DNA of 64,000 nucleotides, taken from IMG/VR virus record IMGVR_UViG_3300045988_164457, positions 32,001 through 96,000 of that record. One strand, written 5' to 3'. Of the stretch, positions 1 through 64,000 are shown piece by piece. A model generated the notes under the pieces. That model was not told the DNA's origin and made no database searches. It saw only the letters and a list, made by a program, of their open reading frames with translations. A program made the position numbers and the translations under genes. The stretch is from a virus. The number at the start of each line of letters is the position of its first letter. Within the stretch, counting starts at the first letter, position 1.

Positions 1-1
1 A

Positions 2-1804
2 AATAAGGAAGACCCTGCTACTGTAAAACAATTCAAGAAAGATAATAAAGAAAAGAAACATCTTCTTGAAATGGAACAGATTACAGAGCAAGAGTATTAT
101 GATTGGCTTGACAGTAAAAGCCATCGTGTTTATGGTAATCTTGCTGATTATCAAGATGAGCTTTGGAAGCACGAAGAAGAGGTTTATAACTGGAGACAGG
201 AACAAGAACAAAAGCTCTTCGACAAGAAAATTGACAACCTTGAAAAGCTGGCTGACAAGGCACTTGATAATTACAAGGACGGAGACGGTAACGAGCTTAC
301 AGTTACAGCAAGTTTTGATTATGCACGTGAACAGATAAACAAGGCTATTACCGAAACTCAGGCAAGAATTGACGGTATCAGAAACGGTACTATAAGTGGT
401 GACACTGACGATATAGAGGCACTTATAGATGACCTTGACAGTCTTTATGACAAGTTTATTGATATCAATAAGAAGGAAATCGAATCAGAAAAGGATTATA
501 TCAGTGAACTCAAAGACGATTATTCTGATATGATGGATGAGCGTATTGATAAGGTTGATGAGCTTTCTGATAAGATTGAAAAGAGCTATGACAAGCAAAT
601 AGATGCTATTGACAAACAAATAGATGCTCTTGAAAAAGTCAAGGACACTGAGGATAGAATCAAGAAAATCAAGGACGCTCAACTTGCTGTTAAGGAAAAG
701 GAGCAAGCTCTTGACGAAGCTAAACGTGAAGATGCTAAGAACAATTACGTTTACTTTGACGGAACTGGAATGTCTGTACAGACTTCTGATGAAAATCAGA
801 AAAAGGCACAGGAGGAGCTTGATGAAAGTAAGAAAGACCTTGAAGAAGCTTATCGTGATGAACAAATCAGTGTACTTAAAGACCAAAAGGATATCCTTGA
901 GGAACAGAAAGACACTGCTAAAGATTATTACGATAACGTAAAGGACAATCTTGAAAAACAGAAAACACAGGGTGAAAAGACCTATGAAGCTGTTGAGAAG
1001 ATTTATGAGCAGCTTGGCGGTGACAAGAAACAGACTTCTTCCAACGCCGAACTTGTTAAAAAGCTTTCTAAGTCAGGTGATATATCTAAGGCAATGTCTG
1101 AATTGTCTGATACTGAACGTCAGAAAGCTATTGATACAGGCGTTGTCAAGATACAGCCTAACGGTGATTATACTTTTGATTATTCTGCCTTTGAAAAGTA
1201 TTCAAGTACGGTAGATGACAATACACTTGCTACACAGGATTTAACTTCTATTCTTAAAGACATAGTTACTCAGACTAATACTGATAATAAGGATAAGACT
1301 GATAATTCTATGGTTGCAGGTGGCTTTAATCTTGTTGCTGACCCTAAGACAGGCAAACTTACTAAGAAACAAGTTATGGTCAATGGTGAAGTTGTTGAGG
1401 GATTAGGTCACAAGGTCTATGCTACTTCTAAGGAAGAGTGGCAAGGACATAATAACAGTGAAAGGACAAGCAAGGGAAGCTTTGCTGGTTATGATACGTT
1501 TATTGACTTTATGAGGGCTGTTAGTGCTGGAAAGGTGGATATTAGTCCTCTTACTAATGCGTTCAATAGTGACTATAATCCTATTGTTGACAGAATGAAT
1601 AAGTCTGTGAGTGATACCATTAACAATGTTTCTAACAGCAATGTTAATAATAACATCAATAACAAACCTGTTGTAAATCTTACTGTAAATGTTGAAGGCA
1701 GTGCTGATAAAAAGACTGTCGAAGCATTTAGGAATGTGGTCACTAAAGAAATTGGCACTGCTTTTGATGAATTTGGAAAAGCAGTACGTAATGCTAAAGT
1801 TTAA
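2..1804 (+). CDS. Tail tape-measure-like coiled-coil structural protein, C-terminal part (5' end outside window)
   Basis: The reading frame is open from nt 2, upstream of the listed ATG at 71. It has long D/E/K-rich coiled-coil stretches and sits directly upstream of the tail/baseplate genes. Confidence 0.45.
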   Translation, partial: NKEDPATVKQFKKDNKEKKHLLEMEQITEQEYYDWLDSKSHRVYGNLADYQDELWKHEEEVYNWRQEQEQKLFDKKIDNLEKLADKALDNYKDGDGNELTVTASFDYAREQINKAITETQARIDGIRNGTISGDTDDIEALIDDLDSLYDKFIDINKKEIESEKDYISELKDDYSDMMDERIDKVDELSDKIEKSYDKQIDAIDKQIDALEKVKDTEDRIKKIKDAQLAVKEKEQALDEAKREDAKNNYVYFDGTGMSVQTSDENQKKAQEELDESKKDLEEAYRDEQISVLKDQKDILEEQKDTAKDYYDNVKDNLEKQKTQGEKTYEAVEKIYEQLGGDKKQTSSNAELVKKLSKSGDISKAMSELSDTERQKAIDTGVVKIQPNGDYTFDYSAFEKYSSTVDDNTLATQDLTSILKDIVTQTNTDNKDKTDNSMVAGGFNLVADPKTGKLTKKQVMVNGEVVEGLGHKVYATSKEEWQGHNNSERTSKGSFAGYDTFIDFMRAVSAGKVDISPLTNAFNSDYNPIVDRMNKSVSDTINNVSNSNVNNNINNKPVVNLTVNVEGSADKKTVEAFRNVVTKEIGTAFDEFGKAVRNAKV

Positions 1805-1844
1805 ACACTTTTGATGTTTGACTTTTGTATAAAAATATAGTAAA

Positions 1845-1880
1845 ATAGAGCGTGAACCTTATCTTCACGCTCTATTGTTT
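1845..1880. terminator. Bidirectional rho-independent terminator
   Basis: Hairpin ATAGAGCGTGAA...TTCACGCTCTAT is followed by a T-run. It lies between the stop of the + ORF (1804) and the stop of the - ORF (1891). Confidence 0.6.
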
Positions 1881-1890
1881 ATTTTTATGC

Positions 1891-2319
1891 TTAAAGTGAA
1901 TAAGTTCTTATTGCAGAAACAATACTATCCGTGTACCAATTTACAGTTGTAGTTGCAACGGAGCTAACTTCTGTTGGCATATTTACATTTCCACGAGGTT
2001 TGATTGCAATGATAGGTTTTCCCATTGCTACTGCGCAATCTAATTCATACTGCATCCATTCACGATTATTATAGTACATTCCCGATATAACTAAAACACA
2101 ATTTACAGGTCTGATTTTTCTTAAAATAGCATCTTTAATTTGTGTTTTATTGGTAACGGAAGTACCATCTAAATTTATAAGAGGATTGTCTTTTGGAGCT
2201 GAATAATTATAATACTTAAAATTAGGAGCTTCTTCCAATAAATCATTTAAGTGAATGTAATCATCGCCGTATTTCCAAGCATGACTAATAAATAAATGGT
2301 ATGGCTTTAACTCTGGCAT
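1891..2319 (-). CDS. TIR-like domain protein (DUF1863/MTH538-type)
   Basis: Motifs 'YHLFISHAWKYGDDY', 'VLVISGMYYNNREWMQYELDCA' and 'GKPIIAIKP' are present. The start was set at the ATG of 'MPELKPY' (2319); the longer ORF to 2457 has a low-complexity, implausible N-terminus. Confidence 0.7.
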   Translation of the reverse strand: MPELKPYHLFISHAWKYGDDYIHLNDLLEEAPNFKYYNYSAPKDNPLINLDGTSVTNKTQIKDAILRKIRPVNCVLVISGMYYNNREWMQYELDCAVAMGKPIIAIKPRGNVNMPTEVSSVATTTVNWYTDSIVSAIRTYSL

Positions 2320-2376
2320 ATAAATTACAACCTTTCTAAAATAAAAATTTAAACAATTCCATAAGGAGGAATTATT

Positions 2377-2577
2377 TTGAATACTAATGTAAAAAAATAT
2401 CGTAAGAAGCCTGTTGTAATTGAGGCATATCAAACTGACAAGGAAATTGTTATTCACACATTAGAGGGCGATATGATAGCATCTGTTGGGGATTATATTA
2501 TCACGGGTGTGAATGGAGAACAATACCCTTGCAAACCTGATATCTTTGAAAAGACTTACGAATCTGTAGAAGATTGA
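2377..2577 (+). CDS. Small phage protein, PGDYG-like
   Basis: TTG start lies 6 nt after AAGGAGGA. The motif '[26 protein letters not shown]' resembles small PGDYG-domain phage proteins. The gene sits between the TIR and SLATT genes on the opposite strand. Confidence 0.55.
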
Positions 2578-3053
2578 CTTACTTTGCTTTGCCATGTTGA
2601 AAATTCTTTAGTAAAATACTGCTCACAATTACTAACTAAGGTATCAAATGCCACGTCTGGGTTGTTAGAATTGTAGGGCGGTATTTTATTTATAAATTTT
2701 GAAGCTTCACTTTTCAGCATCTCGCAATTCATGCGATATTGAACCCATAAGTCTTTAAAGGTGTTTATATTTATTATGTAGGTGATTACCGAGACGGCTG
2801 AACCAGCAATGGCAATTAATATATTAACTAATGGTTTTTCTTCAAAAAGTGTTAATATTGGAATTGAAGAAGATATTATAACAGATATGACAGATAAAAC
2901 TTTGTAGTATTTTTGATTATGTTTTGCTTTTTTATCATACCATTGTATTTGGTCAAGCAATCTGTTCTTTAAATATCTTTGTTGTTTTTCAGTGTATTCA
3001 CTGTAATCTATCGGAAGGTCTATTATGTAGTTTTCATTTGATTTTTTACACAT
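2556..3053 (-). CDS. SLATT / DUF4231-like two-TM effector protein
   Basis: '[17 protein letters not shown]' is followed by two hydrophobic helices ([19 protein letters not shown] and [20 protein letters not shown]) and then '[18 protein letters not shown]'. The start was set at the 2nd ATG (3053), which follows a TGGAG RBS. Confidence 0.7.
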
Positions 3054-3098
3054 TTTATGCTCCATTTTTCACTGTAACGAGTTGTATTGTATAAGTAT

Positions 3099-3127
3099 AT
3101 TGTATGCTATATTAAGAATAATTTCAA
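3099..3127 (-). promoter_or_regulatory. Sigma-A type promoter for the SLATT gene
   Basis: On the minus strand: TTGAAA, 17 nt, TACAAT, about 45 nt upstream of the start codon. Confidence 0.45.
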
Positions 3128-3252
3128 GTGAAATTTTGTATATTATGGCAAATTCCATAATATTAACAAGTTTTAACAAAATATATTGTTGATAAGCGAC
3201 AAAAGCATATAGTTGAAATATAGACTATTAAGAATATAAGGAAAGGATTGTT

Positions 3253-3726
3253 ATGGATTACAAAAGACAAATTTTAAATTGTGCCAACGAACTTATACAT
3301 AAAAACAATTCACAAATCAATAAATCTAATTTTGATAAAACCTATATTGGTAAAGTAATAGGTTCAATAAAAGATGATAATGAAAAAGTAGTACGTTGGC
3401 AGATATTCGCAAATGCTTCTACTTTTAATGTGCTTGCTGAAAATTGTAATGTTATTGCAGTAGGTCAGCGTGTGAGAATGTTTATACCCAGTAATCAGAG
3501 AGATATGGTTTATGCAGAGGTTATAACCGACTATGAGTTTAACCACCCATCGAAAGCGGTATATGATGCCGAAAAATGCACTGTAACGGAGACTTGGCTG
3601 CTTTCCGACAAGACGGAAGAGACAAGGGTATTTACTCTGACTGTCAAGGACAAGGGCGGTTCATCGGAAGAAGTCACAGCGATCACTTTCCCCGATGGCA
3701 GTGTTATGAGTTTGGAGGGATTTTGA
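3253..3726 (+). CDS. Hypothetical tail-module protein
   Basis: AAGGAAAGGA RBS is present and the stop overlaps the next start (TGATG). No motif was recognised. Confidence 0.6.
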   Translation: MDYKRQILNCANELIHKNNSQINKSNFDKTYIGKVIGSIKDDNEKVVRWQIFANASTFNVLAENCNVIAVGQRVRMFIPSNQRDMVYAEVITDYEFNHPSKAVYDAEKCTVTETWLLSDKTEETRVFTLTVKDKGGSSEEVTAITFPDGSVMSLEGF

Positions 3727-5609
3727 TGGACGTTAAAGAGACTTTGACAAGATGGGCAAGAGCTTACATGGAGCCGAGTTTGTTTTATGTGCCTGCGAAG
3801 AAGAATGACGAATATTACACAGTAACAATAATTCCCCGCTTCAATTATTTTGATGTTTACGAAGAAAAGATTAAAAAACGAGCAACTTTCCTCGAAGTGT
3901 ATAAAGAAACTACCACCAAGAATTTACAGCAATATTATGGTGGTATAGGATATGGTTTAAACGAAAGCGACTATTATATAGCTTTTGATGAAAACGGAAA
4001 CATAGCAGATAGCACTGCTTGGAAAGATTATTTTTCAGCAGCAAAATTGTCATACAAAGAAGAAAAAGATTTTTATACCATTGAAACATATAATATTGAT
4101 GATTCGTTGAAAATGTTAAACTCCCCAGCTCAAAACATGCGAGTTATAAAGAATATATCCAGTTTAAAAGAAGCTGAAGATATTTTTAATGCTGGAGATA
4201 CAGGCTATGGTACCAATGATTACGGAACGCATTTTGGTAAAAACTATAATTATTATTCGCAGACTATTTTATTTATTTTATCTTCAGGTGAAATATATGC
4301 GTGGATAGATACTTTACCAGCAACAGCGGTAGATACTTCACGAACATATGAAAGAAAAGAAGTTGGAAAATATAATTACGACACTAACAAATACATTTTT
4401 AACGATAAAGATTTTTATCAAAAATATATCATGGTAGGATTTAAATATTCTTTAGCTGATTATCAAAAATATTCTTCTGGTATAGTTAATAATTATACAA
4501 AATATCCTGGAAACTGCGAATATCATTCATTTTTACGTCTAAAAAAGGGTAAATACAAAATTTTGCAAGCCCTTTCATGTAGAGGTTGCCCTGTTATTCG
4601 ATCGCAAGAAATTACAGTAGATAAAAATATGATTCTATACTGTGATGTGGTTTTAGATGGAGTAATTTTGAGGACAAATGTAAAATATTCATCTATACCA
4701 TATCATTTACTATATAATCATCCAGACAGTAGCTGGAGAGATAAATGGGAAATTAGCTATGGCACATATGGCTCATTCGTAACTGAAACTAATACTTATA
4801 GACTATCTGATTATAAGCATTTAATTAAACAAACACTTGCTGAATGGAGTGGAGACGGTAGCAATATTCCAGCAACAGACTGTGAATATACCAATTACTA
4901 CACTGGAAACTCAATCATGTTTACATATAAAAGTCCAACTTGGAAACCAACTGAAATTACGTCTGTCATGACTGATAATATTGCATATAAACGATTTTTA
5001 ACTAATGAGGAATTATCTAAATTAACAAATTATACGTCTCATGGCGTACAAATGAGCAGTAGCTTAAAAGGTGTGTCTTTTCAAGATACCGCTATAGTAC
5101 CCACTTTTTACTTAAATGCTTCTCAAAATGAAGATTATACATATACGCCTCCTACATGGGAAGAAATTGAAGGAGCAATCGAAAGTTTGAGTATTGTCGA
5201 ATGGTTTACACCGATAGAAATAGACAGCGATGGTAGGAAAATTTATCCAAAGAAAGAAATAAAAAAAGGACAGAGTATTTGGAGTATTGAACCCGCTCAA
5301 TTAAGAGAGCTATCTGGGTATAATATGGAGATTGGAGATTTTCTTTCAGATAAAGTATATGCTTTTACCGATTCAATCGCAAATAGAGTAATCGAATACC
5401 AAAAATCAGACGACGCAGACATTGATAAAATTCGTGCTTATGGGAATCGTCAAATATGTTATTTTAACACAGCCAAAGAAAGCTTTTATAAAAATTATCT
5501 TACAATAGTATCTGCTGAAATAAACGTATTGGATAGTTGGACTGAAGAAAAACATGAAGAAGCGTTTGACTTCGTAGCGCAGAAACTATATGAAGAACAA
5601 CTTAAATAA
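3726..5609 (+). CDS. Hypothetical large structural (tail/baseplate) protein
   Basis: The start was set at 'MDVKETL', coupled to the upstream stop. The listed ORF start at 3576 would overlap the previous gene by 150 nt. Confidence 0.6.
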   Translation: MDVKETLTRWARAYMEPSLFYVPAKKNDEYYTVTIIPRFNYFDVYEEKIKKRATFLEVYKETTTKNLQQYYGGIGYGLNESDYYIAFDENGNIADSTAWKDYFSAAKLSYKEEKDFYTIETYNIDDSLKMLNSPAQNMRVIKNISSLKEAEDIFNAGDTGYGTNDYGTHFGKNYNYYSQTILFILSSGEIYAWIDTLPATAVDTSRTYERKEVGKYNYDTNKYIFNDKDFYQKYIMVGFKYSLADYQKYSSGIVNNYTKYPGNCEYHSFLRLKKGKYKILQALSCRGCPVIRSQEITVDKNMILYCDVVLDGVILRTNVKYSSIPYHLLYNHPDSSWRDKWEISYGTYGSFVTETNTYRLSDYKHLIKQTLAEWSGDGSNIPATDCEYTNYYTGNSIMFTYKSPTWKPTEITSVMTDNIAYKRFLTNEELSKLTNYTSHGVQMSSSLKGVSFQDTAIVPTFYLNASQNEDYTYTPPTWEEIEGAIESLSIVEWFTPIEIDSDGRKIYPKKEIKKGQSIWSIEPAQLRELSGYNMEIGDFLSDKVYAFTDSIANRVIEYQKSDDADIDKIRAYGNRQICYFNTAKESFYKNYLTIVSAEINVLDSWTEEKHEEAFDFVAQKLYEEQLK

Positions 5610-5626
5610 AGGACGGTGAATAAAAA

Positions 5627-6157
5627 ATGAAATTTAATGGGATTGAAATTTGGGACGATACTGGTCTCTGCTTTTACACAGATGTTGAAATCAGTGAAGA
5701 TAATACTCATAACAGGGCAGCTGATGTTAAAGTCTCAAAGAATAACAAATTTCCTTATGTTATCCGAGATGGCGAAGCATCTTACTGGACTGGTACAATA
5801 AACGGATTATGGCTTGATAATTCAGAGGGAGCTTGTAAAGAAGATTTTAATCTTGATACATCTACAGCTTGGATAGTTGCTCTTGCAGAATGGTTACATA
5901 ATGGGAAGCCTAAGAAGTTAAAACTTTCTGAGGATTGGATAATGACTGTTGAAATCCAGTCTGAAGTACAATTAAATTGTGAAACCTCGGTAGATGTGGC
6001 TTATAATAACAAATTGTCTTGTAGTTGGGTTCAGACAGAAGAGCGTTATACATCAGATAATATAAAACCTTTACACTGTCCTAAATGCAATACTACTGTT
6101 GTACCCACTGCGGTATATTGTCAGAAATGTGGCACAAAGTTGGTGAATAGTGTATGA
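5627..6157 (+). CDS. Tail protein with C-terminal zinc ribbon (weakly distal-tail-protein-like N-terminus)
   Basis: C-terminus carries 'HCPKCNTTVVPTAVYCQKCGTKL' (CxxC...CxxC). The gene is positioned in the tail module. Confidence 0.5.
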   Translation: MKFNGIEIWDDTGLCFYTDVEISEDNTHNRAADVKVSKNNKFPYVIRDGEASYWTGTINGLWLDNSEGACKEDFNLDTSTAWIVALAEWLHNGKPKKLKLSEDWIMTVEIQSEVQLNCETSVDVAYNNKLSCSWVQTEERYTSDNIKPLHCPKCNTTVVPTAVYCQKCGTKLVNSV

Positions 6158-7902
6158 GTGTTGTAGAAAATTTTAATTTACACTATGATATTGCCCAACC
6201 AGTCAAAGAAAACTATTTCAATCCCAAAGAATATAATTCCAATGTGATAACCCACATTATATTTAGGGCGTATCAATATAGTTCTGATATTGTAAATAGT
6301 GCAAAATATGAGGACTTCTCCCCTAACGTTGTGGATTGGTCTTATTCTGCAAGTGTAGATAATGAATCACGTCAAAGTGCAAATGTGACACTTCATGTTC
6401 CCAAAGACAGTAAAATGTGGTTCATGCGAAGAGAGCATTTACAATATGCAGGTTATGATGATGAGTTAGGTTATTTTATCAACGTAGGTTGGAATCCTGT
6501 AATGTACCGCTTGATGTGTGATTTTGAATTACCTGACGGCACTAAGAACAGGGTAGATTTTGGTTTCTTTATTCCTACAGATGATAAATATGACTATGAT
6601 GCAACTACAAGTACATTTACAATGTCTTTAATTGGCTGTTCTGGAAGCTTTAAGTCCGAATATGGTGGCAGTCTTGTTACTTCGAGAATAGGATATCTTG
6701 AAACAGATAAAGAGGGAAATCAAAGAGAAGTAGGATTCCCTTTAGGTATTCACATTGCAAATGATACACCTATTACATCTGATTTTATACGTCAGTTTGT
6801 TGAAAAGAATAATACGTTTTTTAGACAGAACAATTCGGAAGTTCCCGTTAAAAACATTTACATAGATGGCTTAGATTTTTACGATACGGTAAAGTATTAT
6901 GAATTTGAAGAGGGCAGTTCTGTCAGTGACATTTTAAATAGTATTCTTGAAGATAGTATGCAGAATTACACATACTGGATAGACGAAAAGGATAATCTAA
7001 GAATACAAAAGAAGTCTCCCCTGCTATATGGGGATTTGCTTATGCACTACAGGGATTATAGCAGATTGGTTATTAGTGAGGGGGCAAGCTATACTGATAG
7101 TGACACTATAAGCTATGCAGAAGTCTATGGTAAAGGCGGTAATTATTATGGATATTGTGATTGGGCTATGTATAACTTTGATGTTATCAGAAGCAAAGTA
7201 TTTAATTGTTCTGAGCTTGACACTGATGAAAAATGCAGAAATAGAGCAAGGTGGGAATGTTACAAAGGTCTATACGGACATGAGACCTTTGACATAACTC
7301 TCGTGGGTATTTACATTGCTCAGTTTCAATATCCCTCTATGGTTGTTGGCAGAAGCATTGAGTACACGACTATGAATGGTGATACCAATGTTTATACTAT
7401 TAAAAGCATAGGTTATTCAAATCACGAATGGACTTTGGGATTATCTATTTATAGACCTTATTATACTGATGAAAAGACGGATTTATCCTCTGAGACAAGA
7501 AACAAGTATATGCTTGAAAAACCAGTTATATTCAAACATGAAATTGACGGTAATAAAATTAAGTTATATGTAAAATCCAAGGATATAGGAATATCTCTTG
7601 TAAAGTTATATATGAGAGCTAATTTTATTGGAGAAAGCGTTGATACCGATGGAACAGCTAATCTTGAGTGGCTTGATGAAGATGCTTACAAAGTTATAAC
7701 TTATACTATTCCAGAAGATAATCAGACTTATTTATTTAGTGTACAACTATACAATCCTCAATATGAAATGTCTTTATTGAGCAACACTTATGTTGTAGAT
7801 GTTGGAACAGTTGATGATAAATATTATAAGACTAATGATGGTAAGTATATTGAAGTTATTAAAAATCACAAGACCGAATTGTTAGAAAGGGCGGTGGAAT
7901 AA
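6154..7902 (+). CDS. Baseplate/tail-tip structural protein
   Basis: 582-aa ORF that is translationally coupled at both ends (ATGA overlaps). No specific motif was recognised. Confidence 0.55.
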   Translation: MSVVENFNLHYDIAQPVKENYFNPKEYNSNVITHIIFRAYQYSSDIVNSAKYEDFSPNVVDWSYSASVDNESRQSANVTLHVPKDSKMWFMRREHLQYAGYDDELGYFINVGWNPVMYRLMCDFELPDGTKNRVDFGFFIPTDDKYDYDATTSTFTMSLIGCSGSFKSEYGGSLVTSRIGYLETDKEGNQREVGFPLGIHIANDTPITSDFIRQFVEKNNTFFRQNNSEVPVKNIYIDGLDFYDTVKYYEFEEGSSVSDILNSILEDSMQNYTYWIDEKDNLRIQKKSPLLYGDLLMHYRDYSRLVISEGASYTDSDTISYAEVYGKGGNYYGYCDWAMYNFDVIRSKVFNCSELDTDEKCRNRARWECYKGLYGHETFDITLVGIYIAQFQYPSMVVGRSIEYTTMNGDTNVYTIKSIGYSNHEWTLGLSIYRPYYTDEKTDLSSETRNKYMLEKPVIFKHEIDGNKIKLYVKSKDIGISLVKLYMRANFIGESVDTDGTANLEWLDEDAYKVITYTIPEDNQTYLFSVQLYNPQYEMSLLSNTYVVDVGTVDDKYYKTNDGKYIEVIKNHKTELLERAVE

Positions 7903-9191
7903 TGGCATATATTTACGATTTAGACCCTATTACAAGTTTAAATGATGCAGATGTGTTTATTCTGAATACATCTAATCACGTTGATAAAAAAATCAGTTGG
8001 CAAGTGCTGTCTAACCAAATGTTGGACAAGGTACATACCCACACAAATATGCAAATTCTTGATAAATTCGGTACGAATAGCGAAGGAAAATTAACATGGG
8101 AAGACACGGTAGTGGGCAGCGATTATACCCTCCCGGCAGCGACTACTTCCGCTCTGGGTGGCGTTAAGCCCGATGGTAATACAATAACCATCGATGAAGA
8201 TGGTACTATCCACGGAGCAACAACTTACACACTTCCAACAGCAAGCACCATAGTTCTGGGTGGTGTTAAAGTCGATGGTACAACTATTACTATTGACAGC
8301 AACGGCGTTATAAAGGGCAGTGAAGCGCAGCCTTATACTCTGCCCATAGCTACCACTACGATTTTGGGCGGTGTCAAGCCAGACGGTGAGACTATTAAGG
8401 TCAGCCCCGAGGGAGTAATTACCTGTATTAACGATAGTGCTATCCCAAGCTGGGTTACAAATACAGCATATATTGTTGATAATTTGGTTGTTTATGGTAC
8501 AACCATTTATCAATGTACTGAGGCTCACACATCAGGGACTGAGTTTAACACGACTTATTGGACTGCTTTGACAGGACAGCAGGGCGAAAAGGGTGACAAG
8601 GGTGCTGATGGTGTCTCCCCTACTGCAAAAGTCACACAGACTGAGCTTGGAGCAACAATATCTGTTACAGACAGTTCGGGTACTACAACGGCGAATATAT
8701 CTAATGGTACATCGGCTATGCTGTCGGTATCACAGACTGAAACAGGTTGTACGGTAACTGCGACTGATAGCTCGGGAACAACTACTGCTACTGTCTCTAA
8801 CGGTACAAATGGTACTAATGGAGATGATGGAAAGTCGGCGTATGCTATAGCAGTCGAAGAAGGTTTTAGCGGTGATGAGGCTGCATGGCTCAGGAGCCTG
8901 AAAGGTATAACAACCGTAACGTCAAGCGCTGTAAATTTGACAGGAACGTTAACAGCTGATGGCTGGTCTGACACTGCTCCTTATATTCAGACTGTCGCCG
9001 TAACCGGTTTAGCCGAGGACGGATATCCTATTCTGGATTTAATTACATCAGCAGATACTACAACTGGAATTAACGAAAATAAGCAGTGGGCGTACATCAC
9101 AAAGGCGACAACTGCCGAAAATACACTGACAGTAAAATGCTATGAGAAAAAGCCTACTATTGCTTTGAATTTCGTCATAAAGGTGGTGTAA
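7902..9191 (+). CDS. Tail fibre protein with internal repeats
   Basis: Three 'YTLPxATTxxLGGVKxDGxTIxI' repeats are present. There is also a short collagen-like stretch 'GQQGEKGDKGADG' and two 'TDSSGTTTAxxSNGT' repeats. Confidence 0.7.
   Translation: MAYIYDLDPITSLNDADVFILNTSNHVDKKISWQVLSNQMLDKVHTHTNMQILDKFGTNSEGKLTWEDTVVGSDYTLPAATTSALGGVKPDGNTITIDEDGTIHGATTYTLPTASTIVLGGVKVDGTTITIDSNGVIKGSEAQPYTLPIATTTILGGVKPDGETIKVSPEGVITCINDSAIPSWVTNTAYIVDNLVVYGTTIYQCTEAHTSGTEFNTTYWTALTGQQGEKGDKGADGVSPTAKVTQTELGATISVTDSSGTTTANISNGTSAMLSVSQTETGCTVTATDSSGTTTATVSNGTNGTNGDDGKSAYAIAVEEGFSGDEAAWLRSLKGITTVTSSAVNLTGTLTADGWSDTAPYIQTVAVTGLAEDGYPILDLITSADTTTGINENKQWAYITKATTAENTLTVKCYEKKPTIALNFVIKVV
8124..8426 (+). repeat. 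Three tandem ~34-aa coding repeats inside the tail fibre gene
   Basis: YTLPAATTSALGGVKPDGNTITI / YTLPTASTIVLGGVKVDGTTITI / YTLPIATTTILGGVKPDGETIKV. Confidence 0.8.
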
Positions 9192-9193
9192 AT

Positions 9194-10735
9194 ATGGCTG
9201 ATTGTTTTATTACACGAAGAGGATATGGGAGTAGCGGGGAAGGTTCAAGCAAAGTTACTCCTGAAAAACTGGGTTATGTATCGGGGGCAAATGCCTTTTT
9301 TGACGGCAGATGGAACACACCTTACGGACACGTTTCCGATGGTGCATCGTGGACTGATTTGGTGCATGAAAAGAGCGCCTATCGAGTTTCTATGGGAGAC
9401 ACTGACGCCAAGGACTACATTGATGCGGATTATTATATTAAACCAGCCGTAGCCAGTGGCGGTATTGTCTTGCCGATAGACATGTCAACTTACAGCAGTT
9501 TTACCGTAGAAGCTGTAGTAAAAATTGTCTCTTTGGATAATTACCAGAGTGATATAATCAATACTTATGCAAGTGATAATTACGGCGGTTTCGGTATTAC
9601 AGCAGAAACAGCTACAAAAATTACACTTCAGGCATATTCAGGCGGTTGGAAAAATATGTCTTCGACTTATACTAAAGGTGAAATTGTCTATGTGGCAATG
9701 ACATTTGATGGCAGCTCACTGAAGTCCTATATAAATGGAATTTATTTATCTGAAGCAAGCTGTACAAATAGAATAACGAATGCGTTATTTCCGTGTCTTG
9801 GCGTTAAAGCAGGAGGAAAGAATGAACACGCTGGTGGCAAGAGCTATTACTACAGGGCTGCTATTTATGATAAAGTGCTAACTGCTGATGAAATTACGCA
9901 GAACTATAACAGGGACGTATATAGGTATGTTAATGGCAATGCGGATGATATTGATGATAGTGACAGTGGGGATAAACCATCTGCTACAGTTGAAAAATCA
10001 ACTGTCTCTTTCACTGCAAATATAACTTCCACATCAAAATATACCGTAGAATATAAGACATTGTATGATACCGCTCCTGCCTTTGAATTATACATAAACG
10101 ATGAGTTAAAAGGTACTTATAGCGCTATAACTAACAATACCGTAGTCATAGATTTGGCAGACCTTGCTTTGTCTATTTCTAAAGCAAAAGTAGTTATCAA
10201 GTCAACATCTTACTACATCGGAATTTCACGGGTATATTTTCGTAGTTCTATAAATATGACAGCTGACACAATAACAACTGACGATGGCGATATAACAGCC
10301 TCAGCAGATAGTTATCGTTCAGGCTGCAATCCGTATTATGCTTTTGACGGCTCAACGGATACAAGTAGTTACTGGTTGGCAAACACTAAGACTACTCCCA
10401 CATGGCTACAGATACAATTTCCAACGGCAAAGGTACTGAAAAGTTTCGTTATGTATAAAGCTCATGCACAATATGACGATTGCGTAAAAGCCTTTACTCT
10501 GCAAGGGTCTAATGATGGTTCTTCTTATATTGATTTGGGCAGTTATGTTTTCTCTGAACAACTCATAACAGTATTCAGCAAGACATTTGAAGTCAACAAT
10601 AGCACTGCCTACACGACTTATAGATTCTATATCATGTCTGCAAATAACTATCCGATGATAAATGAAATATCAATGTTTTTTGATGAAGACATCAACATCA
10701 TCAACGAGTTGTCTATTGTTGATAGTTTGCGGTGA
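9194..10735 (+). CDS. Receptor-binding-type protein: LamG/ConA-like lectin domain plus C-terminal F5/8 type C (discoidin) domain
   Basis: LamG_3-like: 'VYVAMTFDGSSLKSYINGIYL' and 'RAAIYDKVLTADEITQNY'. Discoidin-like: 'YYAFDGSTDTSSYWLA..TPTWLQIQFP' and 'LQGSNDGSSY'. Confidence 0.65.
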   Translation: MADCFITRRGYGSSGEGSSKVTPEKLGYVSGANAFFDGRWNTPYGHVSDGASWTDLVHEKSAYRVSMGDTDAKDYIDADYYIKPAVASGGIVLPIDMSTYSSFTVEAVVKIVSLDNYQSDIINTYASDNYGGFGITAETATKITLQAYSGGWKNMSSTYTKGEIVYVAMTFDGSSLKSYINGIYLSEASCTNRITNALFPCLGVKAGGKNEHAGGKSYYYRAAIYDKVLTADEITQNYNRDVYRYVNGNADDIDDSDSGDKPSATVEKSTVSFTANITSTSKYTVEYKTLYDTAPAFELYINDELKGTYSAITNNTVVIDLADLALSISKAKVVIKSTSYYIGISRVYFRSSINMTADTITTDDGDITASADSYRSGCNPYYAFDGSTDTSSYWLANTKTTPTWLQIQFPTAKVLKSFVMYKAHAQYDDCVKAFTLQGSNDGSSYIDLGSYVFSEQLITVFSKTFEVNNSTAYTTYRFYIMSANNYPMINEISMFFDEDINIINELSIVDSLR

Positions 10736-10748
10736 AGGTGAGTATATA

Positions 10749-11099
10749 ATGAAAAAGCGTAAGATGGAATTTTCTAAGAAATGGCTTATAGGCTGTATTT
10801 GCGTTAGCCTATTCTTCACGTTGGCTTCATACGTTCTGGCGTGGTTCGACAAGAACGCCGTAGAAACACTTAGCATAACGATCATTGAGACACTGTGGGG
10901 AACTTCCGCAGTGTCCTTTGTATTTTATGCGGGGCTTAACGGCGTGAGAGCCTATACCGGCAGCAAGTGGGGTATTCCAACAGATGAGATGGACAAGGCA
11001 ATTACAGATGAAGAGCCGGAAGAGATAAACTATTCAAACCGATATGACACCGATGATATGTCGGTGGAAGATATTTTAGACGAATATGACAGGCGGTGA
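10749..11099 (+). CDS. Two-TM membrane protein (holin/antiholin candidate)
   Basis: The start was set at 'MKKRKMEF'. Two hydrophobic helices are followed by an acidic C-terminus. The gene lies immediately upstream of the endolysin. Confidence 0.5.
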   Translation: MKKRKMEFSKKWLIGCICVSLFFTLASYVLAWFDKNAVETLSITIIETLWGTSAVSFVFYAGLNGVRAYTGSKWGIPTDEMDKAITDEEPEEINYSNRYDTDDMSVEDILDEYDRR

Positions 11100-11103
11100 T
11101 TAC

Positions 11104-12321
11104 ATGGAATTGATTGCAAAAGGTGCAGATATCTCTAAACACAATGGAAACATTGACTGGAACAGAGTTAAGAAGACCGAGGTTAACTTTGTGATTATCA
11201 GAGCTGGATTTGGCTTTAACACGGTTGATCCGATGTTTAAGACCTACATTGAAAATGCTATAAAATGCGGACTTGATATCGGAATATACTGGTTTAGCTA
11301 TGCTGGAAGTGTGGCTGATGCGAAAAAGGAAGCAGAGTTCTGCCTCAAGACGATATCGCCCTACAGAAAGAGCATAAATTATCCTGTGTTTTTCGACTGG
11401 GAGAACGGCAGCTACAACTACGTAAAGCGAACATACGGTATAACGCCTACCAAAAAGCTTGTGTCTGATATGGCTGTAGAATTTATGGACACTATCGGAC
11501 AGGCTGGGTACAAGGTTGGCAACTACAACAGTGTAAGCTACCTGAATACATTTTTCGATGACAGAGTTAAAGAGAACTATGATACTTGGGTAGCTCACGT
11601 AAGAGACGCCAATGGAAATCCTCTGGAAAAGACAAGCTACAAAGGCAAGTATGTTATTCATCAGTATTCATGGGTCGGACGACCGAGTGGTTTCTCCTCT
11701 AAGACCGATATGGATTACTGTTATAAGGATTATACCGGTAAGGGTACAACTACAAAAACTGAGACGGTTAAATCGTCAAAGTATGTTGTTCCCGATAATA
11801 TCACATTTAAAGTACCAACATCTAAGAATGTGATTACGACCTATCCGTTGAAGACTTATGGCGAAACCAAGATTTCTGACCATTTCAAGGTCAAGGAGTT
11901 TACCAGTAAATTCGGCAATAAGGTCTATTCGGATAAAGTCAAGATACATAACAAACTGATTGAAATTCTGGAGGCTCTGTATGCCAAACTGGACTGCTCG
12001 ATGATTATAGTCAACAGTGGTTACAGGACTGCGGAGCACGACAAAGCGGTCGGTGGCAATGGGTCGGGATATCATGTTCTCGGAAGAGCGGCGGATATTA
12101 TCTGCTATGACAAAAACAAAAAGATAATCGACGCTAAGACCGTATGCGTAACGCTGGAAGAGATGGGTGGAATATACGGTATAGGGTATATCAACAACAG
12201 AGCTGTCCATGTGGATACGAGACCCAAGGCTTCTCAGTGGTATGGCGACGAAACCAAACGTGGAGCGCCCAGTATCACGAAGCTTGGATACAAGTCTTTC
12301 CGTGATTATTTCAAGATGTAA
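11104..12321 (+). CDS. Bifunctional endolysin: GH25 muramidase plus peptidase M15-like domain
   Basis: N-terminus 'GADISKHNGNIDWNRVKKTEVNFVIIRAGFG' is GH25-like. C-terminus 'ISDHFKVKEF...NSGYRTAEHDKAVGG..SGYHVLGRAADI...VHVDTR' is M15/YcbK-like. Confidence 0.85.
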   Translation: MELIAKGADISKHNGNIDWNRVKKTEVNFVIIRAGFGFNTVDPMFKTYIENAIKCGLDIGIYWFSYAGSVADAKKEAEFCLKTISPYRKSINYPVFFDWENGSYNYVKRTYGITPTKKLVSDMAVEFMDTIGQAGYKVGNYNSVSYLNTFFDDRVKENYDTWVAHVRDANGNPLEKTSYKGKYVIHQYSWVGRPSGFSSKTDMDYCYKDYTGKGTTTKTETVKSSKYVVPDNITFKVPTSKNVITTYPLKTYGETKISDHFKVKEFTSKFGNKVYSDKVKIHNKLIEILEALYAKLDCSMIIVNSGYRTAEHDKAVGGNGSGYHVLGRAADIICYDKNKKIIDAKTVCVTLEEMGGIYGIGYINNRAVHVDTRPKASQWYGDETKRGAPSITKLGYKSFRDYFKM

Positions 12322-12339
12322 CAGAAAGGAAGTTTTATT

Positions 12340-12684
12340 ATGACAATCGACATTACAACTATCATTGAGCTGGTTATTGCCCTGCTCGGCACAATTATTA
12401 CCGTTATTGTAATACCTTGGATCAAGACTAAGTTGAACAATGAACAGTGGAACACTCTTAATGAGTATGCGATCGTATTTGTAAAGGCTGCAGAAATGCT
12501 CTTCAATGGAACAAATCTTGGCAAGGATAAGAAGAAGTGGGTAATTGAGAAGCTCACCGCAATCGCAGAGGAACATCATCTGAAGTTCTCGGCAGATGCA
12601 ATAGAGGCTGCTATTGAAAATGCGGTCAAGAACATGAACGACATACTGGAGATCACGGACTATAAGCCTGAAATCTCGGAATGA
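12340..12684 (+). CDS. Holin, LL-H family-like
   Basis: Has an N-terminal TM helix and 'YAIVFVKAAEMLFNGTNLGKDKKKWVIEKL'. It lies directly after the endolysin. Confidence 0.6.
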   Translation: MTIDITTIIELVIALLGTIITVIVIPWIKTKLNNEQWNTLNEYAIVFVKAAEMLFNGTNLGKDKKKWVIEKLTAIAEEHHLKFSADAIEAAIENAVKNMNDILEITDYKPEISE

Positions 12685-12692
12685 GGTGGGTT

Positions 12693-13061
12693 ATGTCTGT
12701 TGAATTTAATGAGAATTATCTCACAGCACTTACTCAGGTTGACGAGAGAAGCAAGAGCAACTCGCATCGTCTGGACGAAGCGGAGGCTGATATTAAAGCA
12801 ATTAAGGAAGAAAATCGTGCTATACACGATATTGCAACTTCTGTTAAACTTATTGCACAGGATATGACATATATTAAATCCGATATTGCTGCTGTAAAAG
12901 AAACACAAGCAGATTTGACAGAACAGGTTTCTAATTTAAAGGATGAACCTGCTAAAACTAAAGCAGCTTGGGTTGACAAAGTAATCGGAGCGGTGTGTGG
13001 TGCAGTCGGTATGGCTATTTTATCATATGTGTTGAGTAACTTAGCCAATATCTTTTCATAA
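12693..13061 (+). CDS. XhlA-like lysis-associated membrane protein
   Basis: Coiled-coil N-terminus with a single C-terminal TM helix (VIGAVCGAVGMAILSYVL). The start was set after a GAGGTG RBS. Confidence 0.55.
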   Translation: MSVEFNENYLTALTQVDERSKSNSHRLDEAEADIKAIKEENRAIHDIATSVKLIAQDMTYIKSDIAAVKETQADLTEQVSNLKDEPAKTKAAWVDKVIGAVCGAVGMAILSYVLSNLANIFS

Positions 13062-13077
13062 GAAAGGAATAAATACA

Positions 13078-13248
13078 ATGACAATTTTTATCTGCTATGA
13101 TACTAAGCAGAAGAAATATTTTGAACAAAACGGTTTTAAAGATGTAATTTCAGGACTACATAAGAAAACTTTAAAACCGTTTTGGGTATATGAGAGAAAT
13201 GAACAATTTGATAAGTGTTTTGAGGACTGGTTGAATCGAAAGAGTTGA
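13078..13248 (+). CDS. Small hypothetical protein (56 aa, below the ORF-track cutoff; DUF5659-like)
   Basis: Hand-translated as MTIFICYDTKQKKYFEQNGFKDVISGL...EDWLNRKS. A GAAAGGAA RBS precedes it and a terminator overlaps its 3' end. Confidence 0.4.
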   Translation: MTIFICYDTKQKKYFEQNGFKDVISGLHKKTLKPFWVYERNEQFDKCFEDWLNRKS

Positions 13249-13262
13249 CCAGTCCTTTTTGT
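13224..13262 (+). terminator. Rho-independent terminator after the lysis cassette
   Basis: Stem GGACTGGT...ACCAGTCC followed by TTTTTGTTT. Confidence 0.6.
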
Positions 13263-13285
13263 TTATCTCGTAATGAAAGGAAGTA

Positions 13286-14599
13286 ATGTATATGGGACTT
13301 ATAAACCAAAAAATAGAAGTTGTGCTATCAGGGAAAAATATTCCATACTATGAAAATTTGGGTTATGAAATTCCGAGAGTATATAAAAAATATGGTTTAA
13401 GTACACCTCAAAGGACAAAAATAATTGTAGATGTTCTCGATTTATCTAAAGGGTCTGACGTAAAGGTTGATGTTCAATGTGATTGTTGTGGAGAAATACA
13501 TAAAGTTTCATATTATAATTATAATAAATATCGAAATGAGGATAAATATTATTGCAGAAAATGTAATAAATTAGGCGATAGAAATCCAAATTGGAATTAT
13601 AATAAAACAAATACTGAACGAATTTTACAAAGGAATTATGTTGATTATGATATATTTATTCATAAAGTTTTAGCCAGAGATAATTATACTTGTGTGATTA
13701 CTGGTAAAACAAACAAGGAAGCCAAGTTGGTGGTTCACCATCTTAATAGTTATGATTGGGATTTTGATGGTCGCATAGATGTTTGTAACGGGATTACTAT
13801 TACAGAAGAATTACACAAAGCATTTCATTCACAATATGGCTACGGACAAAACACTCGACAACAATTTGTTGAATTTACAGGTAAAGTTGATTTAATACTA
13901 AAAAACTATAATGGAGAAGTACCAACGGCAAGATGGGCGTATTGTATTACAGATAATGAAATAATTCAAAATGTAAAAAGGTATGCAGAAAAAAATCATA
14001 TAGCAGATACTGGTATTTATAATTGTTGTAATGGCAAGCTCTATACATATCATAATAAAATTTATATATGGTATGATAAATATTTATGTATGTCTAAAAA
14101 TGATTTAAATATTTATGTTGACATTTGTAAAAATTCACGTTCAAAAAAAGTGATTTGTACAACTACTAATAAAGTTTTTAATAGTGTAATTGAAGCAGCT
14201 GCTTTTTATAACATTCGTGAAAGTGGTATAAGTGCTTGTTGTAGGGGCGAATATAAACATAGCGGAAATTTATCAGATGATACTCCATTATGTTGGATGT
14301 ATTTATCTGACTATGTGAAAATACCCGAAAAAGGAATAAATTTGCAAACACAAGAAACATCTAAATTTTGCGGGAAAAGACAAGTAATGTGTATTACAAC
14401 CGGGAAATTGTTTAAATCTATAACAGAAGCAACAAATTATTATAAAATACCTGCAACTGGTGTAAGTTGTTGTTGTCGTGGTATTCAAAAGACCGCTGGA
14501 AAACTCCCCAACGGTAAACCTTTGAAATGGATATATTATAACGAATTTCTTAAACTTTCAAAGGAAGAACAAAATAAACTTTTAGCTAATATTTTATAG
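13286..14599 (+). CDS. Free-standing HNH homing endonuclease with repeated DNA-binding modules
   Basis: HNH core 'VVHHLNSYDWDFDGRIDVCNGITITEELHKAFH'. Three C-terminal repeats of the type 'CTTTNKVFNSVIEAAAFYNIRESGISACCRG'. An alternative start lies at 13292. Confidence 0.8.
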   Translation: MYMGLINQKIEVVLSGKNIPYYENLGYEIPRVYKKYGLSTPQRTKIIVDVLDLSKGSDVKVDVQCDCCGEIHKVSYYNYNKYRNEDKYYCRKCNKLGDRNPNWNYNKTNTERILQRNYVDYDIFIHKVLARDNYTCVITGKTNKEAKLVVHHLNSYDWDFDGRIDVCNGITITEELHKAFHSQYGYGQNTRQQFVEFTGKVDLILKNYNGEVPTARWAYCITDNEIIQNVKRYAEKNHIADTGIYNCCNGKLYTYHNKIYIWYDKYLCMSKNDLNIYVDICKNSRSKKVICTTTNKVFNSVIEAAAFYNIRESGISACCRGEYKHSGNLSDDTPLCWMYLSDYVKIPEKGINLQTQETSKFCGKRQVMCITTGKLFKSITEATNYYKIPATGVSCCCRGIQKTAGKLPNGKPLKWIYYNEFLKLSKEEQNKLLANIL

Positions 14600-14613
14600 A
14601 AAGGATTGATAAT

Positions 14614-14850
14614 ATGGCTGGTATAAAAAGTAAATACGGCAATGATTATAATACCCCCATTAGCGAGTATGTCTTGACCGACAAAACCGAAATAGCCGAT
14701 CTCCCTACAACCACGTCTGACGCAAAGGGTAAGTTTGCTGACGATGTAAACTTTAAAAACCGCCCTGCAATCGGTTCAATAGCGCAGGTTATTGACAGTA
14801 ATTCGCTTACGGTCTATATGCTTTCAGACTCAGGTTGGGTAGAGATATGA
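14614..14850 (+). CDS. Hypothetical small structural-module protein
   Basis: 78-aa ORF with a GAAAGGA RBS. No motif was recognised. Confidence 0.5.
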   Translation: MAGIKSKYGNDYNTPISEYVLTDKTEIADLPTTTSDAKGKFADDVNFKNRPAIGSIAQVIDSNSLTVYMLSDSGWVEI

Positions 14851-14880
14851 TAATCGATAACAAGAAAGGAAGGTGATACT

Positions 14881-16593
14881 ATGGATATGGTAACTTATGG
14901 CATACTCTCTAAGAGAATCAATGGCATTTTAAGCGGAGTTAAGTCCACTGAAATCCAAGGCACAAGTTTGATTTTCAACTTTACAGACGGAACTTCTCAG
15001 ACTATGACATTTCCAATTCCTGCGGACGGTAAAGATGGCGCAAATGGTATTTCTATTGTAGGATTAGAAATTACCCCAACTAATCATTTAATAGGTACTT
15101 TTTCTGATGGCTCTGTTGTCGATGCGGGTCTAATAACAACGATAAGAGGTGAACGTGGCTATACAGGCACCGCAGGTAAAGACGGCAAGGACGGTACTAA
15201 CGGTGCTGATGGTGTAGATGGCATCTCTCCTACTGTTACTATTACAGAAGCTACAGGCAGACACACTGTATCTATTACTGATAAAGACGGTGTAAAATCT
15301 TTTGTCGTCAAAGACGGCTCTGCTCTTGATGTAGATAATTACTATACTAAGGACGAAGTCATTACAGAACTTGCTACAAAAGCAAATATAACTGATATTC
15401 CTGTCGTACCCGTTAATGTATCAGAGTTTACCAATGACGCAGGATATATTAAGAATACTGTAGATAATCTTATTCATTATTATAATAAGGCTGACGTTTA
15501 TACTCAGACGGAAGTTAATATGCTGATTTCTAATATTAACAAACTTACATCTCAGATAGTTGACCAGCTTCCTACAGAAGATATTGATACAAGCGTTATT
15601 TATCTGATTAAGCAGGAAGATGTCAATGCTTATATGCAGTATATGTATATAAACAGCGCTTGGGCGGAGCTTGGCACTACTCAGGTCGATTTGTCAGATT
15701 ATTACAAGAAGTCTGAGGTTGATACCAAATTAGCTGAGAAAGCTGATAAGACAGAACTTCCTACGGTTCCAAGTGTAGTTTCTGCGTTTACTAATGATGC
15801 AGGCTATTTGACTGAGTACACTGAAACCGACCCTACAGTTCCTGCTTGGGCGAAAAGCCCTCAAAAGCCGCAGTACAGTTGCGAAGAAATTGGTGCGCTG
15901 CCTGAAGATACTGAAATCCCTATCTTCACAAACAAAGTCGTTCTTGATAAAATCAGCGAAGAAAAAGTTGAAAGTTGGGACGGAGCAGCAACTGCCGCAC
16001 ATACTCACGATAATAAAATTGTTCTTGATAAATTTACAGAATCCGATGAAGGTGAAGTCCTTTATAAAGGTAAACAAATAGCAAGCGGTAATCTCTGGAA
16101 TGGCACTAAGGAAGAGTTTGATACTATTAAGGATAAAGACCCAGATACTACTTATGTAATTACTGATGATAAAGATGATGAAGTGTCACTCAGCGACTTG
16201 GTTATTGATGATAGTTCTACTACATCTAAAAAAAAGTCTTGGTCTGTGAAGAAGATAAATGATACTGTTGTTTTGAAAAATACTGGAATATTATATAAAA
16301 ACGCTCCGACATCTTCAGGAATGACAACCTTTACATTAGATATATCCTCTTTAGGACTGACCCACAACATATATCATTTTAAATGTTATATAGTAGGTAA
16401 TGGCAATGTCGCTCATTGTGCTGAAGGCAGTATTGGACAATATGATGGTAGTTATTACATATCTATTGATTATAAATCATCTCACATTTCCAGCATCGTT
16501 ATAAACGGAACAACAATTACAGTCACAACTTCTGCAGCTCATTATAATCTTAGCTTTTCTATTCAATCAATATATGATTGGGCAGAATCATAA
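14881..16593 (+). CDS. Tail fibre protein with collagen-like G-X-Y stretch
   Basis: 'GERGYTGTAGKDGKDGTNGADGVDG' lies at about 15148-15222. The fibre motif 'FTNDAGY' occurs twice. Confidence 0.7.
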   Translation: MDMVTYGILSKRINGILSGVKSTEIQGTSLIFNFTDGTSQTMTFPIPADGKDGANGISIVGLEITPTNHLIGTFSDGSVVDAGLITTIRGERGYTGTAGKDGKDGTNGADGVDGISPTVTITEATGRHTVSITDKDGVKSFVVKDGSALDVDNYYTKDEVITELATKANITDIPVVPVNVSEFTNDAGYIKNTVDNLIHYYNKADVYTQTEVNMLISNINKLTSQIVDQLPTEDIDTSVIYLIKQEDVNAYMQYMYINSAWAELGTTQVDLSDYYKKSEVDTKLAEKADKTELPTVPSVVSAFTNDAGYLTEYTETDPTVPAWAKSPQKPQYSCEEIGALPEDTEIPIFTNKVVLDKISEEKVESWDGAATAAHTHDNKIVLDKFTESDEGEVLYKGKQIASGNLWNGTKEEFDTIKDKDPDTTYVITDDKDDEVSLSDLVIDDSSTTSKKKSWSVKKINDTVVLKNTGILYKNAPTSSGMTTFTLDISSLGLTHNIYHFKCYIVGNGNVAHCAEGSIGQYDGSYYISIDYKSSHISSIVINGTTITVTTSAAHYNLSFSIQSIYDWAES

Positions 16594-16612
16594 AAAAGGA
16601 GAGTGAAACAAT

Positions 16613-17332
16613 ATGTCAATATATCAAGGCGACCAGAAAGTCGCAAATAATATAACTATCGAAAACGCTTCATATTCTGTGCCTATTGGTACAATCATCA
16701 GCTATGCTTCCACTACTCTCCCTGTTGGATTTTTGCTTTGTGATGGCTCGGAGATATCAAAGACTGACTACGCTGATTTATATATTGTTATTGGCAACAA
16801 GTTCGGCACAGCTACAGATACTACGAAGTTTAAGCTCCCTGATTTGAGAGATAGATTTATTCAGGGTGCTAATGGTAATTTAGGTGCAAGTAAAGACGCT
16901 GGACTTCCGAACATTACTGGTAGTTTTACCTCTTATGACTATGTTTATGGTAATGCAAAAGATTCTTTTACAAGAGCTATATCTAATAAGAACAGTGGTT
17001 CAAATATTGTGAATCCGACTGATGCCCCGTATGTAATGTATAATTTTGATGCTTCAAAATCAAATTCAATCTACGGTAACTCAAATACAGTTCAACCGCC
17101 TTCTGTTTGTTTAACATTTATCATAAAAGCAGAGAAAATCAGCGACCAGTATGCGGCAGATATTGATAATCTTTTGGAAAGTAAGGTTGATCAAAATCAA
17201 GGTATTGAAAATCAGGGCAAGCTTTTGGGTACAGATTCTACGGGTAAAGTCATCACAGTTAATGCTCAGGGACTTAAATATAATGATAGCACTAAGATGA
17301 TTGAATACGGAGTCGTCTTAATACAACTTTGA
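16613..17332 (+). CDS. Phage tail collar domain protein
   Basis: 'VPIGTIISYASTTLPVGFLLCDGSEISKTDYADLYIVIGNKFG...FKLPDLRDRFIQGA' is the classic tail-collar signature. Confidence 0.75.
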   Translation: MSIYQGDQKVANNITIENASYSVPIGTIISYASTTLPVGFLLCDGSEISKTDYADLYIVIGNKFGTATDTTKFKLPDLRDRFIQGANGNLGASKDAGLPNITGSFTSYDYVYGNAKDSFTRAISNKNSGSNIVNPTDAPYVMYNFDASKSNSIYGNSNTVQPPSVCLTFIIKAEKISDQYAADIDNLLESKVDQNQGIENQGKLLGTDSTGKVITVNAQGLKYNDSTKMIEYGVVLIQL

Positions 17333-17501
17333 ATGAAGGTGTTAAACTTGATACGACTCTAACTAAAGCTGTATTGCTGCGATGACGGATATGATAGAAT
17401 TGGAGAATGTATTGTTGGCTCGATTATCGAACACTATGGTAATTAACTATTACGATATTTGATTAACGTACTTATTTTTATAGATAGAAAGGAGCTGGCT
17501 T

Positions 17502-18449
17502 ATGGAACAAGCCAAAGGTATAACCATAGGCAATGAGTCCTATGAAATGATTCCGCCTGCCCCAAGTGATGAGCGTGGTGGAATTACTAAAACTGAATAT
17601 GATAAATTCAATAGTTACGAAATTAGTCTTGCGGCGCTTACCTTAAACAAGGCAGACAAAACCGACATTTTATCGCAGACTATTGCAGAAAATCATAATA
17701 ATATCTTTCGTGGCGATGATTTATTTGCAAAGGGATATGATATCAATGACATCTGCGCTATGATTAGTGACGGAAGTTTTTCTGATATCTATATCGGTGA
17801 CTATTTCACGCTATCGGGAAGCATTGAAAATGTTCCCTGTTTCGTGGAACAGACCGGTGATGATGGTACAAAATCACTGGTGGAAAGCACCCAAACAGTG
17901 AATTATGACACCAAATTCCGTATTGCAGGACTGGATACATACTTGAATACAGGCGATACGGCGTTTATGCAGCATCACGCTGTGATTGTGCCTGATGGGG
18001 TTATCGGTAACAATCGAATGAACAGTACTAATACTACCAGTGACGGATATATTGGCAGTTTTATGTTTGCATCGGTATTACCTGTGTATAATACGCATTT
18101 TTCAGCGAAACTGAACAATCACCTGTTGTCACATCGTGAAATTCTGAGTAATGGCGTGATTGGGAATCAGGCAAATAGTTGGGCGTGGGCTGATGTAAAA
18201 ATCAATCTGATGTCTGAACCAGAGGTGTATGGCAGTAATCTGTGGGGAAACAAATATGATGTAGGTGTAAATTATAGGCAATTTCCGTTGTTTAGAATCG
18301 CATCAAAATATATTTGTAACCGCAACTGGTGCTGGCTAAACGCAGTCGCTGGGGGAAACGATTTTGTGGCTATGACAAGCAATGGTAATGCAACTCGCAA
18401 TGGGGCTGGGGTTGCACTTGCTGTGTACCCCTGTTTCTGTATTGGTTAA
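17502..18449 (+). CDS. Hypothetical fibre-associated protein
   Basis: 315-aa ORF with a GAAAGGAG RBS, within the second fibre module. Confidence 0.5.
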   Translation: MEQAKGITIGNESYEMIPPAPSDERGGITKTEYDKFNSYEISLAALTLNKADKTDILSQTIAENHNNIFRGDDLFAKGYDINDICAMISDGSFSDIYIGDYFTLSGSIENVPCFVEQTGDDGTKSLVESTQTVNYDTKFRIAGLDTYLNTGDTAFMQHHAVIVPDGVIGNNRMNSTNTTSDGYIGSFMFASVLPVYNTHFSAKLNNHLLSHREILSNGVIGNQANSWAWADVKINLMSEPEVYGSNLWGNKYDVGVNYRQFPLFRIASKYICNRNWCWLNAVAGGNDFVAMTSNGNATRNGAGVALAVYPCFCIG

Positions 18450-18475
18450 AGAAATTTAGAGAAAGGAGACTGCAA

Positions 18476-19039
18476 ATGGTAGTATATAAAAACAAATGGT
18501 TTATTATCAATATGGAACACCCAGATACAGACTGGCTCGGAGATGCCGATTGGGTTGTTCCAGATGATTCAGAACTTGGTAAGAAAATAGTATCCTATGC
18601 TCCTAATTTTGATCTTATAGTCAAGAACGGCAAGCTTATTGATGTTAAAAAGGGTAAGATTACTAAAGAAGAGCTTGATGGTATCAAGGAAGATAAAATT
18701 GCACAGTCTAAAAAAATGTTATCTGAATGGCTTGCAAGTCATCCGTATCTGTACAGTGACGGCAAGTATTACAGCTGCACCGAGGAAAAGCAGTCACTCC
18801 TGAATGGAAATTTAGCATCTTACGAAAGAGCCAAAGCAATAGGTGTTGAGTATCCTCTGAAGTGGAACGCAACTACAGCAGAATGTACGGATTTCAGTTA
18901 TAACGACTTACTTGCTTTGAGTCTGAGCATTGCAGCTTATGTTGCGCCCAAAGTAAGCAAACAGCAGTCAATAGAAGTTCAGATAAGAAATTGTGAAACT
19001 GTTGAAACTGTAGATGCGATAGAGATCAGCTATGATTAA
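18476..19039 (+). CDS. DUF4376/XkdW-like protein (fibre-associated)
   Basis: The C-terminal half 'KIAQSKKMLSEWLASHP...CTEEKQSLLNGNLASYERA' resembles DUF4376-type fibre-associated domains. The recognition is weak. Confidence 0.4.
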   Translation: MVVYKNKWFIINMEHPDTDWLGDADWVVPDDSELGKKIVSYAPNFDLIVKNGKLIDVKKGKITKEELDGIKEDKIAQSKKMLSEWLASHPYLYSDGKYYSCTEEKQSLLNGNLASYERAKAIGVEYPLKWNATTAECTDFSYNDLLALSLSIAAYVAPKVSKQQSIEVQIRNCETVETVDAIEISYD

Positions 19040-19493
19040 ACAAATAATCAAAAATAGTACGATTTTTGTTGCCTGTGGAATTGTTTATATTATAATCGAG
19101 CTATTATACCGTGGCTACACATCACTCAGTATGTTTTTTTGTGCTGGTGCTATTGGACTTTTAGCTTCGCTTGTAAATAATCTTTTTTCATTTGAGATAT
19201 TACTTCAATGGCAGTTGGCTATAGGAACTGGCATAGCTACGTTTTGTGAAGGTATCACTGGACTTATGCTTGTGATGATATACGGATATAACCCTGTATG
19301 GGATTATAGTAGATTGCCATTTACATTCTTTTGGGGACAGTGTAATTTTTACTTCTGTCTTATCTGGACGATGTTATGTTTTGTAGCTATACTGATTGGA
19401 GACAGCATTGAATATTATTTATTCGATGGCAAGAGAGCTTATTATAAGGTAACTAAAAATAAAATATGGTTTTGGCTGCCTAAGAAAAGATAA
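19032..19493 (+). CDS. Multi-pass membrane protein
   Basis: At least four hydrophobic helices. It is the last gene of the + strand late block. Confidence 0.55.
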   Translation: MIKQIIKNSTIFVACGIVYIIIELLYRGYTSLSMFFCAGAIGLLASLVNNLFSFEILLQWQLAIGTGIATFCEGITGLMLVMIYGYNPVWDYSRLPFTFFWGQCNFYFCLIWTMLCFVAILIGDSIEYYLFDGKRAYYKVTKNKIWFWLPKKR

Positions 19494-19514
19494 TTCTATT
19501 TGAGATATAATTTT

Positions 19515-19551
19515 AGGGATAACGAAGTGAATTTCGTTATCCCTATTTTTT
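19515..19551 (+). terminator. Rho-independent terminator ending the late operon
   Basis: Stem AGGGATAACGAA...TTCGTTATCCCT followed by ATTTTTT. Confidence 0.65.
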
Positions 19552-19585
19552 ACGATTTTTAAAATTAATATGACAAAGCTACCCT

Positions 19586-20016
19586 TTCCCACATAATTAA
19601 GCAAATCATTGTGGGAAGATTTTTTAGTGGGAAATTAGTGGGAAATTGCACAATATTTTCATTGTTTCATTAGTCTTTTCCTTTATTTATGCATTTTTAA
19701 AAATGTGATATCATGTTGAGGCAAGACACGGCAAGGCATTCCAGGGTCTCCTCAACCGTTACTTCAAGTAAAATAAAATACAAATATATACAAATAGATA
19801 CGCCCATGTACAGGGCAATATGCACAGTTCTTTGCACTATAGTAATTATATGGTATGAGATGTATCAAAACATCTTATACCATATTTTTTTTGTTTTGTG
19901 GGAATATGGTGGGAATTTGATGTGTAGCAGTGATACTTTTTGTCTTTTCCCACAAACATCTTGCAAACAACGTATTTAAGCCGAAATATCTAATATTTAT
20001 AATAGATTGGTGGGAA
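19586..20016. promoter_or_regulatory. attP-like region with arm-type repeats
   Basis: GTGGGAA occurs at about 19611, 19627, 19638, 19898, 19909 and 20010. The inverted form TTCCCAC occurs at about 19586 and 19947. Two pairs are spaced 11 bp apart. The region lies immediately upstream of the integrase gene. Confidence 0.5.
19851..19892 (+). terminator. Second terminator inside the attP-like region
   Basis: 13-bp stem TGGTATGAGATGT...ACATCTTATACCA (one G-T pair) followed by a T8 run. Confidence 0.55.
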
Positions 20017-20032
20017 ACTCAATTTTTTCGTA

Positions 20033-20061
20033 TTGACATATATAAACAAGAATTGTATAAT
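20033..20061 (+). promoter_or_regulatory. Consensus sigma-A promoter of the integrase gene
   Basis: TTGACA, 17 nt, TATAAT. It is followed by a GAGGTGA RBS and the ATG at 20081. Confidence 0.6.
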
Positions 20062-20080
20062 AGATATTGAGGTGATATAA

Positions 20081-21247
20081 ATGAAAGGTAGCGTAAGAAA
20101 AAAAGGAGCTACTTGGTCTTTCCGTCTTGATCTGGGCAAACAAGAGAATGGAAAACGTAAACAAATTGAACGTAGTGGTTTTGCTACTGAAAAAGAAGCT
20201 CAAGCTATGTTAGCCAAGTATATAGACGAGTATAATAACAATGGTGAGATTGTCGAGAACAAAAAGATAACTCTTAATGAGGTTTATCAGGAATTTATCG
20301 ATAATGAAGCTAATACCACCCGTAAGCATTCAACCGTTACAAGATATAATTCTTTATATAGAAATCATATATGTAACGAAATAGGTTACAACTATATTGG
20401 TAATTTTTCGGCACAAAAATTACAAGAATATATTAATAGTAAAAGAAGCGAAAATCTGAGTGACGAATACATTAGAAGTATTTACAATTTTTTACTTGTA
20501 TTATTTAGGTATGCTGTTAAAAGAAAGTACATCAGAACCAATCCTACTATCGGAGTTGTCCCACCAGCAAGTTATCGTGCATACGGTGAAATACAAACTT
20601 ACACTAAAAAAGAATTAGAGTTAATGGAACAAAGATGTGCTACAACAAATTTAACTCCAGCCTTTAAAATAGGAATTAACCTTGGTCTTAGAGTTAGTGA
20701 ATGTTTTGGATTAAGATTTTCTGATATTGATTGGAATAAAAAGACTATACGAATAAACAAGCAATTATATTTTCAAGATAAACAATGGTCTTTTATACCA
20801 CCCAAAACAGTAAGTAGTGTAAGAACTATAAAAATGGGTGATGAATTTACCAATTACCTCAAAGAGCTACAAGCACAGCATGAAAAAAATAAACAAGAAT
20901 ACGGCGATGGATATGCTATAAATTTTGTTACCGATAGAAGAAATGACAAAACGCAAAGAATTATCGTTGATGACTTTATAAATGTTAAGCCAAACGGAGA
21001 AATGCTTACTCCAAATAGCATTAAGTTTATGAGACGCATATTTAAAGACGACCTCAATATAGACTTCAAGTATCATAATCTTAGACACACTCATACCACT
21101 ATGTTGGCTGAATCGGGTGTAAATCCTAAGTACGTACAGAAGCGCTTAGGGCATAGTAAATTAGAAACCACTCTTAGATATTACACCCATATCACTGATA
21201 AAATGGATGAAGAAGTTGCAAATATTATGGATAATATTCTAAAATAA
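20081..21247 (+). CDS. int: Tyrosine integrase with N-terminal arm-binding (AP2-like) domain
   Basis: N-terminus 'KKGATWSFRLDLGKQENGKRKQIERSGFATEKEAQ'. Catalytic motifs 'GLRVSE', 'HNLRHTHTT', 'LGHSKLETTLRYYTH'. Confidence 0.9.
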   Translation: MKGSVRKKGATWSFRLDLGKQENGKRKQIERSGFATEKEAQAMLAKYIDEYNNNGEIVENKKITLNEVYQEFIDNEANTTRKHSTVTRYNSLYRNHICNEIGYNYIGNFSAQKLQEYINSKRSENLSDEYIRSIYNFLLVLFRYAVKRKYIRTNPTIGVVPPASYRAYGEIQTYTKKELELMEQRCATTNLTPAFKIGINLGLRVSECFGLRFSDIDWNKKTIRINKQLYFQDKQWSFIPPKTVSSVRTIKMGDEFTNYLKELQAQHEKNKQEYGDGYAINFVTDRRNDKTQRIIVDDFINVKPNGEMLTPNSIKFMRRIFKDDLNIDFKYHNLRHTHTTMLAESGVNPKYVQKRLGHSKLETTLRYYTHITDKMDEEVANIMDNILK

Positions 21248-21308
21248 CTAAAAATATCCCGCTCAAATAGTATGAAATAAATCATATTATTGAGCGGGAT
21301 ATTTTTAG
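21248..21308. terminator. Bidirectional terminator between int and xis
   Basis: 19-bp inverted repeat CTAAAAATATCCCGCTCAA...TTGAGCGGGATATTTTTAG. Confidence 0.6.
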
Positions 21309-21547
21309 TTATTTGCTATTTTATATTGATGAAGAAGCTTAATATCAGTTAAATCACTTAAATCATAACCGTCATAAGCCTCTAAAAAATCATTTAATGA
21401 TTTAGCTGTTATTTTACAGCTACCTAATTTAATACTTTTGAGAATGCCATTGTTGATTAAATCATATACTGCATTTTTATTTATTTTTAATATTGAAGCC
21501 ACTTCAGCAACGGTAAAAACAAGATTTGGAAGAATTGTATTGTTCAT
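21305..21547 (-). CDS. xis: Excisionase-family helix-turn-helix protein
   Basis: 'FTVAEVASILKINKNAVYDLINNGILKSIKLG' is an HTH_17/excisionase-type motif. The ATG at 21547 was preferred to the GTG at 21559. Confidence 0.65.
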   Translation of the reverse strand: MNNTILPNLVFTVAEVASILKINKNAVYDLINNGILKSIKLGSCKITAKSLNDFLEAYDGYDLSDLTDIKLLHQYKIANN

Positions 21548-21548
21548 A

Positions 21549-22052
21549 TTACTTACCACTACTTCCTAATGCACCCATTCCCCTATCAGATGCTATTTCT
21601 TTAAGTTCATTATATGTAAGTTCTTCAACCTTAACCTTTGGAACAGGAATTATGAGCGCCTGTGCTATTGCCTTTTCGTAAGGATAAATAGTATATCCAG
21701 ATGTGTTTTTCATAAATATATAATCGGTATCTTTTTTAACAATAGTTATCTTTTTATTTGTTGTATTGGTAATGGGAACAAACCACTCGTTACGGTAGCC
21801 ACTGTCGATTACACCACACCTCTGAGCAATACCCTTACTACCTGTTGACCCTCTCTCTTTGAGAATAAAACAATAATCTGCATCGCACGCAGAAGCAATA
21901 CCTGTAGGTATCAATGTAGTTGTATGTGGGTCAATAATAATAAAATCATCTTCAAAGTCAGCATAAATATCAAATCCTGCGTCCTCATCTCTCTTTGTGG
22001 GTATAACTGCTGTGGGTCTTACTCTTGCAAATTTAACTGTTGTGTTCATCAT
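21549..22052 (-). CDS. dut: dUTP diphosphatase
   Basis: Motifs 'DAGFDIY', 'ERGSTGSKG' and 'GVIDSGYRNEW'. Confidence 0.85.
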   Translation of the reverse strand: MMNTTVKFARVRPTAVIPTKRDEDAGFDIYADFEDDFIIIDPHTTTLIPTGIASACDADYCFILKERGSTGSKGIAQRCGVIDSGYRNEWFVPITNTTNKKITIVKKDTDYIFMKNTSGYTIYPYEKAIAQALIIPVPKVKVEELTYNELKEIASDRGMGALGSSGK

Positions 22053-22091
22053 ATATGCTCCTTTATTTTAATTTTTCTTTTAAAAATAAGC

Positions 22092-22190
22092 TCATATTCC
22101 AGCTTTGATATATGTCCTATTTTTTATAAATTTATTACACATCCAGATGAGAATACCAATTATACCAGTTATGATATAATAAATCATCAT
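22092..22190 (-). CDS. Possible 32-aa hydrophobic peptide (below the ORF-track cutoff)
   Basis: Hand-translated as MMIYYIITGIIGILIWMCNKFIKNRTYIKAGI, preceded by an AAGAGG RBS. Speculative. Confidence 0.25.
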   Translation of the reverse strand: MMIYYIITGIIGILIWMCNKFIKNRTYIKAGI

Positions 22191-23269
22191 ATATAGCCTC
22201 TTACTTTCTTTATATTTTTCTTAATACTTTCAACAACGTAGTCAACTTCATCATCTGTAAGTGTATCGTCCCAAGATAATCTAATACTATTGTATATGTA
22301 ATCTTCAGGTGTGCCTATAGCTTTTAAAACGTGTGACGGTTCTAAGCTTGCTGAGTTACAAGCTGAACCTGCCGATACATAAATACCGTCCATATCAAGG
22401 AGGAGCATCAGTGATTCAGATTCTACGCCCTTAAAAGCTACATTAAGCGTTGACGATATGCTTACAGGTATAGCGGTGTTGAAATGGGTATCTTTAAAAG
22501 TGATAAAAGTATCAGCAAACTTCTGTTGTATCTCTCTACAACGTTTATCTATTTTGGAAGAAAAATTATAGAGTTCAGCAGCTTTACCTATTCCTACAAT
22601 AGATGCAACATTTTCTGTGCCTGCTCTGATGTTGACTTCCTGTTGACCGCCATAAAGAAGTGGTTTAAACTTGTCGGGTTCTTTTATATAAAGGATTCCT
22701 GTGCCTTTTGCAGCGTGAAATTTATGACCACTAAGACTTAGAAAATCACAATCAAGTTCTTTAACATCTATTGAAACGTGGGAGTATGCTTGAGTTCCGT
22801 CCGAGTGAAATAGCACACCCATATCGTGACATATCTTAATCTTAGTCTTTATATTGTATATTTCTCCGATTTCGTTATTGACAAACATCCAGCTTACAAG
22901 TTCAGGTGAATACTTATAAATGTCATTTGCGAGAGGAGATAAAGTTGCTGTCATTACATTGGGACATTTGAGTATTGAATGATGCTCATATGGTGAACAA
23001 AGTACACTCTTAAAGTTTGAACACACCCAATTATTACTCTCTGTGGCTCCTGATGTAAAAAATATCTGATTAGGTTCTGCATTAATAGCCTTTGCAATTT
23101 GATTTCTTGCTGTTTCTACAGCTTTATGAGCTGTTCTACCGAGAGAGTATAATGATGATGGATTACCGTATTGCTCTGTAAGATACGGCATCATAGCATC
23201 AAGAACTGGTTTTGTTATTGGGGTAGTAGCAGCGTTATCAAGATAAATTGGTTTGTTAATAATTATCAC
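22187..23269 (-). CDS. Cysteine desulfurase (NifS/IscS-like, class V aminotransferase)
   Basis: 'IYLDNAATTP', 'GNPSSLYSLG', 'FTSGATESNN' and the PLP-lysine motif 'SLSGHKFHAAKGTG'. The start was set at the GTG at 23269; the N-terminal extension of the listed ORF is implausible. Confidence 0.8.
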   Translation of the reverse strand: MIIINKPIYLDNAATTPITKPVLDAMMPYLTEQYGNPSSLYSLGRTAHKAVETARNQIAKAINAEPNQIFFTSGATESNNWVCSNFKSVLCSPYEHHSILKCPNVMTATLSPLANDIYKYSPELVSWMFVNNEIGEIYNIKTKIKICHDMGVLFHSDGTQAYSHVSIDVKELDCDFLSLSGHKFHAAKGTGILYIKEPDKFKPLLYGGQQEVNIRAGTENVASIVGIGKAAELYNFSSKIDKRCREIQQKFADTFITFKDTHFNTAIPVSISSTLNVAFKGVESESLMLLLDMDGIYVSAGSACNSASLEPSHVLKAIGTPEDYIYNSIRLSWDDTLTDDEVDYVVESIKKNIKKVRGYI

Positions 23270-23273
23270 TCCT

Positions 23274-23528
23274 TCATACCTTCGTAAATTTATACAAATC
23301 AACTGGATTGTCCGCTTTATATTTTGTTTTAATAATTTTAATTGTATCAGCAGGTACACTCTCATACAAATAATACACATCTCTGAGCGCAGTAGATGTT
23401 ATGTAGTATTTTGGCTTACCATCAATTTTATAAGTAAGACAAACAGTTTCACCTTTGCTAAATGGTGATTTACTTAATTGTGATTTAGTATTTTCTGTCT
23501 CGTTGTCTATTTTCTTAGATCTTGGCAT
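23274..23528 (-). CDS. Hypothetical protein
   Basis: 84-aa ORF lying tightly between neighbouring genes. No motif was recognised. Confidence 0.5.
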   Translation of the reverse strand: MPRSKKIDNETENTKSQLSKSPFSKGETVCLTYKIDGKPKYYITSTALRDVYYLYESVPADTIKIIKTKYKADNPVDLYKFTKV

Positions 23529-23725
23529 TATTCACTCACCTTCAGAAATCTGCCACAATGACATTCGCCATCTGTATTTTGTTCTCTGAAAATTTTACAC
23601 GGGCACTTTGTATCGTCATTCTTTATGAGTTCACAGGGGCAATACCCATTATTATCTTTTACAGCTTTTGTTACTTCTTCATAAATAGCAACATCTGGGT
23701 TTTTGATTATTTTCAAACCGTTCAT
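23528..23725 (-). CDS. Ferredoxin:thioredoxin reductase catalytic-subunit-like small Cys-rich protein
   Basis: The 'CPC..x10..CPC..x12..CHC' pattern (GYCPCELIKNDDTKCPCKIFREQNTDGECHCGRF) matches the FTR-C cluster/disulfide motif arrangement. Confidence 0.55.
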   Translation of the reverse strand: MNGLKIIKNPDVAIYEEVTKAVKDNNGYCPCELIKNDDTKCPCKIFREQNTDGECHCGRFLKVSE

Positions 23726-24207
23726 CAGCTAATCACCTCACCATATTGATTATCACTTACAAGATTTACTCCTAATACATCATCAAAATGTTTTTCTTGA
23801 TTTGGTACATATCGTCCGAATTTACAAATGATATTTTTAAATGTTTTTAGCTTTTCAATTTTATCTTGAATTTCATTTGGATAATAGCCCGTATAAATCA
23901 CAAAAGTATCATTTACACCTTTGCTACGGAAATACTTAATTAAATTATAAACATCTTCAAATTGCATCATTGGTTCAAGCCCACCAATAACAATAGCTTC
24001 TGAAATAGGATTTGAGATATACCTATTAAATATTTCATCAATAGGTGTATCAATGTCCTTTTGTTTTGCTAAGTCACTATTTTGGCAAACTGTAACTGGA
24101 ATATTTGCTTCAATACAGCACTTCCAGTTACAAGTGCCAATAGAGATGAACATACAGGGCAACTTGAAGTTTACGAAATCTTCATCGACTAAGCCCTTAA
24201 TTTTCAT
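23725..24207 (-). CDS. nrdG: Anaerobic ribonucleotide reductase activating protein-like (radical SAM)
   Basis: Cys cluster 'GTCNWKCCIEANIPVTVC' and 'IGGLEP'. The gene abuts the nrdD stop codon. Confidence 0.6.
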   Translation of the reverse strand: MKIKGLVDEDFVNFKLPCMFISIGTCNWKCCIEANIPVTVCQNSDLAKQKDIDTPIDEIFNRYISNPISEAIVIGGLEPMMQFEDVYNLIKYFRSKGVNDTFVIYTGYYPNEIQDKIEKLKTFKNIICKFGRYVPNQEKHFDDVLGVNLVSDNQYGEVIS

Positions 24208-25470
24208 TTATTCTCCCATACCGCTGCTGGTATTTTCCCATTTACGCATACAATACTCTTTCTTACGAGCATTCGTCCATGTGTTAATGGGCGTATAAAA
24301 ACCAACTACTCTCGTATATTCTGTTGCAATAGGCTTACCACAAACAGGGCAAGTTGTTCCATAAAAAGCGTGATTATCTTCGCAGGCTTGAATTTTAGTA
24401 TTAAATGCAAAATAGGTAACACCTGCATCAGCTATGTAACAAGTCATTTTATAAGCTTTATCAAAGCTATCAAAAGGACTGTCTATATTTGCGTGAAGAA
24501 TTGAACCACCATTACAGAACCTATCAAACATTGCCTGAATACGAATACGTTCTTTCAATGTAGTTTTAATTCCCAGAGGAATAAACTGATTACCATAAAG
24601 AGGAAGGTTGTAAATATTTGCTTCGGGGTAGAAAAATTTATCCTTATTCATAAGTTTCGATGCTGCACTTTCACCCGGTATCTGTTCAGTATTTATCATA
24701 TAATCACAATGATTGTCAGCGATGAATTTATCAGCAACTTCTCTCATTGTATCGAATATCTGTTTGCCAAAAGTTGAAGCCTTATCAGTATAATATACAT
24801 TTCCAAACTCATCTGTGGTAGTACAGCCAAACTTTTTCATTGTTTCATATATACCAATAAATCCAATCGTATTGTACAAGTGTTCAAAATCAACAAGCTG
24901 GTAAGAGAAATTCGGAAGCAGACCTTTTTCAACATCTCTTCTGATGATATTTCTAACAATATCCAATGCTCGAATATTTGATAATGTTCTAACTTTGAGT
25001 TCTTCAAGATATTCTTCCTTGGTGTTTGTATCAAGTGCCAGACGAGCAAGATTAATTGTTGATACCTTAACAGAACCAACCTTTAAAGCTGTACCACCCA
25101 CTGAATTAAAATAGCCAAGGTCACGAATATCAGATTTAAGTCTACAGCAATTAGAAAGACTTGAAACATTATCGTCAATAAAGAGGTTGCTATCTGACCA
25201 TTTCATATTGTGCTTAATTGCCCACTTGGCAAAATTCTCATCTTCAAATTGACCATTCTTACGAAGAAGTGAGATTGTGCTTACCGGAAATGTAAACATA
25301 TTTTCAGAACGTATGTCAGACATAACTTCCATATAAAGTTTTTGAAAATCAATAATTTCATCTTCAAAATCAATCATATATGTACCATCCGGGAAAGTGC
25401 TTCCTCCAAAAAGTGCTTCAAAATACGGTCTATCAAATACGGAGGTATTGGTAAATGCGGATTGCTGACC
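24208..25470 (-). CDS. nrdD: Class III (anaerobic) ribonucleotide reductase NrdD, exon 2
   Basis: The frame is open upstream of the listed Met back to about 25473, reading 'GQQSAFTNTSVFDRPYFEALFGG'. The C-terminus has the Zn-ribbon 'CPVCGKP' and the glycyl-radical region 'TRVVGFYTP'. The 5' boundary is approximate. Confidence 0.85.
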   Translation of the reverse strand, partial: GQQSAFTNTSVFDRPYFEALFGGSTFPDGTYMIDFEDEIIDFQKLYMEVMSDIRSENMFTFPVSTISLLRKNGQFEDENFAKWAIKHNMKWSDSNLFIDDNVSSLSNCCRLKSDIRDLGYFNSVGGTALKVGSVKVSTINLARLALDTNTKEEYLEELKVRTLSNIRALDIVRNIIRRDVEKGLLPNFSYQLVDFEHLYNTIGFIGIYETMKKFGCTTTDEFGNVYYTDKASTFGKQIFDTMREVADKFIADNHCDYMINTEQIPGESAASKLMNKDKFFYPEANIYNLPLYGNQFIPLGIKTTLKERIRIQAMFDRFCNGGSILHANIDSPFDSFDKAYKMTCYIADAGVTYFAFNTKIQACEDNHAFYGTTCPVCGKPIATEYTRVVGFYTPINTWTNARKKEYCMRKWENTSSGMGE

Positions 25471-26655
25471 CGTTTACCCTCATATTTCTATGAGAACTGA
25501 CTATTTTTTACTACCTTTTAATAGGGTAGCACTTCTCTTTCAAGCAACGTACCAATAGTTGCTTTACTCTCCTTCACGGAGATAGTCGATACAGGCTTCA
25601 AATTGTTAATTTAGTTATTAAAACGTAATGGATATTCTAAGTTTCTACGTCTATACATTTTGGTATTACCACTTTTTATTCCTATTATTATATTACTTTC
25701 TACCTTATATTTTTTTGCTATTTGTCTAATAGAAATATTAGTGTTTATCAATAAATCAATGATTTGAGTTACATCTTCATAGGATAATTTAGGCTTGCTA
25801 TTTGTATTTGCAAAATCCCTAATTGGATATATTTCATCTAACATTTTATGATACATACCTTTATTAATTCTTGATATTGCTCGTGCCTCAACATTATATT
25901 TTTGAGCTATTTCTTCATATGAAAGATATGTGAATTTTAAAATATCAATAATTTCTAATGCTTGATTTTTAGATATTTTACCACGATCATTCGGATTTTT
26001 TCTTATAGGATAAATAATATTATCTTGTTTATAAGAACGTCCAGCATTAATATCATTTATTGTTGAAGGATTAGAATTATATTTTTGAGCTAACTGTCTA
26101 TAACTCAAATCAGAATATTCTAAATCATATATAAGACCTTGTAAATCATATTCCGTAAACTTGGATTCAGGGTGTTTAATTCCAGCCAGTACAGGAGGTT
26201 CCTCCCCACCACTTAAAATATTATATCCATTAGGACGAATACTATCATACTTATCAATCCAATATTGTTCACGTTCGTTATAATTATCAATATCTGATTC
26301 GAGGATTTCAATCCAAAAATGAGATTTACCATATTTCTGAATTGCTTTTGCCACCAAATCATTTTCTATTAAAGCCGAACTTGGCTTACAATGTGCTTGA
26401 AAGCGTTTGTGAACGTTTTTGGCTTGACCTATGTAGACTTTATTGTTAAGATCATTTTTTATTATATAAATACTTTTTGTCATTTTGTCACCTCCTCATC
26501 TGTATCTGTAAATAAATTAACTGAATTAACAAATTTGATTCCCACGAGATTACCTTGCACTATCCGCAAAAGTGTTTAGGTTTCCTCGTTAGCCATACAT
26601 TTATTTGTATAACCCCATTGGTTAATGGAAAAGAAGTGAATGGACAATCTTACTT
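25471..26655 (-). mobile_element. Group I intron (inferred) interrupting nrdD and carrying a GIY-YIG homing endonuclease
   Basis: The two halves of nrdD are separated by about 1.2 kb. The flanks of the endonuclease ORF are non-coding and rich in hairpins (CTACC..GGGTAG, CAACG..AGTTG, CTCC-TTCA-CGGAG). The splice sites were not determined. Confidence 0.6.
25611..26483 (-). CDS. GIY-YIG homing endonuclease (I-TevI-like) with three HTH repeats
   Basis: 'SIYIIKNDLNNKVYIGQAKNVHKRFQAH...YWIDKYDSIRPNGYNILSGGE'. Repeats 'SYRQLAQKYN', 'SYEEIAQKYN' and 'SIRQIAKKYK'. Confidence 0.85.
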   Translation of the reverse strand: MTKSIYIIKNDLNNKVYIGQAKNVHKRFQAHCKPSSALIENDLVAKAIQKYGKSHFWIEILESDIDNYNEREQYWIDKYDSIRPNGYNILSGGEEPPVLAGIKHPESKFTEYDLQGLIYDLEYSDLSYRQLAQKYNSNPSTINDINAGRSYKQDNIIYPIRKNPNDRGKISKNQALEIIDILKFTYLSYEEIAQKYNVEARAISRINKGMYHKMLDEIYPIRDFANTNSKPKLSYEDVTQIIDLLINTNISIRQIAKKYKVESNIIIGIKSGNTKMYRRRNLEYPLRFNN

Positions 26656-27342
26656 ATCCCTTACGCAAGGTTGATTCACGGCGTAAATAAATCTCTGAAA
26701 TGCCTGTTCAGCATATTTCTTTTCAGAATGAGATGTCCTTACTCCCATATAGTCATTTTCAATATCTTTATGCCAAAAATAAAACATATAAGGAATAAGA
26801 TTAGGAAGTCCACAAGCACCAGAACTTCTATTGCTTGCAAAGTTTATGTATTCTTTGACAAAATCAACAAATGTTACAAGATGTTTGGGTGGCTTTGGAT
26901 TAAAATTATCACTTAGAAAAAACAAACCCTTTTCAGCAACATCTTTGAGGTCGTACGCAAAACAATAATGTTTAAATGTACTGGTATCTCCATCGTGCAT
27001 ATAAAGTTGACCTATCCATTCACGCCATAACCAGTCATTTGCTGCCTTGAATCCATATTTCTTCTGATATTCATAATGTATTTTATTATAAGCAAGAAGC
27101 TTTCTATGAGGCTTAGGCATCTCGGTAAGGAGCGTTACTATATCCTTTCTCCTTACATTGCTATTTCCATCAATACTTGAATCTGCAACCGTAGTTTCAT
27201 CAATAAAATTATCAATAAAATCGGTATATGAGAGCTGTGCATCATCAAAGCCATTTAACCTTGCAATATATGTACCATATTCACCTTGAAGTTTATTATA
27301 TTGTGTTGTAAAATTTTTATCTAATCTAATGCTTATTTCCAT
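26650..27342 (-). CDS. nrdD: NrdD, exon 1 (the ORF runs into the intron; the true exon end is near 26656)
   Basis: 'IDGNSNV', 'LYMHDGD', 'YCFAYDL' and 'FIYAVNQP' match the conserved NrdD N-terminal half. Confidence 0.85.
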   Translation of the reverse strand: MEISIRLDKNFTTQYNKLQGEYGTYIARLNGFDDAQLSYTDFIDNFIDETTVADSSIDGNSNVRRKDIVTLLTEMPKPHRKLLAYNKIHYEYQKKYGFKAANDWLWREWIGQLYMHDGDTSTFKHYCFAYDLKDVAEKGLFFLSDNFNPKPPKHLVTFVDFVKEYINFASNRSSGACGLPNLIPYMFYFWHKDIENDYMGVRTSHSEKKYAEQAFQRFIYAVNQPCVRDK

Positions 27343-27346
27343 TTTA

Positions 27347-27547
27347 TCACTCCATGCTATTTATCCAATTATTAGCTTCCTTAAATTTCATTCTTACATC
27401 ATCAACTTCAAGAATAGGAACGTTTGTTATTCCCATTTTAATCATCTTATCAACATCATTAAATACCGAATATTCGATATTTTTAGCATTAAGTTTATTG
27501 ATAAGTACCTTGCATTTAGGACAACCTGTAGAATATATAACTATCAT
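27347..27547 (-). CDS. nrdH: NrdH/glutaredoxin-like redoxin
   Basis: 'VIYSTGCPKCKVL' carries the CxxC motif on a thioredoxin-fold-sized 66-aa protein. Confidence 0.75.
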   Translation of the reverse strand: MIVIYSTGCPKCKVLINKLNAKNIEYSVFNDVDKMIKMGITNVPILEVDDVRMKFKEANNWINSME

Positions 27548-27551
27548 TTAA

Positions 27552-28121
27552 TCACCCTTTCAATTTAAATCTTAATTCAAATATCCACTCTAAGTAATCA
27601 TCAATCTCAGACCAATCTTTGCACCTGCGTACAAAATGTTTATCATCGTCATAATTTCTATTCCAAGGATAGTCAAGTACAATCTTGCTGTATTTACCAC
27701 CTATGAGGTTATCATAACAATCATCAATAAGAACATCTATTTCACTGAGCAACTGTTTCTTTTGAATACAGATAAGTCTCTTACGAATATTCAGAAATGG
27801 AAGTGTTCTCTGTAACCAATTAGCCTTTTTAAGTATATTCGCAGGTTCGGTAGATGTTACAATATAAATAGTATGACTTAAATCGTTCCACTTTTTAAGA
27901 ACATCTGCACAACCGTCAATTACAGAAATGCCTTTCCATACTCTCTTATCAGTGAACAGCTTATAGAAATTATCTTTATACTCAGACTTAACAAAGTTCT
28001 CGATGTAGTAATCGGTGATATTATCTGGTGTGAGATTATCGTTATAGTCTTCATTATAGACTTTAAGAACGCTCTCAGTAAGATTGTTTAAGACATTATC
28101 ACAGTCAACACCAATAATCAC
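27552..28121 (-). CDS. 5'(3')-deoxyribonucleotidase (HAD superfamily, NT5C-like)
   Basis: The N-terminal 'IGVDCDNVLNN' is the DxDxV motif. Size and context are consistent with this call. Confidence 0.65.
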   Translation of the reverse strand: MIIGVDCDNVLNNLTESVLKVYNEDYNDNLTPDNITDYYIENFVKSEYKDNFYKLFTDKRVWKGISVIDGCADVLKKWNDLSHTIYIVTSTEPANILKKANWLQRTLPFLNIRKRLICIQKKQLLSEIDVLIDDCYDNLIGGKYSKIVLDYPWNRNYDDDKHFVRRCKDWSEIDDYLEWIFELRFKLKG

Positions 28122-28624
28122 TTTATCACGTCCTTTATAAAGTCTATTGTGTTGTTTCTAAGGTCATCAAGAGAACCGATGTTCTGAACAACATAATCGT
28201 ATTTATAATTCTCTGCTACTGCCTTGTCTGCCGAATTATCGGCTGTAATTGCCTTATTGGACTTAACAAATACTGTCTTTGCATTAAGTGCCTGTTTCAG
28301 ACGTTCAATCTTCTTAGGCTCTCTGCAATCAATAAATAACCAATCTCCTTCAAGCCAGTTTTGATGAAAGTTATCAGCAATATTAAGACAATCCTTAAAA
28401 GGAATATCGTCATATTCTTCAAGAGCGTTATTTACATCGCAAAGAAGTTTTCTAAGCTTATTAGACTTATCCTTAATGTTAATACCTTTACTTTCAAGCA
28501 TATCTCTTGTAAAATCTACATAAGAGTAATGAATTGCATCAATACCGTATTCATTTATGTATTTTATAAACGTATCTTTACCTGAAGCGTGTACTCCATT
28601 AAGAATAAATATTTTCTTAGTCAA
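28118..28624 (-). CDS. P-loop dNMP kinase-like protein
   Basis: 'IFILNGVHASGKDTF' is a P-loop motif. The gene sits in a nucleotide-metabolism context. Confidence 0.5.
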   Translation of the reverse strand: MTKKIFILNGVHASGKDTFIKYINEYGIDAIHYSYVDFTRDMLESKGINIKDKSNKLRKLLCDVNNALEEYDDIPFKDCLNIADNFHQNWLEGDWLFIDCREPKKIERLKQALNAKTVFVKSNKAITADNSADKAVAENYKYDYVVQNIGSLDDLRNNTIDFIKDVIK

Positions 28625-29279
28625 TCTTTATCATCTCCTCTAATCTTTTATATTTACCGCAACTCTTATTTTCAGGGCAGAATGAAATCTTATTAGCTTC
28701 ACACTTGGGAACGCAATAAGGTGCAAGTTCAGGACAAGTATCAATTACACATTGTCTCATTTTCTGTGCAAGTTCTCTTATTTCCCACTGCGCACGAGTA
28801 CAAAGTCTTTCATTAAAGAAGTGCATTAAATTTCTAAAATCAAAAGAACAGTCAATAACTGTACAACAAGCGTTAGGAAGTATCATTCTTGCATCTTCAG
28901 CAGGAATACCCATTGAAATCAGATCGTTGTAAGATGTTTGAATACGTTCCATAATATTCTTATAAATTGTATCTGCCGATTGATTATTGGCAATAGTCTT
29001 AGGAATTACATATTCAAAACCGTCTTCTATACAATATCTCTGACTTCTTACTTCAAATTTACCTGTCCTGTGACGTGTTATCTGTGCAAGTAAAGCCCTT
29101 GAAACACCCTCGATGTGAAAATGAAACTGAGCAAATTCCATTACTGACAAATGCCCTGAATTATAGCACTGTCTCACAATCTTGCCAATAGATGAGGGCT
29201 TACTGTTATAGCAGTTGCTTGCAGCGGATTCCATTGCAAGAATAGGCTCATTTGTGTATCTTACAAGTTCTACTTTCAA
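28617..29279 (-). CDS. thyX: Flavin-dependent thymidylate synthase
   Basis: The ThyX motif 'RHRTGKFEVRSQRY' (RHRxxSxxxxSxRY-type) is present. Confidence 0.9.
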   Translation of the reverse strand: MKVELVRYTNEPILAMESAASNCYNSKPSSIGKIVRQCYNSGHLSVMEFAQFHFHIEGVSRALLAQITRHRTGKFEVRSQRYCIEDGFEYVIPKTIANNQSADTIYKNIMERIQTSYNDLISMGIPAEDARMILPNACCTVIDCSFDFRNLMHFFNERLCTRAQWEIRELAQKMRQCVIDTCPELAPYCVPKCEANKISFCPENKSCGKYKRLEEMIKID

Positions 29280-29560
29280 TCCTCAACCCTCCACTTATCA
29301 AACTGACTAAGTATCTTACTCATTACTTCGCTACTCTTATCTGACTTGATTTCCACCTCTACAGGTTCGCTCAGATTAAGGGAAAGAATGCCCATAAGAG
29401 ACTTACCGTCCGTAATAAACTTGCCGTGCTGAACACTTATATCTGTACCTTTAGGACAGCTACTTGCTACTCTGACAAATTCTTCTACATCTTTAACAGT
29501 CACAAGATTTGCTGAAAAAACAGCCACGCTCATATTTATACTTTCAATTTTATCACCCAT
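29276..29560 (-). CDS. HPr-family (Crh-like) protein lacking the His15 site
   Basis: 'GKFITDGKSLMGILSLNLSEPVEVEI' aligns with HPr '[25 protein letters not shown]'. The 'GIHARPA' region is replaced by 'NLVTVKD'. The start was set at the ATG after a GAAGGTGA RBS. Confidence 0.6.
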   Translation of the reverse strand: MGDKIESINMSVAVFSANLVTVKDVEEFVRVASSCPKGTDISVQHGKFITDGKSLMGILSLNLSEPVEVEIKSDKSSEVMSKILSQFDKWRVED

Positions 29561-29574
29561 TTTATCACCTTCTT

Positions 29575-29775
29575 TCAATTTAATAGCGGATTAAAATATT
29601 TTGTCTTACGTTTATCAAGAATACTCATATAATATTCGGTTTCCTCATTAGTTGCTTTATGTACTTTAGTAGGTGCTTCTGAGTTAATTAGCTCATACTC
29701 CTTGGTCATCTTATTCATATAATGTCTAAAATGCTTTAAACACCTCGCATTTCTATCCCACTGTGTTTCGGTCAT
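29575..29775 (-). CDS. Hypothetical protein
   Basis: 66-aa ORF that overlaps its neighbours by 4 nt at both ends. Confidence 0.45.
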   Translation of the reverse strand: MTETQWDRNARCLKHFRHYMNKMTKEYELINSEAPTKVHKATNEETEYYMSILDKRKTKYFNPLLN

Positions 29776-30452
29776 TCTTCTGTTTCAATCCTTTCTATAG
29801 ATTTTATATTTCCCTTTAAATAATCAAAATAGCTTACTGTTCCTAATCTTCTCGGTACTTTAGGTAAAACGTCCGTGTCAACTATAAATTCAAGAACATT
29901 ACCACTAAAGAAGATACCGTTTTCATCATAAATAGGTGTATACTGATTAAAGTAATCTGTGTGTATATCCTGCTTAATATCCCCTATTATGACTGTTATC
30001 TCGTTATCTGTATCAAAAGTTATCTTAAATCTGTCCCCAACATTTTCAGCATAATATGTTCCCATTGCAACTATGTAATCATCACCTATTCTGCGAAAAC
30101 CGTCTTCATCAGTCCAAGCAAACTGTTGAAGTTCATACTGAGCAGAAGTTTTATCAGTAATACAACGATAATCCATATAAGTCTTAAACTCAGTATTGCA
30201 AGTTGGGATATCTAATGTTTCTATTGGTATTTCTATAGGGACTTCATAATATGTATTAGTAATGCTGCTTGATTTAGCAAGATTTTCAGCGGTGTATGTT
30301 ATACTTGAATTTTTGCTTTTCATATTATTATTTACTTCTATTTCGTTTAAAGCAGAAGTTAAAGAATAAAAACCGGTTGCCTGAACGATAATACTTAAAG
30401 TCATAAAACCTGTCAGGGTGGACGTACCCTTTGTTTTTCTCTCATTATACAT
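29772..30452 (-). CDS. Membrane-anchored hypothetical protein
   Basis: Has an N-terminal hydrophobic helix (LTGFMTLSIIVQATGFYSL). The C-terminal domain was not recognised. Confidence 0.5.
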   Translation of the reverse strand: MYNERKTKGTSTLTGFMTLSIIVQATGFYSLTSALNEIEVNNNMKSKNSSITYTAENLAKSSSITNTYYEVPIEIPIETLDIPTCNTEFKTYMDYRCITDKTSAQYELQQFAWTDEDGFRRIGDDYIVAMGTYYAENVGDRFKITFDTDNEITVIIGDIKQDIHTDYFNQYTPIYDENGIFFSGNVLEFIVDTDVLPKVPRRLGTVSYFDYLKGNIKSIERIETEE

Positions 30453-30467
30453 TATTCACGTTTCCTT

Positions 30468-30680
30468 TCAACAATCATTTTCTATGTAATCTTCTAATTT
30501 AATTTTAGGCACTGTTGAAATAAGACAATCTTGGCAAATTTGTTCTCCGTCATATTCAAACAGCTCTTCTACCTCATCTTCACACTCATCACAATAAAAG
30601 TGAGGAACATTTCTGTTTCTGCAAGTGCTTCCTCGGCAATGTAACGCACAATCGCAACAATCGTTTTCAAATTTTATCAT
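30468..30680 (-). CDS. Cys-rich zinc-finger-like small protein
   Basis: Contains several CxxC pairs (CCDCALHC, CDECEDE, CQDC). Confidence 0.5.
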   Translation of the reverse strand: MIKFENDCCDCALHCRGSTCRNRNVPHFYCDECEDEVEELFEYDGEQICQDCLISTVPKIKLEDYIENDC

Positions 30681-30714
30681 TCTATTTTATCACCTCCTTA
30701 ATTGTGATACTATT

Positions 30715-30742
30715 ATTATACCACTTTAAGAAATTCTGTCAA
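30715..30742 (-). promoter_or_regulatory. Near-consensus sigma-A promoter
   Basis: On the minus strand: TTGACA, 16 nt, TGGTATAAT. A GGAGGTGA RBS follows. The 19-bp AT box lies upstream at about 30762-30780. Confidence 0.55.
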
Positions 30743-30812
30743 GCGATTTTTAATGCACTTTTTATTATTTACTTATAATTTAATAAAAGTGGATTTTCAT
30801 TATATTGTATTA

Positions 30813-31058
30813 TTATGTAGGGTAATGTTTCACAACAAAATCTTCATAATCCGTAATAGCCGAATCCTTAAATTTTAACCTTGGCTCTATATACTCTACC
30901 ATCATCTTATCAAAGCAATCACAACACATATCTATGTCAATGTGACATTCATCATATTTACTACCATAGCCAACATTGTTATAATGTAAACCGAAGTGTT
31001 CTTGCTCATCAAAAACATTGAAATCCTTACCGCATAAGTCACATTTATGAATTTTCAT
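30813..31058 (-). CDS. Cys-rich zinc-finger-like small protein
   Basis: 'KCDLCGKDF' and 'CCDCFDKM'. Confidence 0.5.
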   Translation of the reverse strand: MKIHKCDLCGKDFNVFDEQEHFGLHYNNVGYGSKYDECHIDIDMCCDCFDKMMVEYIEPRLKFKDSAITDYEDFVVKHYPT

Positions 31059-31495
31059 TTTATATCCTCCCTCTTTATTTCCTTGTAAAAATCATCTTCA
31101 ACATCATAATAATTTGGAGCTTCACAACAATTATACCAACAGAACTCTACAACCTTAACATTGTCCATATTTTCAAGAGTGAAGTCAGGGTTAAGACGTT
31201 GAAAAACGGGTAGGAAATTTTCTTTCTCGATGTTATATAAGTCTCTGACTTTACCGAAATCTCCACAGAAACTGTCCCATTCATACTCAAGAACAAAGTC
31301 AATAAACTCATCTTCTGCTGGTGATATTTGAAATTTACCAACCGTTGCATATTCAAATTCATTTGGGAACTTCTTTTCAAGCAACCAAGACATATCGTCT
31401 AAATCATCGCTGGTAAACCAATCTGAAATAGAACATATTTTAAACAGTTTTTCAAAAGGTATTCTTAACACCTTTTCTCTTACATATGTACTCAT
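31055..31495 (-). CDS. Acidic hypothetical protein
   Basis: 146-aa ORF rich in D/E. No motif was recognised. Confidence 0.5.
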   Translation of the reverse strand: MSTYVREKVLRIPFEKLFKICSISDWFTSDDLDDMSWLLEKKFPNEFEYATVGKFQISPAEDEFIDFVLEYEWDSFCGDFGKVRDLYNIEKENFLPVFQRLNPDFTLENMDNVKVVEFCWYNCCEAPNYYDVEDDFYKEIKREDIK

Positions 31496-31507
31496 TATAT
31501 TCTCCTT

Positions 31508-31870
31508 TCAATTATCACCTGTTATAGCGATTACTTTCTTCCAATAAGGTTCATACTTGCTGAGTTCTTTGATTAATAAGGTTTGAAATTCTTCATCAGA
31601 TAGATTTTCGTATTCTTCACATTCAGCTAAGTAATTTGATAGAGCATCTTTAAAATCATCTCGGTCGTTATATACATAATCATCGCTAAATGGCAATGTA
31701 CAATCAAGGATTTCATCAACACTAAAATGAATTTGAGTACAATATGTATATCCATAATCGTCCGAAGCTGCATACTGACCCACGAGAATCACAATGGGCA
31801 GGTCTGGGTTTTCTGCGATAAGTTGTTTTAGTTCATCCGAATTTTTTGATAAGTTAAGTGGGTGTATCAT
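31508..31870 (-). CDS. Acidic hypothetical protein
   Basis: 120-aa ORF, strongly acidic, lying next to the methyltransferase cluster. Confidence 0.5.
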   Translation of the reverse strand: MIHPLNLSKNSDELKQLIAENPDLPIVILVGQYAASDDYGYTYCTQIHFSVDEILDCTLPFSDDYVYNDRDDFKDALSNYLAECEEYENLSDEEFQTLLIKELSKYEPYWKKVIAITGDN

Positions 31871-31882
31871 TTTATATCCTCC

Positions 31883-32641
31883 TTATGTATTCTCAATTCT
31901 CTTTTTAGCTATCTCAAAATATGTATCATCAAGTTCTATACCAATAAACTTACGATTAAGGTTCTTACAAGCCACACCTGTGCTACCACTACCCATACAA
32001 TTATCAAGTACAACTTCACCTTCAAGTGTATAGGTCTTAATGAGATATTCAAGCAACTCAACAGGTTTTTGAGTTGGATGTATTTGATTTTGTCTTCTCC
32101 ATTTCTGTTGAAAATAAATTACTGTTTCAGGATATCGTTCTCCTTTATTAAAGGTTTCACTATCACTAACTACACCCAGTTTATGATTATTTGGTTTACT
32201 ACCATCATTAGCTTTTCTATGACGATAATATGGTGTACCTTCAATCATAATAGGATAATATGCTGTTTTTTTGCCGTTTTTAGAAAAAACAGAAATTGTT
32301 TCGTGCTTCTGTTGCGGTCTATATTTACTTGTAAAAGCACTTCCACATTTAGATTTATGCCATATCCAATCATATTTCCAACCTTTAAGATTACTCAGTC
32401 TTAACTTGCTACTAAACGGCTCATTCCCGAATAAACAGATAGCTCTATTGTCTTTAATAATACGATTATACTGTTCCCACAAAAGCTCAAAAGGAATTAC
32501 AGTATCCCACTTACAAGCAGTAGTACCATAAGGCAAGTCACACAATATCATATCTATCGACTTATCAGGTATATCTTTCATAAGTTCAAGACAATCGCCA
32601 CACCAAAGTTCTATATCATTCAAATTAACACTTCCTTTCAA
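31883..32641 (-). CDS. DNA methyltransferase (N6_N4_Mtase family, beta-class order)
   Basis: Motif IV 'ILCDLPYG' is N-terminal. SAM motif 'VVLDNCMGSGSTGVA' is C-terminal. Confidence 0.85.
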   Translation of the reverse strand: MKGSVNLNDIELWCGDCLELMKDIPDKSIDMILCDLPYGTTACKWDTVIPFELLWEQYNRIIKDNRAICLFGNEPFSSKLRLSNLKGWKYDWIWHKSKCGSAFTSKYRPQQKHETISVFSKNGKKTAYYPIMIEGTPYYRHRKANDGSKPNNHKLGVVSDSETFNKGERYPETVIYFQQKWRRQNQIHPTQKPVELLEYLIKTYTLEGEVVLDNCMGSGSTGVACKNLNRKFIGIELDDTYFEIAKKRIENT

Positions 32642-32669
32642 TTTACAATAAAACGAGTCGTTTATATTA

Positions 32670-33284
32670 TTACTTTATTACATCTCTTATATCTTGACCA
32701 TCAATTTCATTACCGATGCTATCCCATCCTTTACAAGTAGTTCTTGCAAATAATTCTACCCTCGGAACATCACCGCAAAGCTCAACTATTTTGTCTCGAA
32801 TATGTTCAGGCTTTTTACTATGAGACATTACCCTGTCTTCTACTAACTGTGTCATAAATATATTCCATTCATCATCTGTCATTTCTTCACGGACGATCTG
32901 ATGAACACTCCTTGATAATCTATGAGGTTTACCCTTTGTGCCAAGTAAACATATTTCAGAATTAGCTCTCGTCCAATAACCACATCCCCAAAAATCAGTA
33001 TCAGATTTTTTGTTTTTCTTTACCCAATTAAAAGCACAAGTTTTATATGTAAAGCCCCAACGTTCCATTGTTTCTATACCTTCTTTAAGAAGCGGAAATG
33101 TGACCCAAAGGAACAAAATGCAATCATCTGCTGTAATATTTTGTACAGGTAAGTTGTAAATATCATTTATCTTCATTGTAGGATAATGATTTTCAGCCGA
33201 TTTCTTTTTCTTACCCTTTTCAGAGTAAGTTTTAAACAGCCACGGAGGGTCGGCATAGACTATATTATATTTTCTTGTTATCAT
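32670..33284 (-). CDS. MT-A70 family adenine methyltransferase
   Basis: 'YNIVYADPPWLFKTYS' carries the DPPW motif, followed by 'HYPTM'. Confidence 0.8.
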   Translation of the reverse strand: MITRKYNIVYADPPWLFKTYSEKGKKKKSAENHYPTMKINDIYNLPVQNITADDCILFLWVTFPLLKEGIETMERWGFTYKTCAFNWVKKNKKSDTDFWGCGYWTRANSEICLLGTKGKPHRLSRSVHQIVREEMTDDEWNIFMTQLVEDRVMSHSKKPEHIRDKIVELCGDVPRVELFARTTCKGWDSIGNEIDGQDIRDVIK

Positions 33285-33374
33285 TTTTACTTCCTTTCAT
33301 CAAATACTGTTTTCATTGTATAATTTTGACTACATATAGTAATAACTTGAGCGTAAAGCACTATATATAGTATC

Positions 33375-33551
33375 TTAAATTTCGTTAACCACTTCAAATT
33401 GAACTGAGCCATCAACATAATCATCTGCTTCAAGAACAATATCACTATCGTAATACTTATCCTTTACCTTTTGAATTGCCTCCTCTGAAGTTTCAGCTTC
33501 AATTTCAAGTCTACTTGTAAGTAACTCTGATACCTGTATTATATATTTCAT
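33375..33551 (-). CDS. DpnD/PcfM-like small protein (58 aa, below the ORF-track cutoff)
   Basis: Hand-translated as MKYIIQVSELLTSRLEIEAETSEEAIQKVKDKYYDSDIVLEADDYVDGSVQFEVVNEI. Confidence 0.45.
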   Translation of the reverse strand: MKYIIQVSELLTSRLEIEAETSEEAIQKVKDKYYDSDIVLEADDYVDGSVQFEVVNEI

Positions 33552-33566
33552 TTTTATCCTTTTATA

Positions 33567-34220
33567 TTATGTATTTATCCACCCGATAACAGGTGCGTTG
33601 TTATAATTGCCTACTTCCCAGACAAACCAAGCGTAACACTTTGCAGATGACATTCTCTTTTCTGTTCCATCTTTATTGTAAAGAGTATTACCGTCTTTAT
33701 CTTTTGCACTGAAATCACCGTTCATTCCACAAAGTAGTCTGTTAGCAGCTACCCACACTCTTACAGGTGGTCTTGTCTTAAAAAGTCTTATTCTTTTATC
33801 ACTTTCAAGGAATTGTATCGGAAGAAATAGTGCAAGTTTCTTACCGCTTTCAAGCAAGTCAAGCGAATGTTCCGTCCACTCTAATGCTGTTGAATAGGGT
33901 GGGTTAGTAACTATATTGTCAGCAAGAGATTTATTGCATTTGAAGAAATCAATATTACCTTCTCCATAACCTCTATCAACTAAATCCGTGCTTACAACAT
34001 CATAGCCAGCTTTAATCATAGGCTCTGACAAATGACCCCCACCACAACAATTTTCCCAGATAGAGCCATTGAATTTTTCTACTTTCATTAGTTCTTCAAC
34101 GGCTTTAGGTTCTGTTGCATAATAATCGTGTTCAGCTCTATCGTGGTCTGTATGATTACTTGCACCAAGTGTAACGAATGTTGTTTTCTTATTACCTGTC
34201 CAATCTTTATTATTACTCAA
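33567..34220 (-). CDS. SAM-dependent DNA adenine methyltransferase (NPPY motif)
   Basis: 'IWENCCGGGHLSE' is SAM-pocket-like. 'IVTNPPYS' is catalytic motif IV. Confidence 0.7.
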   Translation of the reverse strand: MSNNKDWTGNKKTTFVTLGASNHTDHDRAEHDYYATEPKAVEELMKVEKFNGSIWENCCGGGHLSEPMIKAGYDVVSTDLVDRGYGEGNIDFFKCNKSLADNIVTNPPYSTALEWTEHSLDLLESGKKLALFLPIQFLESDKRIRLFKTRPPVRVWVAANRLLCGMNGDFSAKDKDGNTLYNKDGTEKRMSSAKCYAWFVWEVGNYNNAPVIGWINT

Positions 34221-34264
34221 ATTTTAACATCTCCTTCTGTCAATGAAATTTTTGTTTTATTTCT

Positions 34265-34705
34265 TCACTTCACGCAGACCAGTATTTCAACATCGGTATC
34301 AGCAAAAACTTCTTCAATGATTACCTTTACCTTATCCCATTGCAGGCGGTCTAATCCACAACCGATTTTTGGCATTGCGAGTTTTACATTCTCATAACTC
34401 ATTAGTTCCTCATACAAAGATTTGGTGTTTTCAAGAGCCATTCTCATTGTTTTGTAAGTGGGCTTTTGCCAATACTTTTCCTTAGTAACAAGATTAAGTT
34501 CTGCTCTCCAACCTGTTGTATTAGATACTAAGCATTCCCCTACTTCTATATCTTGATAATCTTTTTGAAGTTGTGCTTTTATTCCTCGCTTTGTAAACTC
34601 CTTAGCTATTCCTGCACCCATTGCAAGATCAGCACTGATACAGTGAACAAGGATATGACCCTTTGGAACTGTAAATAAGTCTCGCTGTTCTTCTCTGATT
34701 ATCAT
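34265..34705 (-). CDS. Macro domain protein (ADP-ribose binding/hydrolase fold)
   Basis: 'LVHCISADLAMGAGIAKEF' and 'LAMPKIGCGLDRLQW' match macro-domain signature regions. Confidence 0.75.
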   Translation of the reverse strand: MIIREEQRDLFTVPKGHILVHCISADLAMGAGIAKEFTKRGIKAQLQKDYQDIEVGECLVSNTTGWRAELNLVTKEKYWQKPTYKTMRMALENTKSLYEELMSYENVKLAMPKIGCGLDRLQWDKVKVIIEEVFADTDVEILVCVK

Positions 34706-34830
34706 TTATGTGTTATCTCCTTTCCAGTTTCCGTTAGGACACTTTAATTTAAATTTTAATTGTATTTTAATATACATTTTCCAATATCTGTGTTATAATT
34801 AAATCATTGACAAATGAAAGGAAGATTGTA

Positions 34831-35418
34831 ATGTCAACCGAAGCAGAAAAAGATATTAAAAAAATTAAAAGCAAACTAAAATCTTACATACCTAAAAATA
34901 AGAGCGATATGTTTCGATTAAGCTTATCTCTCTTTATAGTAGGAATGTTTTTTGGGATAATAGAAATATTGACAAAAGTAGATTCATTTGCTATAACCAT
35001 TATTACGTCTATTTGTATGATATCTGCGATATTTTGTTTTCCATACGCTGACAAAACCAAAATTATGGACGGAATAGCAAATTTTTTATCTTATATGGGT
35101 TATACCTTTATTACTGCGCTCGCAACAATTTATTGGCTTGCTGATTTATCAAACGAAGAAATCACTATTTGGCTTTCCATCGTGACATCTATACTATTAG
35201 TTATCTTCTTCTACATAACGTTTTCTCCTTTATTTAAAGTAATTTCTATGATTGTCAATACAATTAAAACAAATGCTGCCAAAAATCACAATGGTAGCAT
35301 TATCACTATGTTTAAGTGTTTTTTCACTGGTGCTGGTATAGTGACAGCCTTTTTAATTGCTTTACTTACTATCGCCAAAACTGCTCTTGAAATTTTTGAA
35401 ATGATTCCAAAATCTTAA
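34831..35418 (+). CDS. Multi-pass membrane protein on the opposite strand within the early region
   Basis: The ATG follows an AAAGGAAG RBS. An extended -10 (TGTTATAAT) lies at about 34791-34799. There are about 5 hydrophobic helices. Confidence 0.6.
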   Translation: MSTEAEKDIKKIKSKLKSYIPKNKSDMFRLSLSLFIVGMFFGIIEILTKVDSFAITIITSICMISAIFCFPYADKTKIMDGIANFLSYMGYTFITALATIYWLADLSNEEITIWLSIVTSILLVIFFYITFSPLFKVISMIVNTIKTNAAKNHNGSIITMFKCFFTGAGIVTAFLIALLTIAKTALEIFEMIPKS

Positions 35419-35468
35419 TATAATTTTCAACTTTACAATAAAACTGTGATTTAGTTAATCATCGTTTT

Positions 35469-35780
35469 TCATTTGAAACTCCACACATAATTAAGGAATA
35501 TATCCCAATTTAGCATCACTTGATCATAGACATCAGCTTTAAGTTCTCCGCTCTCATTACTAAGCCAATTACTAAGCCAACCTTTAATGAGTATCTCCCA
35601 TTCACATTTTGACCAAAAATAATAGTGCAAATTCGATTTGAGTCTTTTGGCAAACTCATCTTTATTGTTACATTCTTTCAAATCATTAGTAACATCTTCT
35701 CTGAACCTACCGTGACGAAAGATATTATAAGTCATTATTTTATTTGAATTAAGATCATAACAATATATATTCCAAGTCAT
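35469..35780 (-). CDS. Hypothetical protein
   Basis: 103-aa ORF. No motif was recognised. Confidence 0.5.
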   Translation of the reverse strand: MTWNIYCYDLNSNKIMTYNIFRHGRFREDVTNDLKECNNKDEFAKRLKSNLHYYFWSKCEWEILIKGWLSNWLSNESGELKADVYDQVMLNWDIFLNYVWSFK

Positions 35781-36064
35781 TATGTATCACCTCCGTCCAT
35801 TCTTGCCCCGCAATTGGGGCAGAAATTTATAAAACCATCTCCGCTTATTTCTTCAAGGTCGCAAATATAAAACTCTGCTTCACATTCACTACATTCTGCA
35901 AAGCGAAAGTGCTTATCGTATTCCCAATGTCCGTGTTTTACGGGTGCAACGTCTGCGGTGGGAATATTATCTAAAAAATCCTGTACATCTTCCCTGCTGT
36001 TAAATACTCGTCTATTTATAATTTCTGTAACACAATCACATTCAGCATCAATATACCTTGACAT
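35780..36064 (-). CDS. Zinc-ribbon protein (paralogue A)
   Basis: 'VKHGHWEY', 'CSECEAEF' and 'FCPNCGARMDGG'. Confidence 0.55.
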   Translation of the reverse strand: MSRYIDAECDCVTEIINRRVFNSREDVQDFLDNIPTADVAPVKHGHWEYDKHFRFAECSECEAEFYICDLEEISGDGFINFCPNCGARMDGGDT

Positions 36065-36066
36065 TT

Positions 36067-36375
36067 TTATTCACCTCTCATATCAGCTCCACAATTAGGG
36101 CAGAAATTCCAATTCAAATCGATGTTTCTTAATTTTGATTTATGGATATTCCAGCCACACTCGCTACAATATCTTATATCGTATGCTGGATAATTTGAAT
36201 TTGGTTTATCTATCCAATGCCCGTGCTTAATGAGTGTAGCCTTTATCGTTGGAGCATTATCAATATCGTCAACTGATACGACTTCATCTAAATCACGATA
36301 CGGATTATTAACGGTTGGATGTTCTCCAATCATAAAAGATTTATCTCTCAAGGCATCTCCATCAATTAACCTCAT
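36067..36375 (-). CDS. Zinc-ribbon protein (paralogue B)
   Basis: 'IKHGHWID', 'CSECGWNI' and 'FCPNCGADMRGE'. It shares its architecture with the neighbouring gene. Confidence 0.55.
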   Translation of the reverse strand: MRLIDGDALRDKSFMIGEHPTVNNPYRDLDEVVSVDDIDNAPTIKATLIKHGHWIDKPNSNYPAYDIRYCSECGWNIHKSKLRNIDLNWNFCPNCGADMRGE

Positions 36376-36438
36376 TTTATTCTCTCCTTTTTATCACAAA
36401 ATGAAATTTTTATTATAGTACTATATGTAGTAGCTTAT

Positions 36439-36720
36439 TTATTCTCCCACAACAACCCAAAACTTATGTTTGCCCCACTTAACGTTTATACAATCAAGAG
36501 CATTGAGTTCATTACATAATTCAGGTTTATTTCTTCTTACTTCTGATACACTCTTTACAATGCCGATCTCAACGAATATCTTTGCTATTGAACGTGTTTC
36601 AGTAAAATATGTAATCGGTTCTTCTTTTTCTTTATAATCTCGTTTTGACGAAGCAACAAGCTCCCATACTGGAACAATAGGTTTTCCTATAATGATGTTT
36701 TCATAATGCTTGATTTTCAA
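36439..36720 (-). CDS. Hypothetical protein
   Basis: 93-aa ORF. No motif was recognised. Confidence 0.5.
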   Translation of the reverse strand: MKIKHYENIIIGKPIVPVWELVASSKRDYKEKEEPITYFTETRSIAKIFVEIGIVKSVSEVRRNKPELCNELNALDCINVKWGKHKFWVVVGE

Positions 36721-36777
36721 TACCTTCTTTCAATTACAATAAAAGCAATTTTTCATTAGCTCCAATCAATAATATGG

Positions 36778-36954
36778 TTAAGCCATAATTTCCTGTTCAA
36801 TATCATATAGCACATCAAAAATCAAGTGATGAAGTCCTAAGGCTACCTCTGCAATAGTATATTCATCAGAAACATTCTGTAATTTTGAGAGAATTAAATC
36901 GTGTATATCATTATAATCTTCTTTCGAGAACTCAAAGTCGTTGCCAAGAATCAT
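36778..36954 (-). CDS. Small hypothetical protein (58 aa, below the ORF-track cutoff)
   Basis: Hand-translated as MILGNDFEFSKEDYNDIHDLILSKL...EQEIMA. A GGAGGTGA RBS lies directly upstream. Confidence 0.4.
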   Translation of the reverse strand: MILGNDFEFSKEDYNDIHDLILSKLQNVSDEYTIAEVALGLHHLIFDVLYDIEQEIMA

Positions 36955-36956
36955 AA

Positions 36957-37241
36957 TTAATCACCTCCTATATCAAGAGTATTATTTTTGCCGTATTTCT
37001 GCATATATTTATCAAGAGTTAATACGATTAGATCATCTTTCGTGAATATAGGGAACAAAATATCATTGTTACCTAAGTTTTCATACTCTTTATTTGATTC
37101 TTGATGCAGAGTGTTGATTTCGAAGATACGTTGTTCCATTACAATATCTATTGCCGAATTTTCATTAATAGCTTTAACAATATATGTTTCAGATAGGTAT
37201 GATTTATCTTTGCAACAGCAGTCAACAACATAATAATCCAT
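36957..37241 (-). CDS. Hypothetical protein
   Basis: 94-aa ORF. Confidence 0.5.
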   Translation of the reverse strand: MDYYVVDCCCKDKSYLSETYIVKAINENSAIDIVMEQRIFEINTLHQESNKEYENLGNNDILFPIFTKDDLIVLTLDKYMQKYGKNNTLDIGGD

Positions 37242-37271
37242 ATTATCACCTACTTTTATTTTGCAAATTAT

Positions 37272-37835
37272 TTAATCGTGAATATCTAAAATAGTAGCAA
37301 ACATACCCTTGCTATTTTCTTTGATTTTAGCAAGTTTTTCATCAAACTGTTTATCTTCAATAAGGTTATGTCCGTCCCAAGTTTCACGCACTATGACATT
37401 TTCATTTGAGTCAATACATATAAAACAGTTTACGTCATCAAAATTAAGCAAATCGTCTATCTTTGCTCCGTCCACATATAAGAAACCATCTCTTGAACCC
37501 ATAGAAGAATAATAATCTTCTTCAAAAAATATTGCTCCTTTTGTTTTTTGTAATTCAGATAACAGTTTTGAATAGAAAAGTCTTTTATTTCGTCCTCCAT
37601 TTGAAATAAAATTCCAATTATAATATTCGTTGTTTTTATCAATCTTTAACTTTAATGACCCTGTGTATCTACCACCAATACAAAACCAGTCATATGTAAA
37701 TATGGGACATGGCTTAATCAATTCGCCAGTCTCTTCATCATATTTTATATCCTCGTAATTATAAGGCTGTAAGATTTTTTCTATCTTACTTTCAGAGGGC
37801 AATTTCTTAGTAATCAATAAAACACAATAATGCAA
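37272..37835 (-). CDS. Hypothetical protein
   Basis: 187-aa ORF. Confidence 0.5.
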   Translation of the reverse strand: MHYCVLLITKKLPSESKIEKILQPYNYEDIKYDEETGELIKPCPIFTYDWFCIGGRYTGSLKLKIDKNNEYYNWNFISNGGRNKRLFYSKLLSELQKTKGAIFFEEDYYSSMGSRDGFLYVDGAKIDDLLNFDDVNCFICIDSNENVIVRETWDGHNLIEDKQFDEKLAKIKENSKGMFATILDIHD

Positions 37836-37964
37836 AAAATAATGCTCCTTTCTAAACTTAATAAAAAATCTGTTTTGTGATAGTTCAATGATTCTGTCTT
37901 TAGTCTAAAATGGAATTATTTTAGACTAAAACTTATCACGAAATTTCACTTTCATTAACTAACA

Positions 37965-38363
37965 TTAACTAAATAGCCTATCTATAATACCTTTACTTAC
38001 TAACTTAGGATAAAAGTTTTTAAGATATTTAATATATTCATTTGAAACATCTGACATTTTAGAATTTAATATCTTATCAAAATCATTTTTCCATCTATCA
38101 GGAACTTTAAACTCATAAGTGGCATATGTTTCGTCAAATTCGTCATCATATGTTTTGATAAAATTTTCATCATCATACAATGCCTCTTCACCAAACCCAC
38201 AGTTTCTATTTCCACCACCCACTCTTGTATAGATAGCGATGTTGTTTTCATCTGTTACATAACAATCTCTAAATCTCGGATAATCTTCTTGCTTTCTGCC
38301 CAACATCGGCAATATCAGTAAGCAAGCTGGATTATAACCATTTATCATATTGTACAAACTCAT
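37965..38363 (-). CDS. Hypothetical protein
   Basis: 132-aa ORF containing 'IYTRVGGGNR', a motif recurrent in phage proteins of unknown function. Confidence 0.5.
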   Translation of the reverse strand: MSLYNMINGYNPACLLILPMLGRKQEDYPRFRDCYVTDENNIAIYTRVGGGNRNCGFGEEALYDDENFIKTYDDEFDETYATYEFKVPDRWKNDFDKILNSKMSDVSNEYIKYLKNFYPKLVSKGIIDRLFS

Positions 38364-38561
38364 TTAAATATTCTCCTTATAAACACCATTTATGCGGTCA
38401 CGATGCATTTGAGCATATTGCAAAACAATATCATGTAAACCGTTAACCCTTTTATCAATTTCTTCTAAATCATGTGTAACAGCAATACGATTTAGCAATC
38501 CATCAATCATATCTCTGATATTGCGTTGCTTATTGTACTGTTCCTGATTTACATAGGGCAT
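38364..38561 (-). CDS. Hypothetical protein
   Basis: 65-aa ORF abutting the next gene. Confidence 0.45.
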   Translation of the reverse strand: MPYVNQEQYNKQRNIRDMIDGLLNRIAVTHDLEEIDKRVNGLHDIVLQYAQMHRDRINGVYKENI

Positions 38562-38573
38562 ATTATTATCTCC

Positions 38574-39482
38574 TTATCTTTCACTTGCAATATTTCTTGC
38601 TAATTTCATAGCGATGCCATTAGCAACCTTGCCGAAATTATCAATCTGCTTTACTGTTTCAGGCTCTTCCTTAACACAATCCTCGTAAACAGCCTTAGCC
38701 AAGTTCTTTGCAATAATAGGCATTTCCTCTAAAGACCAATTCTCAGGGAGAATATCTTCATCAACAAACTTATTAAGAAGTTTCCTTACTCTTGCTTCTG
38801 TAACGATAGTTTCGGCAAGCTTCTGGACTTCTTCTCTCTTTTTCATTGTTGCTGGGTCAACAACCTTTGCTTCTTTATGAGTATGTGCTTCCTGAAACTT
38901 TTCAGCTACAATCTTGATGTAGAACGGCTGACGGGTATTAGGATTATTAAGCATTGTCTGATTTTTAATTACAATTCCTTCGCCGTGTTCACCGCCAAGG
39001 TCAGTCTTACCTACAAAACTCATACAATGTTCCCAAGAGATAAATTCACCCTCATAAAATGTAGGAACATAAGTAAGATTAAGTTTGTTTACAATAGCCT
39101 GAACTGTACTCTGAGGAAGATACTTTTCTGTGTTGGCATCATACACGTCATAACAATAAGCGTGATTATAACGCTCTTCCGGATAAGACAGCGTGTGTGG
39201 CACAAGCCATTCCATAAACAATACAAGGTTGTCGCCGAGAACAGATTTTACGAGTTCCTTATTGAGCTTCTGCGACCACTCATAAAATCCTCTGAGATTA
39301 TTGCCAACGCCAAGAATATTATTTCTTGATTGGGCGACTATCGTATCAGTTTCAGAATCATATCTAATAGCTGCATTACAGCCATCAATCTTTTCTTGAA
39401 TAACTATGTAATCACCAACGCTAAACCCGTTAGCATACTCAGGTTTAATCCTCTGAATATCCATAAACTTCTTATGTATCAT
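38574..39482 (-). CDS. RNA ligase family protein (nucleotidyltransferase superfamily)
   Basis: Motif I 'QEKIDGCNA', motif IV 'EGIVIKN', motif V 'FYIKIVAEKF'. The start was set at the ATG after an AAAGGAG RBS. Confidence 0.65.
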   Translation of the reverse strand: MIHKKFMDIQRIKPEYANGFSVGDYIVIQEKIDGCNAAIRYDSETDTIVAQSRNNILGVGNNLRGFYEWSQKLNKELVKSVLGDNLVLFMEWLVPHTLSYPEERYNHAYCYDVYDANTEKYLPQSTVQAIVNKLNLTYVPTFYEGEFISWEHCMSFVGKTDLGGEHGEGIVIKNQTMLNNPNTRQPFYIKIVAEKFQEAHTHKEAKVVDPATMKKREEVQKLAETIVTEARVRKLLNKFVDEDILPENWSLEEMPIIAKNLAKAVYEDCVKEEPETVKQIDNFGKVANGIAMKLARNIASER

Positions 39483-39511
39483 TTTAACATCTCCTTTAAT
39501 CATATTGTATT

Positions 39512-39865
39512 TTACTTGTTATTTTCTACCCAAGCCATAAACTCATACTTGTTGTTTTCTACCCAAGCCATAAACTCATTAATCGTAGTTTTCTGAATGT
39601 CTTTTACCATATTATCATAGTCGAAACAGGAAATAAAGAGGGTAATAACATTTATAACAGGAATAGCAAAATATACATACATAGAAACACCAGCCCAATA
39701 TTTTGAGTTTTTAATATTATATCTTTCAAACTCATGAGATAAATATTTGAACTTAGCAAACCTTTCAAGATTAAGATATACTTCTTTAGTAATACGATTC
39801 ATATAGACTATATTAGCTATAAAGATTATTACATTTACTATTACCGCAAATATTATTACTCTCAT
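39512..39865 (-). CDS. Membrane protein with duplicated C-terminus
   Basis: Hydrophobic helices are present. The C-terminus 'NEFMAWVENNKYEFMAWVENNK' is encoded by a tandem DNA repeat. Confidence 0.5.
   Translation of the reverse strand: MRVIIFAVIVNVIIFIANIVYMNRITKEVYLNLERFAKFKYLSHEFERYNIKNSKYWAGVSMYVYFAIPVINVITLFISCFDYDNMVKDIQKTTINEFMAWVENNKYEFMAWVENNK
39513..39578. repeat. 33-bp direct tandem duplication (2 copies, 1 mismatch)
   Basis: TACTTGTT(A/G)TTTTCTACCCAAGCCATAAACTCA occurs twice. Confidence 0.85.
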
Positions 39866-39884
39866 CTTATTATCTCCTCAATAT

Positions 39885-40439
39885 TTACTTTTCAGCCCAA
39901 TCAGCCGGAACTCCATACTTTTCTTCGGCAAGTTTAGCTGCTTCGTAAGCTTCCTTACGTCTGATTACTTCCATACGGATTCTATACTTTTCGCGTCTTT
40001 TCTTGTCACGTTCTGCAAGTCTCTGTTCCTCTGCCCTCTGAATTTCAGCCTTTGCACGAGCCTCGGCTTCTCTCTTAGGCTTAGTAATGAGCCAGTAATC
40101 AGCCATATCCGAAATATTCTTGTTGAGGAGCTTCTTTGCTATATGCTTTGCATAACAGGTTGTGAAACCATAATAAGCATCTGCCTTATCAGCAGAACAC
40201 TCTACTGATTCCTTAGAACCGTCTGCAAAAGTAAGAACTGTCCTTATGTATGTAGTATTGTACTTAGTGAACTGTTCTGCGTGATAGTCTACAACCTTGC
40301 AACGCACATCATCTATATTAGAGTCTTTAATCATAAAATTAGGTAAATCAGACATTGTTCCAAATATGAGAGGTATTGTTGCATCATCCCTCTTTACCAT
40401 TACTGCTTTTACAACATTATTCAGGTCTTTGTAAGCCAT
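39885..40439 (-). CDS. Hypothetical protein with K/R/E-rich helical C-terminus
   Basis: 184-aa ORF and the first gene downstream of a consensus promoter. Confidence 0.5.
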   Translation of the reverse strand: MAYKDLNNVVKAVMVKRDDATIPLIFGTMSDLPNFMIKDSNIDDVRCKVVDYHAEQFTKYNTTYIRTVLTFADGSKESVECSADKADAYYGFTTCYAKHIAKKLLNKNISDMADYWLITKPKREAEARAKAEIQRAEEQRLAERDKKRREKYRIRMEVIRRKEAYEAAKLAEEKYGVPADWAEK

Positions 40440-40514
40440 TCTTATATTCTCCTTTAGTTTATTATATTTTGTGTAACCATATTATTATTTACTTATAATT
40501 TGATTACATACTTA

Positions 40515-40542
40515 TTATACCATATATAATAGAAATGTCAAG
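40515..40542 (-). promoter_or_regulatory. Near-consensus sigma-A promoter flanked by two copies of the 19-bp AT box
   Basis: On the minus strand: TTGACA, 16 nt, TGGTATAAT. Boxes lie at about 40571-40589 (upstream) and about 40483-40501 (downstream of the -10). Confidence 0.55.
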
Positions 40543-40586
40543 TGATTTTTCGAATTATTTTGTTCATTTTTATTATTTACTTATAA

Positions 40587-41867
40587 TTATATATTTGGCT
40601 CTGTCTTATCGAATCTTACTGTTTGAAACACTGGAAACTGCAAAGAACAACTACCGTCCTTGTTCTTAGTTTCTTCCTTATACTTAACCGTGACTATCTT
40701 GCCGATAATTTCATTAGGGTTATTCCAATAATAGCTTCTTTGTTCATCGGTAAAACCAGAACCAACTTTTACAATGTTGTTTTTATACTCGCAAAGGATT
40801 GAGCCAAGAGTATTTACGTTCTTACCTGTGCCTTGCTCAATATCAATACACTTTAGGTCACAATCATAAAAACACTTTACTTTGATTAACTCCTTTGTTC
40901 TCTTGCACTTGTATGTTGTATCAAACTGAACCATACAACCTTCCTTATCTGTGCTTTCGGCATATTCAAGCCATTTCTGTATCTGCAAATGGTCTGTACC
41001 CTCATACCACATTGGAACGATTCTAAGATTTTTAATATCGTTGTTCTTTATCTTTTTTGCGATTATATCAGTAAGATACTTCTTACGTTCTCCATATTTT
41101 AATAGGCTCTCACCAGCCATAAACTCATTTTTAGGAAGGCAGTCAAAAATCACATATTCAAGGCAAGACTTATCTATATCTTTACTATTTGCAATTCCTG
41201 TACCTATTTGAAAGTTTTCGCTGTCTGATTTACCGTCTGTATTTTTACGAATAAGTTCACCGTCAAATACAAGGTCAGGAAGATTGAATTTCTGAATATC
41301 GGAAATTATATGGTCAAGACCTGTAAATTCTTTACCTGAACGACTATATAGCCTACCATTATAATAAACACATCTTGTTCCGTTCATTTTTTGACTTATG
41401 TAAATATATTCATCACCTTTAAGCTTAACCTTATCAATAGGAGTGCCAAGTTGCACATCAAACACAGGAATAAATCCTTTACCATATATACTATTTACTG
41501 TCTTAGCATCTATACCAAGCTTCAGAGACTTCGTTACAAGCTGTCTATAATATTCCTTATATTCTTCAGGCTGTAAACTGATAAAACCCTGTACAATAGC
41601 AATATCTGCATCTTTTCCCGTGTTATTGGTTTCAAGATAAATCATCAAATCTTGCCAAGTCTGAATTGGAGTTGTATCATACTTAACTGATTTATTAAGC
41701 TTTTTGGTGCTGATTCCTGTTATCACAAACGGATTTAAAAGCCATTTTAATGTATCAGTAAATAAAATGTTTCTTTTATTAACTTTCAGAATTTCAATCT
41801 TTTCAGTTTTTTTGCTTGTTGACTGGAGCTGATTGAATATTTTGAATACGTTAATCATTTCATTCAT
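40587..41867 (-). CDS. ATP-dependent DNA ligase
   Basis: Motif I 'SQKMNGTR', motif III 'VFDGELI', motif IV 'EGCMVQ', motif V 'LIKVKCF'. Confidence 0.8.
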   Translation of the reverse strand: MNEMINVFKIFNQLQSTSKKTEKIEILKVNKRNILFTDTLKWLLNPFVITGISTKKLNKSVKYDTTPIQTWQDLMIYLETNNTGKDADIAIVQGFISLQPEEYKEYYRQLVTKSLKLGIDAKTVNSIYGKGFIPVFDVQLGTPIDKVKLKGDEYIYISQKMNGTRCVYYNGRLYSRSGKEFTGLDHIISDIQKFNLPDLVFDGELIRKNTDGKSDSENFQIGTGIANSKDIDKSCLEYVIFDCLPKNEFMAGESLLKYGERKKYLTDIIAKKIKNNDIKNLRIVPMWYEGTDHLQIQKWLEYAESTDKEGCMVQFDTTYKCKRTKELIKVKCFYDCDLKCIDIEQGTGKNVNTLGSILCEYKNNIVKVGSGFTDEQRSYYWNNPNEIIGKIVTVKYKEETKNKDGSCSLQFPVFQTVRFDKTEPNI

Positions 41868-42498
41868 TTGTGGAATCTCCTTTCAGTTCTTCATCGTAAA
41901 CATCAAAATCAAAAATAAGATGCTTTCTACTTGCAATATAATCACACAGATGAACACATTTCTGAATGTCTGTTTCGGGAGTAGGAAGTATATCATCTGA
42001 ATATTTTGATGTATTCCACTTACCCATATGAGAAGCCACTGCGTCAGAAATTGTCAATACTCTTGTACCAAAATAAAGGTCTAAGGCATTAGTCATACAG
42101 TTCATATCATTCTTATTAACATATTCTGCGTATTTTTCTAAAATAAAGTATTTCATAAGTATAGGATGATTGAAAACTGTATGATCTTCCCACATACCAC
42201 ACTTTAGCCCATCATGAAGAATGAGTGCCGATGTTACAATATCTTTATCGACATCATTGAAATTATAAAAATCTGCCCTAAATAAATCCTGTGCCATTGC
42301 AACAGCAGCTTTAGTGTGTCTGATAAGTCCTCCTTCTCCTATTGTATATGACGGATGATACTTACCACTCGTACTTGCACCAATATGTCTAAAATAATCT
42401 GGAAGGTCATCAAGAACAAAAGCTGTGAAATCTTTAATTTTACTATCCTTGATAAAACTTAATTCTCTTGTAAAATTTTCTGAATTTGTCATATTCAT
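41860..42498 (-). CDS. HD-domain phosphohydrolase
   Basis: 'GLIRHTKAAV' and 'ALILHDGLK' supply the H...HD metal-binding motifs. Confidence 0.7.
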   Translation of the reverse strand: MNMTNSENFTRELSFIKDSKIKDFTAFVLDDLPDYFRHIGASTSGKYHPSYTIGEGGLIRHTKAAVAMAQDLFRADFYNFNDVDKDIVTSALILHDGLKCGMWEDHTVFNHPILMKYFILEKYAEYVNKNDMNCMTNALDLYFGTRVLTISDAVASHMGKWNTSKYSDDILPTPETDIQKCVHLCDYIASRKHLIFDFDVYDEELKGDSTNE

Positions 42499-44771
42499 TC
42501 TCCTTCAATTAATAAATTATATAACCAAGTTTGACGTGTAAAATTTTCTTTTTTCTTAATTGCTCTACCGAATGTGTTTAAATCACTAAGCAAATAACAT
42601 CTTTCTTTTGCTCTTGTAATTGCTACATATAGTAAATTTGAATTAAGCATAAATGTATGTGAATTTGGTGCAAAAACAATAACAATTCTTGCTTGACCAC
42701 CTTGACTCTTATGAATCGAAATTGCATAAGCCAATTTAATGTTGGAAAACTTATCTTTTGGAATATAAATTTTATAATCATCAAAATCAACTATAATGCC
42801 ATTATAAGTAATGTCTGAAATAATTCCTATATCTCCATTTGGAATAAGTGTTGTTATATCTTCTTCAGCATTATAATAGTCAGCGTGATTTTCTTGATAT
42901 ATAAATGACTGATAATCATTTTTACATTGAATAATAGGATCGCCTATTCTATATTCAACATCTCCAAAAGAAGTTTTCTTTGTAACGTTAGTATTTATCA
43001 CTGATTGGATTTGATTGTTTATTTTTTCTGTACCATAATCACCTTTGTTTTGAGCTACTACAATTAGAATATCCTTTAAGGGAATATTGTTATCTAAGAG
43101 TTTTTTATACATTTTTATAATGTAATCGACTGCTCGTTCAGGTGCAATAGGAATGTAAGTACAGCCTTTATCTTCTCCAACCGTCTGAGTACCTGTTACA
43201 TTCTGAAAAGTTAATTTACTTTCTCTTATATCCGTGGCTACTGTACTCAATCCACCCTTTCCATAACGGAATACTTTTGAAAGCCACACCGTTGGAACAA
43301 TATTACTATTTAAAATATCGTGTAATACATTTCCACAAGATACTGATGGTATTTGAGCATTATCTCCTATGATTAAAAGTTTTGTCCTACTGAAATCAAT
43401 AGATTCAAGTAAATGTTTAAATAAAAACACATCTACCATAGAAGTTTCATCAAGAATAACAATATCTTGAGGTAACTTATTCTTTTCATTGTAACACCAT
43501 TCATTAGGTGGCATAAATCCTAATCCTCTATGAATAGTGCTTGCCATATGATTGGTATATTTCTGCAATACCTTTGCAGCTCTGCCAGTTGGAGCAAGCA
43601 AAATTGCAGTCAAATTATTATCATAAAGCATATTCATTAATGCCAATACTGAAAAACTTTTACCACTGCCTGCAAATCCCTGTAAGACAGTTATAGTATT
43701 TTCACATACAGATTTCATAGTTTGCATTTGTTCATCTGTGAGTAACGAATTGTTTATAACACGATATTTCTCTATATCTACATTCCATTTGCGATTAACC
43801 TTTAAAGCATTTTTAAGTGTATCAGCAATATATTTTTCTGTTTCAAATGTATTTGTTTTAGAGATTCTACCCTGTTTCTTATCAAATATTATAGTATCAG
43901 ATGAATTGATTGCATCTGCAAGTTTATCCTTTGCTTCAAGGGCATAAGTCAAACATTCTTTTTGAAACTGTTTGATACTCATATAAGTATTTCCGTTATT
44001 TTCATTTTCATCAAGAACATAAAAGCAACAAGCTTTCATTCTTTCGACAGATGTTAGAAGATCAAATTTAAAATCTATAATTGGCTTCTCTCCATTTTTT
44101 ACACGTTCTTTAGATAATTCATCTATTCGGAGCAAGAGTGCATCTGCTGTTTTAAACCCTATACCTCCTAATTTACATAGACACTCATAAGGTTTAGTAT
44201 GAAGATTTTCTTTAATTTTTTCAATAGATGAATAGGTGTCATATAATTTCTTTATGATAGAAAAACTAAATACTCCTGAAAATTCATCTACTAATTCTGC
44301 AAGTTTAAAATTTTCAATTACCTTTTTCTTTATCTTGGCAAAGGTAACTTCTTTTATGCCTTTAGTTTTATTCAAATCAATATCATTAAGACGATTATTC
44401 ATTATTCTGTCTATAATATCGGGATATACAGCAAGCAGTGTGCTTGCTTGCTGATAAGTTAATATCTCCTGCAAAAAAGCCCTGCTGTTTTCAAGAGTTA
44501 CTGGCTTTTCGCTTCTGATATTTATAACTTTATATCCTATACCATATTTATCTTTTTCTTCATCTGCTTTTATGATATATTCACAGTCAAGATTAAGTTC
44601 TTGTATATCTCCTTTTATTGTAACTGTTCCATATTTAGAGACTGCAATATTAGGATATTTAAAACTGTCTATAGTACAACCATAGATTTTAAAATTTTCA
44701 GAATTATAAAGACATCTTATTGGGATTGCTTTAAATTCTTTTATTTTAGTTAATTTTTCAGAACTTCCCAA
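42495..44771 (-). CDS. RecD-like SF1 DNA helicase
   Basis: Walker A 'GFAGSGKSF', Walker B 'ILDETSMVD', C-terminal 'AISIHKSQGGQ'. TTG start after an AAAGGTGA RBS. Confidence 0.85.
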   Translation of the reverse strand: MGSSEKLTKIKEFKAIPIRCLYNSENFKIYGCTIDSFKYPNIAVSKYGTVTIKGDIQELNLDCEYIIKADEEKDKYGIGYKVINIRSEKPVTLENSRAFLQEILTYQQASTLLAVYPDIIDRIMNNRLNDIDLNKTKGIKEVTFAKIKKKVIENFKLAELVDEFSGVFSFSIIKKLYDTYSSIEKIKENLHTKPYECLCKLGGIGFKTADALLLRIDELSKERVKNGEKPIIDFKFDLLTSVERMKACCFYVLDENENNGNTYMSIKQFQKECLTYALEAKDKLADAINSSDTIIFDKKQGRISKTNTFETEKYIADTLKNALKVNRKWNVDIEKYRVINNSLLTDEQMQTMKSVCENTITVLQGFAGSGKSFSVLALMNMLYDNNLTAILLAPTGRAAKVLQKYTNHMASTIHRGLGFMPPNEWCYNEKNKLPQDIVILDETSMVDVFLFKHLLESIDFSRTKLLIIGDNAQIPSVSCGNVLHDILNSNIVPTVWLSKVFRYGKGGLSTVATDIRESKLTFQNVTGTQTVGEDKGCTYIPIAPERAVDYIIKMYKKLLDNNIPLKDILIVVAQNKGDYGTEKINNQIQSVINTNVTKKTSFGDVEYRIGDPIIQCKNDYQSFIYQENHADYYNAEEDITTLIPNGDIGIISDITYNGIIVDFDDYKIYIPKDKFSNIKLAYAISIHKSQGGQARIVIVFAPNSHTFMLNSNLLYVAITRAKERCYLLSDLNTFGRAIKKKENFTRQTWLYNLLIEGE

Positions 44772-47700
44772 TGTATCATCACCTTTTCTTTTTCATTTGT
44801 TTTTACCCATTTGCCATCAATTAATTTGCTTTTATATTTATCATCAAACCAAATATTAAGAATGCTGTTTTCTCTAAATGGTATTGAAGCATATTCATTT
44901 GCAGATATTACCTTTGATTTCATAGTTATGCCTGTTTTTAGATGATAAAGCATAACATAAGGCTTGCATTTGTCCTTATAGACTTTCATTTCAAGAACAT
45001 AATACAAACTCTCTGGAGCTTTGGGATTGGCATAATCTATGTATCCAAGTATTTCCTTTTGATATTGAATAGTTTTTATGAGAGAATTTTTTATGTTAGA
45101 CAAAGAATCCCAATACTCATATAATGCTGTATCATAATCAAATTCTCTATATTGCTTTTCAGTTTCCTTAGAATGATTTTTTATTATTTCAGCTATTTCA
45201 AAATAGACAGAATTTTTACTAAACTGTGTTCTTTCATATAAACTGTCAGTCATTTCAATAAACCTGAGTATTCTTTCATTGTTGCCAAAATCAGAGAAAT
45301 AATTGATTTTTGCCAAGATTTCAATATGACCTTTATTTATAACAGATGATTTTTTTAATGCTTTCCATATATCATAGAAATTATCAAATTTCATTTGACC
45401 TATTGTATATAGTTCATCTGCTACCTTTTGGCTCAATCCTTTAATTGATAACAATGAGGGATAGATACAATGATTGTTCTGATCTGCTTTAAATCGTCTA
45501 TTATCCTCTCCAAACTTATATTTCCCCTCTTCAATCTTAAAGCCTTCACGCATTTCTTGTTTCAGCAACATTACTTTATCTTTGTTTCCTTTATCAGAAT
45601 AATGTTGCAAAAGAACTTCGTAAAACTCATAGGGATAATGGGCTTTAAGATAAGCACAGTAAAGAGAATCCAATGCCATACAATAAGCATGAGCTGAATT
45701 AAATCCATATCCGCAAGAATCTGAAATAATTTGCCATACTTTATTGCTCATCTCTATAGCAGTATTTTCATCAACCTTATCATCTGCAATAATTCTTGCC
45801 TTAAATCCATCTATAAACCTGCTTTTTAAAGGTTTAACCTTTTCAGGATGCTTTTTTGCGATAGCTTTGATAATTCCATAACATTCATCAAGAGGAAATC
45901 CAGCATAGTTTAATGTATTCATTGTCTGTTCCTGATAAAGAATAAACGATTGTGGAAATTCAGGTGTCTGCAAAATATTATCAAATGCCTTAATTCCATA
46001 TTCAAAATGCTCTCTTGTTTCAAATTTTGAATACATTGATTTAAAAGCTGGACGTATCGCTGCAATAAAAGCTGCTAACTCAGATATATTCTGAGGCTTG
46101 AATTTCATTGCTTTTTTAGTAGTAGATTGTTTTTCACACTGATTTATTCCAATCGTCAAGCCCGATGAATAAATATTCCATACCTTTTCATCATTTTTTA
46201 CAAGTTCGGTAAGTTCATTTACAGTATGATGTTTAATGCCTATTCTTTTGTAAAGATTATTTATTAACAAAACCACATCTACTTTAAGCAGGTCATTTTT
46301 GAGAAATTTATATTTTTCAGCTATTGCACCATCAATTACAGTAGTTATATATTCTTTCTTTGTAGTATCACTTTTACACTTTATAAGTCCTACTTCAGAA
46401 CGAATATCTCCTTGATATAATAAATATGCACAGGGTGCTTTCTTTTTATCTGAAATAATTCCCCAATATTTTTTGCTTTGGTCAAGATAGTTATGATAAT
46501 TTTTATCTACATAATCATAAATATCAATCATATCCTTATCTTCATCGTCAGCATTTTTATATGCTTCTTCATAATCTCCAATTTGCTTGGAAATGTTATT
46601 TGCTAATTCAGCTTCCATATTCATTGCTCTTGAATACATCTTAAAAGCAGCTTTCTTTTTCAAAGTTCCAAAAGCAATCATAGGGTATGCGTGACCTTTA
46701 CCGAGAATTTCTTCTTGCGCTTCTGCAAATATTTCAGGATTGCCACAGTTCAGATCAAGATCGGGAAGTGATCTCGTTTCAAGAATACGGCTTTCAGAAA
46801 TAAATCTTTCAGGATAAAGTTTTATAGGAGACTTAAATCTATCTACTTTACTGAATCCACAAAGAGTATTTGTAAAATAGCCAACTCCAGAACCTCTTCC
46901 CGTATCTGTAATAAGTCCACCCTTTTCAATAGCTCTTTTTACTATCTGATAATCTATCAAAGGATAGTCCACCATTTTTGTTTTTTTATAAACATCAACT
47001 TCTTGCTGAACGCTTGTGATATACTTTTTCTTTTCTTCAACCGAAAAATCTTTTATATATTCTTTAAGTTTTGAAGCAATAAGTTTTGTATAAAGTTTGT
47101 TGCGTTCTTCTTGTGTTTTATTTGGATATATTGTAGGTAACTTTATATCATCAGTTAAAATTATATCATCAAAAGTTAGACAAATATCAGTATTATCCAT
47201 AGCAGTTTGAATTTCTTCTTTGGTAAAAACACCTTGTTCAAGAAATCTCTGCATTATTGTATTGTCATCAGGATAATCCATATACCAGCCTTCTTCATCC
47301 TCATAAAAGACTTTATTGGCTTCAAGCAGATTTTGTCTATCTTCTGACTGTTCAGGATAGATATAATGACTATCAAGCCCCACAATCATTTGAATATCAT
47401 TGTTATAAGCAATTTTCTTTATCTTTTTATTTAAGGCAATTTGTTGTGGTGTATTATGATATTGAATTTCAAGCATTAAATTATTCTGAAAGTGTTCTTT
47501 TAATTTTAATACAATTTCTTCAATGTCATCATACTTCCAAAAGGCTATACAAGCTGTTGTAATAAACACATCATTAGATGGTAAAGAAAAGAGTAAATCT
47601 AAATCAAGGCGAGGTCTAAAATAATATCCTGTTTCATTGGCTTCAGATAGAACTTCGTTAATTGCTCTTCTGCCATTTTCATTTTTAGCAAGAATAATTA

Positions 47701-47959
47701 TATGACAATTTGTCTTATCTTTTTCAGCCCTATCTTTTACCCAATACGCTTCTGCACCAAATACAAACTTTAAATTGTATTTTTTTGCAAGTTCAAATGT
47801 TTGATAATAATATCCTTGCCAACCGTGTTCAACACTTGATATTATTTTATGACCTACTTCTACTGCTCTTTTTGCATAATCTTCATTCATTACTGCACTA
47901 TCTGCAATATAAATATTGCTATAAGAAGAATGTCTATGATAGTTCTGCAATTTATTCAC
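44750..47959 (-). CDS. dnaE: DNA polymerase III alpha subunit (PHP + polymerase core)
   Basis: N-terminal PHP motif 'YHRHSSYSNIYIADS...SVEHG'. The 1069-aa length and motifs such as 'GLDSHY', 'PDLDLN' and 'NSAHAYCMA' are consistent. Confidence 0.9.
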   Translation of the reverse strand: MNKLQNYHRHSSYSNIYIADSAVMNEDYAKRAVEVGHKIISSVEHGWQGYYYQTFELAKKYNLKFVFGAEAYWVKDRAEKDKTNCHIIILAKNENGRRAINEVLSEANETGYYFRPRLDLDLLFSLPSNDVFITTACIAFWKYDDIEEIVLKLKEHFQNNLMLEIQYHNTPQQIALNKKIKKIAYNNDIQMIVGLDSHYIYPEQSEDRQNLLEANKVFYEDEEGWYMDYPDDNTIMQRFLEQGVFTKEEIQTAMDNTDICLTFDDIILTDDIKLPTIYPNKTQEERNKLYTKLIASKLKEYIKDFSVEEKKKYITSVQQEVDVYKKTKMVDYPLIDYQIVKRAIEKGGLITDTGRGSGVGYFTNTLCGFSKVDRFKSPIKLYPERFISESRILETRSLPDLDLNCGNPEIFAEAQEEILGKGHAYPMIAFGTLKKKAAFKMYSRAMNMEAELANNISKQIGDYEEAYKNADDEDKDMIDIYDYVDKNYHNYLDQSKKYWGIISDKKKAPCAYLLYQGDIRSEVGLIKCKSDTTKKEYITTVIDGAIAEKYKFLKNDLLKVDVVLLINNLYKRIGIKHHTVNELTELVKNDEKVWNIYSSGLTIGINQCEKQSTTKKAMKFKPQNISELAAFIAAIRPAFKSMYSKFETREHFEYGIKAFDNILQTPEFPQSFILYQEQTMNTLNYAGFPLDECYGIIKAIAKKHPEKVKPLKSRFIDGFKARIIADDKVDENTAIEMSNKVWQIISDSCGYGFNSAHAYCMALDSLYCAYLKAHYPYEFYEVLLQHYSDKGNKDKVMLLKQEMREGFKIEEGKYKFGEDNRRFKADQNNHCIYPSLLSIKGLSQKVADELYTIGQMKFDNFYDIWKALKKSSVINKGHIEILAKINYFSDFGNNERILRFIEMTDSLYERTQFSKNSVYFEIAEIIKNHSKETEKQYREFDYDTALYEYWDSLSNIKNSLIKTIQYQKEILGYIDYANPKAPESLYYVLEMKVYKDKCKPYVMLYHLKTGITMKSKVISANEYASIPFRENSILNIWFDDKYKSKLIDGKWVKTNEKEKVMIHWEVLKN

Positions 47960-49106
47960 CGCCTAAATCTTTTAATAACTCAGATATCTCATCATCTTCG
48001 TTATGGGTTTCGGTATTAAACATTTCCTTTGATTCAAGATATTCATTAAAAGGCTTATGCACTTCTCTTGAATACCCTGAAAGCACTGCTAAATAATATT
48101 CATTTTTTTCATTTACTTCACTCCAGAAGATATGGTCATCTTGTGTATCTTCATATTCCACGGTTTTCTCTTTAATTTCATTTATAATCTTAATTATATC
48201 TGCTTTAAGAGAATCAATATTCTCCTGTTCTAAAGGAAGATATACATAACAATCACTAATGATTATCTTTTCTTTTACGTCATCAGGAAGATTATCAATA
48301 GAATTACAAAGGACAATATCATCAATATAATCATCAGGATTATATCCTAACTTCTTTAACCACATTTTAGCAATACTGGAAAGTTTACTGCCAATTTGAT
48401 TTCTTTCAATTTGACGTTCTTTCCAAGTTCCGTTTGCTTGTAAATACTTAACATTTACATATTTTAAGAATAAATATCTGATTGAAATATGGTCAAGAGG
48501 AATATTAATTTTCTGCCTTATTCCCTCTGCATATAAATATAACTGTCCACTTTCCTTTTCAAGTTTCTCTCCCTTATAAATTGTAGATGTCTTATAGTCA
48601 GTAATTATTATTCTTTTTTCACCATTTTCATCTTTATAAACTCCACAATTATCTATATATCCCTGAAATATAATATCATCAGTAATTTTGATTGTACAAA
48701 ACATTTCAAGAAGCATATTCAAGTTTGTTGGTTTTGTATGATTTCTAAAGAAATGCCTTATACAGTTCTCATATTTATCAGCAATAACAGAATTTTTATC
48801 TTCATCATTTCTATCATATTTATATTCAGCAATATTCATAGTCATAAGACTATCTTCATATTCTTCTATCATTTGATTCTGGTGAATAGAACCATTATAA
48901 TACTTTTCAATAATATCATGGCAATATCCACCGCTTACAGCGTAAATAGAATCTCGCCTATCTTCCTTTACATTCTTTATGTATTTAAGAAAATAAGAAT
49001 AATGGTCAATCTTATATAAATTATATCTTGACCAAGACCACATAAATGGAACTTTATATTTCTTGCATATTGAATTTAATTCTGCTTTTGTTTTTCTTTC
49101 AGCCAT
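47952..49106 (-). CDS. PD-(D/E)XK (RecB/Cas4-like) exonuclease
   Basis: 'QGYIDNCGVY...IIITDYKTS' gives the D...D/ExK core. The gene sits in the replication module. Confidence 0.6.
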   Translation of the reverse strand: MAERKTKAELNSICKKYKVPFMWSWSRYNLYKIDHYSYFLKYIKNVKEDRRDSIYAVSGGYCHDIIEKYYNGSIHQNQMIEEYEDSLMTMNIAEYKYDRNDEDKNSVIADKYENCIRHFFRNHTKPTNLNMLLEMFCTIKITDDIIFQGYIDNCGVYKDENGEKRIIITDYKTSTIYKGEKLEKESGQLYLYAEGIRQKINIPLDHISIRYLFLKYVNVKYLQANGTWKERQIERNQIGSKLSSIAKMWLKKLGYNPDDYIDDIVLCNSIDNLPDDVKEKIIISDCYVYLPLEQENIDSLKADIIKIINEIKEKTVEYEDTQDDHIFWSEVNEKNEYYLAVLSGYSREVHKPFNEYLESKEMFNTETHNEDDEISELLKDLGGE

Positions 49107-50146
49107 TTCAGTAACTCCTTATGTTCTGTTTCATCATACTTAATTTTATATTTCAGCATAAATTCATATTGTTTATTAGGACGATCAGCAGGACTTTCTT
49201 TTTTATCTAAAATTCCCCACTTATCATAAATATAATAAACGTTTCTTATGTCATAGAATTTTTCACATTCTTTTCGGACTTCATTTTGGCTAACATCTTT
49301 ATCAAAAGCAATTATAATATCAACATTTAGTCCAATAAGAATTTTGACTTGTTCATCAGATAATGTATGTGAGCCTATTGATACGCCTGTACCATCTTTT
49401 CGGCTATATCGTTTTAAAGTTGATTTTTCGCTCTCAAATACTACTACATATCTTTTTTCTTGAATTGTTTGATAATTTTCATAAAGCCCATAAATGTTCA
49501 TTCCTTTTGAAAAAGGCTTTATTCCAAAATACTTTGGTATGTCCAAATCATCATAATTTGGAATTGTTGTCCTGCCAACTATTCCAACATATTGATTCTC
49601 ACTTCCACACCAATAATGCCACGGAATAATAATTCGCTTTTTATCATATGAATATCCGATATTGAATTTCTTACAAGCGAAAGGCATTATACCTTCTCTT
49701 ACCCAAGTTATATATGGAAGATTGGTGTATTCTTTTAAAATGCTATCATCATAAATTTCAATATCTTTATTTACAACGCAATAAGTTCTTTTTACTTTCT
49801 TAAAGACATCAAGAACGTCTGTGATTTTCTGCTTTTGTTTTTCTTTTTTATAATTATAATCTAAATTAAGATATTCGTGAATCATTCTATTTGCTTTACC
49901 AAATGAAATATTATTTAACTTCATTATAAGAACAAATATATCTCCGACAAAACTTAAATCAGATGAATTAACTGTTGTAAATAAATTGTCTTTTTTTACT
50001 GTTACCGCAGTTGGATTTGTCTTATCGGGCAAAGCTGCACGATATTCAGAATGATATTCTTTAATATCGTGACAGCCTACCTTTTCTAAGACAAGCGAAA
50101 TTTTGTTATTTTTTATTATATATTCCTTTAATTCGTTTGCATTCAC
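49076..50146 (-). CDS. Toprim-domain DNA primase
   Basis: 'VVVFESEKSTLK' provides the Toprim Glu, followed by 'IIIAFDKD'. GTG start after a TAGGAGTGA RBS. Confidence 0.65.
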   Translation of the reverse strand: MNANELKEYIIKNNKISLVLEKVGCHDIKEYHSEYRAALPDKTNPTAVTVKKDNLFTTVNSSDLSFVGDIFVLIMKLNNISFGKANRMIHEYLNLDYNYKKEKQKQKITDVLDVFKKVKRTYCVVNKDIEIYDDSILKEYTNLPYITWVREGIMPFACKKFNIGYSYDKKRIIIPWHYWCGSENQYVGIVGRTTIPNYDDLDIPKYFGIKPFSKGMNIYGLYENYQTIQEKRYVVVFESEKSTLKRYSRKDGTGVSIGSHTLSDEQVKILIGLNVDIIIAFDKDVSQNEVRKECEKFYDIRNVYYIYDKWGILDKKESPADRPNKQYEFMLKYKIKYDETEHKELLKWLKEKQKQN

Positions 50147-50161
50147 AAAATTTCACTCCTA

Positions 50162-51670
50162 TTAGAAGTCTTGTGTTACATAAGTAATACCAACTTCCTT
50201 CATAATATTTCTTGACATATCGTGTTCAACAACAATCTGGAACTGATTTGCTGAACCTTCACGATTTTTTACAATAAAGATTATCTGATAATGCTTATCT
50301 GGATTAAGTTGAACTGGTATTTTACTTTTACCATTCTTACCTTCAAGACGGAAAACCTTTAGTGGATTCTTACCTCCCGATTTTTCATCATCAAACAAAT
50401 CTCTTATCATTATATTGGTGCTTGCAACATCGGTTATATTCTTTGCTATACCTGTATTATCTTGTGTATAATATCTTTGCTTTGCTGAACCTTTCGCAAG
50501 CTGAAATGTAATTAAAATATGTACATCTTTATTAGCTTCTTTAATGGTATCTTGAATATCTACCATTGCCTGAGACATCGCCATTGCATTAGCCGAGCTT
50601 TCAAAGACTTTACTTCCTGCATCAGCCTTAAAAGTATCAAGCATAAAATACTTAACACCCATTCCAGCGTATTTTTTTATTATTTTAATTGCTGAATCGG
50701 TCTTATATCTTTGGAAAGGAATAATTGTAATAGTATGATTTTGAGAAATTTCCTTTATCCATCCAGTACATTTTTTTAGCAAAATCCATATATCATCTGA
50801 ATACTTACCATTACGAAGTACAAATTTCTGCAAATCTTCTTTAAAAATATTATTTGCACACCAAATAATCATTTCTCTCTGCCATTTGCTAAGACCATCC
50901 TCGTTTACCATTATTACAATCTTTTCGTTATTTTCAATAATACTTGGTAAAGTAGAACTTCTTGCAAAAGTGGACTTACCTACATTTGAAAGACCACCTA
51001 CAAGAGTTATATTTCCATGTAGCTGACCTCCTGTTTCGGCTGTAAGCATTGGCATATTATGATATGGTAAACCTACTGCCTGCCCTTCATTCAAATCGTC
51101 AAGTAATTCATCAATCTTATAATCAAGAGAATAACTATTGACATCTCCATTAATGTTTACAAATGTATGATTAAGAAAAGTTTCAAGTTCTGAATAAATT
51201 TCATCTGCTGACATATCAGAATAATCAGACAATTTATCAGACACTGGAAAACCGTATTTAATTAATCGTAATACAACATTCCACTTATTAAGGTCTTGAA
51301 TGTATCCATCAATATTATTTACCTTAACATAACTTGTGGCATCAACAATTTTTTGCCAACCGCCATATTCGTCATATTTTTCTTTTAATTTATCGTGCTT
51401 TTCAAGATAAAACCCTACTGTTATTTCATCAAGCGATGGTTTCTTTTCTTTGACAACTATATCGTGTGCAATCTGATAATATACCTTCCACGCATTTTCA
51501 GAAATATCTTCAAGTTTTACTTCATAATCAAACAGCAATTCGGGGTTTTTATAAAAAATTGAAACAATATTTGCTTCACACGACAATTTATATTCTTTAA
51601 CCCTTTTGGCTACTTTTAATTGTTCTTCTTGAAAAGGCGTAAGTTTAGTTTTTTCCTTACCACAGCTCAT
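50162..51670 (-). CDS. DnaB-like replicative helicase
   Basis: Walker A 'LVGGLSNVGKST' and 'FMLDTF'. The start was set at the internal Met (51670) to limit overlap with the upstream gene. Confidence 0.8.
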   Translation of the reverse strand: MSCGKEKTKLTPFQEEQLKVAKRVKEYKLSCEANIVSIFYKNPELLFDYEVKLEDISENAWKVYYQIAHDIVVKEKKPSLDEITVGFYLEKHDKLKEKYDEYGGWQKIVDATSYVKVNNIDGYIQDLNKWNVVLRLIKYGFPVSDKLSDYSDMSADEIYSELETFLNHTFVNINGDVNSYSLDYKIDELLDDLNEGQAVGLPYHNMPMLTAETGGQLHGNITLVGGLSNVGKSTFARSSTLPSIIENNEKIVIMVNEDGLSKWQREMIIWCANNIFKEDLQKFVLRNGKYSDDIWILLKKCTGWIKEISQNHTITIIPFQRYKTDSAIKIIKKYAGMGVKYFMLDTFKADAGSKVFESSANAMAMSQAMVDIQDTIKEANKDVHILITFQLAKGSAKQRYYTQDNTGIAKNITDVASTNIMIRDLFDDEKSGGKNPLKVFRLEGKNGKSKIPVQLNPDKHYQIIFIVKNREGSANQFQIVVEHDMSRNIMKEVGITYVTQDF

Positions 51671-52109
51671 TAAACTTATCCTTTGCTTCTGTTGTTTCTG
51701 ACTTATATTCTGCTTTATCATTTGTATGGCTTTCAAAAGAAAGTTTATTTATTTCCTGTGTAGCCTTTTCACGTTCTTTCATCTTGATAACGACATTATT
51801 TATTTCTTGTTCAATAAACATCATAATCAGATTTATTTTATGTCGTTCATCAGTGATCTTAGCAGAATTGTTGTAAAAATAATTCTTTATTTTAGGACTA
51901 CACAATTTACTTGCTATAAGAATTTGCTCATATGTATAAGAAGCATTGGGGTTTTGACGTTTATTTGATATAAAATTTCCTTCTGCAAGTCCTTTAAATC
52001 TCAATGCAAGAAACTTTGGAAATTTCATATCAGAAGAATAACCAAGTAATTCATACTTAGCATAATCACATAACATATGCCAATCATTTTTTTCTTTTTC
52101 AGTCATCAA
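51657..52109 (-). CDS. Hypothetical replication-module protein
   Basis: 150-aa ORF between the ATPase and the helicase. Confidence 0.5.
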   Translation of the reverse strand: MMTEKEKNDWHMLCDYAKYELLGYSSDMKFPKFLALRFKGLAEGNFISNKRQNPNASYTYEQILIASKLCSPKIKNYFYNNSAKITDERHKINLIMMFIEQEINNVVIKMKEREKATQEINKLSFESHTNDKAEYKSETTEAKDKFNELW

Positions 52110-52189
52110 TTCACCGCCTGTACCAAACCTGTACCAAATAAGAGGACAGAACTAATTCCTCTGCCCTCTGTCTAAACTCAATACGACTT

Positions 52190-53182
52190 TTACCTCAGAG
52201 ACTTTGTAAGATCAAGAAGTTCCTTGAGTACGTCTGGGTCTTCTGCTGTCATATTCTTTACATTCAGATTATTTTCCTTGATAAAGGTGTTAATCTGCTT
52301 AATAGCACTTGTGTTTTTATTATCAGTAATTGACTTCATAATTGATTTCCATTCAATAACAATAGCTTCTGCTTTATCGTCCTTATCAATCATATCCTCA
52401 GTTGACTTATCAAGATCATTACGATAAGAAGTCTTAAGGGTATCAAGCTTGGAAATACCATCAAAGAAATCCTTCCACATATCATAACAAGGATTTTCGA
52501 TAACGCTGCCTACCTTAGTAACTCCTGTTCTATCCTTAATTACTTCTGCATAATAAGTACAACCATCGTCATCCTTGTTCTTCTTTTTAAAGAAGCGAAG
52601 CACAACATCATAGTCAAAACCTACACTCTTATGCATATCAGGCTTATATCCGATTACCTTTTCGCCCTTATCATCCTTAATTTCTACCTGCTGTGCAATA
52701 GAAACAATGTGCATACCCTTTGATGAAAGGTCAATCTTTGCCTGCTGGAACTTCATATTGATAAGCTTAATTCTGCCCCACTGTTTAACAGAAATACCAG
52801 CATCATCAATATCTCCACCCTTGCGTCTCGCTCTGCGTTCTTCTACTTCAAGAGCTGAAATCTGCATAGTAGAATAAAACTTTGTTTCAGAGTCGATTGA
52901 AAGAGTGCTGATTTTGCCTTCATACTCACCATCAAGAAAAGCATCAAGGTCTTCTTCGAGAGTATCAAGGTCGGATGTGTTATCTACAAGCTTTAAATTA
53001 TTATATGTCTTACCATTATTAAGGGTAATAGCTTTGCCTTCATAAAAGCCAATACCTGCCTCACTGTCAATGCAAGCTACATTAGGGAAAGTCAACTGAA
53101 ACCATGACTTTCCAGAGCCTGTTTCACCATATGCGAGGAACTTGCCACCTATTTTATTTGCTTTCGCTTCTCTAAATCCCAT
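52190..53182 (-). CDS. Sak4-like/AAA_24 recombination ATPase
   Basis: 'FLAYGETGSGKSWFQLTFPNVACIDSE' (P-loop followed by 'iDsE') is typical of AAA_24. Confidence 0.7.
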   Translation of the reverse strand: MGFREAKANKIGGKFLAYGETGSGKSWFQLTFPNVACIDSEAGIGFYEGKAITLNNGKTYNNLKLVDNTSDLDTLEEDLDAFLDGEYEGKISTLSIDSETKFYSTMQISALEVEERRARRKGGDIDDAGISVKQWGRIKLINMKFQQAKIDLSSKGMHIVSIAQQVEIKDDKGEKVIGYKPDMHKSVGFDYDVVLRFFKKKNKDDDGCTYYAEVIKDRTGVTKVGSVIENPCYDMWKDFFDGISKLDTLKTSYRNDLDKSTEDMIDKDDKAEAIVIEWKSIMKSITDNKNTSAIKQINTFIKENNLNVKNMTAEDPDVLKELLDLTKSLR

Positions 53183-53205
53183 ATTATGTACCTACCTTTC
53201 TCAAA

Positions 53206-54414
53206 TTACGCAAGATCGTTAAGAAGATTAAGAAGATCATCATCCTCATCTTCAGTATCAGTTGTTACGCCTGTATCATCTGTTGTTTCTTCTGCTTCTG
53301 CATCATCAAGATTAAGGGTTGCAAGATATGCTTCAAAGAACGAAAGATCATTAGGTTTATATTTCTTAGTATCACGAGATGCTGTAGGCTTTCTTGTTTC
53401 TCCTTCTCCAACATATGTAATAGCAGGCTTTGTAATAATCATTCTCTTTTCTTTGCTTGTATTTCCAACAGCACACTTAGCAAGTGCTTCTTCCTCAGTA
53501 TAAAGATCAAGTTCAATAAGTTCCTTAATATCATCAGGAATATCATCTGCTGTAATATTAACTATTGAACCTCCTTCAACAAGATTACCTTCGACAGTAA
53601 TTTCAATTATCTCATTCTTCTTTGCCTTGTAAAGCTTTGCAATTTGTCTTGCCGTCAGTTCGGGATTTTCATTTATTTCAAGTTCATATGTAACAGGGAT
53701 TGTAAAATTCTGCTTGACCTCTATCTTTTTACCGTTAATCTTTGGCTTACCGATATAATCAATAACATATGCAGAAACAGGAATTGTATTCTTTGTCTTA
53801 TCAGGCTTTCCAATGCTTCCATCATCAAGAAGAATTGTTTGTGTAAATGTTGCCTTATACTTATCAGGCTCGCACTTAGAAAGAACAAAACTTGTTATCT
53901 TCTTCTTAATATAAACTCTTTCGCCATCAGTTTCATATATGATATTTCCCTTAACATTTACAACTGTTTCATCTGTAAGATGTTCATTAAGATATTCAAC
54001 AGCATCATAAGCAGTAATAAAGCTCTTATAAAATGTATTACCCTTTTCATCCTTTTCAATACCAACAGTAATAAAATCACCTCTTGCTATTGTTTCAAGA
54101 ATATCCTTATCATTTCTATCTTCCCAATCAATAGTAAATTTATTATCATAATCGTCAACAGTCTTATTATTTTCATCCTGCTTAACACCATGAACATTAA
54201 TCTTATTTTCTTTATTTGGGAAATATCCACTTGACATTTCTACAAATACTATATTTCCATTTCCACAGTCAATGCCAATATTCATTATATTGGAAGTCCA
54301 ACCACTATCATATGTATGGTCAAGATCAAAAGTATAATCATTTACCTTTGCTTTGCCAATAAGATTAAAAGTTGCCTTACCCTTTTTAAGTGCAGTAGTG
54401 TTCTTTTCTGCCAT
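53206..54414 (-). CDS. Putative ssDNA-binding protein
   Basis: Only two clues support this: its position next to the Sak4-like gene and its highly acidic C-terminal tail 'TDTEDEDDDLLNLLNDLA'. Confidence 0.35.
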   Translation of the reverse strand: MAEKNTTALKKGKATFNLIGKAKVNDYTFDLDHTYDSGWTSNIMNIGIDCGNGNIVFVEMSSGYFPNKENKINVHGVKQDENNKTVDDYDNKFTIDWEDRNDKDILETIARGDFITVGIEKDEKGNTFYKSFITAYDAVEYLNEHLTDETVVNVKGNIIYETDGERVYIKKKITSFVLSKCEPDKYKATFTQTILLDDGSIGKPDKTKNTIPVSAYVIDYIGKPKINGKKIEVKQNFTIPVTYELEINENPELTARQIAKLYKAKKNEIIEITVEGNLVEGGSIVNITADDIPDDIKELIELDLYTEEEALAKCAVGNTSKEKRMIITKPAITYVGEGETRKPTASRDTKKYKPNDLSFFEAYLATLNLDDAEAEETTDDTGVTTDTEDEDDDLLNLLNDLA

Positions 54415-54543
54415 AAATTCAAAATCCTTTCAATATGTATAATTTAATAATTTTAACGCTTATATTATTATTTACTCACAATTTTAAAATTCAATAAAAT
54501 CTTGGTTTAGTTGCGTTCTGTCTCTCGCCCTATAACCCATAAC

Positions 54544-54813
54544 TCAATTCCCTCCTCGGTAAAATATGGGTGTCATTATTGTATAGCCACAATCTTCGCA
54601 AGAGTAATAATATTCATCACTACTATTCTTAATGTGAGAAGAACTTACAAATTTATAATGACCGCCACATTCAGAACAAATGCCGTTATTATATTCTTCT
54701 TCGGACTGATTTGTTTCAATCATTCCACAAATGATACCTAATGCTATCGGAATAATAAAGAAAAACAAAATAACGTTTATAATCTCCTTTATTAGTTCTT
54801 TAGCATTACCCAT
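54544..54813 (-). CDS. TM plus zinc-ribbon small protein
   Basis: One hydrophobic helix is followed by 'CSECGGH...CEDCGY'. Confidence 0.45.
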   Translation of the reverse strand: MGNAKELIKEIINVILFFFIIPIALGIICGMIETNQSEEEYNNGICSECGGHYKFVSSSHIKNSSDEYYYSCEDCGYTIMTPIFYRGGN

Positions 54814-55129
54814 AAATTCTATTTATTCCATATTCAACAGCACACTGGTGTTCTATCTTACAACCTCTTGCCGTATCCCAACCAAAGCAGAAATAAGCAA
54901 CGTCAGCATCTGCAAGAAGTTCAACAGCCTTAGAAAGATACTTTAAAGGAATACTCCCACCTGTTGGGTTATAGTCCTCAAAATAACTATCAATAATCTC
55001 AACTTCTCTGTTAGGGAAAATCTTCTTGACCTTATCAATAGCAAGATTTCTTTCTGTAAGAATTTCTTCCTCTGTCTTATCTCTCATTACCTGAGAAATA
55101 AATACCTTAATTGGCTTTGTCTCAGCCAT
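54806..55129 (-). CDS. DUF4406 / nucleoside 2-deoxyribosyltransferase-like protein
   Basis: 'KVFISQVMRDKTEEE' and 'DADVAYFCFGWDTARGCKIEHQCAVEYG' fit the DUF4406 pattern. The start was set at the ATG after an AAAGGAG RBS. Confidence 0.55.
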   Translation of the reverse strand: MAETKPIKVFISQVMRDKTEEEILTERNLAIDKVKKIFPNREVEIIDSYFEDYNPTGGSIPLKYLSKAVELLADADVAYFCFGWDTARGCKIEHQCAVEYGINRIYG

Positions 55130-55149
55130 TTTGACCACTCCTTTTACAA

Positions 55150-55184
55150 AATAAAAATATCTATATAAACGTCCTTTCGGACGG
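55150..55184 (-). terminator. Possible terminator
   Basis: On the minus strand: CGTCC-GAAA-GGACG followed by TTTATATAGATATTTTTATTTT. It is flanked by the direct repeat ATCTATATAAAC. Confidence 0.35.
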
Positions 55185-55231
55185 AATTAAGATGAAATCT
55201 ATATAAACAGCTTAGAGCTGATTAATAATAT

Positions 55232-55999
55232 TTAATAATCTGATGATTCAAATAAATCACCAATCATATCAGGATTGTTTGTTTTATTTCCCATTATTTC
55301 AAAATGCCTACACATTTTAGGATTAAGATAATATAATTCATCACGATTAAGCAATACAAAACATTTCTCACTGCTCTCATATGTCACAACACCTTTTATA
55401 TCACAATATGAAGAATTACTCATTCCATATAGTATGTCTCCTTCTTGAATCTTTATATTATAAGTATCATAACATTTTGTAAGATTATTGACTTTTTCAT
55501 TGCTTTGTTTTTTATATCTATATCTATATCTATCTCTATTTACAGACCTAAACATCATAAGCAACATTTCTGAGATAGGACGTTCTCGATCGAAGCGTTT
55601 AGCCTTTTTAATAATTTTCATTACTTCATTATCATCGAGTATCATAACACCAATTTTATAAGGAATTTCATCTTTAACTTTTTCATAAACTTGATTGAGC
55701 ATAACATAGTAATTATAATCGCCAATAAAATTATGCCCATTCTTAGAATAAAAATCCTCTACAGATGATTTTATTTCATAACAATAAAAATCACCTTTTT
55801 CTATTCCCGAAATAGTGTTATTTACGGGGACAAATCGCATATAATCCACTCTGATTTGATTAAGTGTTCCATAGTCAAATGTAACTTCTTTAGACCAATA
55901 AATACGAGGGTCATTCTTAGGATTTATGTAATGTTCTAATGCTTTAAATAAAAGTTGTGTTATCTCTTTTCTATCAGACACATTTTCACCTCCCACCAC
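55232..55999 (-). CDS. MmcB-like PD-(D/E)XK nuclease-fold protein
   Basis: 'RVDYMRFV...GDFYCYEIKSSVEDF' supplies the D...ExK motif. The true start may be the GTG at 55981, after a GGAGGTGA RBS. Confidence 0.45.
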   Translation of the reverse strand: MVGGENVSDRKEITQLLFKALEHYINPKNDPRIYWSKEVTFDYGTLNQIRVDYMRFVPVNNTISGIEKGDFYCYEIKSSVEDFYSKNGHNFIGDYNYYVMLNQVYEKVKDEIPYKIGVMILDDNEVMKIIKKAKRFDRERPISEMLLMMFRSVNRDRYRYRYKKQSNEKVNNLTKCYDTYNIKIQEGDILYGMSNSSYCDIKGVVTYESSEKCFVLLNRDELYYLNPKMCRHFEIMGNKTNNPDMIGDLFESSDY

Positions 56000-56019
56000 A
56001 AAACATTTCTTTTATTGTA

Positions 56020-56529
56020 TTATGCATTTTCCATCATAAATTTCTCTCGGTTAAGAATTTCACAAGCTTTTTCTGCCGCTTCTTCGGTGAAATAAACAAC
56101 TAAATAACTATACGTATAACACTGTACGTATATAAAACGCTTACTTACATTGTCATAAACCACAACCCATTTACATTCATCTTCATCCCCCCAATTAGGA
56201 AAATAATCAGGACACAACAGCTCGTGAAGCTGCATTAATTTATTTTGAACTTTGAGAACGTTGTTACTATACCATTCGAGATGTTTTTGTGTTTTGTTAT
56301 TTAATTGATATACATTGTTGAAATCCATTCTCTGTTTTTCTACTAACGCATCTTCCAAATATGTATTACAAACACAGCCAAACGAATCAATGTAGTTATA
56401 CGCTTCATAATGCTTAGGTATCCATATAGTTTCATTCTTTTCAGCAAGTTCAACCTTGAGCTTTTCAATTTCTTCCGTCATTGCTTTACAGTTGGCTTCA
56501 AGTTCTGCAATTCTTTCTTCTGGTGTCAT
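56020..56529 (-). CDS. Hypothetical protein (N-terminal coiled coil)
   Basis: 169-aa ORF. Confidence 0.5.
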   Translation of the reverse strand: MTPEERIAELEANCKAMTEEIEKLKVELAEKNETIWIPKHYEAYNYIDSFGCVCNTYLEDALVEKQRMDFNNVYQLNNKTQKHLEWYSNNVLKVQNKLMQLHELLCPDYFPNWGDEDECKWVVVYDNVSKRFIYVQCYTYSYLVVYFTEEAAEKACEILNREKFMMENA

Positions 56530-56545
56530 TATTAATTACCTCCGT

Positions 56546-56893
56546 TTAAAATGAAATATTTTCAGGATTATAAATTTGCTGAAGTTTATAGAAAACATCA
56601 CAGCTTTCTATTAAAGCTCTACTATAATCATTATGATAAGTAGTTAAAATCACCTTACAGCCATCATAAAAAGGTACAATTCGCTTACATTTCCAAAGTT
56701 TTTTATTGTCATCATATTTTATTTTAAACCAATGACCGTTTTTATCGAAAGGACTATTAAGTGTTCTTACAGCATATTCAATATCTTCGTCATCTTCATT
56801 ATTTGTGTTGCTACTCATTTTAATTATTTTTAGGGTGTCATCTAATTCAAAATGAGTCCAATCACTATCAATATGAATATCAATCTCTATCAT
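56546..56893 (-). CDS. Hypothetical protein
   Basis: 115-aa ORF with an AAGGAAGTGA RBS. Confidence 0.5.
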   Translation of the reverse strand: MIEIDIHIDSDWTHFELDDTLKIIKMSSNTNNEDDEDIEYAVRTLNSPFDKNGHWFKIKYDDNKKLWKCKRIVPFYDGCKVILTTYHNDYSRALIESCDVFYKLQQIYNPENISF

Positions 56894-56905
56894 TTATTCA
56901 CTTCC

Positions 56906-57067
56906 TTATTTATTATTCTTTATTCCTTTCAAAAGTCTATATTGTCTTTCAGAGCAATAACCACCCTTATACAAACGTTCTAAATTAATTGTATTGCGTA
57001 ATACTTTAGTCTGAAAAAGATACCACGGAACAAATGTTAAACGTTCTAAAAGTTGCTTTGTCTTCAT
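56906..57067 (-). CDS. Possible small protein (53 aa, below the ORF-track cutoff)
   Basis: Hand-translated as MKTKQLLERLTFVPWYLFQTKVLRNT..., preceded by an AGGTGA RBS. Confidence 0.35.
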   Translation of the reverse strand: MKTKQLLERLTFVPWYLFQTKVLRNTINLERLYKGGYCSERQYRLLKGIKNNK

Positions 57068-57098
57068 TTATTATCACCTACACAAAATCAGAATTTTA

Positions 57099-57362
57099 TT
57101 AAGTTCTTTCCCATTCATCATATGTAAACTTACCAACAACATAAGCAGTAGGTTCATCTATACCAAAAGCATTGAAGATACTCTTCATCTTTTCCTTATC
57201 TGTTACATCTACTGCAAAACTATCACACAGACAGGTCGCAAGTGTTTTGCCACGCTTTGTATTTGTCTTGACTAAATCCCCAGCTTTGAGCGTTTTGTCT
57301 TCAGGAACAAGGAATACATATTTTGCTCCACAGTTTTCGTGTTTTACTATTACAACGTTCAT
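57099..57362 (-). CDS. Hypothetical protein
   Basis: 87-aa ORF with a GAGAGGTGA RBS. Confidence 0.5.
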   Translation of the reverse strand: MNVVIVKHENCGAKYVFLVPEDKTLKAGDLVKTNTKRGKTLATCLCDSFAVDVTDKEKMKSIFNAFGIDEPTAYVVGKFTYDEWERT

Positions 57363-57632
57363 TATTCGTCACCTCTCAATAACCAATCTATACTTGTGGC
57401 TTCCGTATCCTTATAAGAATTTCAACTCACACACCCGTGAGGGTGTGACTCTCAACTTTAGCATCAGGCGTTCCGCAAAAATAACAGATAAGACAACATG
57501 CTATTGAAAGAAGAACACTTTGCAATTCACGCAAAAATGAAAGAGTGAGCGTATTGTATGAGGGTAAGCTTAACGAGATCAATATTTATATGGGTATTGA
57601 CACAATATTGCATAGTATCGTCTTATCTGTTT

Positions 57633-57717
57633 TGGTACTCCCAGACGGATTCCAACCGTCACACCTTTCGGTACTTGATTTTGAGTCAAGCGTGTCTTGC
57701 AATTTCACCATAGGAGC
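57633..57717 (-). tRNA. tRNA-Leu (anticodon CAA), type II with long variable arm, CCA encoded
   Basis: Hand-folded as GCTCCTA-TG-GTGAAATTGCAAGACAC-G-CTTGA-CTCAAAA-TCAAG-TACCGAAAGGTGT-GACGG-TTGGAAT-CCGTC-TGGGAGT-A-CCA. The D-arm is close to that of bacterial tRNA-Leu. Confidence 0.85.
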
Positions 57718-57876
57718 AGATGAGTGCCTGATTATCCTCACAGGCTTTTGGGCGGTTCATTCTAAAGTTTATCCTCATCCGCTAAAACCACAAAGTCGCT
57801 ATCCGTCTCGTGAACTACTCGCCTACTCTTGTTCTACAAACAACCCTAATGTTGCTGTTTTCTCCAATTTCAGATT

Positions 57877-57953
57877 TGGTCTCCCAAGTGGAACTCGAAT
57901 CCACACTGTCAGAATTTTAAGTTCTGTGTCTCTGCCGATTGGACTATTGGGAG
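57877..57953 (-). tRNA. tRNA with anticodon UAA (Leu codons UUA/UUG) but a short type-I variable arm
   Basis: Hand-folded as CTCCCAA-TA-GTCCAATCGGCAGAGAC-A-CAGAA-CTTAAAA-TTCTG-ACAGT-GTGGA-TTCGAGT-TCCAC-TTGGGAG-A-CCA. All stems are perfect. Confidence 0.7.
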
Positions 57954-58163
57954 ATATTTAAACCACTTAGCAGGTTTTTCATCCGCTCAAAGTCGCTATT
58001 TGTTAATATGAAACCTCATATTCGATTTTTAGTGCCAACAGAATACGACTTGTTATTACTGTTCAGACACTTAATACATATTTAATGAAATATCAGCGCC
58101 AACTGATACGACAAAATATGTATTAGGTTGGAGACACCTTGACGGTATCAATCCTCGCACCAA

Positions 58164-58237
58164 TGGTACACCATATCGGTTCTGCCCCGATGTTTAACGA
58201 TTAAAAGTCGTTTGTTCTACTATTGAACTAATGGTGC
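58164..58237 (-). tRNA. tRNA-Lys (anticodon UUU) with non-canonical D- and T-loops
   Basis: Hand-folded as GCACCAT-TA-GTTC-AATAGTA-GAAC-A-AACGA-CTTTTAA-TCGTT-AAAC-ATCGG-GGCAGAA-CCGAT-ATGGTGT-A-CCA. The T-loop lacks TTC and the D-loop lacks GG. Confidence 0.6.
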
Positions 58238-58308
58238 TTATTCCTGACTTTTTATACGGAAGTCAGTGAAACCGTTTATGGAGGTTATACCAGAATGAAA
58301 CTAACATT

Positions 58309-58382
58309 TGGTTGGGACACTCTGATTTGAACAGAGGATCACGGAGTCAAATTCCGATGCCTTACCACTTGGCTATGCCCCA
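58309..58382 (-). tRNA. tRNA-Gln (anticodon UUG), CCA encoded
   Basis: TGGGGCATAGCCAAGTGGTAAGGCATCGGAATTTGACTCCGTGATCCTCTGTTCAAATCAGAGTGTCCCAACCA is closely similar in layout to bacterial tRNA-Gln. Confidence 0.85.
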
Positions 58383-58436
58383 ATATTTATTTTAAAGCCT
58401 AATTTTATCATTTACTTATCATTTGATTACATATAT

Positions 58437-58465
58437 ATGATACTCGATGATTCTGCATTTGTCAA
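58437..58465 (-). promoter_or_regulatory. Promoter of the tRNA cluster
   Basis: On the minus strand: TTGACA, 17 nt, TATCAT, about 55 nt upstream of tRNA-Gln. It is flanked by AT-box copies at about 58483-58500 and about 58404-58422. Confidence 0.55.
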
Positions 58466-58536
58466 GTGCTTTTGCAAATATTTTATTATTTACTTTGTTT
58501 TATGTATTGGAAGTGAAAATCACTTCCATATTTCTC

Positions 58537-59505
58537 TTAATCTTCTGCCTTCTCAATACTCTGTCTGAACTTATTGTATTCGCTCACCATACGATATGCT
58601 TTGGTCACTGAAGTATTGAATGTCCGAGCATATGTTTCTGCACTATTCATGTCTCCAGAAAAGACATAATCATTTTTTCTTTCATACTGATACATTTTAT
58701 TGAACATACCTGCTTTTTTAACATTGGGAGCTTCCAGTCGCACATCCTGTATAGATGCCCCCATTGCGTTCCACTTTAAATTTACGAAACTTGATTTCTT
58801 TTCGGAATTAAATAAATTATCATATGTCCAATTCTTTGTTTTTCTTTTATACTGTCTTTTTACGCTATTTTGCTCATCTGCCTGCAATTCTAATATTTCC
58901 GAATACAGGTCATCAATAAACTGAATTTCCTCATCTGAAAGTTCAATAGACTTTCCATTGACGGTCAGCTGTTTGGTACTGATTATATTCCTTGCATCAG
59001 ACAATGTAATAGAAATCATATCATCTGTTGTAAGTTGCTCCCAAAGAAATACATTAAATACATTGAATTTCTTTTGTCGCACAACTAAACTTTTATACAT
59101 TTTTTCGGATAATTCAGATTCTTGCAGAATAAGATACTCCTCTTCTGCTTGAGTTAACGCCTGTTTCAATTCTGAAAAAGTAGCAAAGTATTCATCTTTA
59201 CCGCTTTCGGTTTTTATATTGGATACTATACTTTTAAGTCTATTGACTTCGTAAAAACTATCCTTTATGGATAAATCATAAGTCTTATTTACCCATCTAT
59301 AATAATTACACAGAACGCCGTATAAAGCGTTTAAGGTAGTAATTTTCTTCTTGTCGGCTTCTATTACATCGGCGATTTCCTCAGCTGACATATCAAATAT
59401 ATTTTTATCTACTTTATTCAAAGCAGATATTCTTAGTGCGTAATTACCAAAACTGGGATTCTTTTCAATAATATGCTGACAATATTCTTCAAAGTATGGT
59501 ACCAT
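58537..59505 (-). CDS. Hypothetical protein (N-terminus faintly like an integrase SAM-like core-binding domain)
   Basis: 322-aa ORF with its own promoter. No catalytic motif was recognised. Confidence 0.5.
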   Translation of the reverse strand: MVPYFEEYCQHIIEKNPSFGNYALRISALNKVDKNIFDMSAEEIADVIEADKKKITTLNALYGVLCNYYRWVNKTYDLSIKDSFYEVNRLKSIVSNIKTESGKDEYFATFSELKQALTQAEEEYLILQESELSEKMYKSLVVRQKKFNVFNVFLWEQLTTDDMISITLSDARNIISTKQLTVNGKSIELSDEEIQFIDDLYSEILELQADEQNSVKRQYKRKTKNWTYDNLFNSEKKSSFVNLKWNAMGASIQDVRLEAPNVKKAGMFNKMYQYERKNDYVFSGDMNSAETYARTFNTSVTKAYRMVSEYNKFRQSIEKAED

Positions 59506-59535
59506 ATAATCGTCCTTTCTATATTCACTAAATCA

Positions 59536-59564
59536 ATTTTATCATCTTCTTTCTGATTTGTCAA
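59536..59564 (-). promoter_or_regulatory. Sigma-A type promoter
   Basis: On the minus strand: TTGACA, 17 nt, TAAAAT, between the MazF stop and the next gene's RBS (GAAAGGA). Confidence 0.5.
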
Positions 59565-59570
59565 GATAAA

Positions 59571-59996
59571 TTATACAGAATACGCAGAATTATTTTCCAG
59601 ACCAAAGCTTGCAGCGATGGCTCTATCGATACAAGTCATCATTCTTTCCCCAAGCTTTCCTGCCCAGCTCAGAACTCGGCTCTTATCAATAGTTCTTATC
59701 TGCTCCGTCATTACAGTAGTAGGCTTTGTTAATCCTGTCTCTACAGATGGGTTTATACTTACGTGTGTTACCATTGGCTTTTTCTCCTTACTGGTCATGA
59801 TAGCCACTATAAGGCATGGTGAGTGTTTATTTCCTACTTCATTTTGTATTATTACGGCTGGACGGATATCACCTTGTTCTGAGCCGACCGTATCTCCAAA
59901 ATCAACCCAGACAATATCGCCACGGTGATATTCCATCACAGTTGAATGATACTTATTATCATAATGTCTAAAATTAGTTGAGCTATTAGCAATCAT
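59571..59996 (-). CDS. mazF: MazF/PemK-family endoribonuclease toxin
   Basis: 'RGDIVWVDFGDTVGSEQGDIRPAVIIQNEVGNKHSPCLIVAIMTS...TEQIRTIDKSRV' aligns along its length with B. subtilis EndoA/MazF. It carries a 20-aa N-terminal extension if the ATG at 59996 (after an AAAGGAG RBS) is used. Confidence 0.85.
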   Translation of the reverse strand: MIANSSTNFRHYDNKYHSTVMEYHRGDIVWVDFGDTVGSEQGDIRPAVIIQNEVGNKHSPCLIVAIMTSKEKKPMVTHVSINPSVETGLTKPTTVMTEQIRTIDKSRVLSWAGKLGERMMTCIDRAIAASFGLENNSAYSV

Positions 59997-60101
59997 TTTT
60001 TATTTTCTCCTTTCATTCAGATTAGCAGTAATTCCGTTGTTCCTCGTTTTATTATCTATATTTTATCATTTACATATTTTTATTTATACTATATTTTGTG
60101 T

Positions 60102-60521
60102 CTAAATTGCAAATTCTATCATTTCAGAGAGATTGTTAAAAAGCAATATTCCGTCTTCTCTGACTTGACAATAATCTGTTCCTGTTAATTCATCGGATCT
60201 TATCTCCCCTTCCAGTTCGTATTTATCTTTGACAATATTTCTTAAAATTGGCTTGAACCACTGTGTAAAGGCTATTCCAAGGATATTATCATATGTATCT
60301 TCTATAATATATACTATATTATTACCTTTCATCAATTCAAATTCCACCTTCTCTTTGTGAGGTGTGATATTGAGATGAGTTTCTTCGCTGGTGTCGGTAT
60401 CGATATTTTTTATATTTGTATAAATGCGTTTGACTTTTTTACCATCTATAAATGTGAGAAATTCAATTTTTCCGTTTTTAAAATATTGGGACAACTGATT
60501 TTTTATGTCTTCTGTATTCAT
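60102..60521 (-). CDS. Hypothetical protein
   Basis: The listed ORF runs to 60539; the ATG at 60521 follows an AAAGGA RBS. No motif was recognised. Confidence 0.5.
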   Translation of the reverse strand: MNTEDIKNQLSQYFKNGKIEFLTFIDGKKVKRIYTNIKNIDTDTSEETHLNITPHKEKVEFELMKGNNIVYIIEDTYDNILGIAFTQWFKPILRNIVKDKYELEGEIRSDELTGTDYCQVREDGILLFNNLSEMIEFAI

Positions 60522-60679
60522 TTTTATCGATCCTTTCATATCATTTACAAAACTTTCGCTTAAATTGCCACACTATTCCCTTATATACGGACTTGCCATA
60601 AGGGAACGAGAAAACATTCCCATTGGCATTTATCCATATTTGATGGCTTCCGTTACCGTTTCTGAAAAATGTAAAACCA

Positions 60680-61096
60680 TTATCCGTTAGCATTGCGAGA
60701 AACTTTCTGATATCCATTCTGCATTCCTCTCAACATATTTTTAGCTTTATTTGTCGCAAGATTGTGTTCATACTCCTTTAATGCAATAAATAACTCCACT
60801 TCATCTCCATATGAGTCAACATTGCAAACATAACATTCGACAGGATATGGATTTTCATCATAAATCTTATCGAGTGCTGCTTTCATTTCCACATCATCAA
60901 CTATATAATATTTACCGCCACGATGACATACAATGAAGGGCTTTAATTTTATCTTATCAAAATCACGAACATATTGTTCCACCCAATATTTACATGGGTT
61001 TTGATGATAACCGCCATTTTCCATAGTCATTATAAAAAGTTCATTTGACATTAAGGTACGTTTGGTAAAATCATAAGGAAGATTGTATATTTTCAT
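60680..61096 (-). CDS. Hypothetical protein, possible ParB/Srx-fold
   Basis: 'PFIVCHRGGKYYIVDDVEMKAALDKI' resembles the ParB N-terminal 'v..g.y.viDG.hR..A' segment, but the GxxR residues are absent. Confidence 0.35.
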   Translation of the reverse strand: MKIYNLPYDFTKRTLMSNELFIMTMENGGYHQNPCKYWVEQYVRDFDKIKLKPFIVCHRGGKYYIVDDVEMKAALDKIYDENPYPVECYVCNVDSYGDEVELFIALKEYEHNLATNKAKNMLRGMQNGYQKVSRNANG

Positions 61097-61108
61097 TTTA
61101 GACCTCCA

Positions 61109-61504
61109 TTACTTCAAGCACAGAATATCTGCTACTTCGTCAATAGTTATTTCCCTGTATGTATTATCTCTAAGGTCAATTATAAAGCAGATGCAAGGCT
61201 TCTCTTCCTTATACTTATAAAACTGTTCTATTATCATTGAATCCCAATCTGTTCCCCTTCGAGTTAATCCCTCGGTCTTATAAGCACAACTTTCATTATA
61301 GCCAAGGAAGATAGTTCTTCCGTATTTTTCTGTATTTCTTGATTTAATTTCAGAGAGTGTATTCTCAGCTATCATAATACTTGACAGCTTTTCTACTTCA
61401 TCTCGAAGATACTTTTCGTCTGCCTTTACTTTACCATTATAACCAATAAACTGGGCATATTTGTTGAGCATCTCATCATATATATTCATTTCAAATTCCT
61501 CCAA
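61109..61504 (-). CDS. Hypothetical protein
   Basis: 131-aa ORF. Confidence 0.5.
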   Translation of the reverse strand: MEEFEMNIYDEMLNKYAQFIGYNGKVKADEKYLRDEVEKLSSIMIAENTLSEIKSRNTEKYGRTIFLGYNESCAYKTEGLTRRGTDWDSMIIEQFYKYKEEKPCICFIIDLRDNTYREITIDEVADILCLK

Positions 61505-61511
61505 TCAGGCT

Positions 61512-61766
61512 TTAAGCCAATGATATTGTTGTCTGTGTACGATCTGCGAGAGTGTCAATAACGATATTTCCGCAAACGGTGGGAAATATAGCTGTTACTC
61601 TCTCGCCTTTTTTTACTTCATCGTAATGCTTAGAAACATTTTCAGCCCACATACCTTTTATATGTGCATAAAGAGCCATAGCAACATCTTTTGCAAGCAT
61701 AGGATTTTCCTTCTGCTTTGTCTTGAGGTCATCGCTGACCTTGTATTTTCCTATCTGTAACACCAT
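61512..61766 (-). CDS. Hypothetical protein
   Basis: 84-aa ORF. Confidence 0.5.
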   Translation of the reverse strand: MVLQIGKYKVSDDLKTKQKENPMLAKDVAMALYAHIKGMWAENVSKHYDEVKKGERVTAIFPTVCGNIVIDTLADRTQTTISLA

Positions 61767-62323
61767 TATCGATCCTTTCTTATTACTGGAAATTTGCCTT
61801 TATATCCGATAGTTTTAAGAGCTATATATCTCGTATATCCATCTTGCAGAACATTATCTTTATTTACCTTAATTGGTTTCCCATCGAGATAATCCGACAA
61901 TGTATATTTCTCAACAGCTGTCTTTATCTGCTCAATACACTTGTCAATTTTTTCTTTTTTAGGTGGACTAACTTCAAAGATTTTAGGAACTGATATTTCA
62001 TCAACACTCAACCAATCTGCTGTAGCTGAGAGCCTATGAAGAAATTCTTCTCGGTTTGTTTCTTCCACCAAAACAGCCTTGACTTCTTTTATACCGTCTC
62101 TCACGGCTATGGTATAATCCTTCCATCCGGTTATAAGGTTATATGTACCGTTATCATTCTTATGGACGATAACAAGGAGATTTTTAACTGATTTCTGCAA
62201 TCCAAAGATTGTTGAAGAATCATTCTTGGTATGAATATCAGATATCATTCTGATCTGGCTCACAGGTATGAGTTCATAATTTTTTCTTTTTCGAGATAAT
62301 GCTCTAAATTCTTTAATGGTCAT
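61766..62323 (-). CDS. ParB N-terminal domain-like protein
   Basis: 'ELIPVSQIRM...LLVIVHKNDNGTYNLITGWKDYTIAVRDGIKEVKAVLVE' fits the ParB-N layout. Confidence 0.5.
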   Translation of the reverse strand: MTIKEFRALSRKRKNYELIPVSQIRMISDIHTKNDSSTIFGLQKSVKNLLVIVHKNDNGTYNLITGWKDYTIAVRDGIKEVKAVLVEETNREEFLHRLSATADWLSVDEISVPKIFEVSPPKKEKIDKCIEQIKTAVEKYTLSDYLDGKPIKVNKDNVLQDGYTRYIALKTIGYKGKFPVIRKDR

Positions 62324-62337
62324 TTAAATCATTCCTT

Positions 62338-63180
62338 TCAAATCTTATATCCAGATAATCTTTCAAATTCTTCCAATCCAAGGTTGAGGTCAAGCCATTT
62401 CTGACGAAGCTTCAAAGGGTTTACTGTCATATAATATTTTAATGTTGTATTAAGGTCGGCGTGAGCTACGGCTATAGAAGCAACTGCTGCATTTCTATCG
62501 TCCTCCCAGCCTCGTGATATAAACTCGCAAAAAGTTTTCCGCATAGCATGAGACGAATAATGCCCCATGATGCCAAGCTTTTGAGTTATTGCTTTAAGCC
62601 ATCTGCCGATTGATGATACAGTCATAGGGGCAATTTCCCTCTCACTTCCTTTTTCATCGTACCTCTCCCCTGTTGTGATTACATCTGCGATTTCTCCGTA
62701 TTCATCATATATAAATTCATCGAAATATGTTCTACGGTTTCCATCACCTCTAAAAAGATAATTTTCAGAAGTTAATCCCTTACGATCAATAAGGTACTTG
62801 AGAACAGTCTTTACTGCTTTATTAAAATACACAGGTCTTGCTTTATCTGTCTTCTGTTCAGCGATATACTTAATATCAAGAATGTTTCCTTTCTCATCTG
62901 TCACATCTTTCACTCTGAATGAAAGAATGTCGCCACAACGATAGCCTGTATTTATTCCGAAAACAAACATTGCTGCTTTATGGTATGCTTTTTCTTCAAA
63001 ACACTGACGGATAACAGCGTTGATATCGTTCTCGTACATAAATGCGTCCGCAGAATGTTTGGTGGGTGCTTCTACATCGGTAACAACAACTTGTCTATGT
63101 GCTACTTTACGCCTATTTTTTCGAGATGATATATCAATAATATTGGCTGTTCCGTTGTTATAGGCTATCGCTGCGTTCAT
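62338..63180 (-). CDS. Tyrosine recombinase, catalytic domain only (no recognisable SAM-like N-domain)
   Basis: 'GYRCGDILSFRVKDV' supplies the Arg, 'YSSHAMRKTF' the HxxR, and 'AHADLNTTLKYY' the His...Tyr. Confidence 0.8.
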   Translation of the reverse strand: MNAAIAYNNGTANIIDISSRKNRRKVAHRQVVVTDVEAPTKHSADAFMYENDINAVIRQCFEEKAYHKAAMFVFGINTGYRCGDILSFRVKDVTDEKGNILDIKYIAEQKTDKARPVYFNKAVKTVLKYLIDRKGLTSENYLFRGDGNRRTYFDEFIYDEYGEIADVITTGERYDEKGSEREIAPMTVSSIGRWLKAITQKLGIMGHYSSHAMRKTFCEFISRGWEDDRNAAVASIAVAHADLNTTLKYYMTVNPLKLRQKWLDLNLGLEEFERLSGYKI

Positions 63181-63211
63181 AGTGATTTTCCCTCCGTATC
63201 AAAGTATGTAA

Positions 63212-63994
63212 TCAAACGCTGTATATCGGCTTTATTTTACCTCTTTTAGACATCTCATTATACTTATCCCTAAGAGTTTCCGTCCAGTTGATAGGATAAG
63301 ACATTTTGAGGTTCTTAGCTGTGTTTGTAAGTGTCTGAGGAGTGTATTTTGCAAGAGCATTGACAAGTCTTGATGTAACGATATTATTTCCATAGAGTTT
63401 GAGAAACTCTGTTGTTCCAGCGATAATATCGCCCTGCAAACTGGATTCTCTGCCGTTATAAGCTTCAACAAGACACTTTATGGCAAGAATAGTATCATCA
63501 GAATCCTTCTTATATAGCATTTCCACCTTTTTAACAGCATTGATTCTCATTCCGGTAGTCGTGTTTTTATCATAAGGCAATCTTCCGCCAACACGGGAGA
63601 CTTCTAATGCAAGTTCACATGGAAGCTTTCTGCCTGCTTCATAAGATGCAAGCGTCATCTCATTAAATGTATGCCGATGTTTCTTTTCGTACTGGTCAAC
63701 ATAATAATCCGCTTCATCGGTATAAGTCATTCCCTTATGTACAATACACTGTATATCAACAGGTCTATTCTCATTAACGGCTTCGAGAATAATCACCGTA
63801 TGCTGTCCATCAATCACATAATATATTCCGTCACGATAGGAAACGTGGACAGGATCAACTTTATTGGGATCAAATTTTTTAACACACTCAGCGATAAATT
63901 TCATATCAATTTTACGCTGATACGGCTGTTTACTTTTAAGCTGAGATGAATTTATCATTCTTATTGTCCAGCTGGGCGATGTATTGATTTCCAT
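63212..63994 (-). CDS. ParB-like / DGQH-motif nuclease-fold protein
   Basis: 'VHVSYRDGIYYVIDGQHTVIILEAVN' is similar to ParB-like and DGQHR-type domains. Confidence 0.5.
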   Translation of the reverse strand: MEINTSPSWTIRMINSSQLKSKQPYQRKIDMKFIAECVKKFDPNKVDPVHVSYRDGIYYVIDGQHTVIILEAVNENRPVDIQCIVHKGMTYTDEADYYVDQYEKKHRHTFNEMTLASYEAGRKLPCELALEVSRVGGRLPYDKNTTTGMRINAVKKVEMLYKKDSDDTILAIKCLVEAYNGRESSLQGDIIAGTTEFLKLYGNNIVTSRLVNALAKYTPQTLTNTAKNLKMSYPINWTETLRDKYNEMSKRGKIKPIYSV

Positions 63995-64000
63995 AATTTC

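Follow-up and report, generated by a model that had tools for sequence, protein, structure and literature searches.

Type VII Thoeris, which joins the TIR protein ThsB to the SLATT effector ThsH and uses canonical cyclic ADP-ribose (cADPR) as its signal, was validated in December 2025 (Yirmiya et al., bioRxiv 10.64898/2025.12.03.692087) and is the described system closest to the locus analysed here. According to that study, the system protects against phages, three of the six operons assayed having done so, and its response is specific to canonical cADPR. Three SLATT-associated TIRs belonging to different clusters were analysed and all made canonical cADPR; when cyclic ADPR isomers were supplied in the medium, ThsH toxicity in the Alteromonadales scaffold and Bacillus licheniformis systems was seen with canonical cADPR only. 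The type is defined by its effector, the validated TIRs coming from three different TIR clusters. Tad1 and MoTad2 fail to inhibit it, and no other inhibitor is named there. Shaseng, a “CRISIS” system whose defence was validated in 2024, pairs a SLATT protein with one or two TIR proteins (bioRxiv 10.1101/2024.12.27.630466). Inactivation of the TIR abolishes Shaseng defence, and its authors remark on the absence of a SLOG or Macro sensor; they also speculate that the second TIR protein, SasB, helps the essential SasA to sense phage components. In addition, TIR–SLATT neighbourhoods in Firmicute phages have been proposed to limit superinfection (Iyer, Burroughs, Anantharaman and Aravind 2022, PMC9503650).

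Here we analyse a 64,000-nucleotide stretch of viral DNA (the window; positions 32,001 to 96,000 of IMG/VR record IMGVR_UViG_3300045988_164457) in which a TIR gene and a SLATT gene flank a third, antisense gene. On sequence evidence, we assign the pair to type VII Thoeris; the locus would add a member to a known system, as a three-gene variant worth testing.

A cassette inserted in the tail region

The cassette and its parts are as follows.

1805–3252: inserted cassette of ~1.45 kb, between a 577-aa upstream gene (stop at 1804) and a 157-aa downstream gene (start at 3253)
1844–1876: hairpin terminator with a 13-bp stem, following the late gene upstream and lying just beyond the TIR stop codon; consensus match only
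1891–2319, minus strand: thsB, encoding a 142-aa ThsB-type TIR protein (Pfam PF08937, PADLOC, conserved E92)
2313–2342, plus strand: candidate promoter, weak (score 9/12)
2320–2376: divergent spacer of 57 bp, with ribosome-binding sites for thsB (minus) and for the small gene (AAGGAGGA, plus), read from the sequence
2377–2577, plus strand: small gene, encoding a 66-aa PGDYG-like protein (TTG start, ribosome-binding site AAGGAGGA, Pfam PGDYG at 27.1 bits)
2556–3053, minus strand: thsH, encoding a 165-aa SLATT_1/DUF4231 protein with two TM helices (NCBIfam, Pfam, TM helices)
3099–3127, minus strand: sigma-70-like promoter TTGAAA-17-TACAAT upstream of thsH (promoter scan 10/12, consensus match only)

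All three open reading frames named in a preliminary description of this DNA are present at these positions, and its view of the locus as a moron inside the tail module gains direct backing from an empty site in two sibling phages, L175 and L177. In these siblings the flanking tail-region genes lie 61 bp apart with the cassette absent, and the flanks share 85–87% amino-acid identity; the sibling phages compared are ~107–122 kb in size. GC content across the insert is 0.25–0.32, against ~0.36–0.38 upstream. Presence or absence between collinear phages, promoter-like and terminator-like sites, opposite orientation and the dip in GC together match what is expected of a phage moron. The cassette has genuinely been inserted, into the structural/tail region of a large phage with an integrase gene. 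The carrier is best explained as a ~110–135 kb integrase-encoding phage of gut Firmicutes with the cassette as a moron in its structural region.

Relatives of the window were recovered in IMG/VR only, and positions 1–8000 gave no megablast match among 50,697 cultured phage records. Counterparts of the cassette in other phages sit in the lysogeny module, beside the integrase. The sole tblastn match to the window TIR among the same cultured-phage records is Clostridioides difficile phage phiCDKH01, in which the same three genes adjoin the integrase; the example phages of the 2022 survey, Javan281 and SN10, were not recovered by this search.

A promoter of its own for the SLATT gene had been described, and TTGAAA-17-TACAAT is indeed found at 3127–3099 on the minus strand, where it matches the consensus at 10 of 12 positions; it is likely to drive a joint thsH–thsB transcript. 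The terminator had been called bidirectional, a reading that holds in part: the hairpin at 1844–1876 was scored by the scan on the plus strand alone, and the minus-strand T-run is weaker and received no score. An Rfam search of the whole window returned tRNAs only, and a permissive scan of 1700–3400 yielded no match above gathering scores in the cassette.

A TIR–SLATT pair assigned to type VII

The TIR-like assignment (DUF1863/MTH538), which had been made from motifs, is borne out by profile searches. The protein matches Pfam ThsB_TIR (PF08937, formerly DUF1863) with E = 6.3e-13 (49.4 bits, cutoff 21.2), PADLOC ThsB1 with E = 1e-11 and, as a family profile, the PDB entry 1eiw (MTH538) with E = 3.3e-11. 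The motifs FISHAW, VLVISG...REWMQYELD and GKPIIAIKP are all present, and residues F10–W15 and E92 are invariant among 23 TIR homologues. E92, which lies in WMQYELD, aligns with the conserved glutamate of the Pseudohongiella type VII ThsB and of Bacillus cereus ThsB and is the candidate catalytic residue. A longer reading frame from a GTG at 2457 was rejected because the homologues begin MP.LK. Over its full length, the window TIR is 28% identical (E = 4e-23) to the validated, cADPR-producing Pseudohongiella ThsB; its identity is 36% to a validated type VIII ThsB, 36% to the type IV TIR of Escherichia coli and 43% to a “3TM”-associated TIR. The thsB product is predicted to act as an infection sensor and as the synthase of an NAD+-derived signal.

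The second protein matches NCBIfam SLATT_1 (E = 3.3e-28, 98.3 bits, cutoff 41), Pfam DUF4231 (E = 1.1e-18) and Pfam SLATT_1 (E = 7.7e-12), and its hydrophobic helices span residues ~50–71 and ~74–98, in agreement with the proposed DUF4231/SLATT protein of two TM helices. The start at 3053 is favoured by homologues that begin MCK and by the motif GGAG, 8 nt before it; the longer frame from an ATG at 3065 was rejected because of the same MCK start. An AF2 model shows four long helices (pLDDT 78). Neither a sequence search of the PDB with the SLATT profile (no significant match) nor Foldseek against the PDB (no match at E <= 0.001) returned a relative, and the likeness to validated ThsH consists in common Pfam and NCBIfam models. 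The thsH product is a predicted signal-activated membrane-disrupting effector. As had been noted, the effector comes without a SLOG or Macro sensor: none of the three proteins matches SLOG, SIR2 or Macro models in Pfam, NCBIfam or PADLOC. Membership of type I or type II Thoeris, which calls for a SIR2-SLOG effector (ThsA) or a Macro-TM effector, was rejected on the same searches.

Two of the checks proposed with the original assignment, family HMMs and co-occurrence, came out in its favour. The TIR and SLATT matches exceed the curated cutoffs (Pfam, NCBIfam, PADLOC), and the two genes are neighbours well beyond this phage: among 80 species-level genome loci that carry this TIR, 47 have SLATT adjacent on the same strand, and TIR–SLATT adjacency is seen in 73 of 80 viral loci. 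The locus thus has a TIR protein with the conserved glutamate and, adjacent in the same operon, a SLATT membrane effector, the two components that type VII requires. The logic that had been suggested for the pair, a TIR signal-maker acting on a sensor-less SLATT effector, was later shown to hold in type VII Thoeris (bioRxiv 10.64898/2025.12.03.692087) and would extend to this phage by homology.

The pair is not a new architecture, the two-gene arrangement having already been characterised. Type VII and the window share a single-domain TIR adjoining a two-TM SLATT effector that lacks SLOG and Macro, and the window TIR falls in the sequence family of Pseudohongiella ThsB with the conserved glutamate present. 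However, the validated systems are two-gene operons of Proteobacteria and Bacillus, whereas the window copy is phage-borne, has the order thsH then thsB and carries an antisense PGDYG-like gene between them. Shaseng likewise combines a TIR with a SLATT transmembrane effector but has CRISPR-like crlRNA regulation and two TIR proteins, and neither such an RNA nor a second TIR is seen in the window. The neighbourhoods surveyed in 2022 (PMC9503650) resemble the locus in being phage-borne and in joining a TIR to a two-TM SLATT partner; they differ in their occasional HTH or zincin partners, and a PGDYG-like gene goes unmentioned. Since the two-gene system is known, what the locus contributes to it is mainly a phage-borne example from gut Firmicutes; the interest of the locus lies in the third, small gene.

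The antisense PGDYG-like gene

The small gene had been described as a PGDYG-like gene with a TTG start and the ribosome-binding site AAGGAGGA just upstream, filling the 236-bp gap between the minus-strand genes and overlapping the SLATT 3' end by 22 nt; each of these details holds, and 57 bp separate it from the TIR start. Its product scores 27.1 bits against Pfam PGDYG (PF14083; cutoff 27.0), over profile positions 6–35 of 102 only. In BFVD, the nearest structures bear the annotation “PGDYG protein” (E = 8e-7, TM 0.81, 81% identity), and the protein is best described as a short PGDYG member made up of the N-terminal domain only. An AF2 model predicts a small beta-barrel followed by a C-terminal helix (pLDDT 86.6). 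A PDB sequence search returned nothing significant, and Foldseek against the PDB gave no match at E <= 0.001 (best E 0.9).

The gene occupies the same antisense position and orientation between thsH and thsB in 39 distinct loci. Of 80 viral contigs that encode this TIR, 72 have the gene in unchanging geometry, and once the loci are dereplicated at 90% TIR identity it is present in 33 of 40; TIR and SLATT without it occur in only one of the 80 viral loci. Differences at the first, second and third codon positions (0.20/0.15/0.55) make it clear that the gene is under protein-level selection. The protein is strongly conserved, with a mean identity of 73–76% and 21 invariant positions that include many aromatic and basic residues, and its pairwise distances track those of TIR and SLATT (Mantel r 0.78–0.81; 0 of 2000 permutations as high). 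In all contexts inspected, the embedded gene points in the direction of the late genes. The 23 genome loci with the small gene all appear to be Firmicutes, so that its presence is confounded with phylogeny.

The family extends far beyond the cassette, with free copies in thousands of phages. It comprises 17,577 representative clusters and occurs in 812 of the 50,697 cultured phage records (~1.6%), and its free copies are co-directional members of phage lytic operons. In at least five cluster representatives the PGDYG-like domain is fused to Pfam Tad2-like (PF11195). These fusion proteins are 84–85% identical to the small protein over the N-terminal domain, with Tad2-like E-values of 7e-20 to 7e-10, and each is a genuine single reading frame on phage contigs; one recurs on 17 contigs. 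The Sequestin sponge family was itself discovered through fusion to Tad2, and the PGDYG-like domain resembles it in this respect. Like Tad2 (PF11195), Sequestin (PF21825) and TadIV-1, which are sometimes fused to one another, it belongs to small phage proteins that mostly stand alone. Whereas the sponges are encoded in phage anti-defence loci, the small gene is embedded in a defence operon; the protein has no sequence or profile similarity to Tad2 and no significant fold match to the solved sponges. Membership of the Tad2-like family was accordingly rejected (no Pfam match; hhalign against the Tad2-like segments, probability 0.6%), and a Foldseek match to Tad2 8wje (TMq 0.44, E 2.8) was set aside as too weak. 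No Tad2-like reading frame was found beside PGDYG genes in the loci examined or in the window. Other fusions join the domain to a Zn-ribbon or DUF551, and one protein contains 30 tandem copies; these arrangements fit a generic binding module. A distant PGDYG homologue is encoded by SBSphiJ phages, which are blocked by type I Thoeris and were chosen as susceptible phages in work on types VI and X, and the family is for this reason not a general Thoeris inhibitor.

Literature on “PGDYG” or “PF14083” amounted to plant papers only, or nothing; the former term has zero occurrences in the main text of the type VII preprint (bioRxiv 10.64898/2025.12.03.692087), and a description of the small gene as part of a TIR–SLATT cassette was found nowhere.

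Proposed mechanism and competing explanations

Based on the domain identities, the gene arrangement, the insertion, the selection on the small gene and the Tad2-like fusions, we infer a plausible course of biochemical steps, expression timing and small-protein function. First, leftward transcription of thsH and thsB, on the strand opposite the late genes, would start at the cassette's own promoter and presumably take place in the lysogen. Infection by another phage would then activate ThsB, which would use E92 to make a cyclic ADP-ribose signal from NAD+; canonical cADPR is the likeliest product. Binding of the signal between protomers of the two-TM ThsH would lead to oligomerisation, breach of the membrane and abortion of the infection. 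The 66-aa PGDYG-like protein is favoured as the phage's own brake, which as an anti-Thoeris factor might sequester or block the signal, or might buffer it, and antisense transcription across the thsH–thsB junction may assist. Such a brake would let the carrier phage complete its lytic cycle without abortion. We consider this account as a whole, comprising a phage-borne type VII Thoeris, a cADPR mechanism and the small gene as brake, to be probable.

The earlier guess that the small gene is a regulator or antidote draws support from the Tad2-like fusions, and the role itself stays a candidate. An antidote, self-immunity or signal-buffer role is plausible but unproven; it is suggested by the constant geometry in 72 of 80 contigs, the protein-level selection, the free copies and the fusions. 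BstA, a prophage-encoded abortive-infection system, offers a lead: the aba element, a stretch of self-immunity DNA, lies inside the bstA gene, so that there too a prophage-borne defence locus contains an element that protects the carrier. The two differ in that aba is a DNA element, whereas the candidate here is a separately encoded, highly conserved protein. More tentatively, the small protein may found a new and very widespread phage anti-Thoeris family, perhaps a sponge or blocker of canonical cADPR, serving as antisense self-immunity or buffer in type VII operons and as counter-defence where it is free or fused to Tad2; we regard this wider reading as possible and somewhat doubtful. No inhibitor of the canonical cADPR signal was found described in the literature. 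Should the small gene neutralise or tune cADPR, type VII/VIII Thoeris would have its first inhibitor, the large PGDYG-like family would gain a function, and it would become clear how a phage survives its own abortive-infection system during the lytic cycle. Phage phiCDKH01 provides a cultured system for testing this idea.

The small gene might instead be a passenger, a common phage accessory gene trapped in an ancestral Firmicute-phage cassette whose defence is plain two-gene type VII. The size of the family and its mostly Thoeris-independent occurrence speak for this, as does the absence of TIR and SLATT from 55 of 80 viral loci that had been selected for resemblance to the small protein. Embedded and free copies also interleave in a neighbour-joining tree built to see if the embedded ones are monophyletic, although 60-aa sequences resolve poorly and leave the tree uninformative on that point, and the validated type VII systems function with two genes. 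However, an antisense insert between genes that elsewhere are adjacent or overlapping (L004, L005, L047, L052) should come at a cost, yet the constant geometry is kept across TIRs down to ~35% identity and at unrelated insertion sites (the tail region, beside an integrase, phiCDKH01). The near absence of viral TIR–SLATT pairs lacking the gene (1 of 80) and the Tad2-like fusions, which link the family to Thoeris counter-defence, likewise argue against a passenger, and we consider one rather unlikely.

A second alternative leaves the pair working as proposed and changes the signal to N7-cADPR, 2'cADPR, 3'cADPR or a conjugate. The TIR clade concerned (cluster 2734565194, Table S1) is common to type IV-like, type VIII and “3TM” systems, with a caspase (type IV, N7-cADPR), a CMP-hydrolase (type VIII) or “3TM” as partner. 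The signal could be another isomer because the window TIR is closer to the type IV (36%) and “3TM” (43%) TIRs than to the cluster's validated type VII member (28%), in a type that is defined by its effector and draws its validated TIRs from three clusters. Against this stand the uniform production of canonical cADPR by three SLATT-associated TIRs from different clusters and the two type VII systems that, given isomers, answered canonical cADPR alone. A different signal is in our view unlikely.

Less probable still is a small protein that serves the defence as a positive or homeostatic part, either a signal buffer that sets a threshold and prevents autoimmunity or an adaptor for ThsB sensing. 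Its co-evolution with TIR and SLATT, its near-universal presence in phage-borne cassettes and its extreme conservation would suit such a part, and the speculation that SasB assists SasA in Shaseng (bioRxiv 10.1101/2024.12.27.630466) gives a parallel. Yet the gene is antisense to those that it would assist, and its transcription converges with theirs; free copies occur in Thoeris-less phages, where there is nothing to buffer or assist; and the gene is missing from type VII systems that are chromosomal or proteobacterial.

Finally, a lysis or superinfection-timing device, in which a holin-like two-TM protein would be under the control of a TIR NADase, might be read from the small two-TM SLATT protein and the location of the cassette within the late region of the window, but it is highly improbable, given that the cassette runs antisense to the late operon from its own promoter, that the carrier phage encodes its endolysin separately at 11086–12321, that sibling phages lack the cassette entirely, that it lies elsewhere in the lysogeny module beside the integrase, and that homologous pairs have been shown to defend.

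Cassette genes and their relation to type VII Thoeris

Profile searches confirmed the genes reported in the preliminary description, a TIR-like gene (thsB) and a DUF4231/SLATT gene with two TM helices (thsH), at their proposed coordinates.

Features of the cassette and the integrase of the phage
1844-1876, scored on the plus strand only: hairpin terminator (terminator scan)
1891-2319, minus strand: thsB, 142-aa TIR protein (Pfam ThsB_TIR PF08937, former DUF1863, E 6.3e-13)
2377-2577, plus strand: small gene, 66-aa PGDYG-like protein; TTG start, AAGGAGGA ribosome-binding site
2556-3053, minus strand: thsH, SLATT protein (Pfam DUF4231, E 1.1e-18; Pfam SLATT_1, E 7.7e-12)
3127-3099, minus strand: promoter TTGAAA-17-TACAAT (promoter scan)
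20081-21247: integrase

The TIR product matched the PADLOC ThsB models (E 1e-11), and a profile of its family found the MTH538 structure 1eiw (E 3.3e-11). Across 23 aligned homologues, neither the FISHAW motif nor E92 (WMQYELD) varies, and every N-terminus reads MP.LK, which fixes the thsB start at 2319. The SLATT product scored 98 bits against NCBIfam SLATT_1 (E 3.3e-28; cutoff 41), contains two hydrophobic helices (~50-71 and ~74-98), and was modeled as four long helices (pLDDT 78); its homologues begin with MCK, placing the thsH start at 3053. The promoter proposed upstream of the SLATT gene was recovered by the promoter scan. The terminator scan recovered the hairpin after the TIR gene that had been described as bidirectional, with a score on the plus strand only, which supports that description in part.

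The TIR family spans >500 protein clusters and 323 species-level genomes of bacteria and some archaea. Of the best 80 genome loci, 47 have a SLATT homologue adjoining the TIR gene on the same strand; many of the remaining TIR loci have a ~160-aa neighbor with two or three TM segments. This partner, with two or three hydrophobic segments (L014, L015, L021, L026, L028, L030, L031, L033, and L045), was seen in Dehalococcoidia and in other genomes outside the Firmicutes and escapes the SLATT profile; it probably represents the '3TM' effectors, an untested class listed in the Yirmiya et al. preprint (Table S1).

TIR + SLATT operons have been defined as type VII Thoeris (ThsB + ThsH), and three such systems provided phage defense (Yirmiya et al., bioRxiv 10.64898/2025.12.03.692087). 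In that study, all three SLATT-associated TIRs analyzed made canonical cADPR on infection, cells with the two type VII systems tested were killed by added cADPR, not by 2'- or 3'cADPR, and the ThsH model was an oligomer spanning the membrane, with positively charged pockets lying between its protomers. Shaseng, a TIR + SLATT system, was validated earlier (bioRxiv 10.1101/2024.12.27.630466), and TIR–SLATT neighborhoods in Firmicute phages had been noted as a likely superinfection limiter (PMC9503650). Because of these three reports, the two-gene architecture and its carriage by phages are already known.

Judged by sequence, the window pair shows both sequence-testable defining features of type VII Thoeris, and we classify the locus on that basis as a new, diverged, phage-borne member of this type. 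The match supports the earlier interpretation of a TIR signal-maker acting with a SLATT membrane effector. The window TIR aligns over its full length, including the Glu, with the validated Pseudohongiella type VII ThsB (28% identity, E 4e-23); within the same TIR cluster, it is 43% identical to a '3TM' member and 36% identical to both type IV and type VIII members. Since this clade serves several effector types, we only infer the signal, which is most likely cADPR.

Insertion into a large phage

The window is part of a large phage, not a bacterial chromosome. On its left side lie genes for tail-like proteins and an endolysin, the integrase is followed by a replication block (Pol III alpha, RecD-like helicase, ATP-dependent ligase, NrdD, and PD-(D/E)XK nuclease), and tRNAs are present. 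Megablast of window 1-8000 against 50,697 cultured phage records found no close relative, and IMG/VR contigs of 75-135 kb share 92-97% nucleotide identity with window 1-3800 and carry the same cassette in the same place. In two sibling phages, L175 (107 kb) and L177 (122 kb), whose flanking genes show 85-87% aa identity to those of the window, the genes on either side (577 aa upstream, 157 aa downstream) lie 61 bp apart without the cassette. The 1.45 kb segment, including the small gene, is thus a genuine insertion, in agreement with the proposal of a gene pair inserted into the tail module, and the small gene, absent together with the whole segment, does not belong to the tail operon itself.

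Three IMG/VR siblings (L171, L174, and L180) carry a TIR only 84-85% identical to that of the window in otherwise near-identical cassettes (SLATT 96-99%, small protein 98.5%), which points to replacement of the sensor gene by another allele or to its faster diversification. In IMGVR_UViG_3300006217_000227 (L096/L250), the TIR gene seems divided between two ORFs, probably by a frameshift, with the SLATT and small genes intact; this cassette may be in decay. In the window, the 627-aa gene next downstream of the cassette (3726-5609) shows 31-33% identity among siblings, with neighbor genes at 96-98%, and only its first ~39 residues are conserved in some of them; it looks like a swapped receptor-binding or tail-fiber-type module. 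A 437-aa ORF just past the endolysin region (13286-14599, plus strand) has HNH/homing-endonuclease PHROG matches. The 389-aa NrdD-like ORF (24208-25377, minus strand) aligns to the Pfam model (562 positions) over positions 173-560 only; its N-terminal part is missing or separately encoded, so the gene may be split. No group I intron reached the gathering score with Rfam. A fourth tRNA in the tRNA cluster (58167-58237, minus strand) scored 55.4 bits with Rfam and is absent from the ARAGORN output.

The antisense small gene and its family

The 66-aa gene proposed between thsH and thsB held up from sequence and Pfam in its start, ribosome-binding site, 22-nt overlap with the SLATT stop, and PGDYG likeness, the last barely reaching the threshold (27.1 bits; threshold 27.0). 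The protein was found by tblastn (66-aa query) at 67-87% identity in 23 of 80 genome loci, where its gene is always antisense in the SLATT–TIR gap. The layout stays the same over 39 distinct loci. The SLATT and small genes overlap or adjoin at their stops, and a few tens of bp separate the starts of the small gene and the TIR gene. In loci that lack the small gene (L004, L005, L047, L052, and others), thsH and thsB abut or overlap. Among 80 IMG/VR contigs picked via the TIR alone, 72 carry all three genes in the same arrangement and only one has TIR and SLATT without the small gene; two further contigs are cut or lack a detectable SLATT. All three genes are present in 33/40 after dereplication at 90% TIR identity, and the arrangement is kept down to ~35% TIR identity.

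The arrangement occurs at unrelated insertion sites, namely the structural region in the window, the lysogeny module by the integrase of a very common human-gut prophage (small protein on >1000 contigs), and the cultured C. difficile phage phiCDKH01, in which genes _16, _15, and _14, all annotated as hypothetical, form the cassette beside the integrase. In the gut prophage (L081-L088), the cassette sits within a variable island whose other genes vary among prophages that are otherwise alike (CAP12-PCTIR_TIR protein, 432-aa TPR-like protein, Abi_alpha), with SIR2_2 or KAP NTPase genes past the integrase; the island looks like a prophage defense hotspot.

Embedded small genes differ at codon positions 1/2/3 by 0.20/0.15/0.55, and the small gene is a real protein-coding gene. 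Pairwise distances of its product follow those of TIR and SLATT (Mantel r 0.78-0.81). AF2 modeled the product confidently as a small beta-barrel with a C-terminal helix (pLDDT 86.6); Foldseek found no significant solved-structure neighbor in the PDB, and the BFVD neighbors are all uncharacterized 'PGDYG' proteins.

The family comprises 17,577 representative clusters (E <= 0.001) and is present in 812 of 50,697 cultured phage records from many hosts, virulent phages included. Of 80 viral loci chosen by likeness to the small protein, 55 have no TIR or SLATT beside it, the copies being co-directional in lytic operons; free and embedded copies are intermixed in a tree of poor resolution. The literature searched held no mention of the family in a phage context and no description that we found of the three-gene antisense-embedded form. 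That form, dominant in viral contigs, opens a specific, testable way into a very large family of phage proteins of unknown function.

Possible function of the small protein

The most attractive hypothesis, still far from proven, is that the small protein is an antidote, self-immunity or signal-buffer factor. C-terminal extensions occur on 71 of the top 150 family representatives, and five of them are Tad2-like (PF11195, 'Thoeris anti-defense 2-like'; E 7e-20 to 7e-10, above cutoff), attached to N-terminal domains 84-85% identical to the window protein. The three Tad2-like fusions inspected are each a single ORF lying in an early or an accessory region of its phage contig; one of the three recurs on 17 contigs. 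The Sequestin sponge family was uncovered by searching for proteins fused to Tad2 or Acb4 (Tal et al., bioRxiv 10.1101/2025.07.12.664507), and Tad1 and MoTad2 fail to inhibit type VII Thoeris (Yirmiya et al., bioRxiv 10.64898/2025.12.03.692087). The hypothesis is also favored by the position of the gene in a Thoeris operon, by its orientation (in every context inspected that of the lytic genes, opposite to thsH and thsB), by its presence in nearly all phage-borne cassettes, and by its lack in the chromosomal cassettes of proteobacteria.

However, the small-protein domain is unrelated to Tad2 by hhalign, and the PGDYG-like domain is also seen joined to Zn-ribbon or DUF551 partners, while 30 copies of it form one array. 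A distant PGDYG homologue is carried by SBSphiJ phages, although type I Thoeris blocks them and they served as the sensitive phages for types VI and X (bioRxiv 10.64898/2025.12.03.692087; 10.1101/2025.07.12.664507), and small-gene presence is confounded with Firmicute phylogeny; all of these count against the hypothesis. Taken together, the functional-link hypotheses for the small protein stand at about even chances, and a specifically anti-Thoeris/cADPR role is a tentative, rather doubtful proposal. The significance of the locus would be greater if the small protein does act on the signal.

PGDYG-like tandem repeats were also seen in very large proteins (P0254, 3743 aa; P0259, P0260, P0266, and P0339), the highest number in one protein being 30 matched stretches; one of these proteins also has an annexin-like region.

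Follow-up and report, generated by a model that had tools for sequence, protein, structure and literature searches.

A MazF toxin gene of a large gut phage is linked to a candidate non-canonical antitoxin gene and a conserved third gene

Genes and control elements at the mazF locus

Four genes lie side by side on the minus strand of the 64-kb stretch of phage DNA analysed here (the window). In the direction of transcription they are hicA, p139, mazF and p322, with 105 bp separating p139 from mazF and 65 bp separating mazF from p322. The window belongs to a large Firmicute-type phage (33.6% GC) and encodes a PolC/DnaE-like DNA polymerase, helicases, a ligase, an integrase, ParB-like proteins and tRNAs. 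The polymerase has 71 matching records, Clostridium and Lactococcus phages among them, and is 37-44% identical to those of the Geobacillus E3 and Bacillus vB_BanS phages and of an unclassified human faecal phage record; no near-identical DNA was found in INPHARED. The four genes are surrounded by integrase, ParB-like (partition) and lysogeny genes. A TIR-SLATT gene pair is also present in the window.

The mazF gene (59571..59996, minus strand) encodes a 141-aa EndoA-type MazF/PemK endoribonuclease toxin. As the first-pass annotation had proposed, the similarity to MazF/EndoA extends over essentially the whole reading frame: against the Pfam family PemK_toxin (PF02452), with its curated cut-off of 23.1 bits, the product scored 104.2 bits (E 5.6e-30) over profile positions 2-109 of 109. 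Residues 24-133 matched the structures of Bacillus and Staphylococcus EndoA/MazF in the PDB (E about 4e-23), and the protein also matched PHROG 1936, 'MazF-like growth inhibitor'. R45 and T68 were invariant across 21 aligned sequences (the phage MazF, B. subtilis EndoA and 19 relatives), as were the GSEQ and EQ-RTIDK motifs. In B. subtilis EndoA the corresponding residues are R25 and T48, the catalytic Arg/Thr pair. Homologues of the phage protein, encoded on human-gut metagenome contigs that reach 136 kb, group into some 35 clusters of a tight clade, with identities of 62-98% and lengths mostly of 126-142 aa; beyond this clade, identity drops to 52% or below. One entry in the clade, of 111 aa, looks truncated.

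Use of the ATG at 59996, which had been suggested on the strength of its ribosome-binding site, gives the toxin an N-terminal extension of about 20 aa. This extension is translated, since the ATG is preceded by an invariant GAAAGGAGA (about 60014-60006, minus strand; alignment of seven lineages). Both its sequence and its length differ among relatives. Because it is poorly conserved and nearly absent in one of them (P0035/L021), it is unlikely to act as an intramolecular inhibitor of MazF.

The 105-bp region between p139 and mazF (59997..60101, minus strand) was correctly described at the outset as lacking an open reading frame; on translation, each of the three minus-strand frames proved to be interrupted by stop codons. 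In addition to the mazF ribosome-binding site it contains an extended -10 promoter element, TGATAAAAT (60068-60060, minus strand), which is conserved in an alignment of seven lineages and had been overlooked. With 14 sites where 3.1 would be expected, the motif is over-represented in the window; it is found upstream of p322 and of the tRNA cluster as well. Thus, in the lineage of the window, mazF lies 105 bp from p139 behind its own conserved promoter-like element and a strong ribosome-binding site, so that it could be made without p139. The region showed neither a convincing tandem-repeat RNA nor a conserved structure; the repeat search returned two overlapping AT-rich rows, both weak (score 43-51, 70-71% matches) and neither of them conserved among relatives. 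With no reading frame, convincing repeat or conserved structure, the 105-bp gap is a poor candidate for the site of a small-protein or RNA antitoxin.

Upstream of this region, p139 (60102..60521, minus strand) encodes an unannotated protein of 139 aa, which we consider a candidate non-canonical antitoxin. The start was placed at the ATG at 60521, which is preceded by an AAAGGA ribosome-binding site and at which shorter homologues begin with the same MN(T/I)E motif. Consistent with the earlier impression that this protein has no AbrB- or RHH-like features, it had no match in Pfam, NCBIfam, PADLOC, PHROGs or the PDB sequences. An AF2 model comprises an alpha-beta5-alpha N-terminal domain (residues 1-100, pLDDT about 88) and a C-terminal tail modelled with low confidence (residues 101-139, pLDDT about 48). 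A Foldseek search of the PDB and BFVD with this model gave nothing below E 0.007 and TM-scores under 0.4, and neither Pfam nor Foldseek revealed a HicB domain or fold, an RHH, an HTH or any other DNA-binding domain. Comparison of the p139 profile with B. subtilis EndoAI/MazE by hhalign (the EndoAI sequence verified as 4ME7_E) yielded a probability of 0.07%. With no sequence, profile or fold match, we rejected the idea that p139 is a remote MazE or HicB.

Conservation in p139 is concentrated towards its C-terminus, with 27 of 63 residues invariant in 77-139 as against 9 of 76 in 1-76. The protein has a pI of 4.8, and the net charge of -8.2 carried by residues 101-139 accounts for all of its net negative charge.

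The fourth gene, hicA (60541..60717, minus strand), was missed by the first-pass annotation and, indeed, by the public gene calls in all of the close loci described below. It encodes a basic (pI 10.2) 58-aa protein of the HicA toxin family (mRNA interferases), which passes the Pfam HicA_toxin cut-off marginally (27.1 bits against 27) and matches PHROG 353, 'toxin' (4.7e-8); no match was found among PDB sequences. Its G-S-H motif, with the conserved His, aligns with that of a HicA sequence. The p139 start codon comes 20 nt after the hicA stop codon.

Finally, p322 (58537..59505, minus strand) encodes an unannotated 322-aa protein, mildly acidic (pI 5.4), for which no significant family or fold match was found. 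Its model is mostly helical, of low confidence, and shows no tail resembling a toxin-binding one. The gene had been called unrelated to mazF and assigned its own promoter. The promoter stood up well: the TTGACA-17-TAAAAT sequence with a TG extension (59564-59536, minus strand) agrees with the consensus at 11 of 12 positions, and neither the hexamers nor the TG vary across seven lineages, six of them divergent relatives. The description as unrelated did not, since p322 proved to be co-conserved with mazF. There are faint similarities between p322 and the recombinase-type core-binding domain MrpR_N_CB (E 0.029-0.74). With these core-binding matches as the only sign, an hhalign probability of 0.2% against the integrase of the window and no fold match, we did not adopt the reading of p322 as a degenerate tyrosine recombinase or regulator, and keep it as a weak lead.

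Conservation and linkage of mazF, p139 and p322

By tblastn, 24 of 24 close loci contain intact copies of p139, mazF and p322 in this same order, with identities of 51-98%, 59-99% and 42-98%, respectively. An intact hicA frame (83-100% identity) was present in 22 of these 24, the other two being a contig whose start cuts the gene (L003) and a sequence stretch that ends short of it (L011). Pairwise dN/dS values, which are approximate as dS is near saturation, indicated purifying selection on all four genes: 0.02-0.08 for hicA, 0.05-0.17 for mazF, about 0.15-0.19 for p322 and 0.23-0.34 for p139. Judged by sequence, the phage MazF does not stand out within the MazF/PemK family and, with a full PemK domain, an invariant catalytic Arg/Thr pair and a low dN/dS, it looks competent.

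The p139 family is small. Only nine matches, three of them distant, were obtained when 1.84 billion representative proteins were searched with its profile. Every member with readable context adjoins a gene of this MazF clade. Nothing was found with p139 patterns in 185,579 GTDB species genomes, no homologue was present in phage records, no distant homologue was found in JGI metagenome contigs, and a second scan of IMG/VR returned the same loci only.

More distant loci retained the association. In L037 an integrase gene is followed by a gene for a 171-aa protein, a p139-like gene, a 110-bp gap, mazF (61% identity) and a p322-like gene (20%, E 1e-6); L039 likewise has an integrase, a gene for a 153-aa protein, a p139-like gene, mazF (69%) and a p322-like gene (36%). 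A second arrangement was found in L038, L035 and L036, where mazF (57%) comes first and is followed by a p139-like gene, a p139-like paralogue and a p322-like gene (24%, E 1e-19). In L038 a single TTGACT-17-TATAAT promoter precedes mazF and the first p139-like gene, which are separated by 20-35 nt. The second p139-like gene overlaps the first, and the p322-like gene has its own consensus promoter, again TTGACT-17-TATAAT. Upstream of this group (L038 being the only one of the three contigs to extend that far) are S24 repressor and Bro/ANT genes in place of the integrase. Identities across the distant loci were 24-35% for p139 (over the aligned part), 57-61% for MazF and 20-24% for p322, and so p139 and p322 evolve faster than MazF.

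Overall, the MazF, p139 and p322 families were adjacent in every locus that spans all three, in two gene orders; a contig end cuts L036 and L040 and, in part, L037. In contrast, hicA was absent from L037, L038 and L039. Since the distant loci keep the other three genes without it, hicA is, on this comparison, an accessory of one sub-lineage, and the conserved core consists of MazF, p139 and p322. The loci compared all belong to gut phages of a single broad, related group, and part of the linkage may therefore be inherited synteny; the downstream gene p87 is also common to L038, and integrase homologues are shared among loci too. Nevertheless, 'orphan', the term first applied to this MazF, is not its best description, because the linkage to the p139 and p322 families persists through deep divergence and rearrangement, and in loci without hicA.

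Candidate partners of the phage MazF

We looked for a conventional antitoxin elsewhere in the window. As had been stated for the neighbouring genes, no MazE was recognisable: neither these genes nor 46 further open reading frames, none longer than 200 aa, which were concatenated into nine strings for the Pfam search, contained a MazE, AbrB, RHH, PemI or HicB domain. A canonical antitoxin was thus not found among the neighbours and the 46 small frames of the 64-kb window. The 'Serglycin' matches seen in this search are an artefact of the GS linkers inserted between the frames.

The results presented above suggest a new module built on MazF, with p139 as the proteic antitoxin in place of MazE and p322 as a conserved third component; we regard the chances of this proposal as evenly balanced. 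p139 is small and acidic, has a conserved, probably disordered tail and evolves faster than the toxin, all of which is antitoxin-like, and it is from these properties that we infer its function. It would act as a non-MazE (type II-like) antitoxin, in which the folded N-terminal domain would provide stability or oligomerisation, and the acidic C-terminal tail would fold onto MazF, fill the RNA-binding groove and silence the RNase. p322, produced from its own strong promoter, would be the third member of the module, possibly a regulator and perhaps a sensor of the trigger. Counting against p139 as an antitoxin are its lack of a DNA-binding domain and of similarity to any antitoxin.

In the lineage of the window, a HicA toxin gene would have been added directly 5' of p139. 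Since it sits in the classical toxin-first position of hicAB, p139 may neutralise HicA too. The most far-reaching form of the proposal, which we think unlikely, makes p139 a new antitoxin fold that neutralises both HicA (encoded 5') and MazF (encoded 3') through its acidic tail, with p322 as sensor or regulator, the whole being a phage-borne addiction or abortive-infection cassette.

Equally improbable, in our estimation, is that p139 is the antitoxin of HicA only, an analogue of HicB, and that MazF is solitary, a phage RNase expressed from its own promoter to shut off host mRNA or to turn over transcripts of the phage, comparable to T4 RegB as an RNase under phage control. The 20 nt from the hicA stop to the p139 start and the toxin-first order are as expected of a hicAB pair, but the p139 family adjoins MazF in three lineages that lack hicA (L037, L038 and L039). 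A solitary MazF would fit with the conserved extended -10 promoter and invariant strong ribosome-binding site of the gene, with the presence of mazF without an annotated antitoxin in other phages, such as Psychrobacillus phage Perkons, and with the filing of MazF-like genes under host takeover in PHROG 1936. However, mazF and the p139-like gene of L038 form one operon, and the phage sense strands do not avoid UACAU or other ACA motifs.

This last point also bears on the suggestion in the first-pass annotation that MazF is a shut-off weapon from which the transcripts of the phage are spared by depletion of the target motif. The closest characterised MazFs cut RNA at UACAU. The observed/expected ratio of this motif on phage sense strands was 1.1-1.27, the motif of the phage enzyme itself being possibly a different one. 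No NACAN pentamer was depleted on the sense strands, nor was any k-mer containing ACA depleted in a strand-specific manner, and an unbiased scan of 4- to 6-mers revealed mainly avoidance of palindromes (restriction sites), equal on both strands. We therefore rejected avoidance of such motifs in phage mRNAs. Taking UACAU as the motif, which is if anything enriched, self-sparing shut-off gains no support, since neither UACAU nor other ACA motifs are depleted in phage transcripts. Of the three options originally offered for this toxin, it is a non-canonical antitoxin encoded nearby that is favoured, with p139 preferred to p322.

The linkage might instead be nothing but inherited synteny, with MazF rendered harmless by a host MazE, as the first-pass annotation had also considered, by an unrecognised small protein or RNA, by low expression or by weak activity. 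The shared ancestry of the loci, all from related gut phages with integrase and p87 homologues also in common, is in keeping with this explanation. So is the finding that the closest MazFs outside the clade (P0052, P0054 and P0041) are also without a Pfam-recognisable MazE, from which it follows that MazE-less MazFs may be widely tolerated. On the other hand, the three families are still adjacent in L038, where the order is rearranged and the upstream flank replaced; no MazE-like domain was found in the tested reading frames of the window; and the strong purifying selection and intact catalytic residues argue for an active MazF. We regard this explanation as distinctly improbable.

Lastly, p322 could be the real antitoxin, since it is co-conserved with mazF as much as p139 is. 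As an inhibitor of MazF it would be encoded downstream of the toxin, as in the higBA and mqsRA orders, leaving p139 as the HicA antitoxin, a chaperone or an adaptor. A p322-family gene follows the MazF and p139 genes in every locus, distant and rearranged ones included, and the protein is mildly acidic and diverges more quickly than MazF (42-47% identity in comparisons that give 59-80% for MazF). However, 322 aa is large for an antitoxin, the gene invariably sits behind a strong promoter of its own, uncoupled from mazF, two p139-like genes intervene between mazF and the p322-like gene in L038, and the low-confidence model lacks a tail of the toxin-binding kind. An antitoxin role for p322 is, in our view, decidedly doubtful.

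Relation to known systems and implications

The closest known counterpart of the proposed module is the type II system MazEF, or EndoA-EndoAI (YdcE-YdcD), of Bacillus and Staphylococcus. Over residues 24-133 the phage MazF is about 47% identical to EndoA of B. anthracis and B. subtilis, with the same catalytic Arg/Thr and the same GSEQ and EQIRTIDK motifs. Unlike those systems, the phage module contains no MazE of the RHH/AbrB type, p139 being unrelated to EndoAI; in addition, it is phage-borne, its toxin gene has its own promoter and a 105-bp gap in front of it, and there is a conserved third gene. Classical toxin-antitoxin pairs are tightly coupled, whereas mazF and p139 in the window are not. 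As no MazE is present, the locus is not a canonical mazEF.

The 5' half of the locus resembles hicAB in that the first gene encodes a small basic HicA with a G-S-H motif and the second, which starts 20 nt further on, an acidic protein of about 140 aa, similar in size to E. coli HicB. However, p139 has no HicB domain or fold, RHH or HTH, and it persists beside MazF in loci without hicA; with no HicB present, this is not a hicAB locus by definition either. A type III (ToxIN-like) arrangement differs in having a tandem-repeat antitoxin RNA, of which no convincing, conserved example lies upstream of mazF.

Tripartite toxin-antitoxin systems include the toxin-antitoxin-chaperone (TAC) systems, omega-epsilon-zeta and PaaR-PaaA-ParE. 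The phage module is like them in its three co-conserved genes, of which one encodes the toxin and the third is separately controlled, but p322 is not recognisable as a SecB-like chaperone or a repressor, and no homology to these systems was found. Systems of this kind are mentioned in PMC9098466 and PMC13069673.

A precedent for an inhibitor of MazF other than MazE comes from Bacillus phage phi3T, whose AimX and YosL proteins bind and inactivate an EndoA-type MazF (PMC10769878). The likeness, which we draw from the description of these proteins, is that of a phage-encoded non-MazE inhibitor acting on an EndoA-type toxin. Whereas AimX and YosL inhibit the MazF of the host, here the phage itself carries both MazF and the candidate inhibitor.

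Solitary or orphan MazF genes have been reported by comparative genomics (PMC2701414, PMC4803016). The phage gene resembles these in having no recognisable MazE beside it, but differs in that co-conserved partners can be identified. For this reason the label 'solitary' is probably an annotation artefact in the present case. The pairing of toxins with unrelated families of antitoxin is, like solitary MazF and tripartite systems, a known concept (PMC2701414, PMC4803016, PMC9098466).

As for its biological role, addiction (of a prophage or episome) or defence by abortive infection would be likelier for the module than host shut-off. Such a role is plausible for genes that lie among those for integration, partition and lysogeny.

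Since the proposal rests on comparative genomics, its present value is that of a well-defined candidate for experiment. The compact cassette, in which two different mRNA interferases flank one candidate antitoxin and a conserved third gene is included, makes cross-neutralisation and three-part control easily testable. If p139 does neutralise MazF, it would represent a new family of antitoxin, with an unmatched fold, for a much-studied toxin, and many of the 'orphan' MazF calls in phages and metagenomes would be annotation gaps and not free toxins. The locus adds to the evidence that large temperate phages of the gut carry toxin- and defence-type cargo.

Gene content around hicA

The hicA gene (60541-60717, minus strand) is absent from the public gene calls of related contigs (loci L001-L010; proteins P0091, P0096, P0100, P0101, P0106 and P0108). 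Instead, the calls either lengthen the p139 ORF, which encodes the 139-aa candidate antitoxin, by about 34 residues upstream, running through the hicA region in another frame, or place a spurious 51-aa ORF. Despite these calls, hicA is intact in these contigs, apart from L003, where the contig start cuts it. Its start is overlapped by 38 nt by a 138-aa ORF on the minus strand (60680-61096), a counterpart of which is carried by only some relatives (e.g. L004-L007 and L012-L014). The weak similarity of this ORF (26-30%) to the part of related loci in which the DUF6551/ParB-like gene lies suggests that it may be a variable insertion beside the toxin block.

The tRNA cluster and other features of the window

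Just downstream of p322, the 322-aa third member of the MazF module, lies a minus-strand tRNA cluster (57633-58382), with an extended -10 promoter-type element, TGATAAAAT, upstream of it at 58402-58410. Rfam finds four tRNAs in the cluster and ARAGORN three (Leu-CAA, Leu-TAA and Gln-TTG), the latter missing the one at 58167-58237. A gene on the same strand (57099-57362) encodes an 87-aa protein with no assigned function, whose counterpart in the distant locus L038 (8462-8719) is 86% identical, as compared with 57% for MazF and 24% for p322 in the same pair. Judged by these identities, the 87-aa protein is kept unusually strongly between two otherwise very distant loci.

Throughout the window, short palindromes are much rarer than expected, on both strands alike. 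CTAG, GGCC and GAATTC do not occur at all (79, 48.5 and 20 expected, respectively), while GATC was observed 49 times (194 expected), CATG 51 times (167 expected) and CCGG 15 times (57 expected). This scarcity looks like restriction-site avoidance. Additionally, domain matches point to what looks like a phage-borne TIR-SLATT defence-type pair in two adjacent minus-strand genes (1891-2457 and 2556-3065), of which one product is ThsB-like, with a TIR domain (PF08937, 4.7e-12), and the other is a two-transmembrane effector protein (DUF4231, 1.4e-17; SLATT_1, 1.2e-10). The early or replication genes include those for a Macro-domain protein (34265-34705, minus strand; 4.9e-5) and a DpnD/PcfM-like protein (33375-33551, minus strand; 4.7e-12).

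MazF proteins outside the phage clade

The nearest MazFs outside the tight phage clade, P0052 (L041-L043), P0054 (L045-L046) and P0041 (L047-L048), are about 49-51% identical, and none of their loci contains a Pfam-recognisable MazE. One of the three is on a bacterial chromosome, preceded by a YdcC-like 186-aa gene; another shares an overlap with the 231-aa gene that follows it, next to an integrase; the third has serine recombinases alongside. MazE-less MazF arrangements may be common among gut Firmicutes and their mobile elements. A more distant MazF (43% identical) is annotated as PemK/MazF in a cultured phage, the 137-kb Psychrobacillus phage Perkons (L044; MT325768.1, 15265-15627). Here, an annotated antitoxin is absent, and the gene is flanked by an Spx-family regulator upstream and a 56-aa hypothetical protein downstream.
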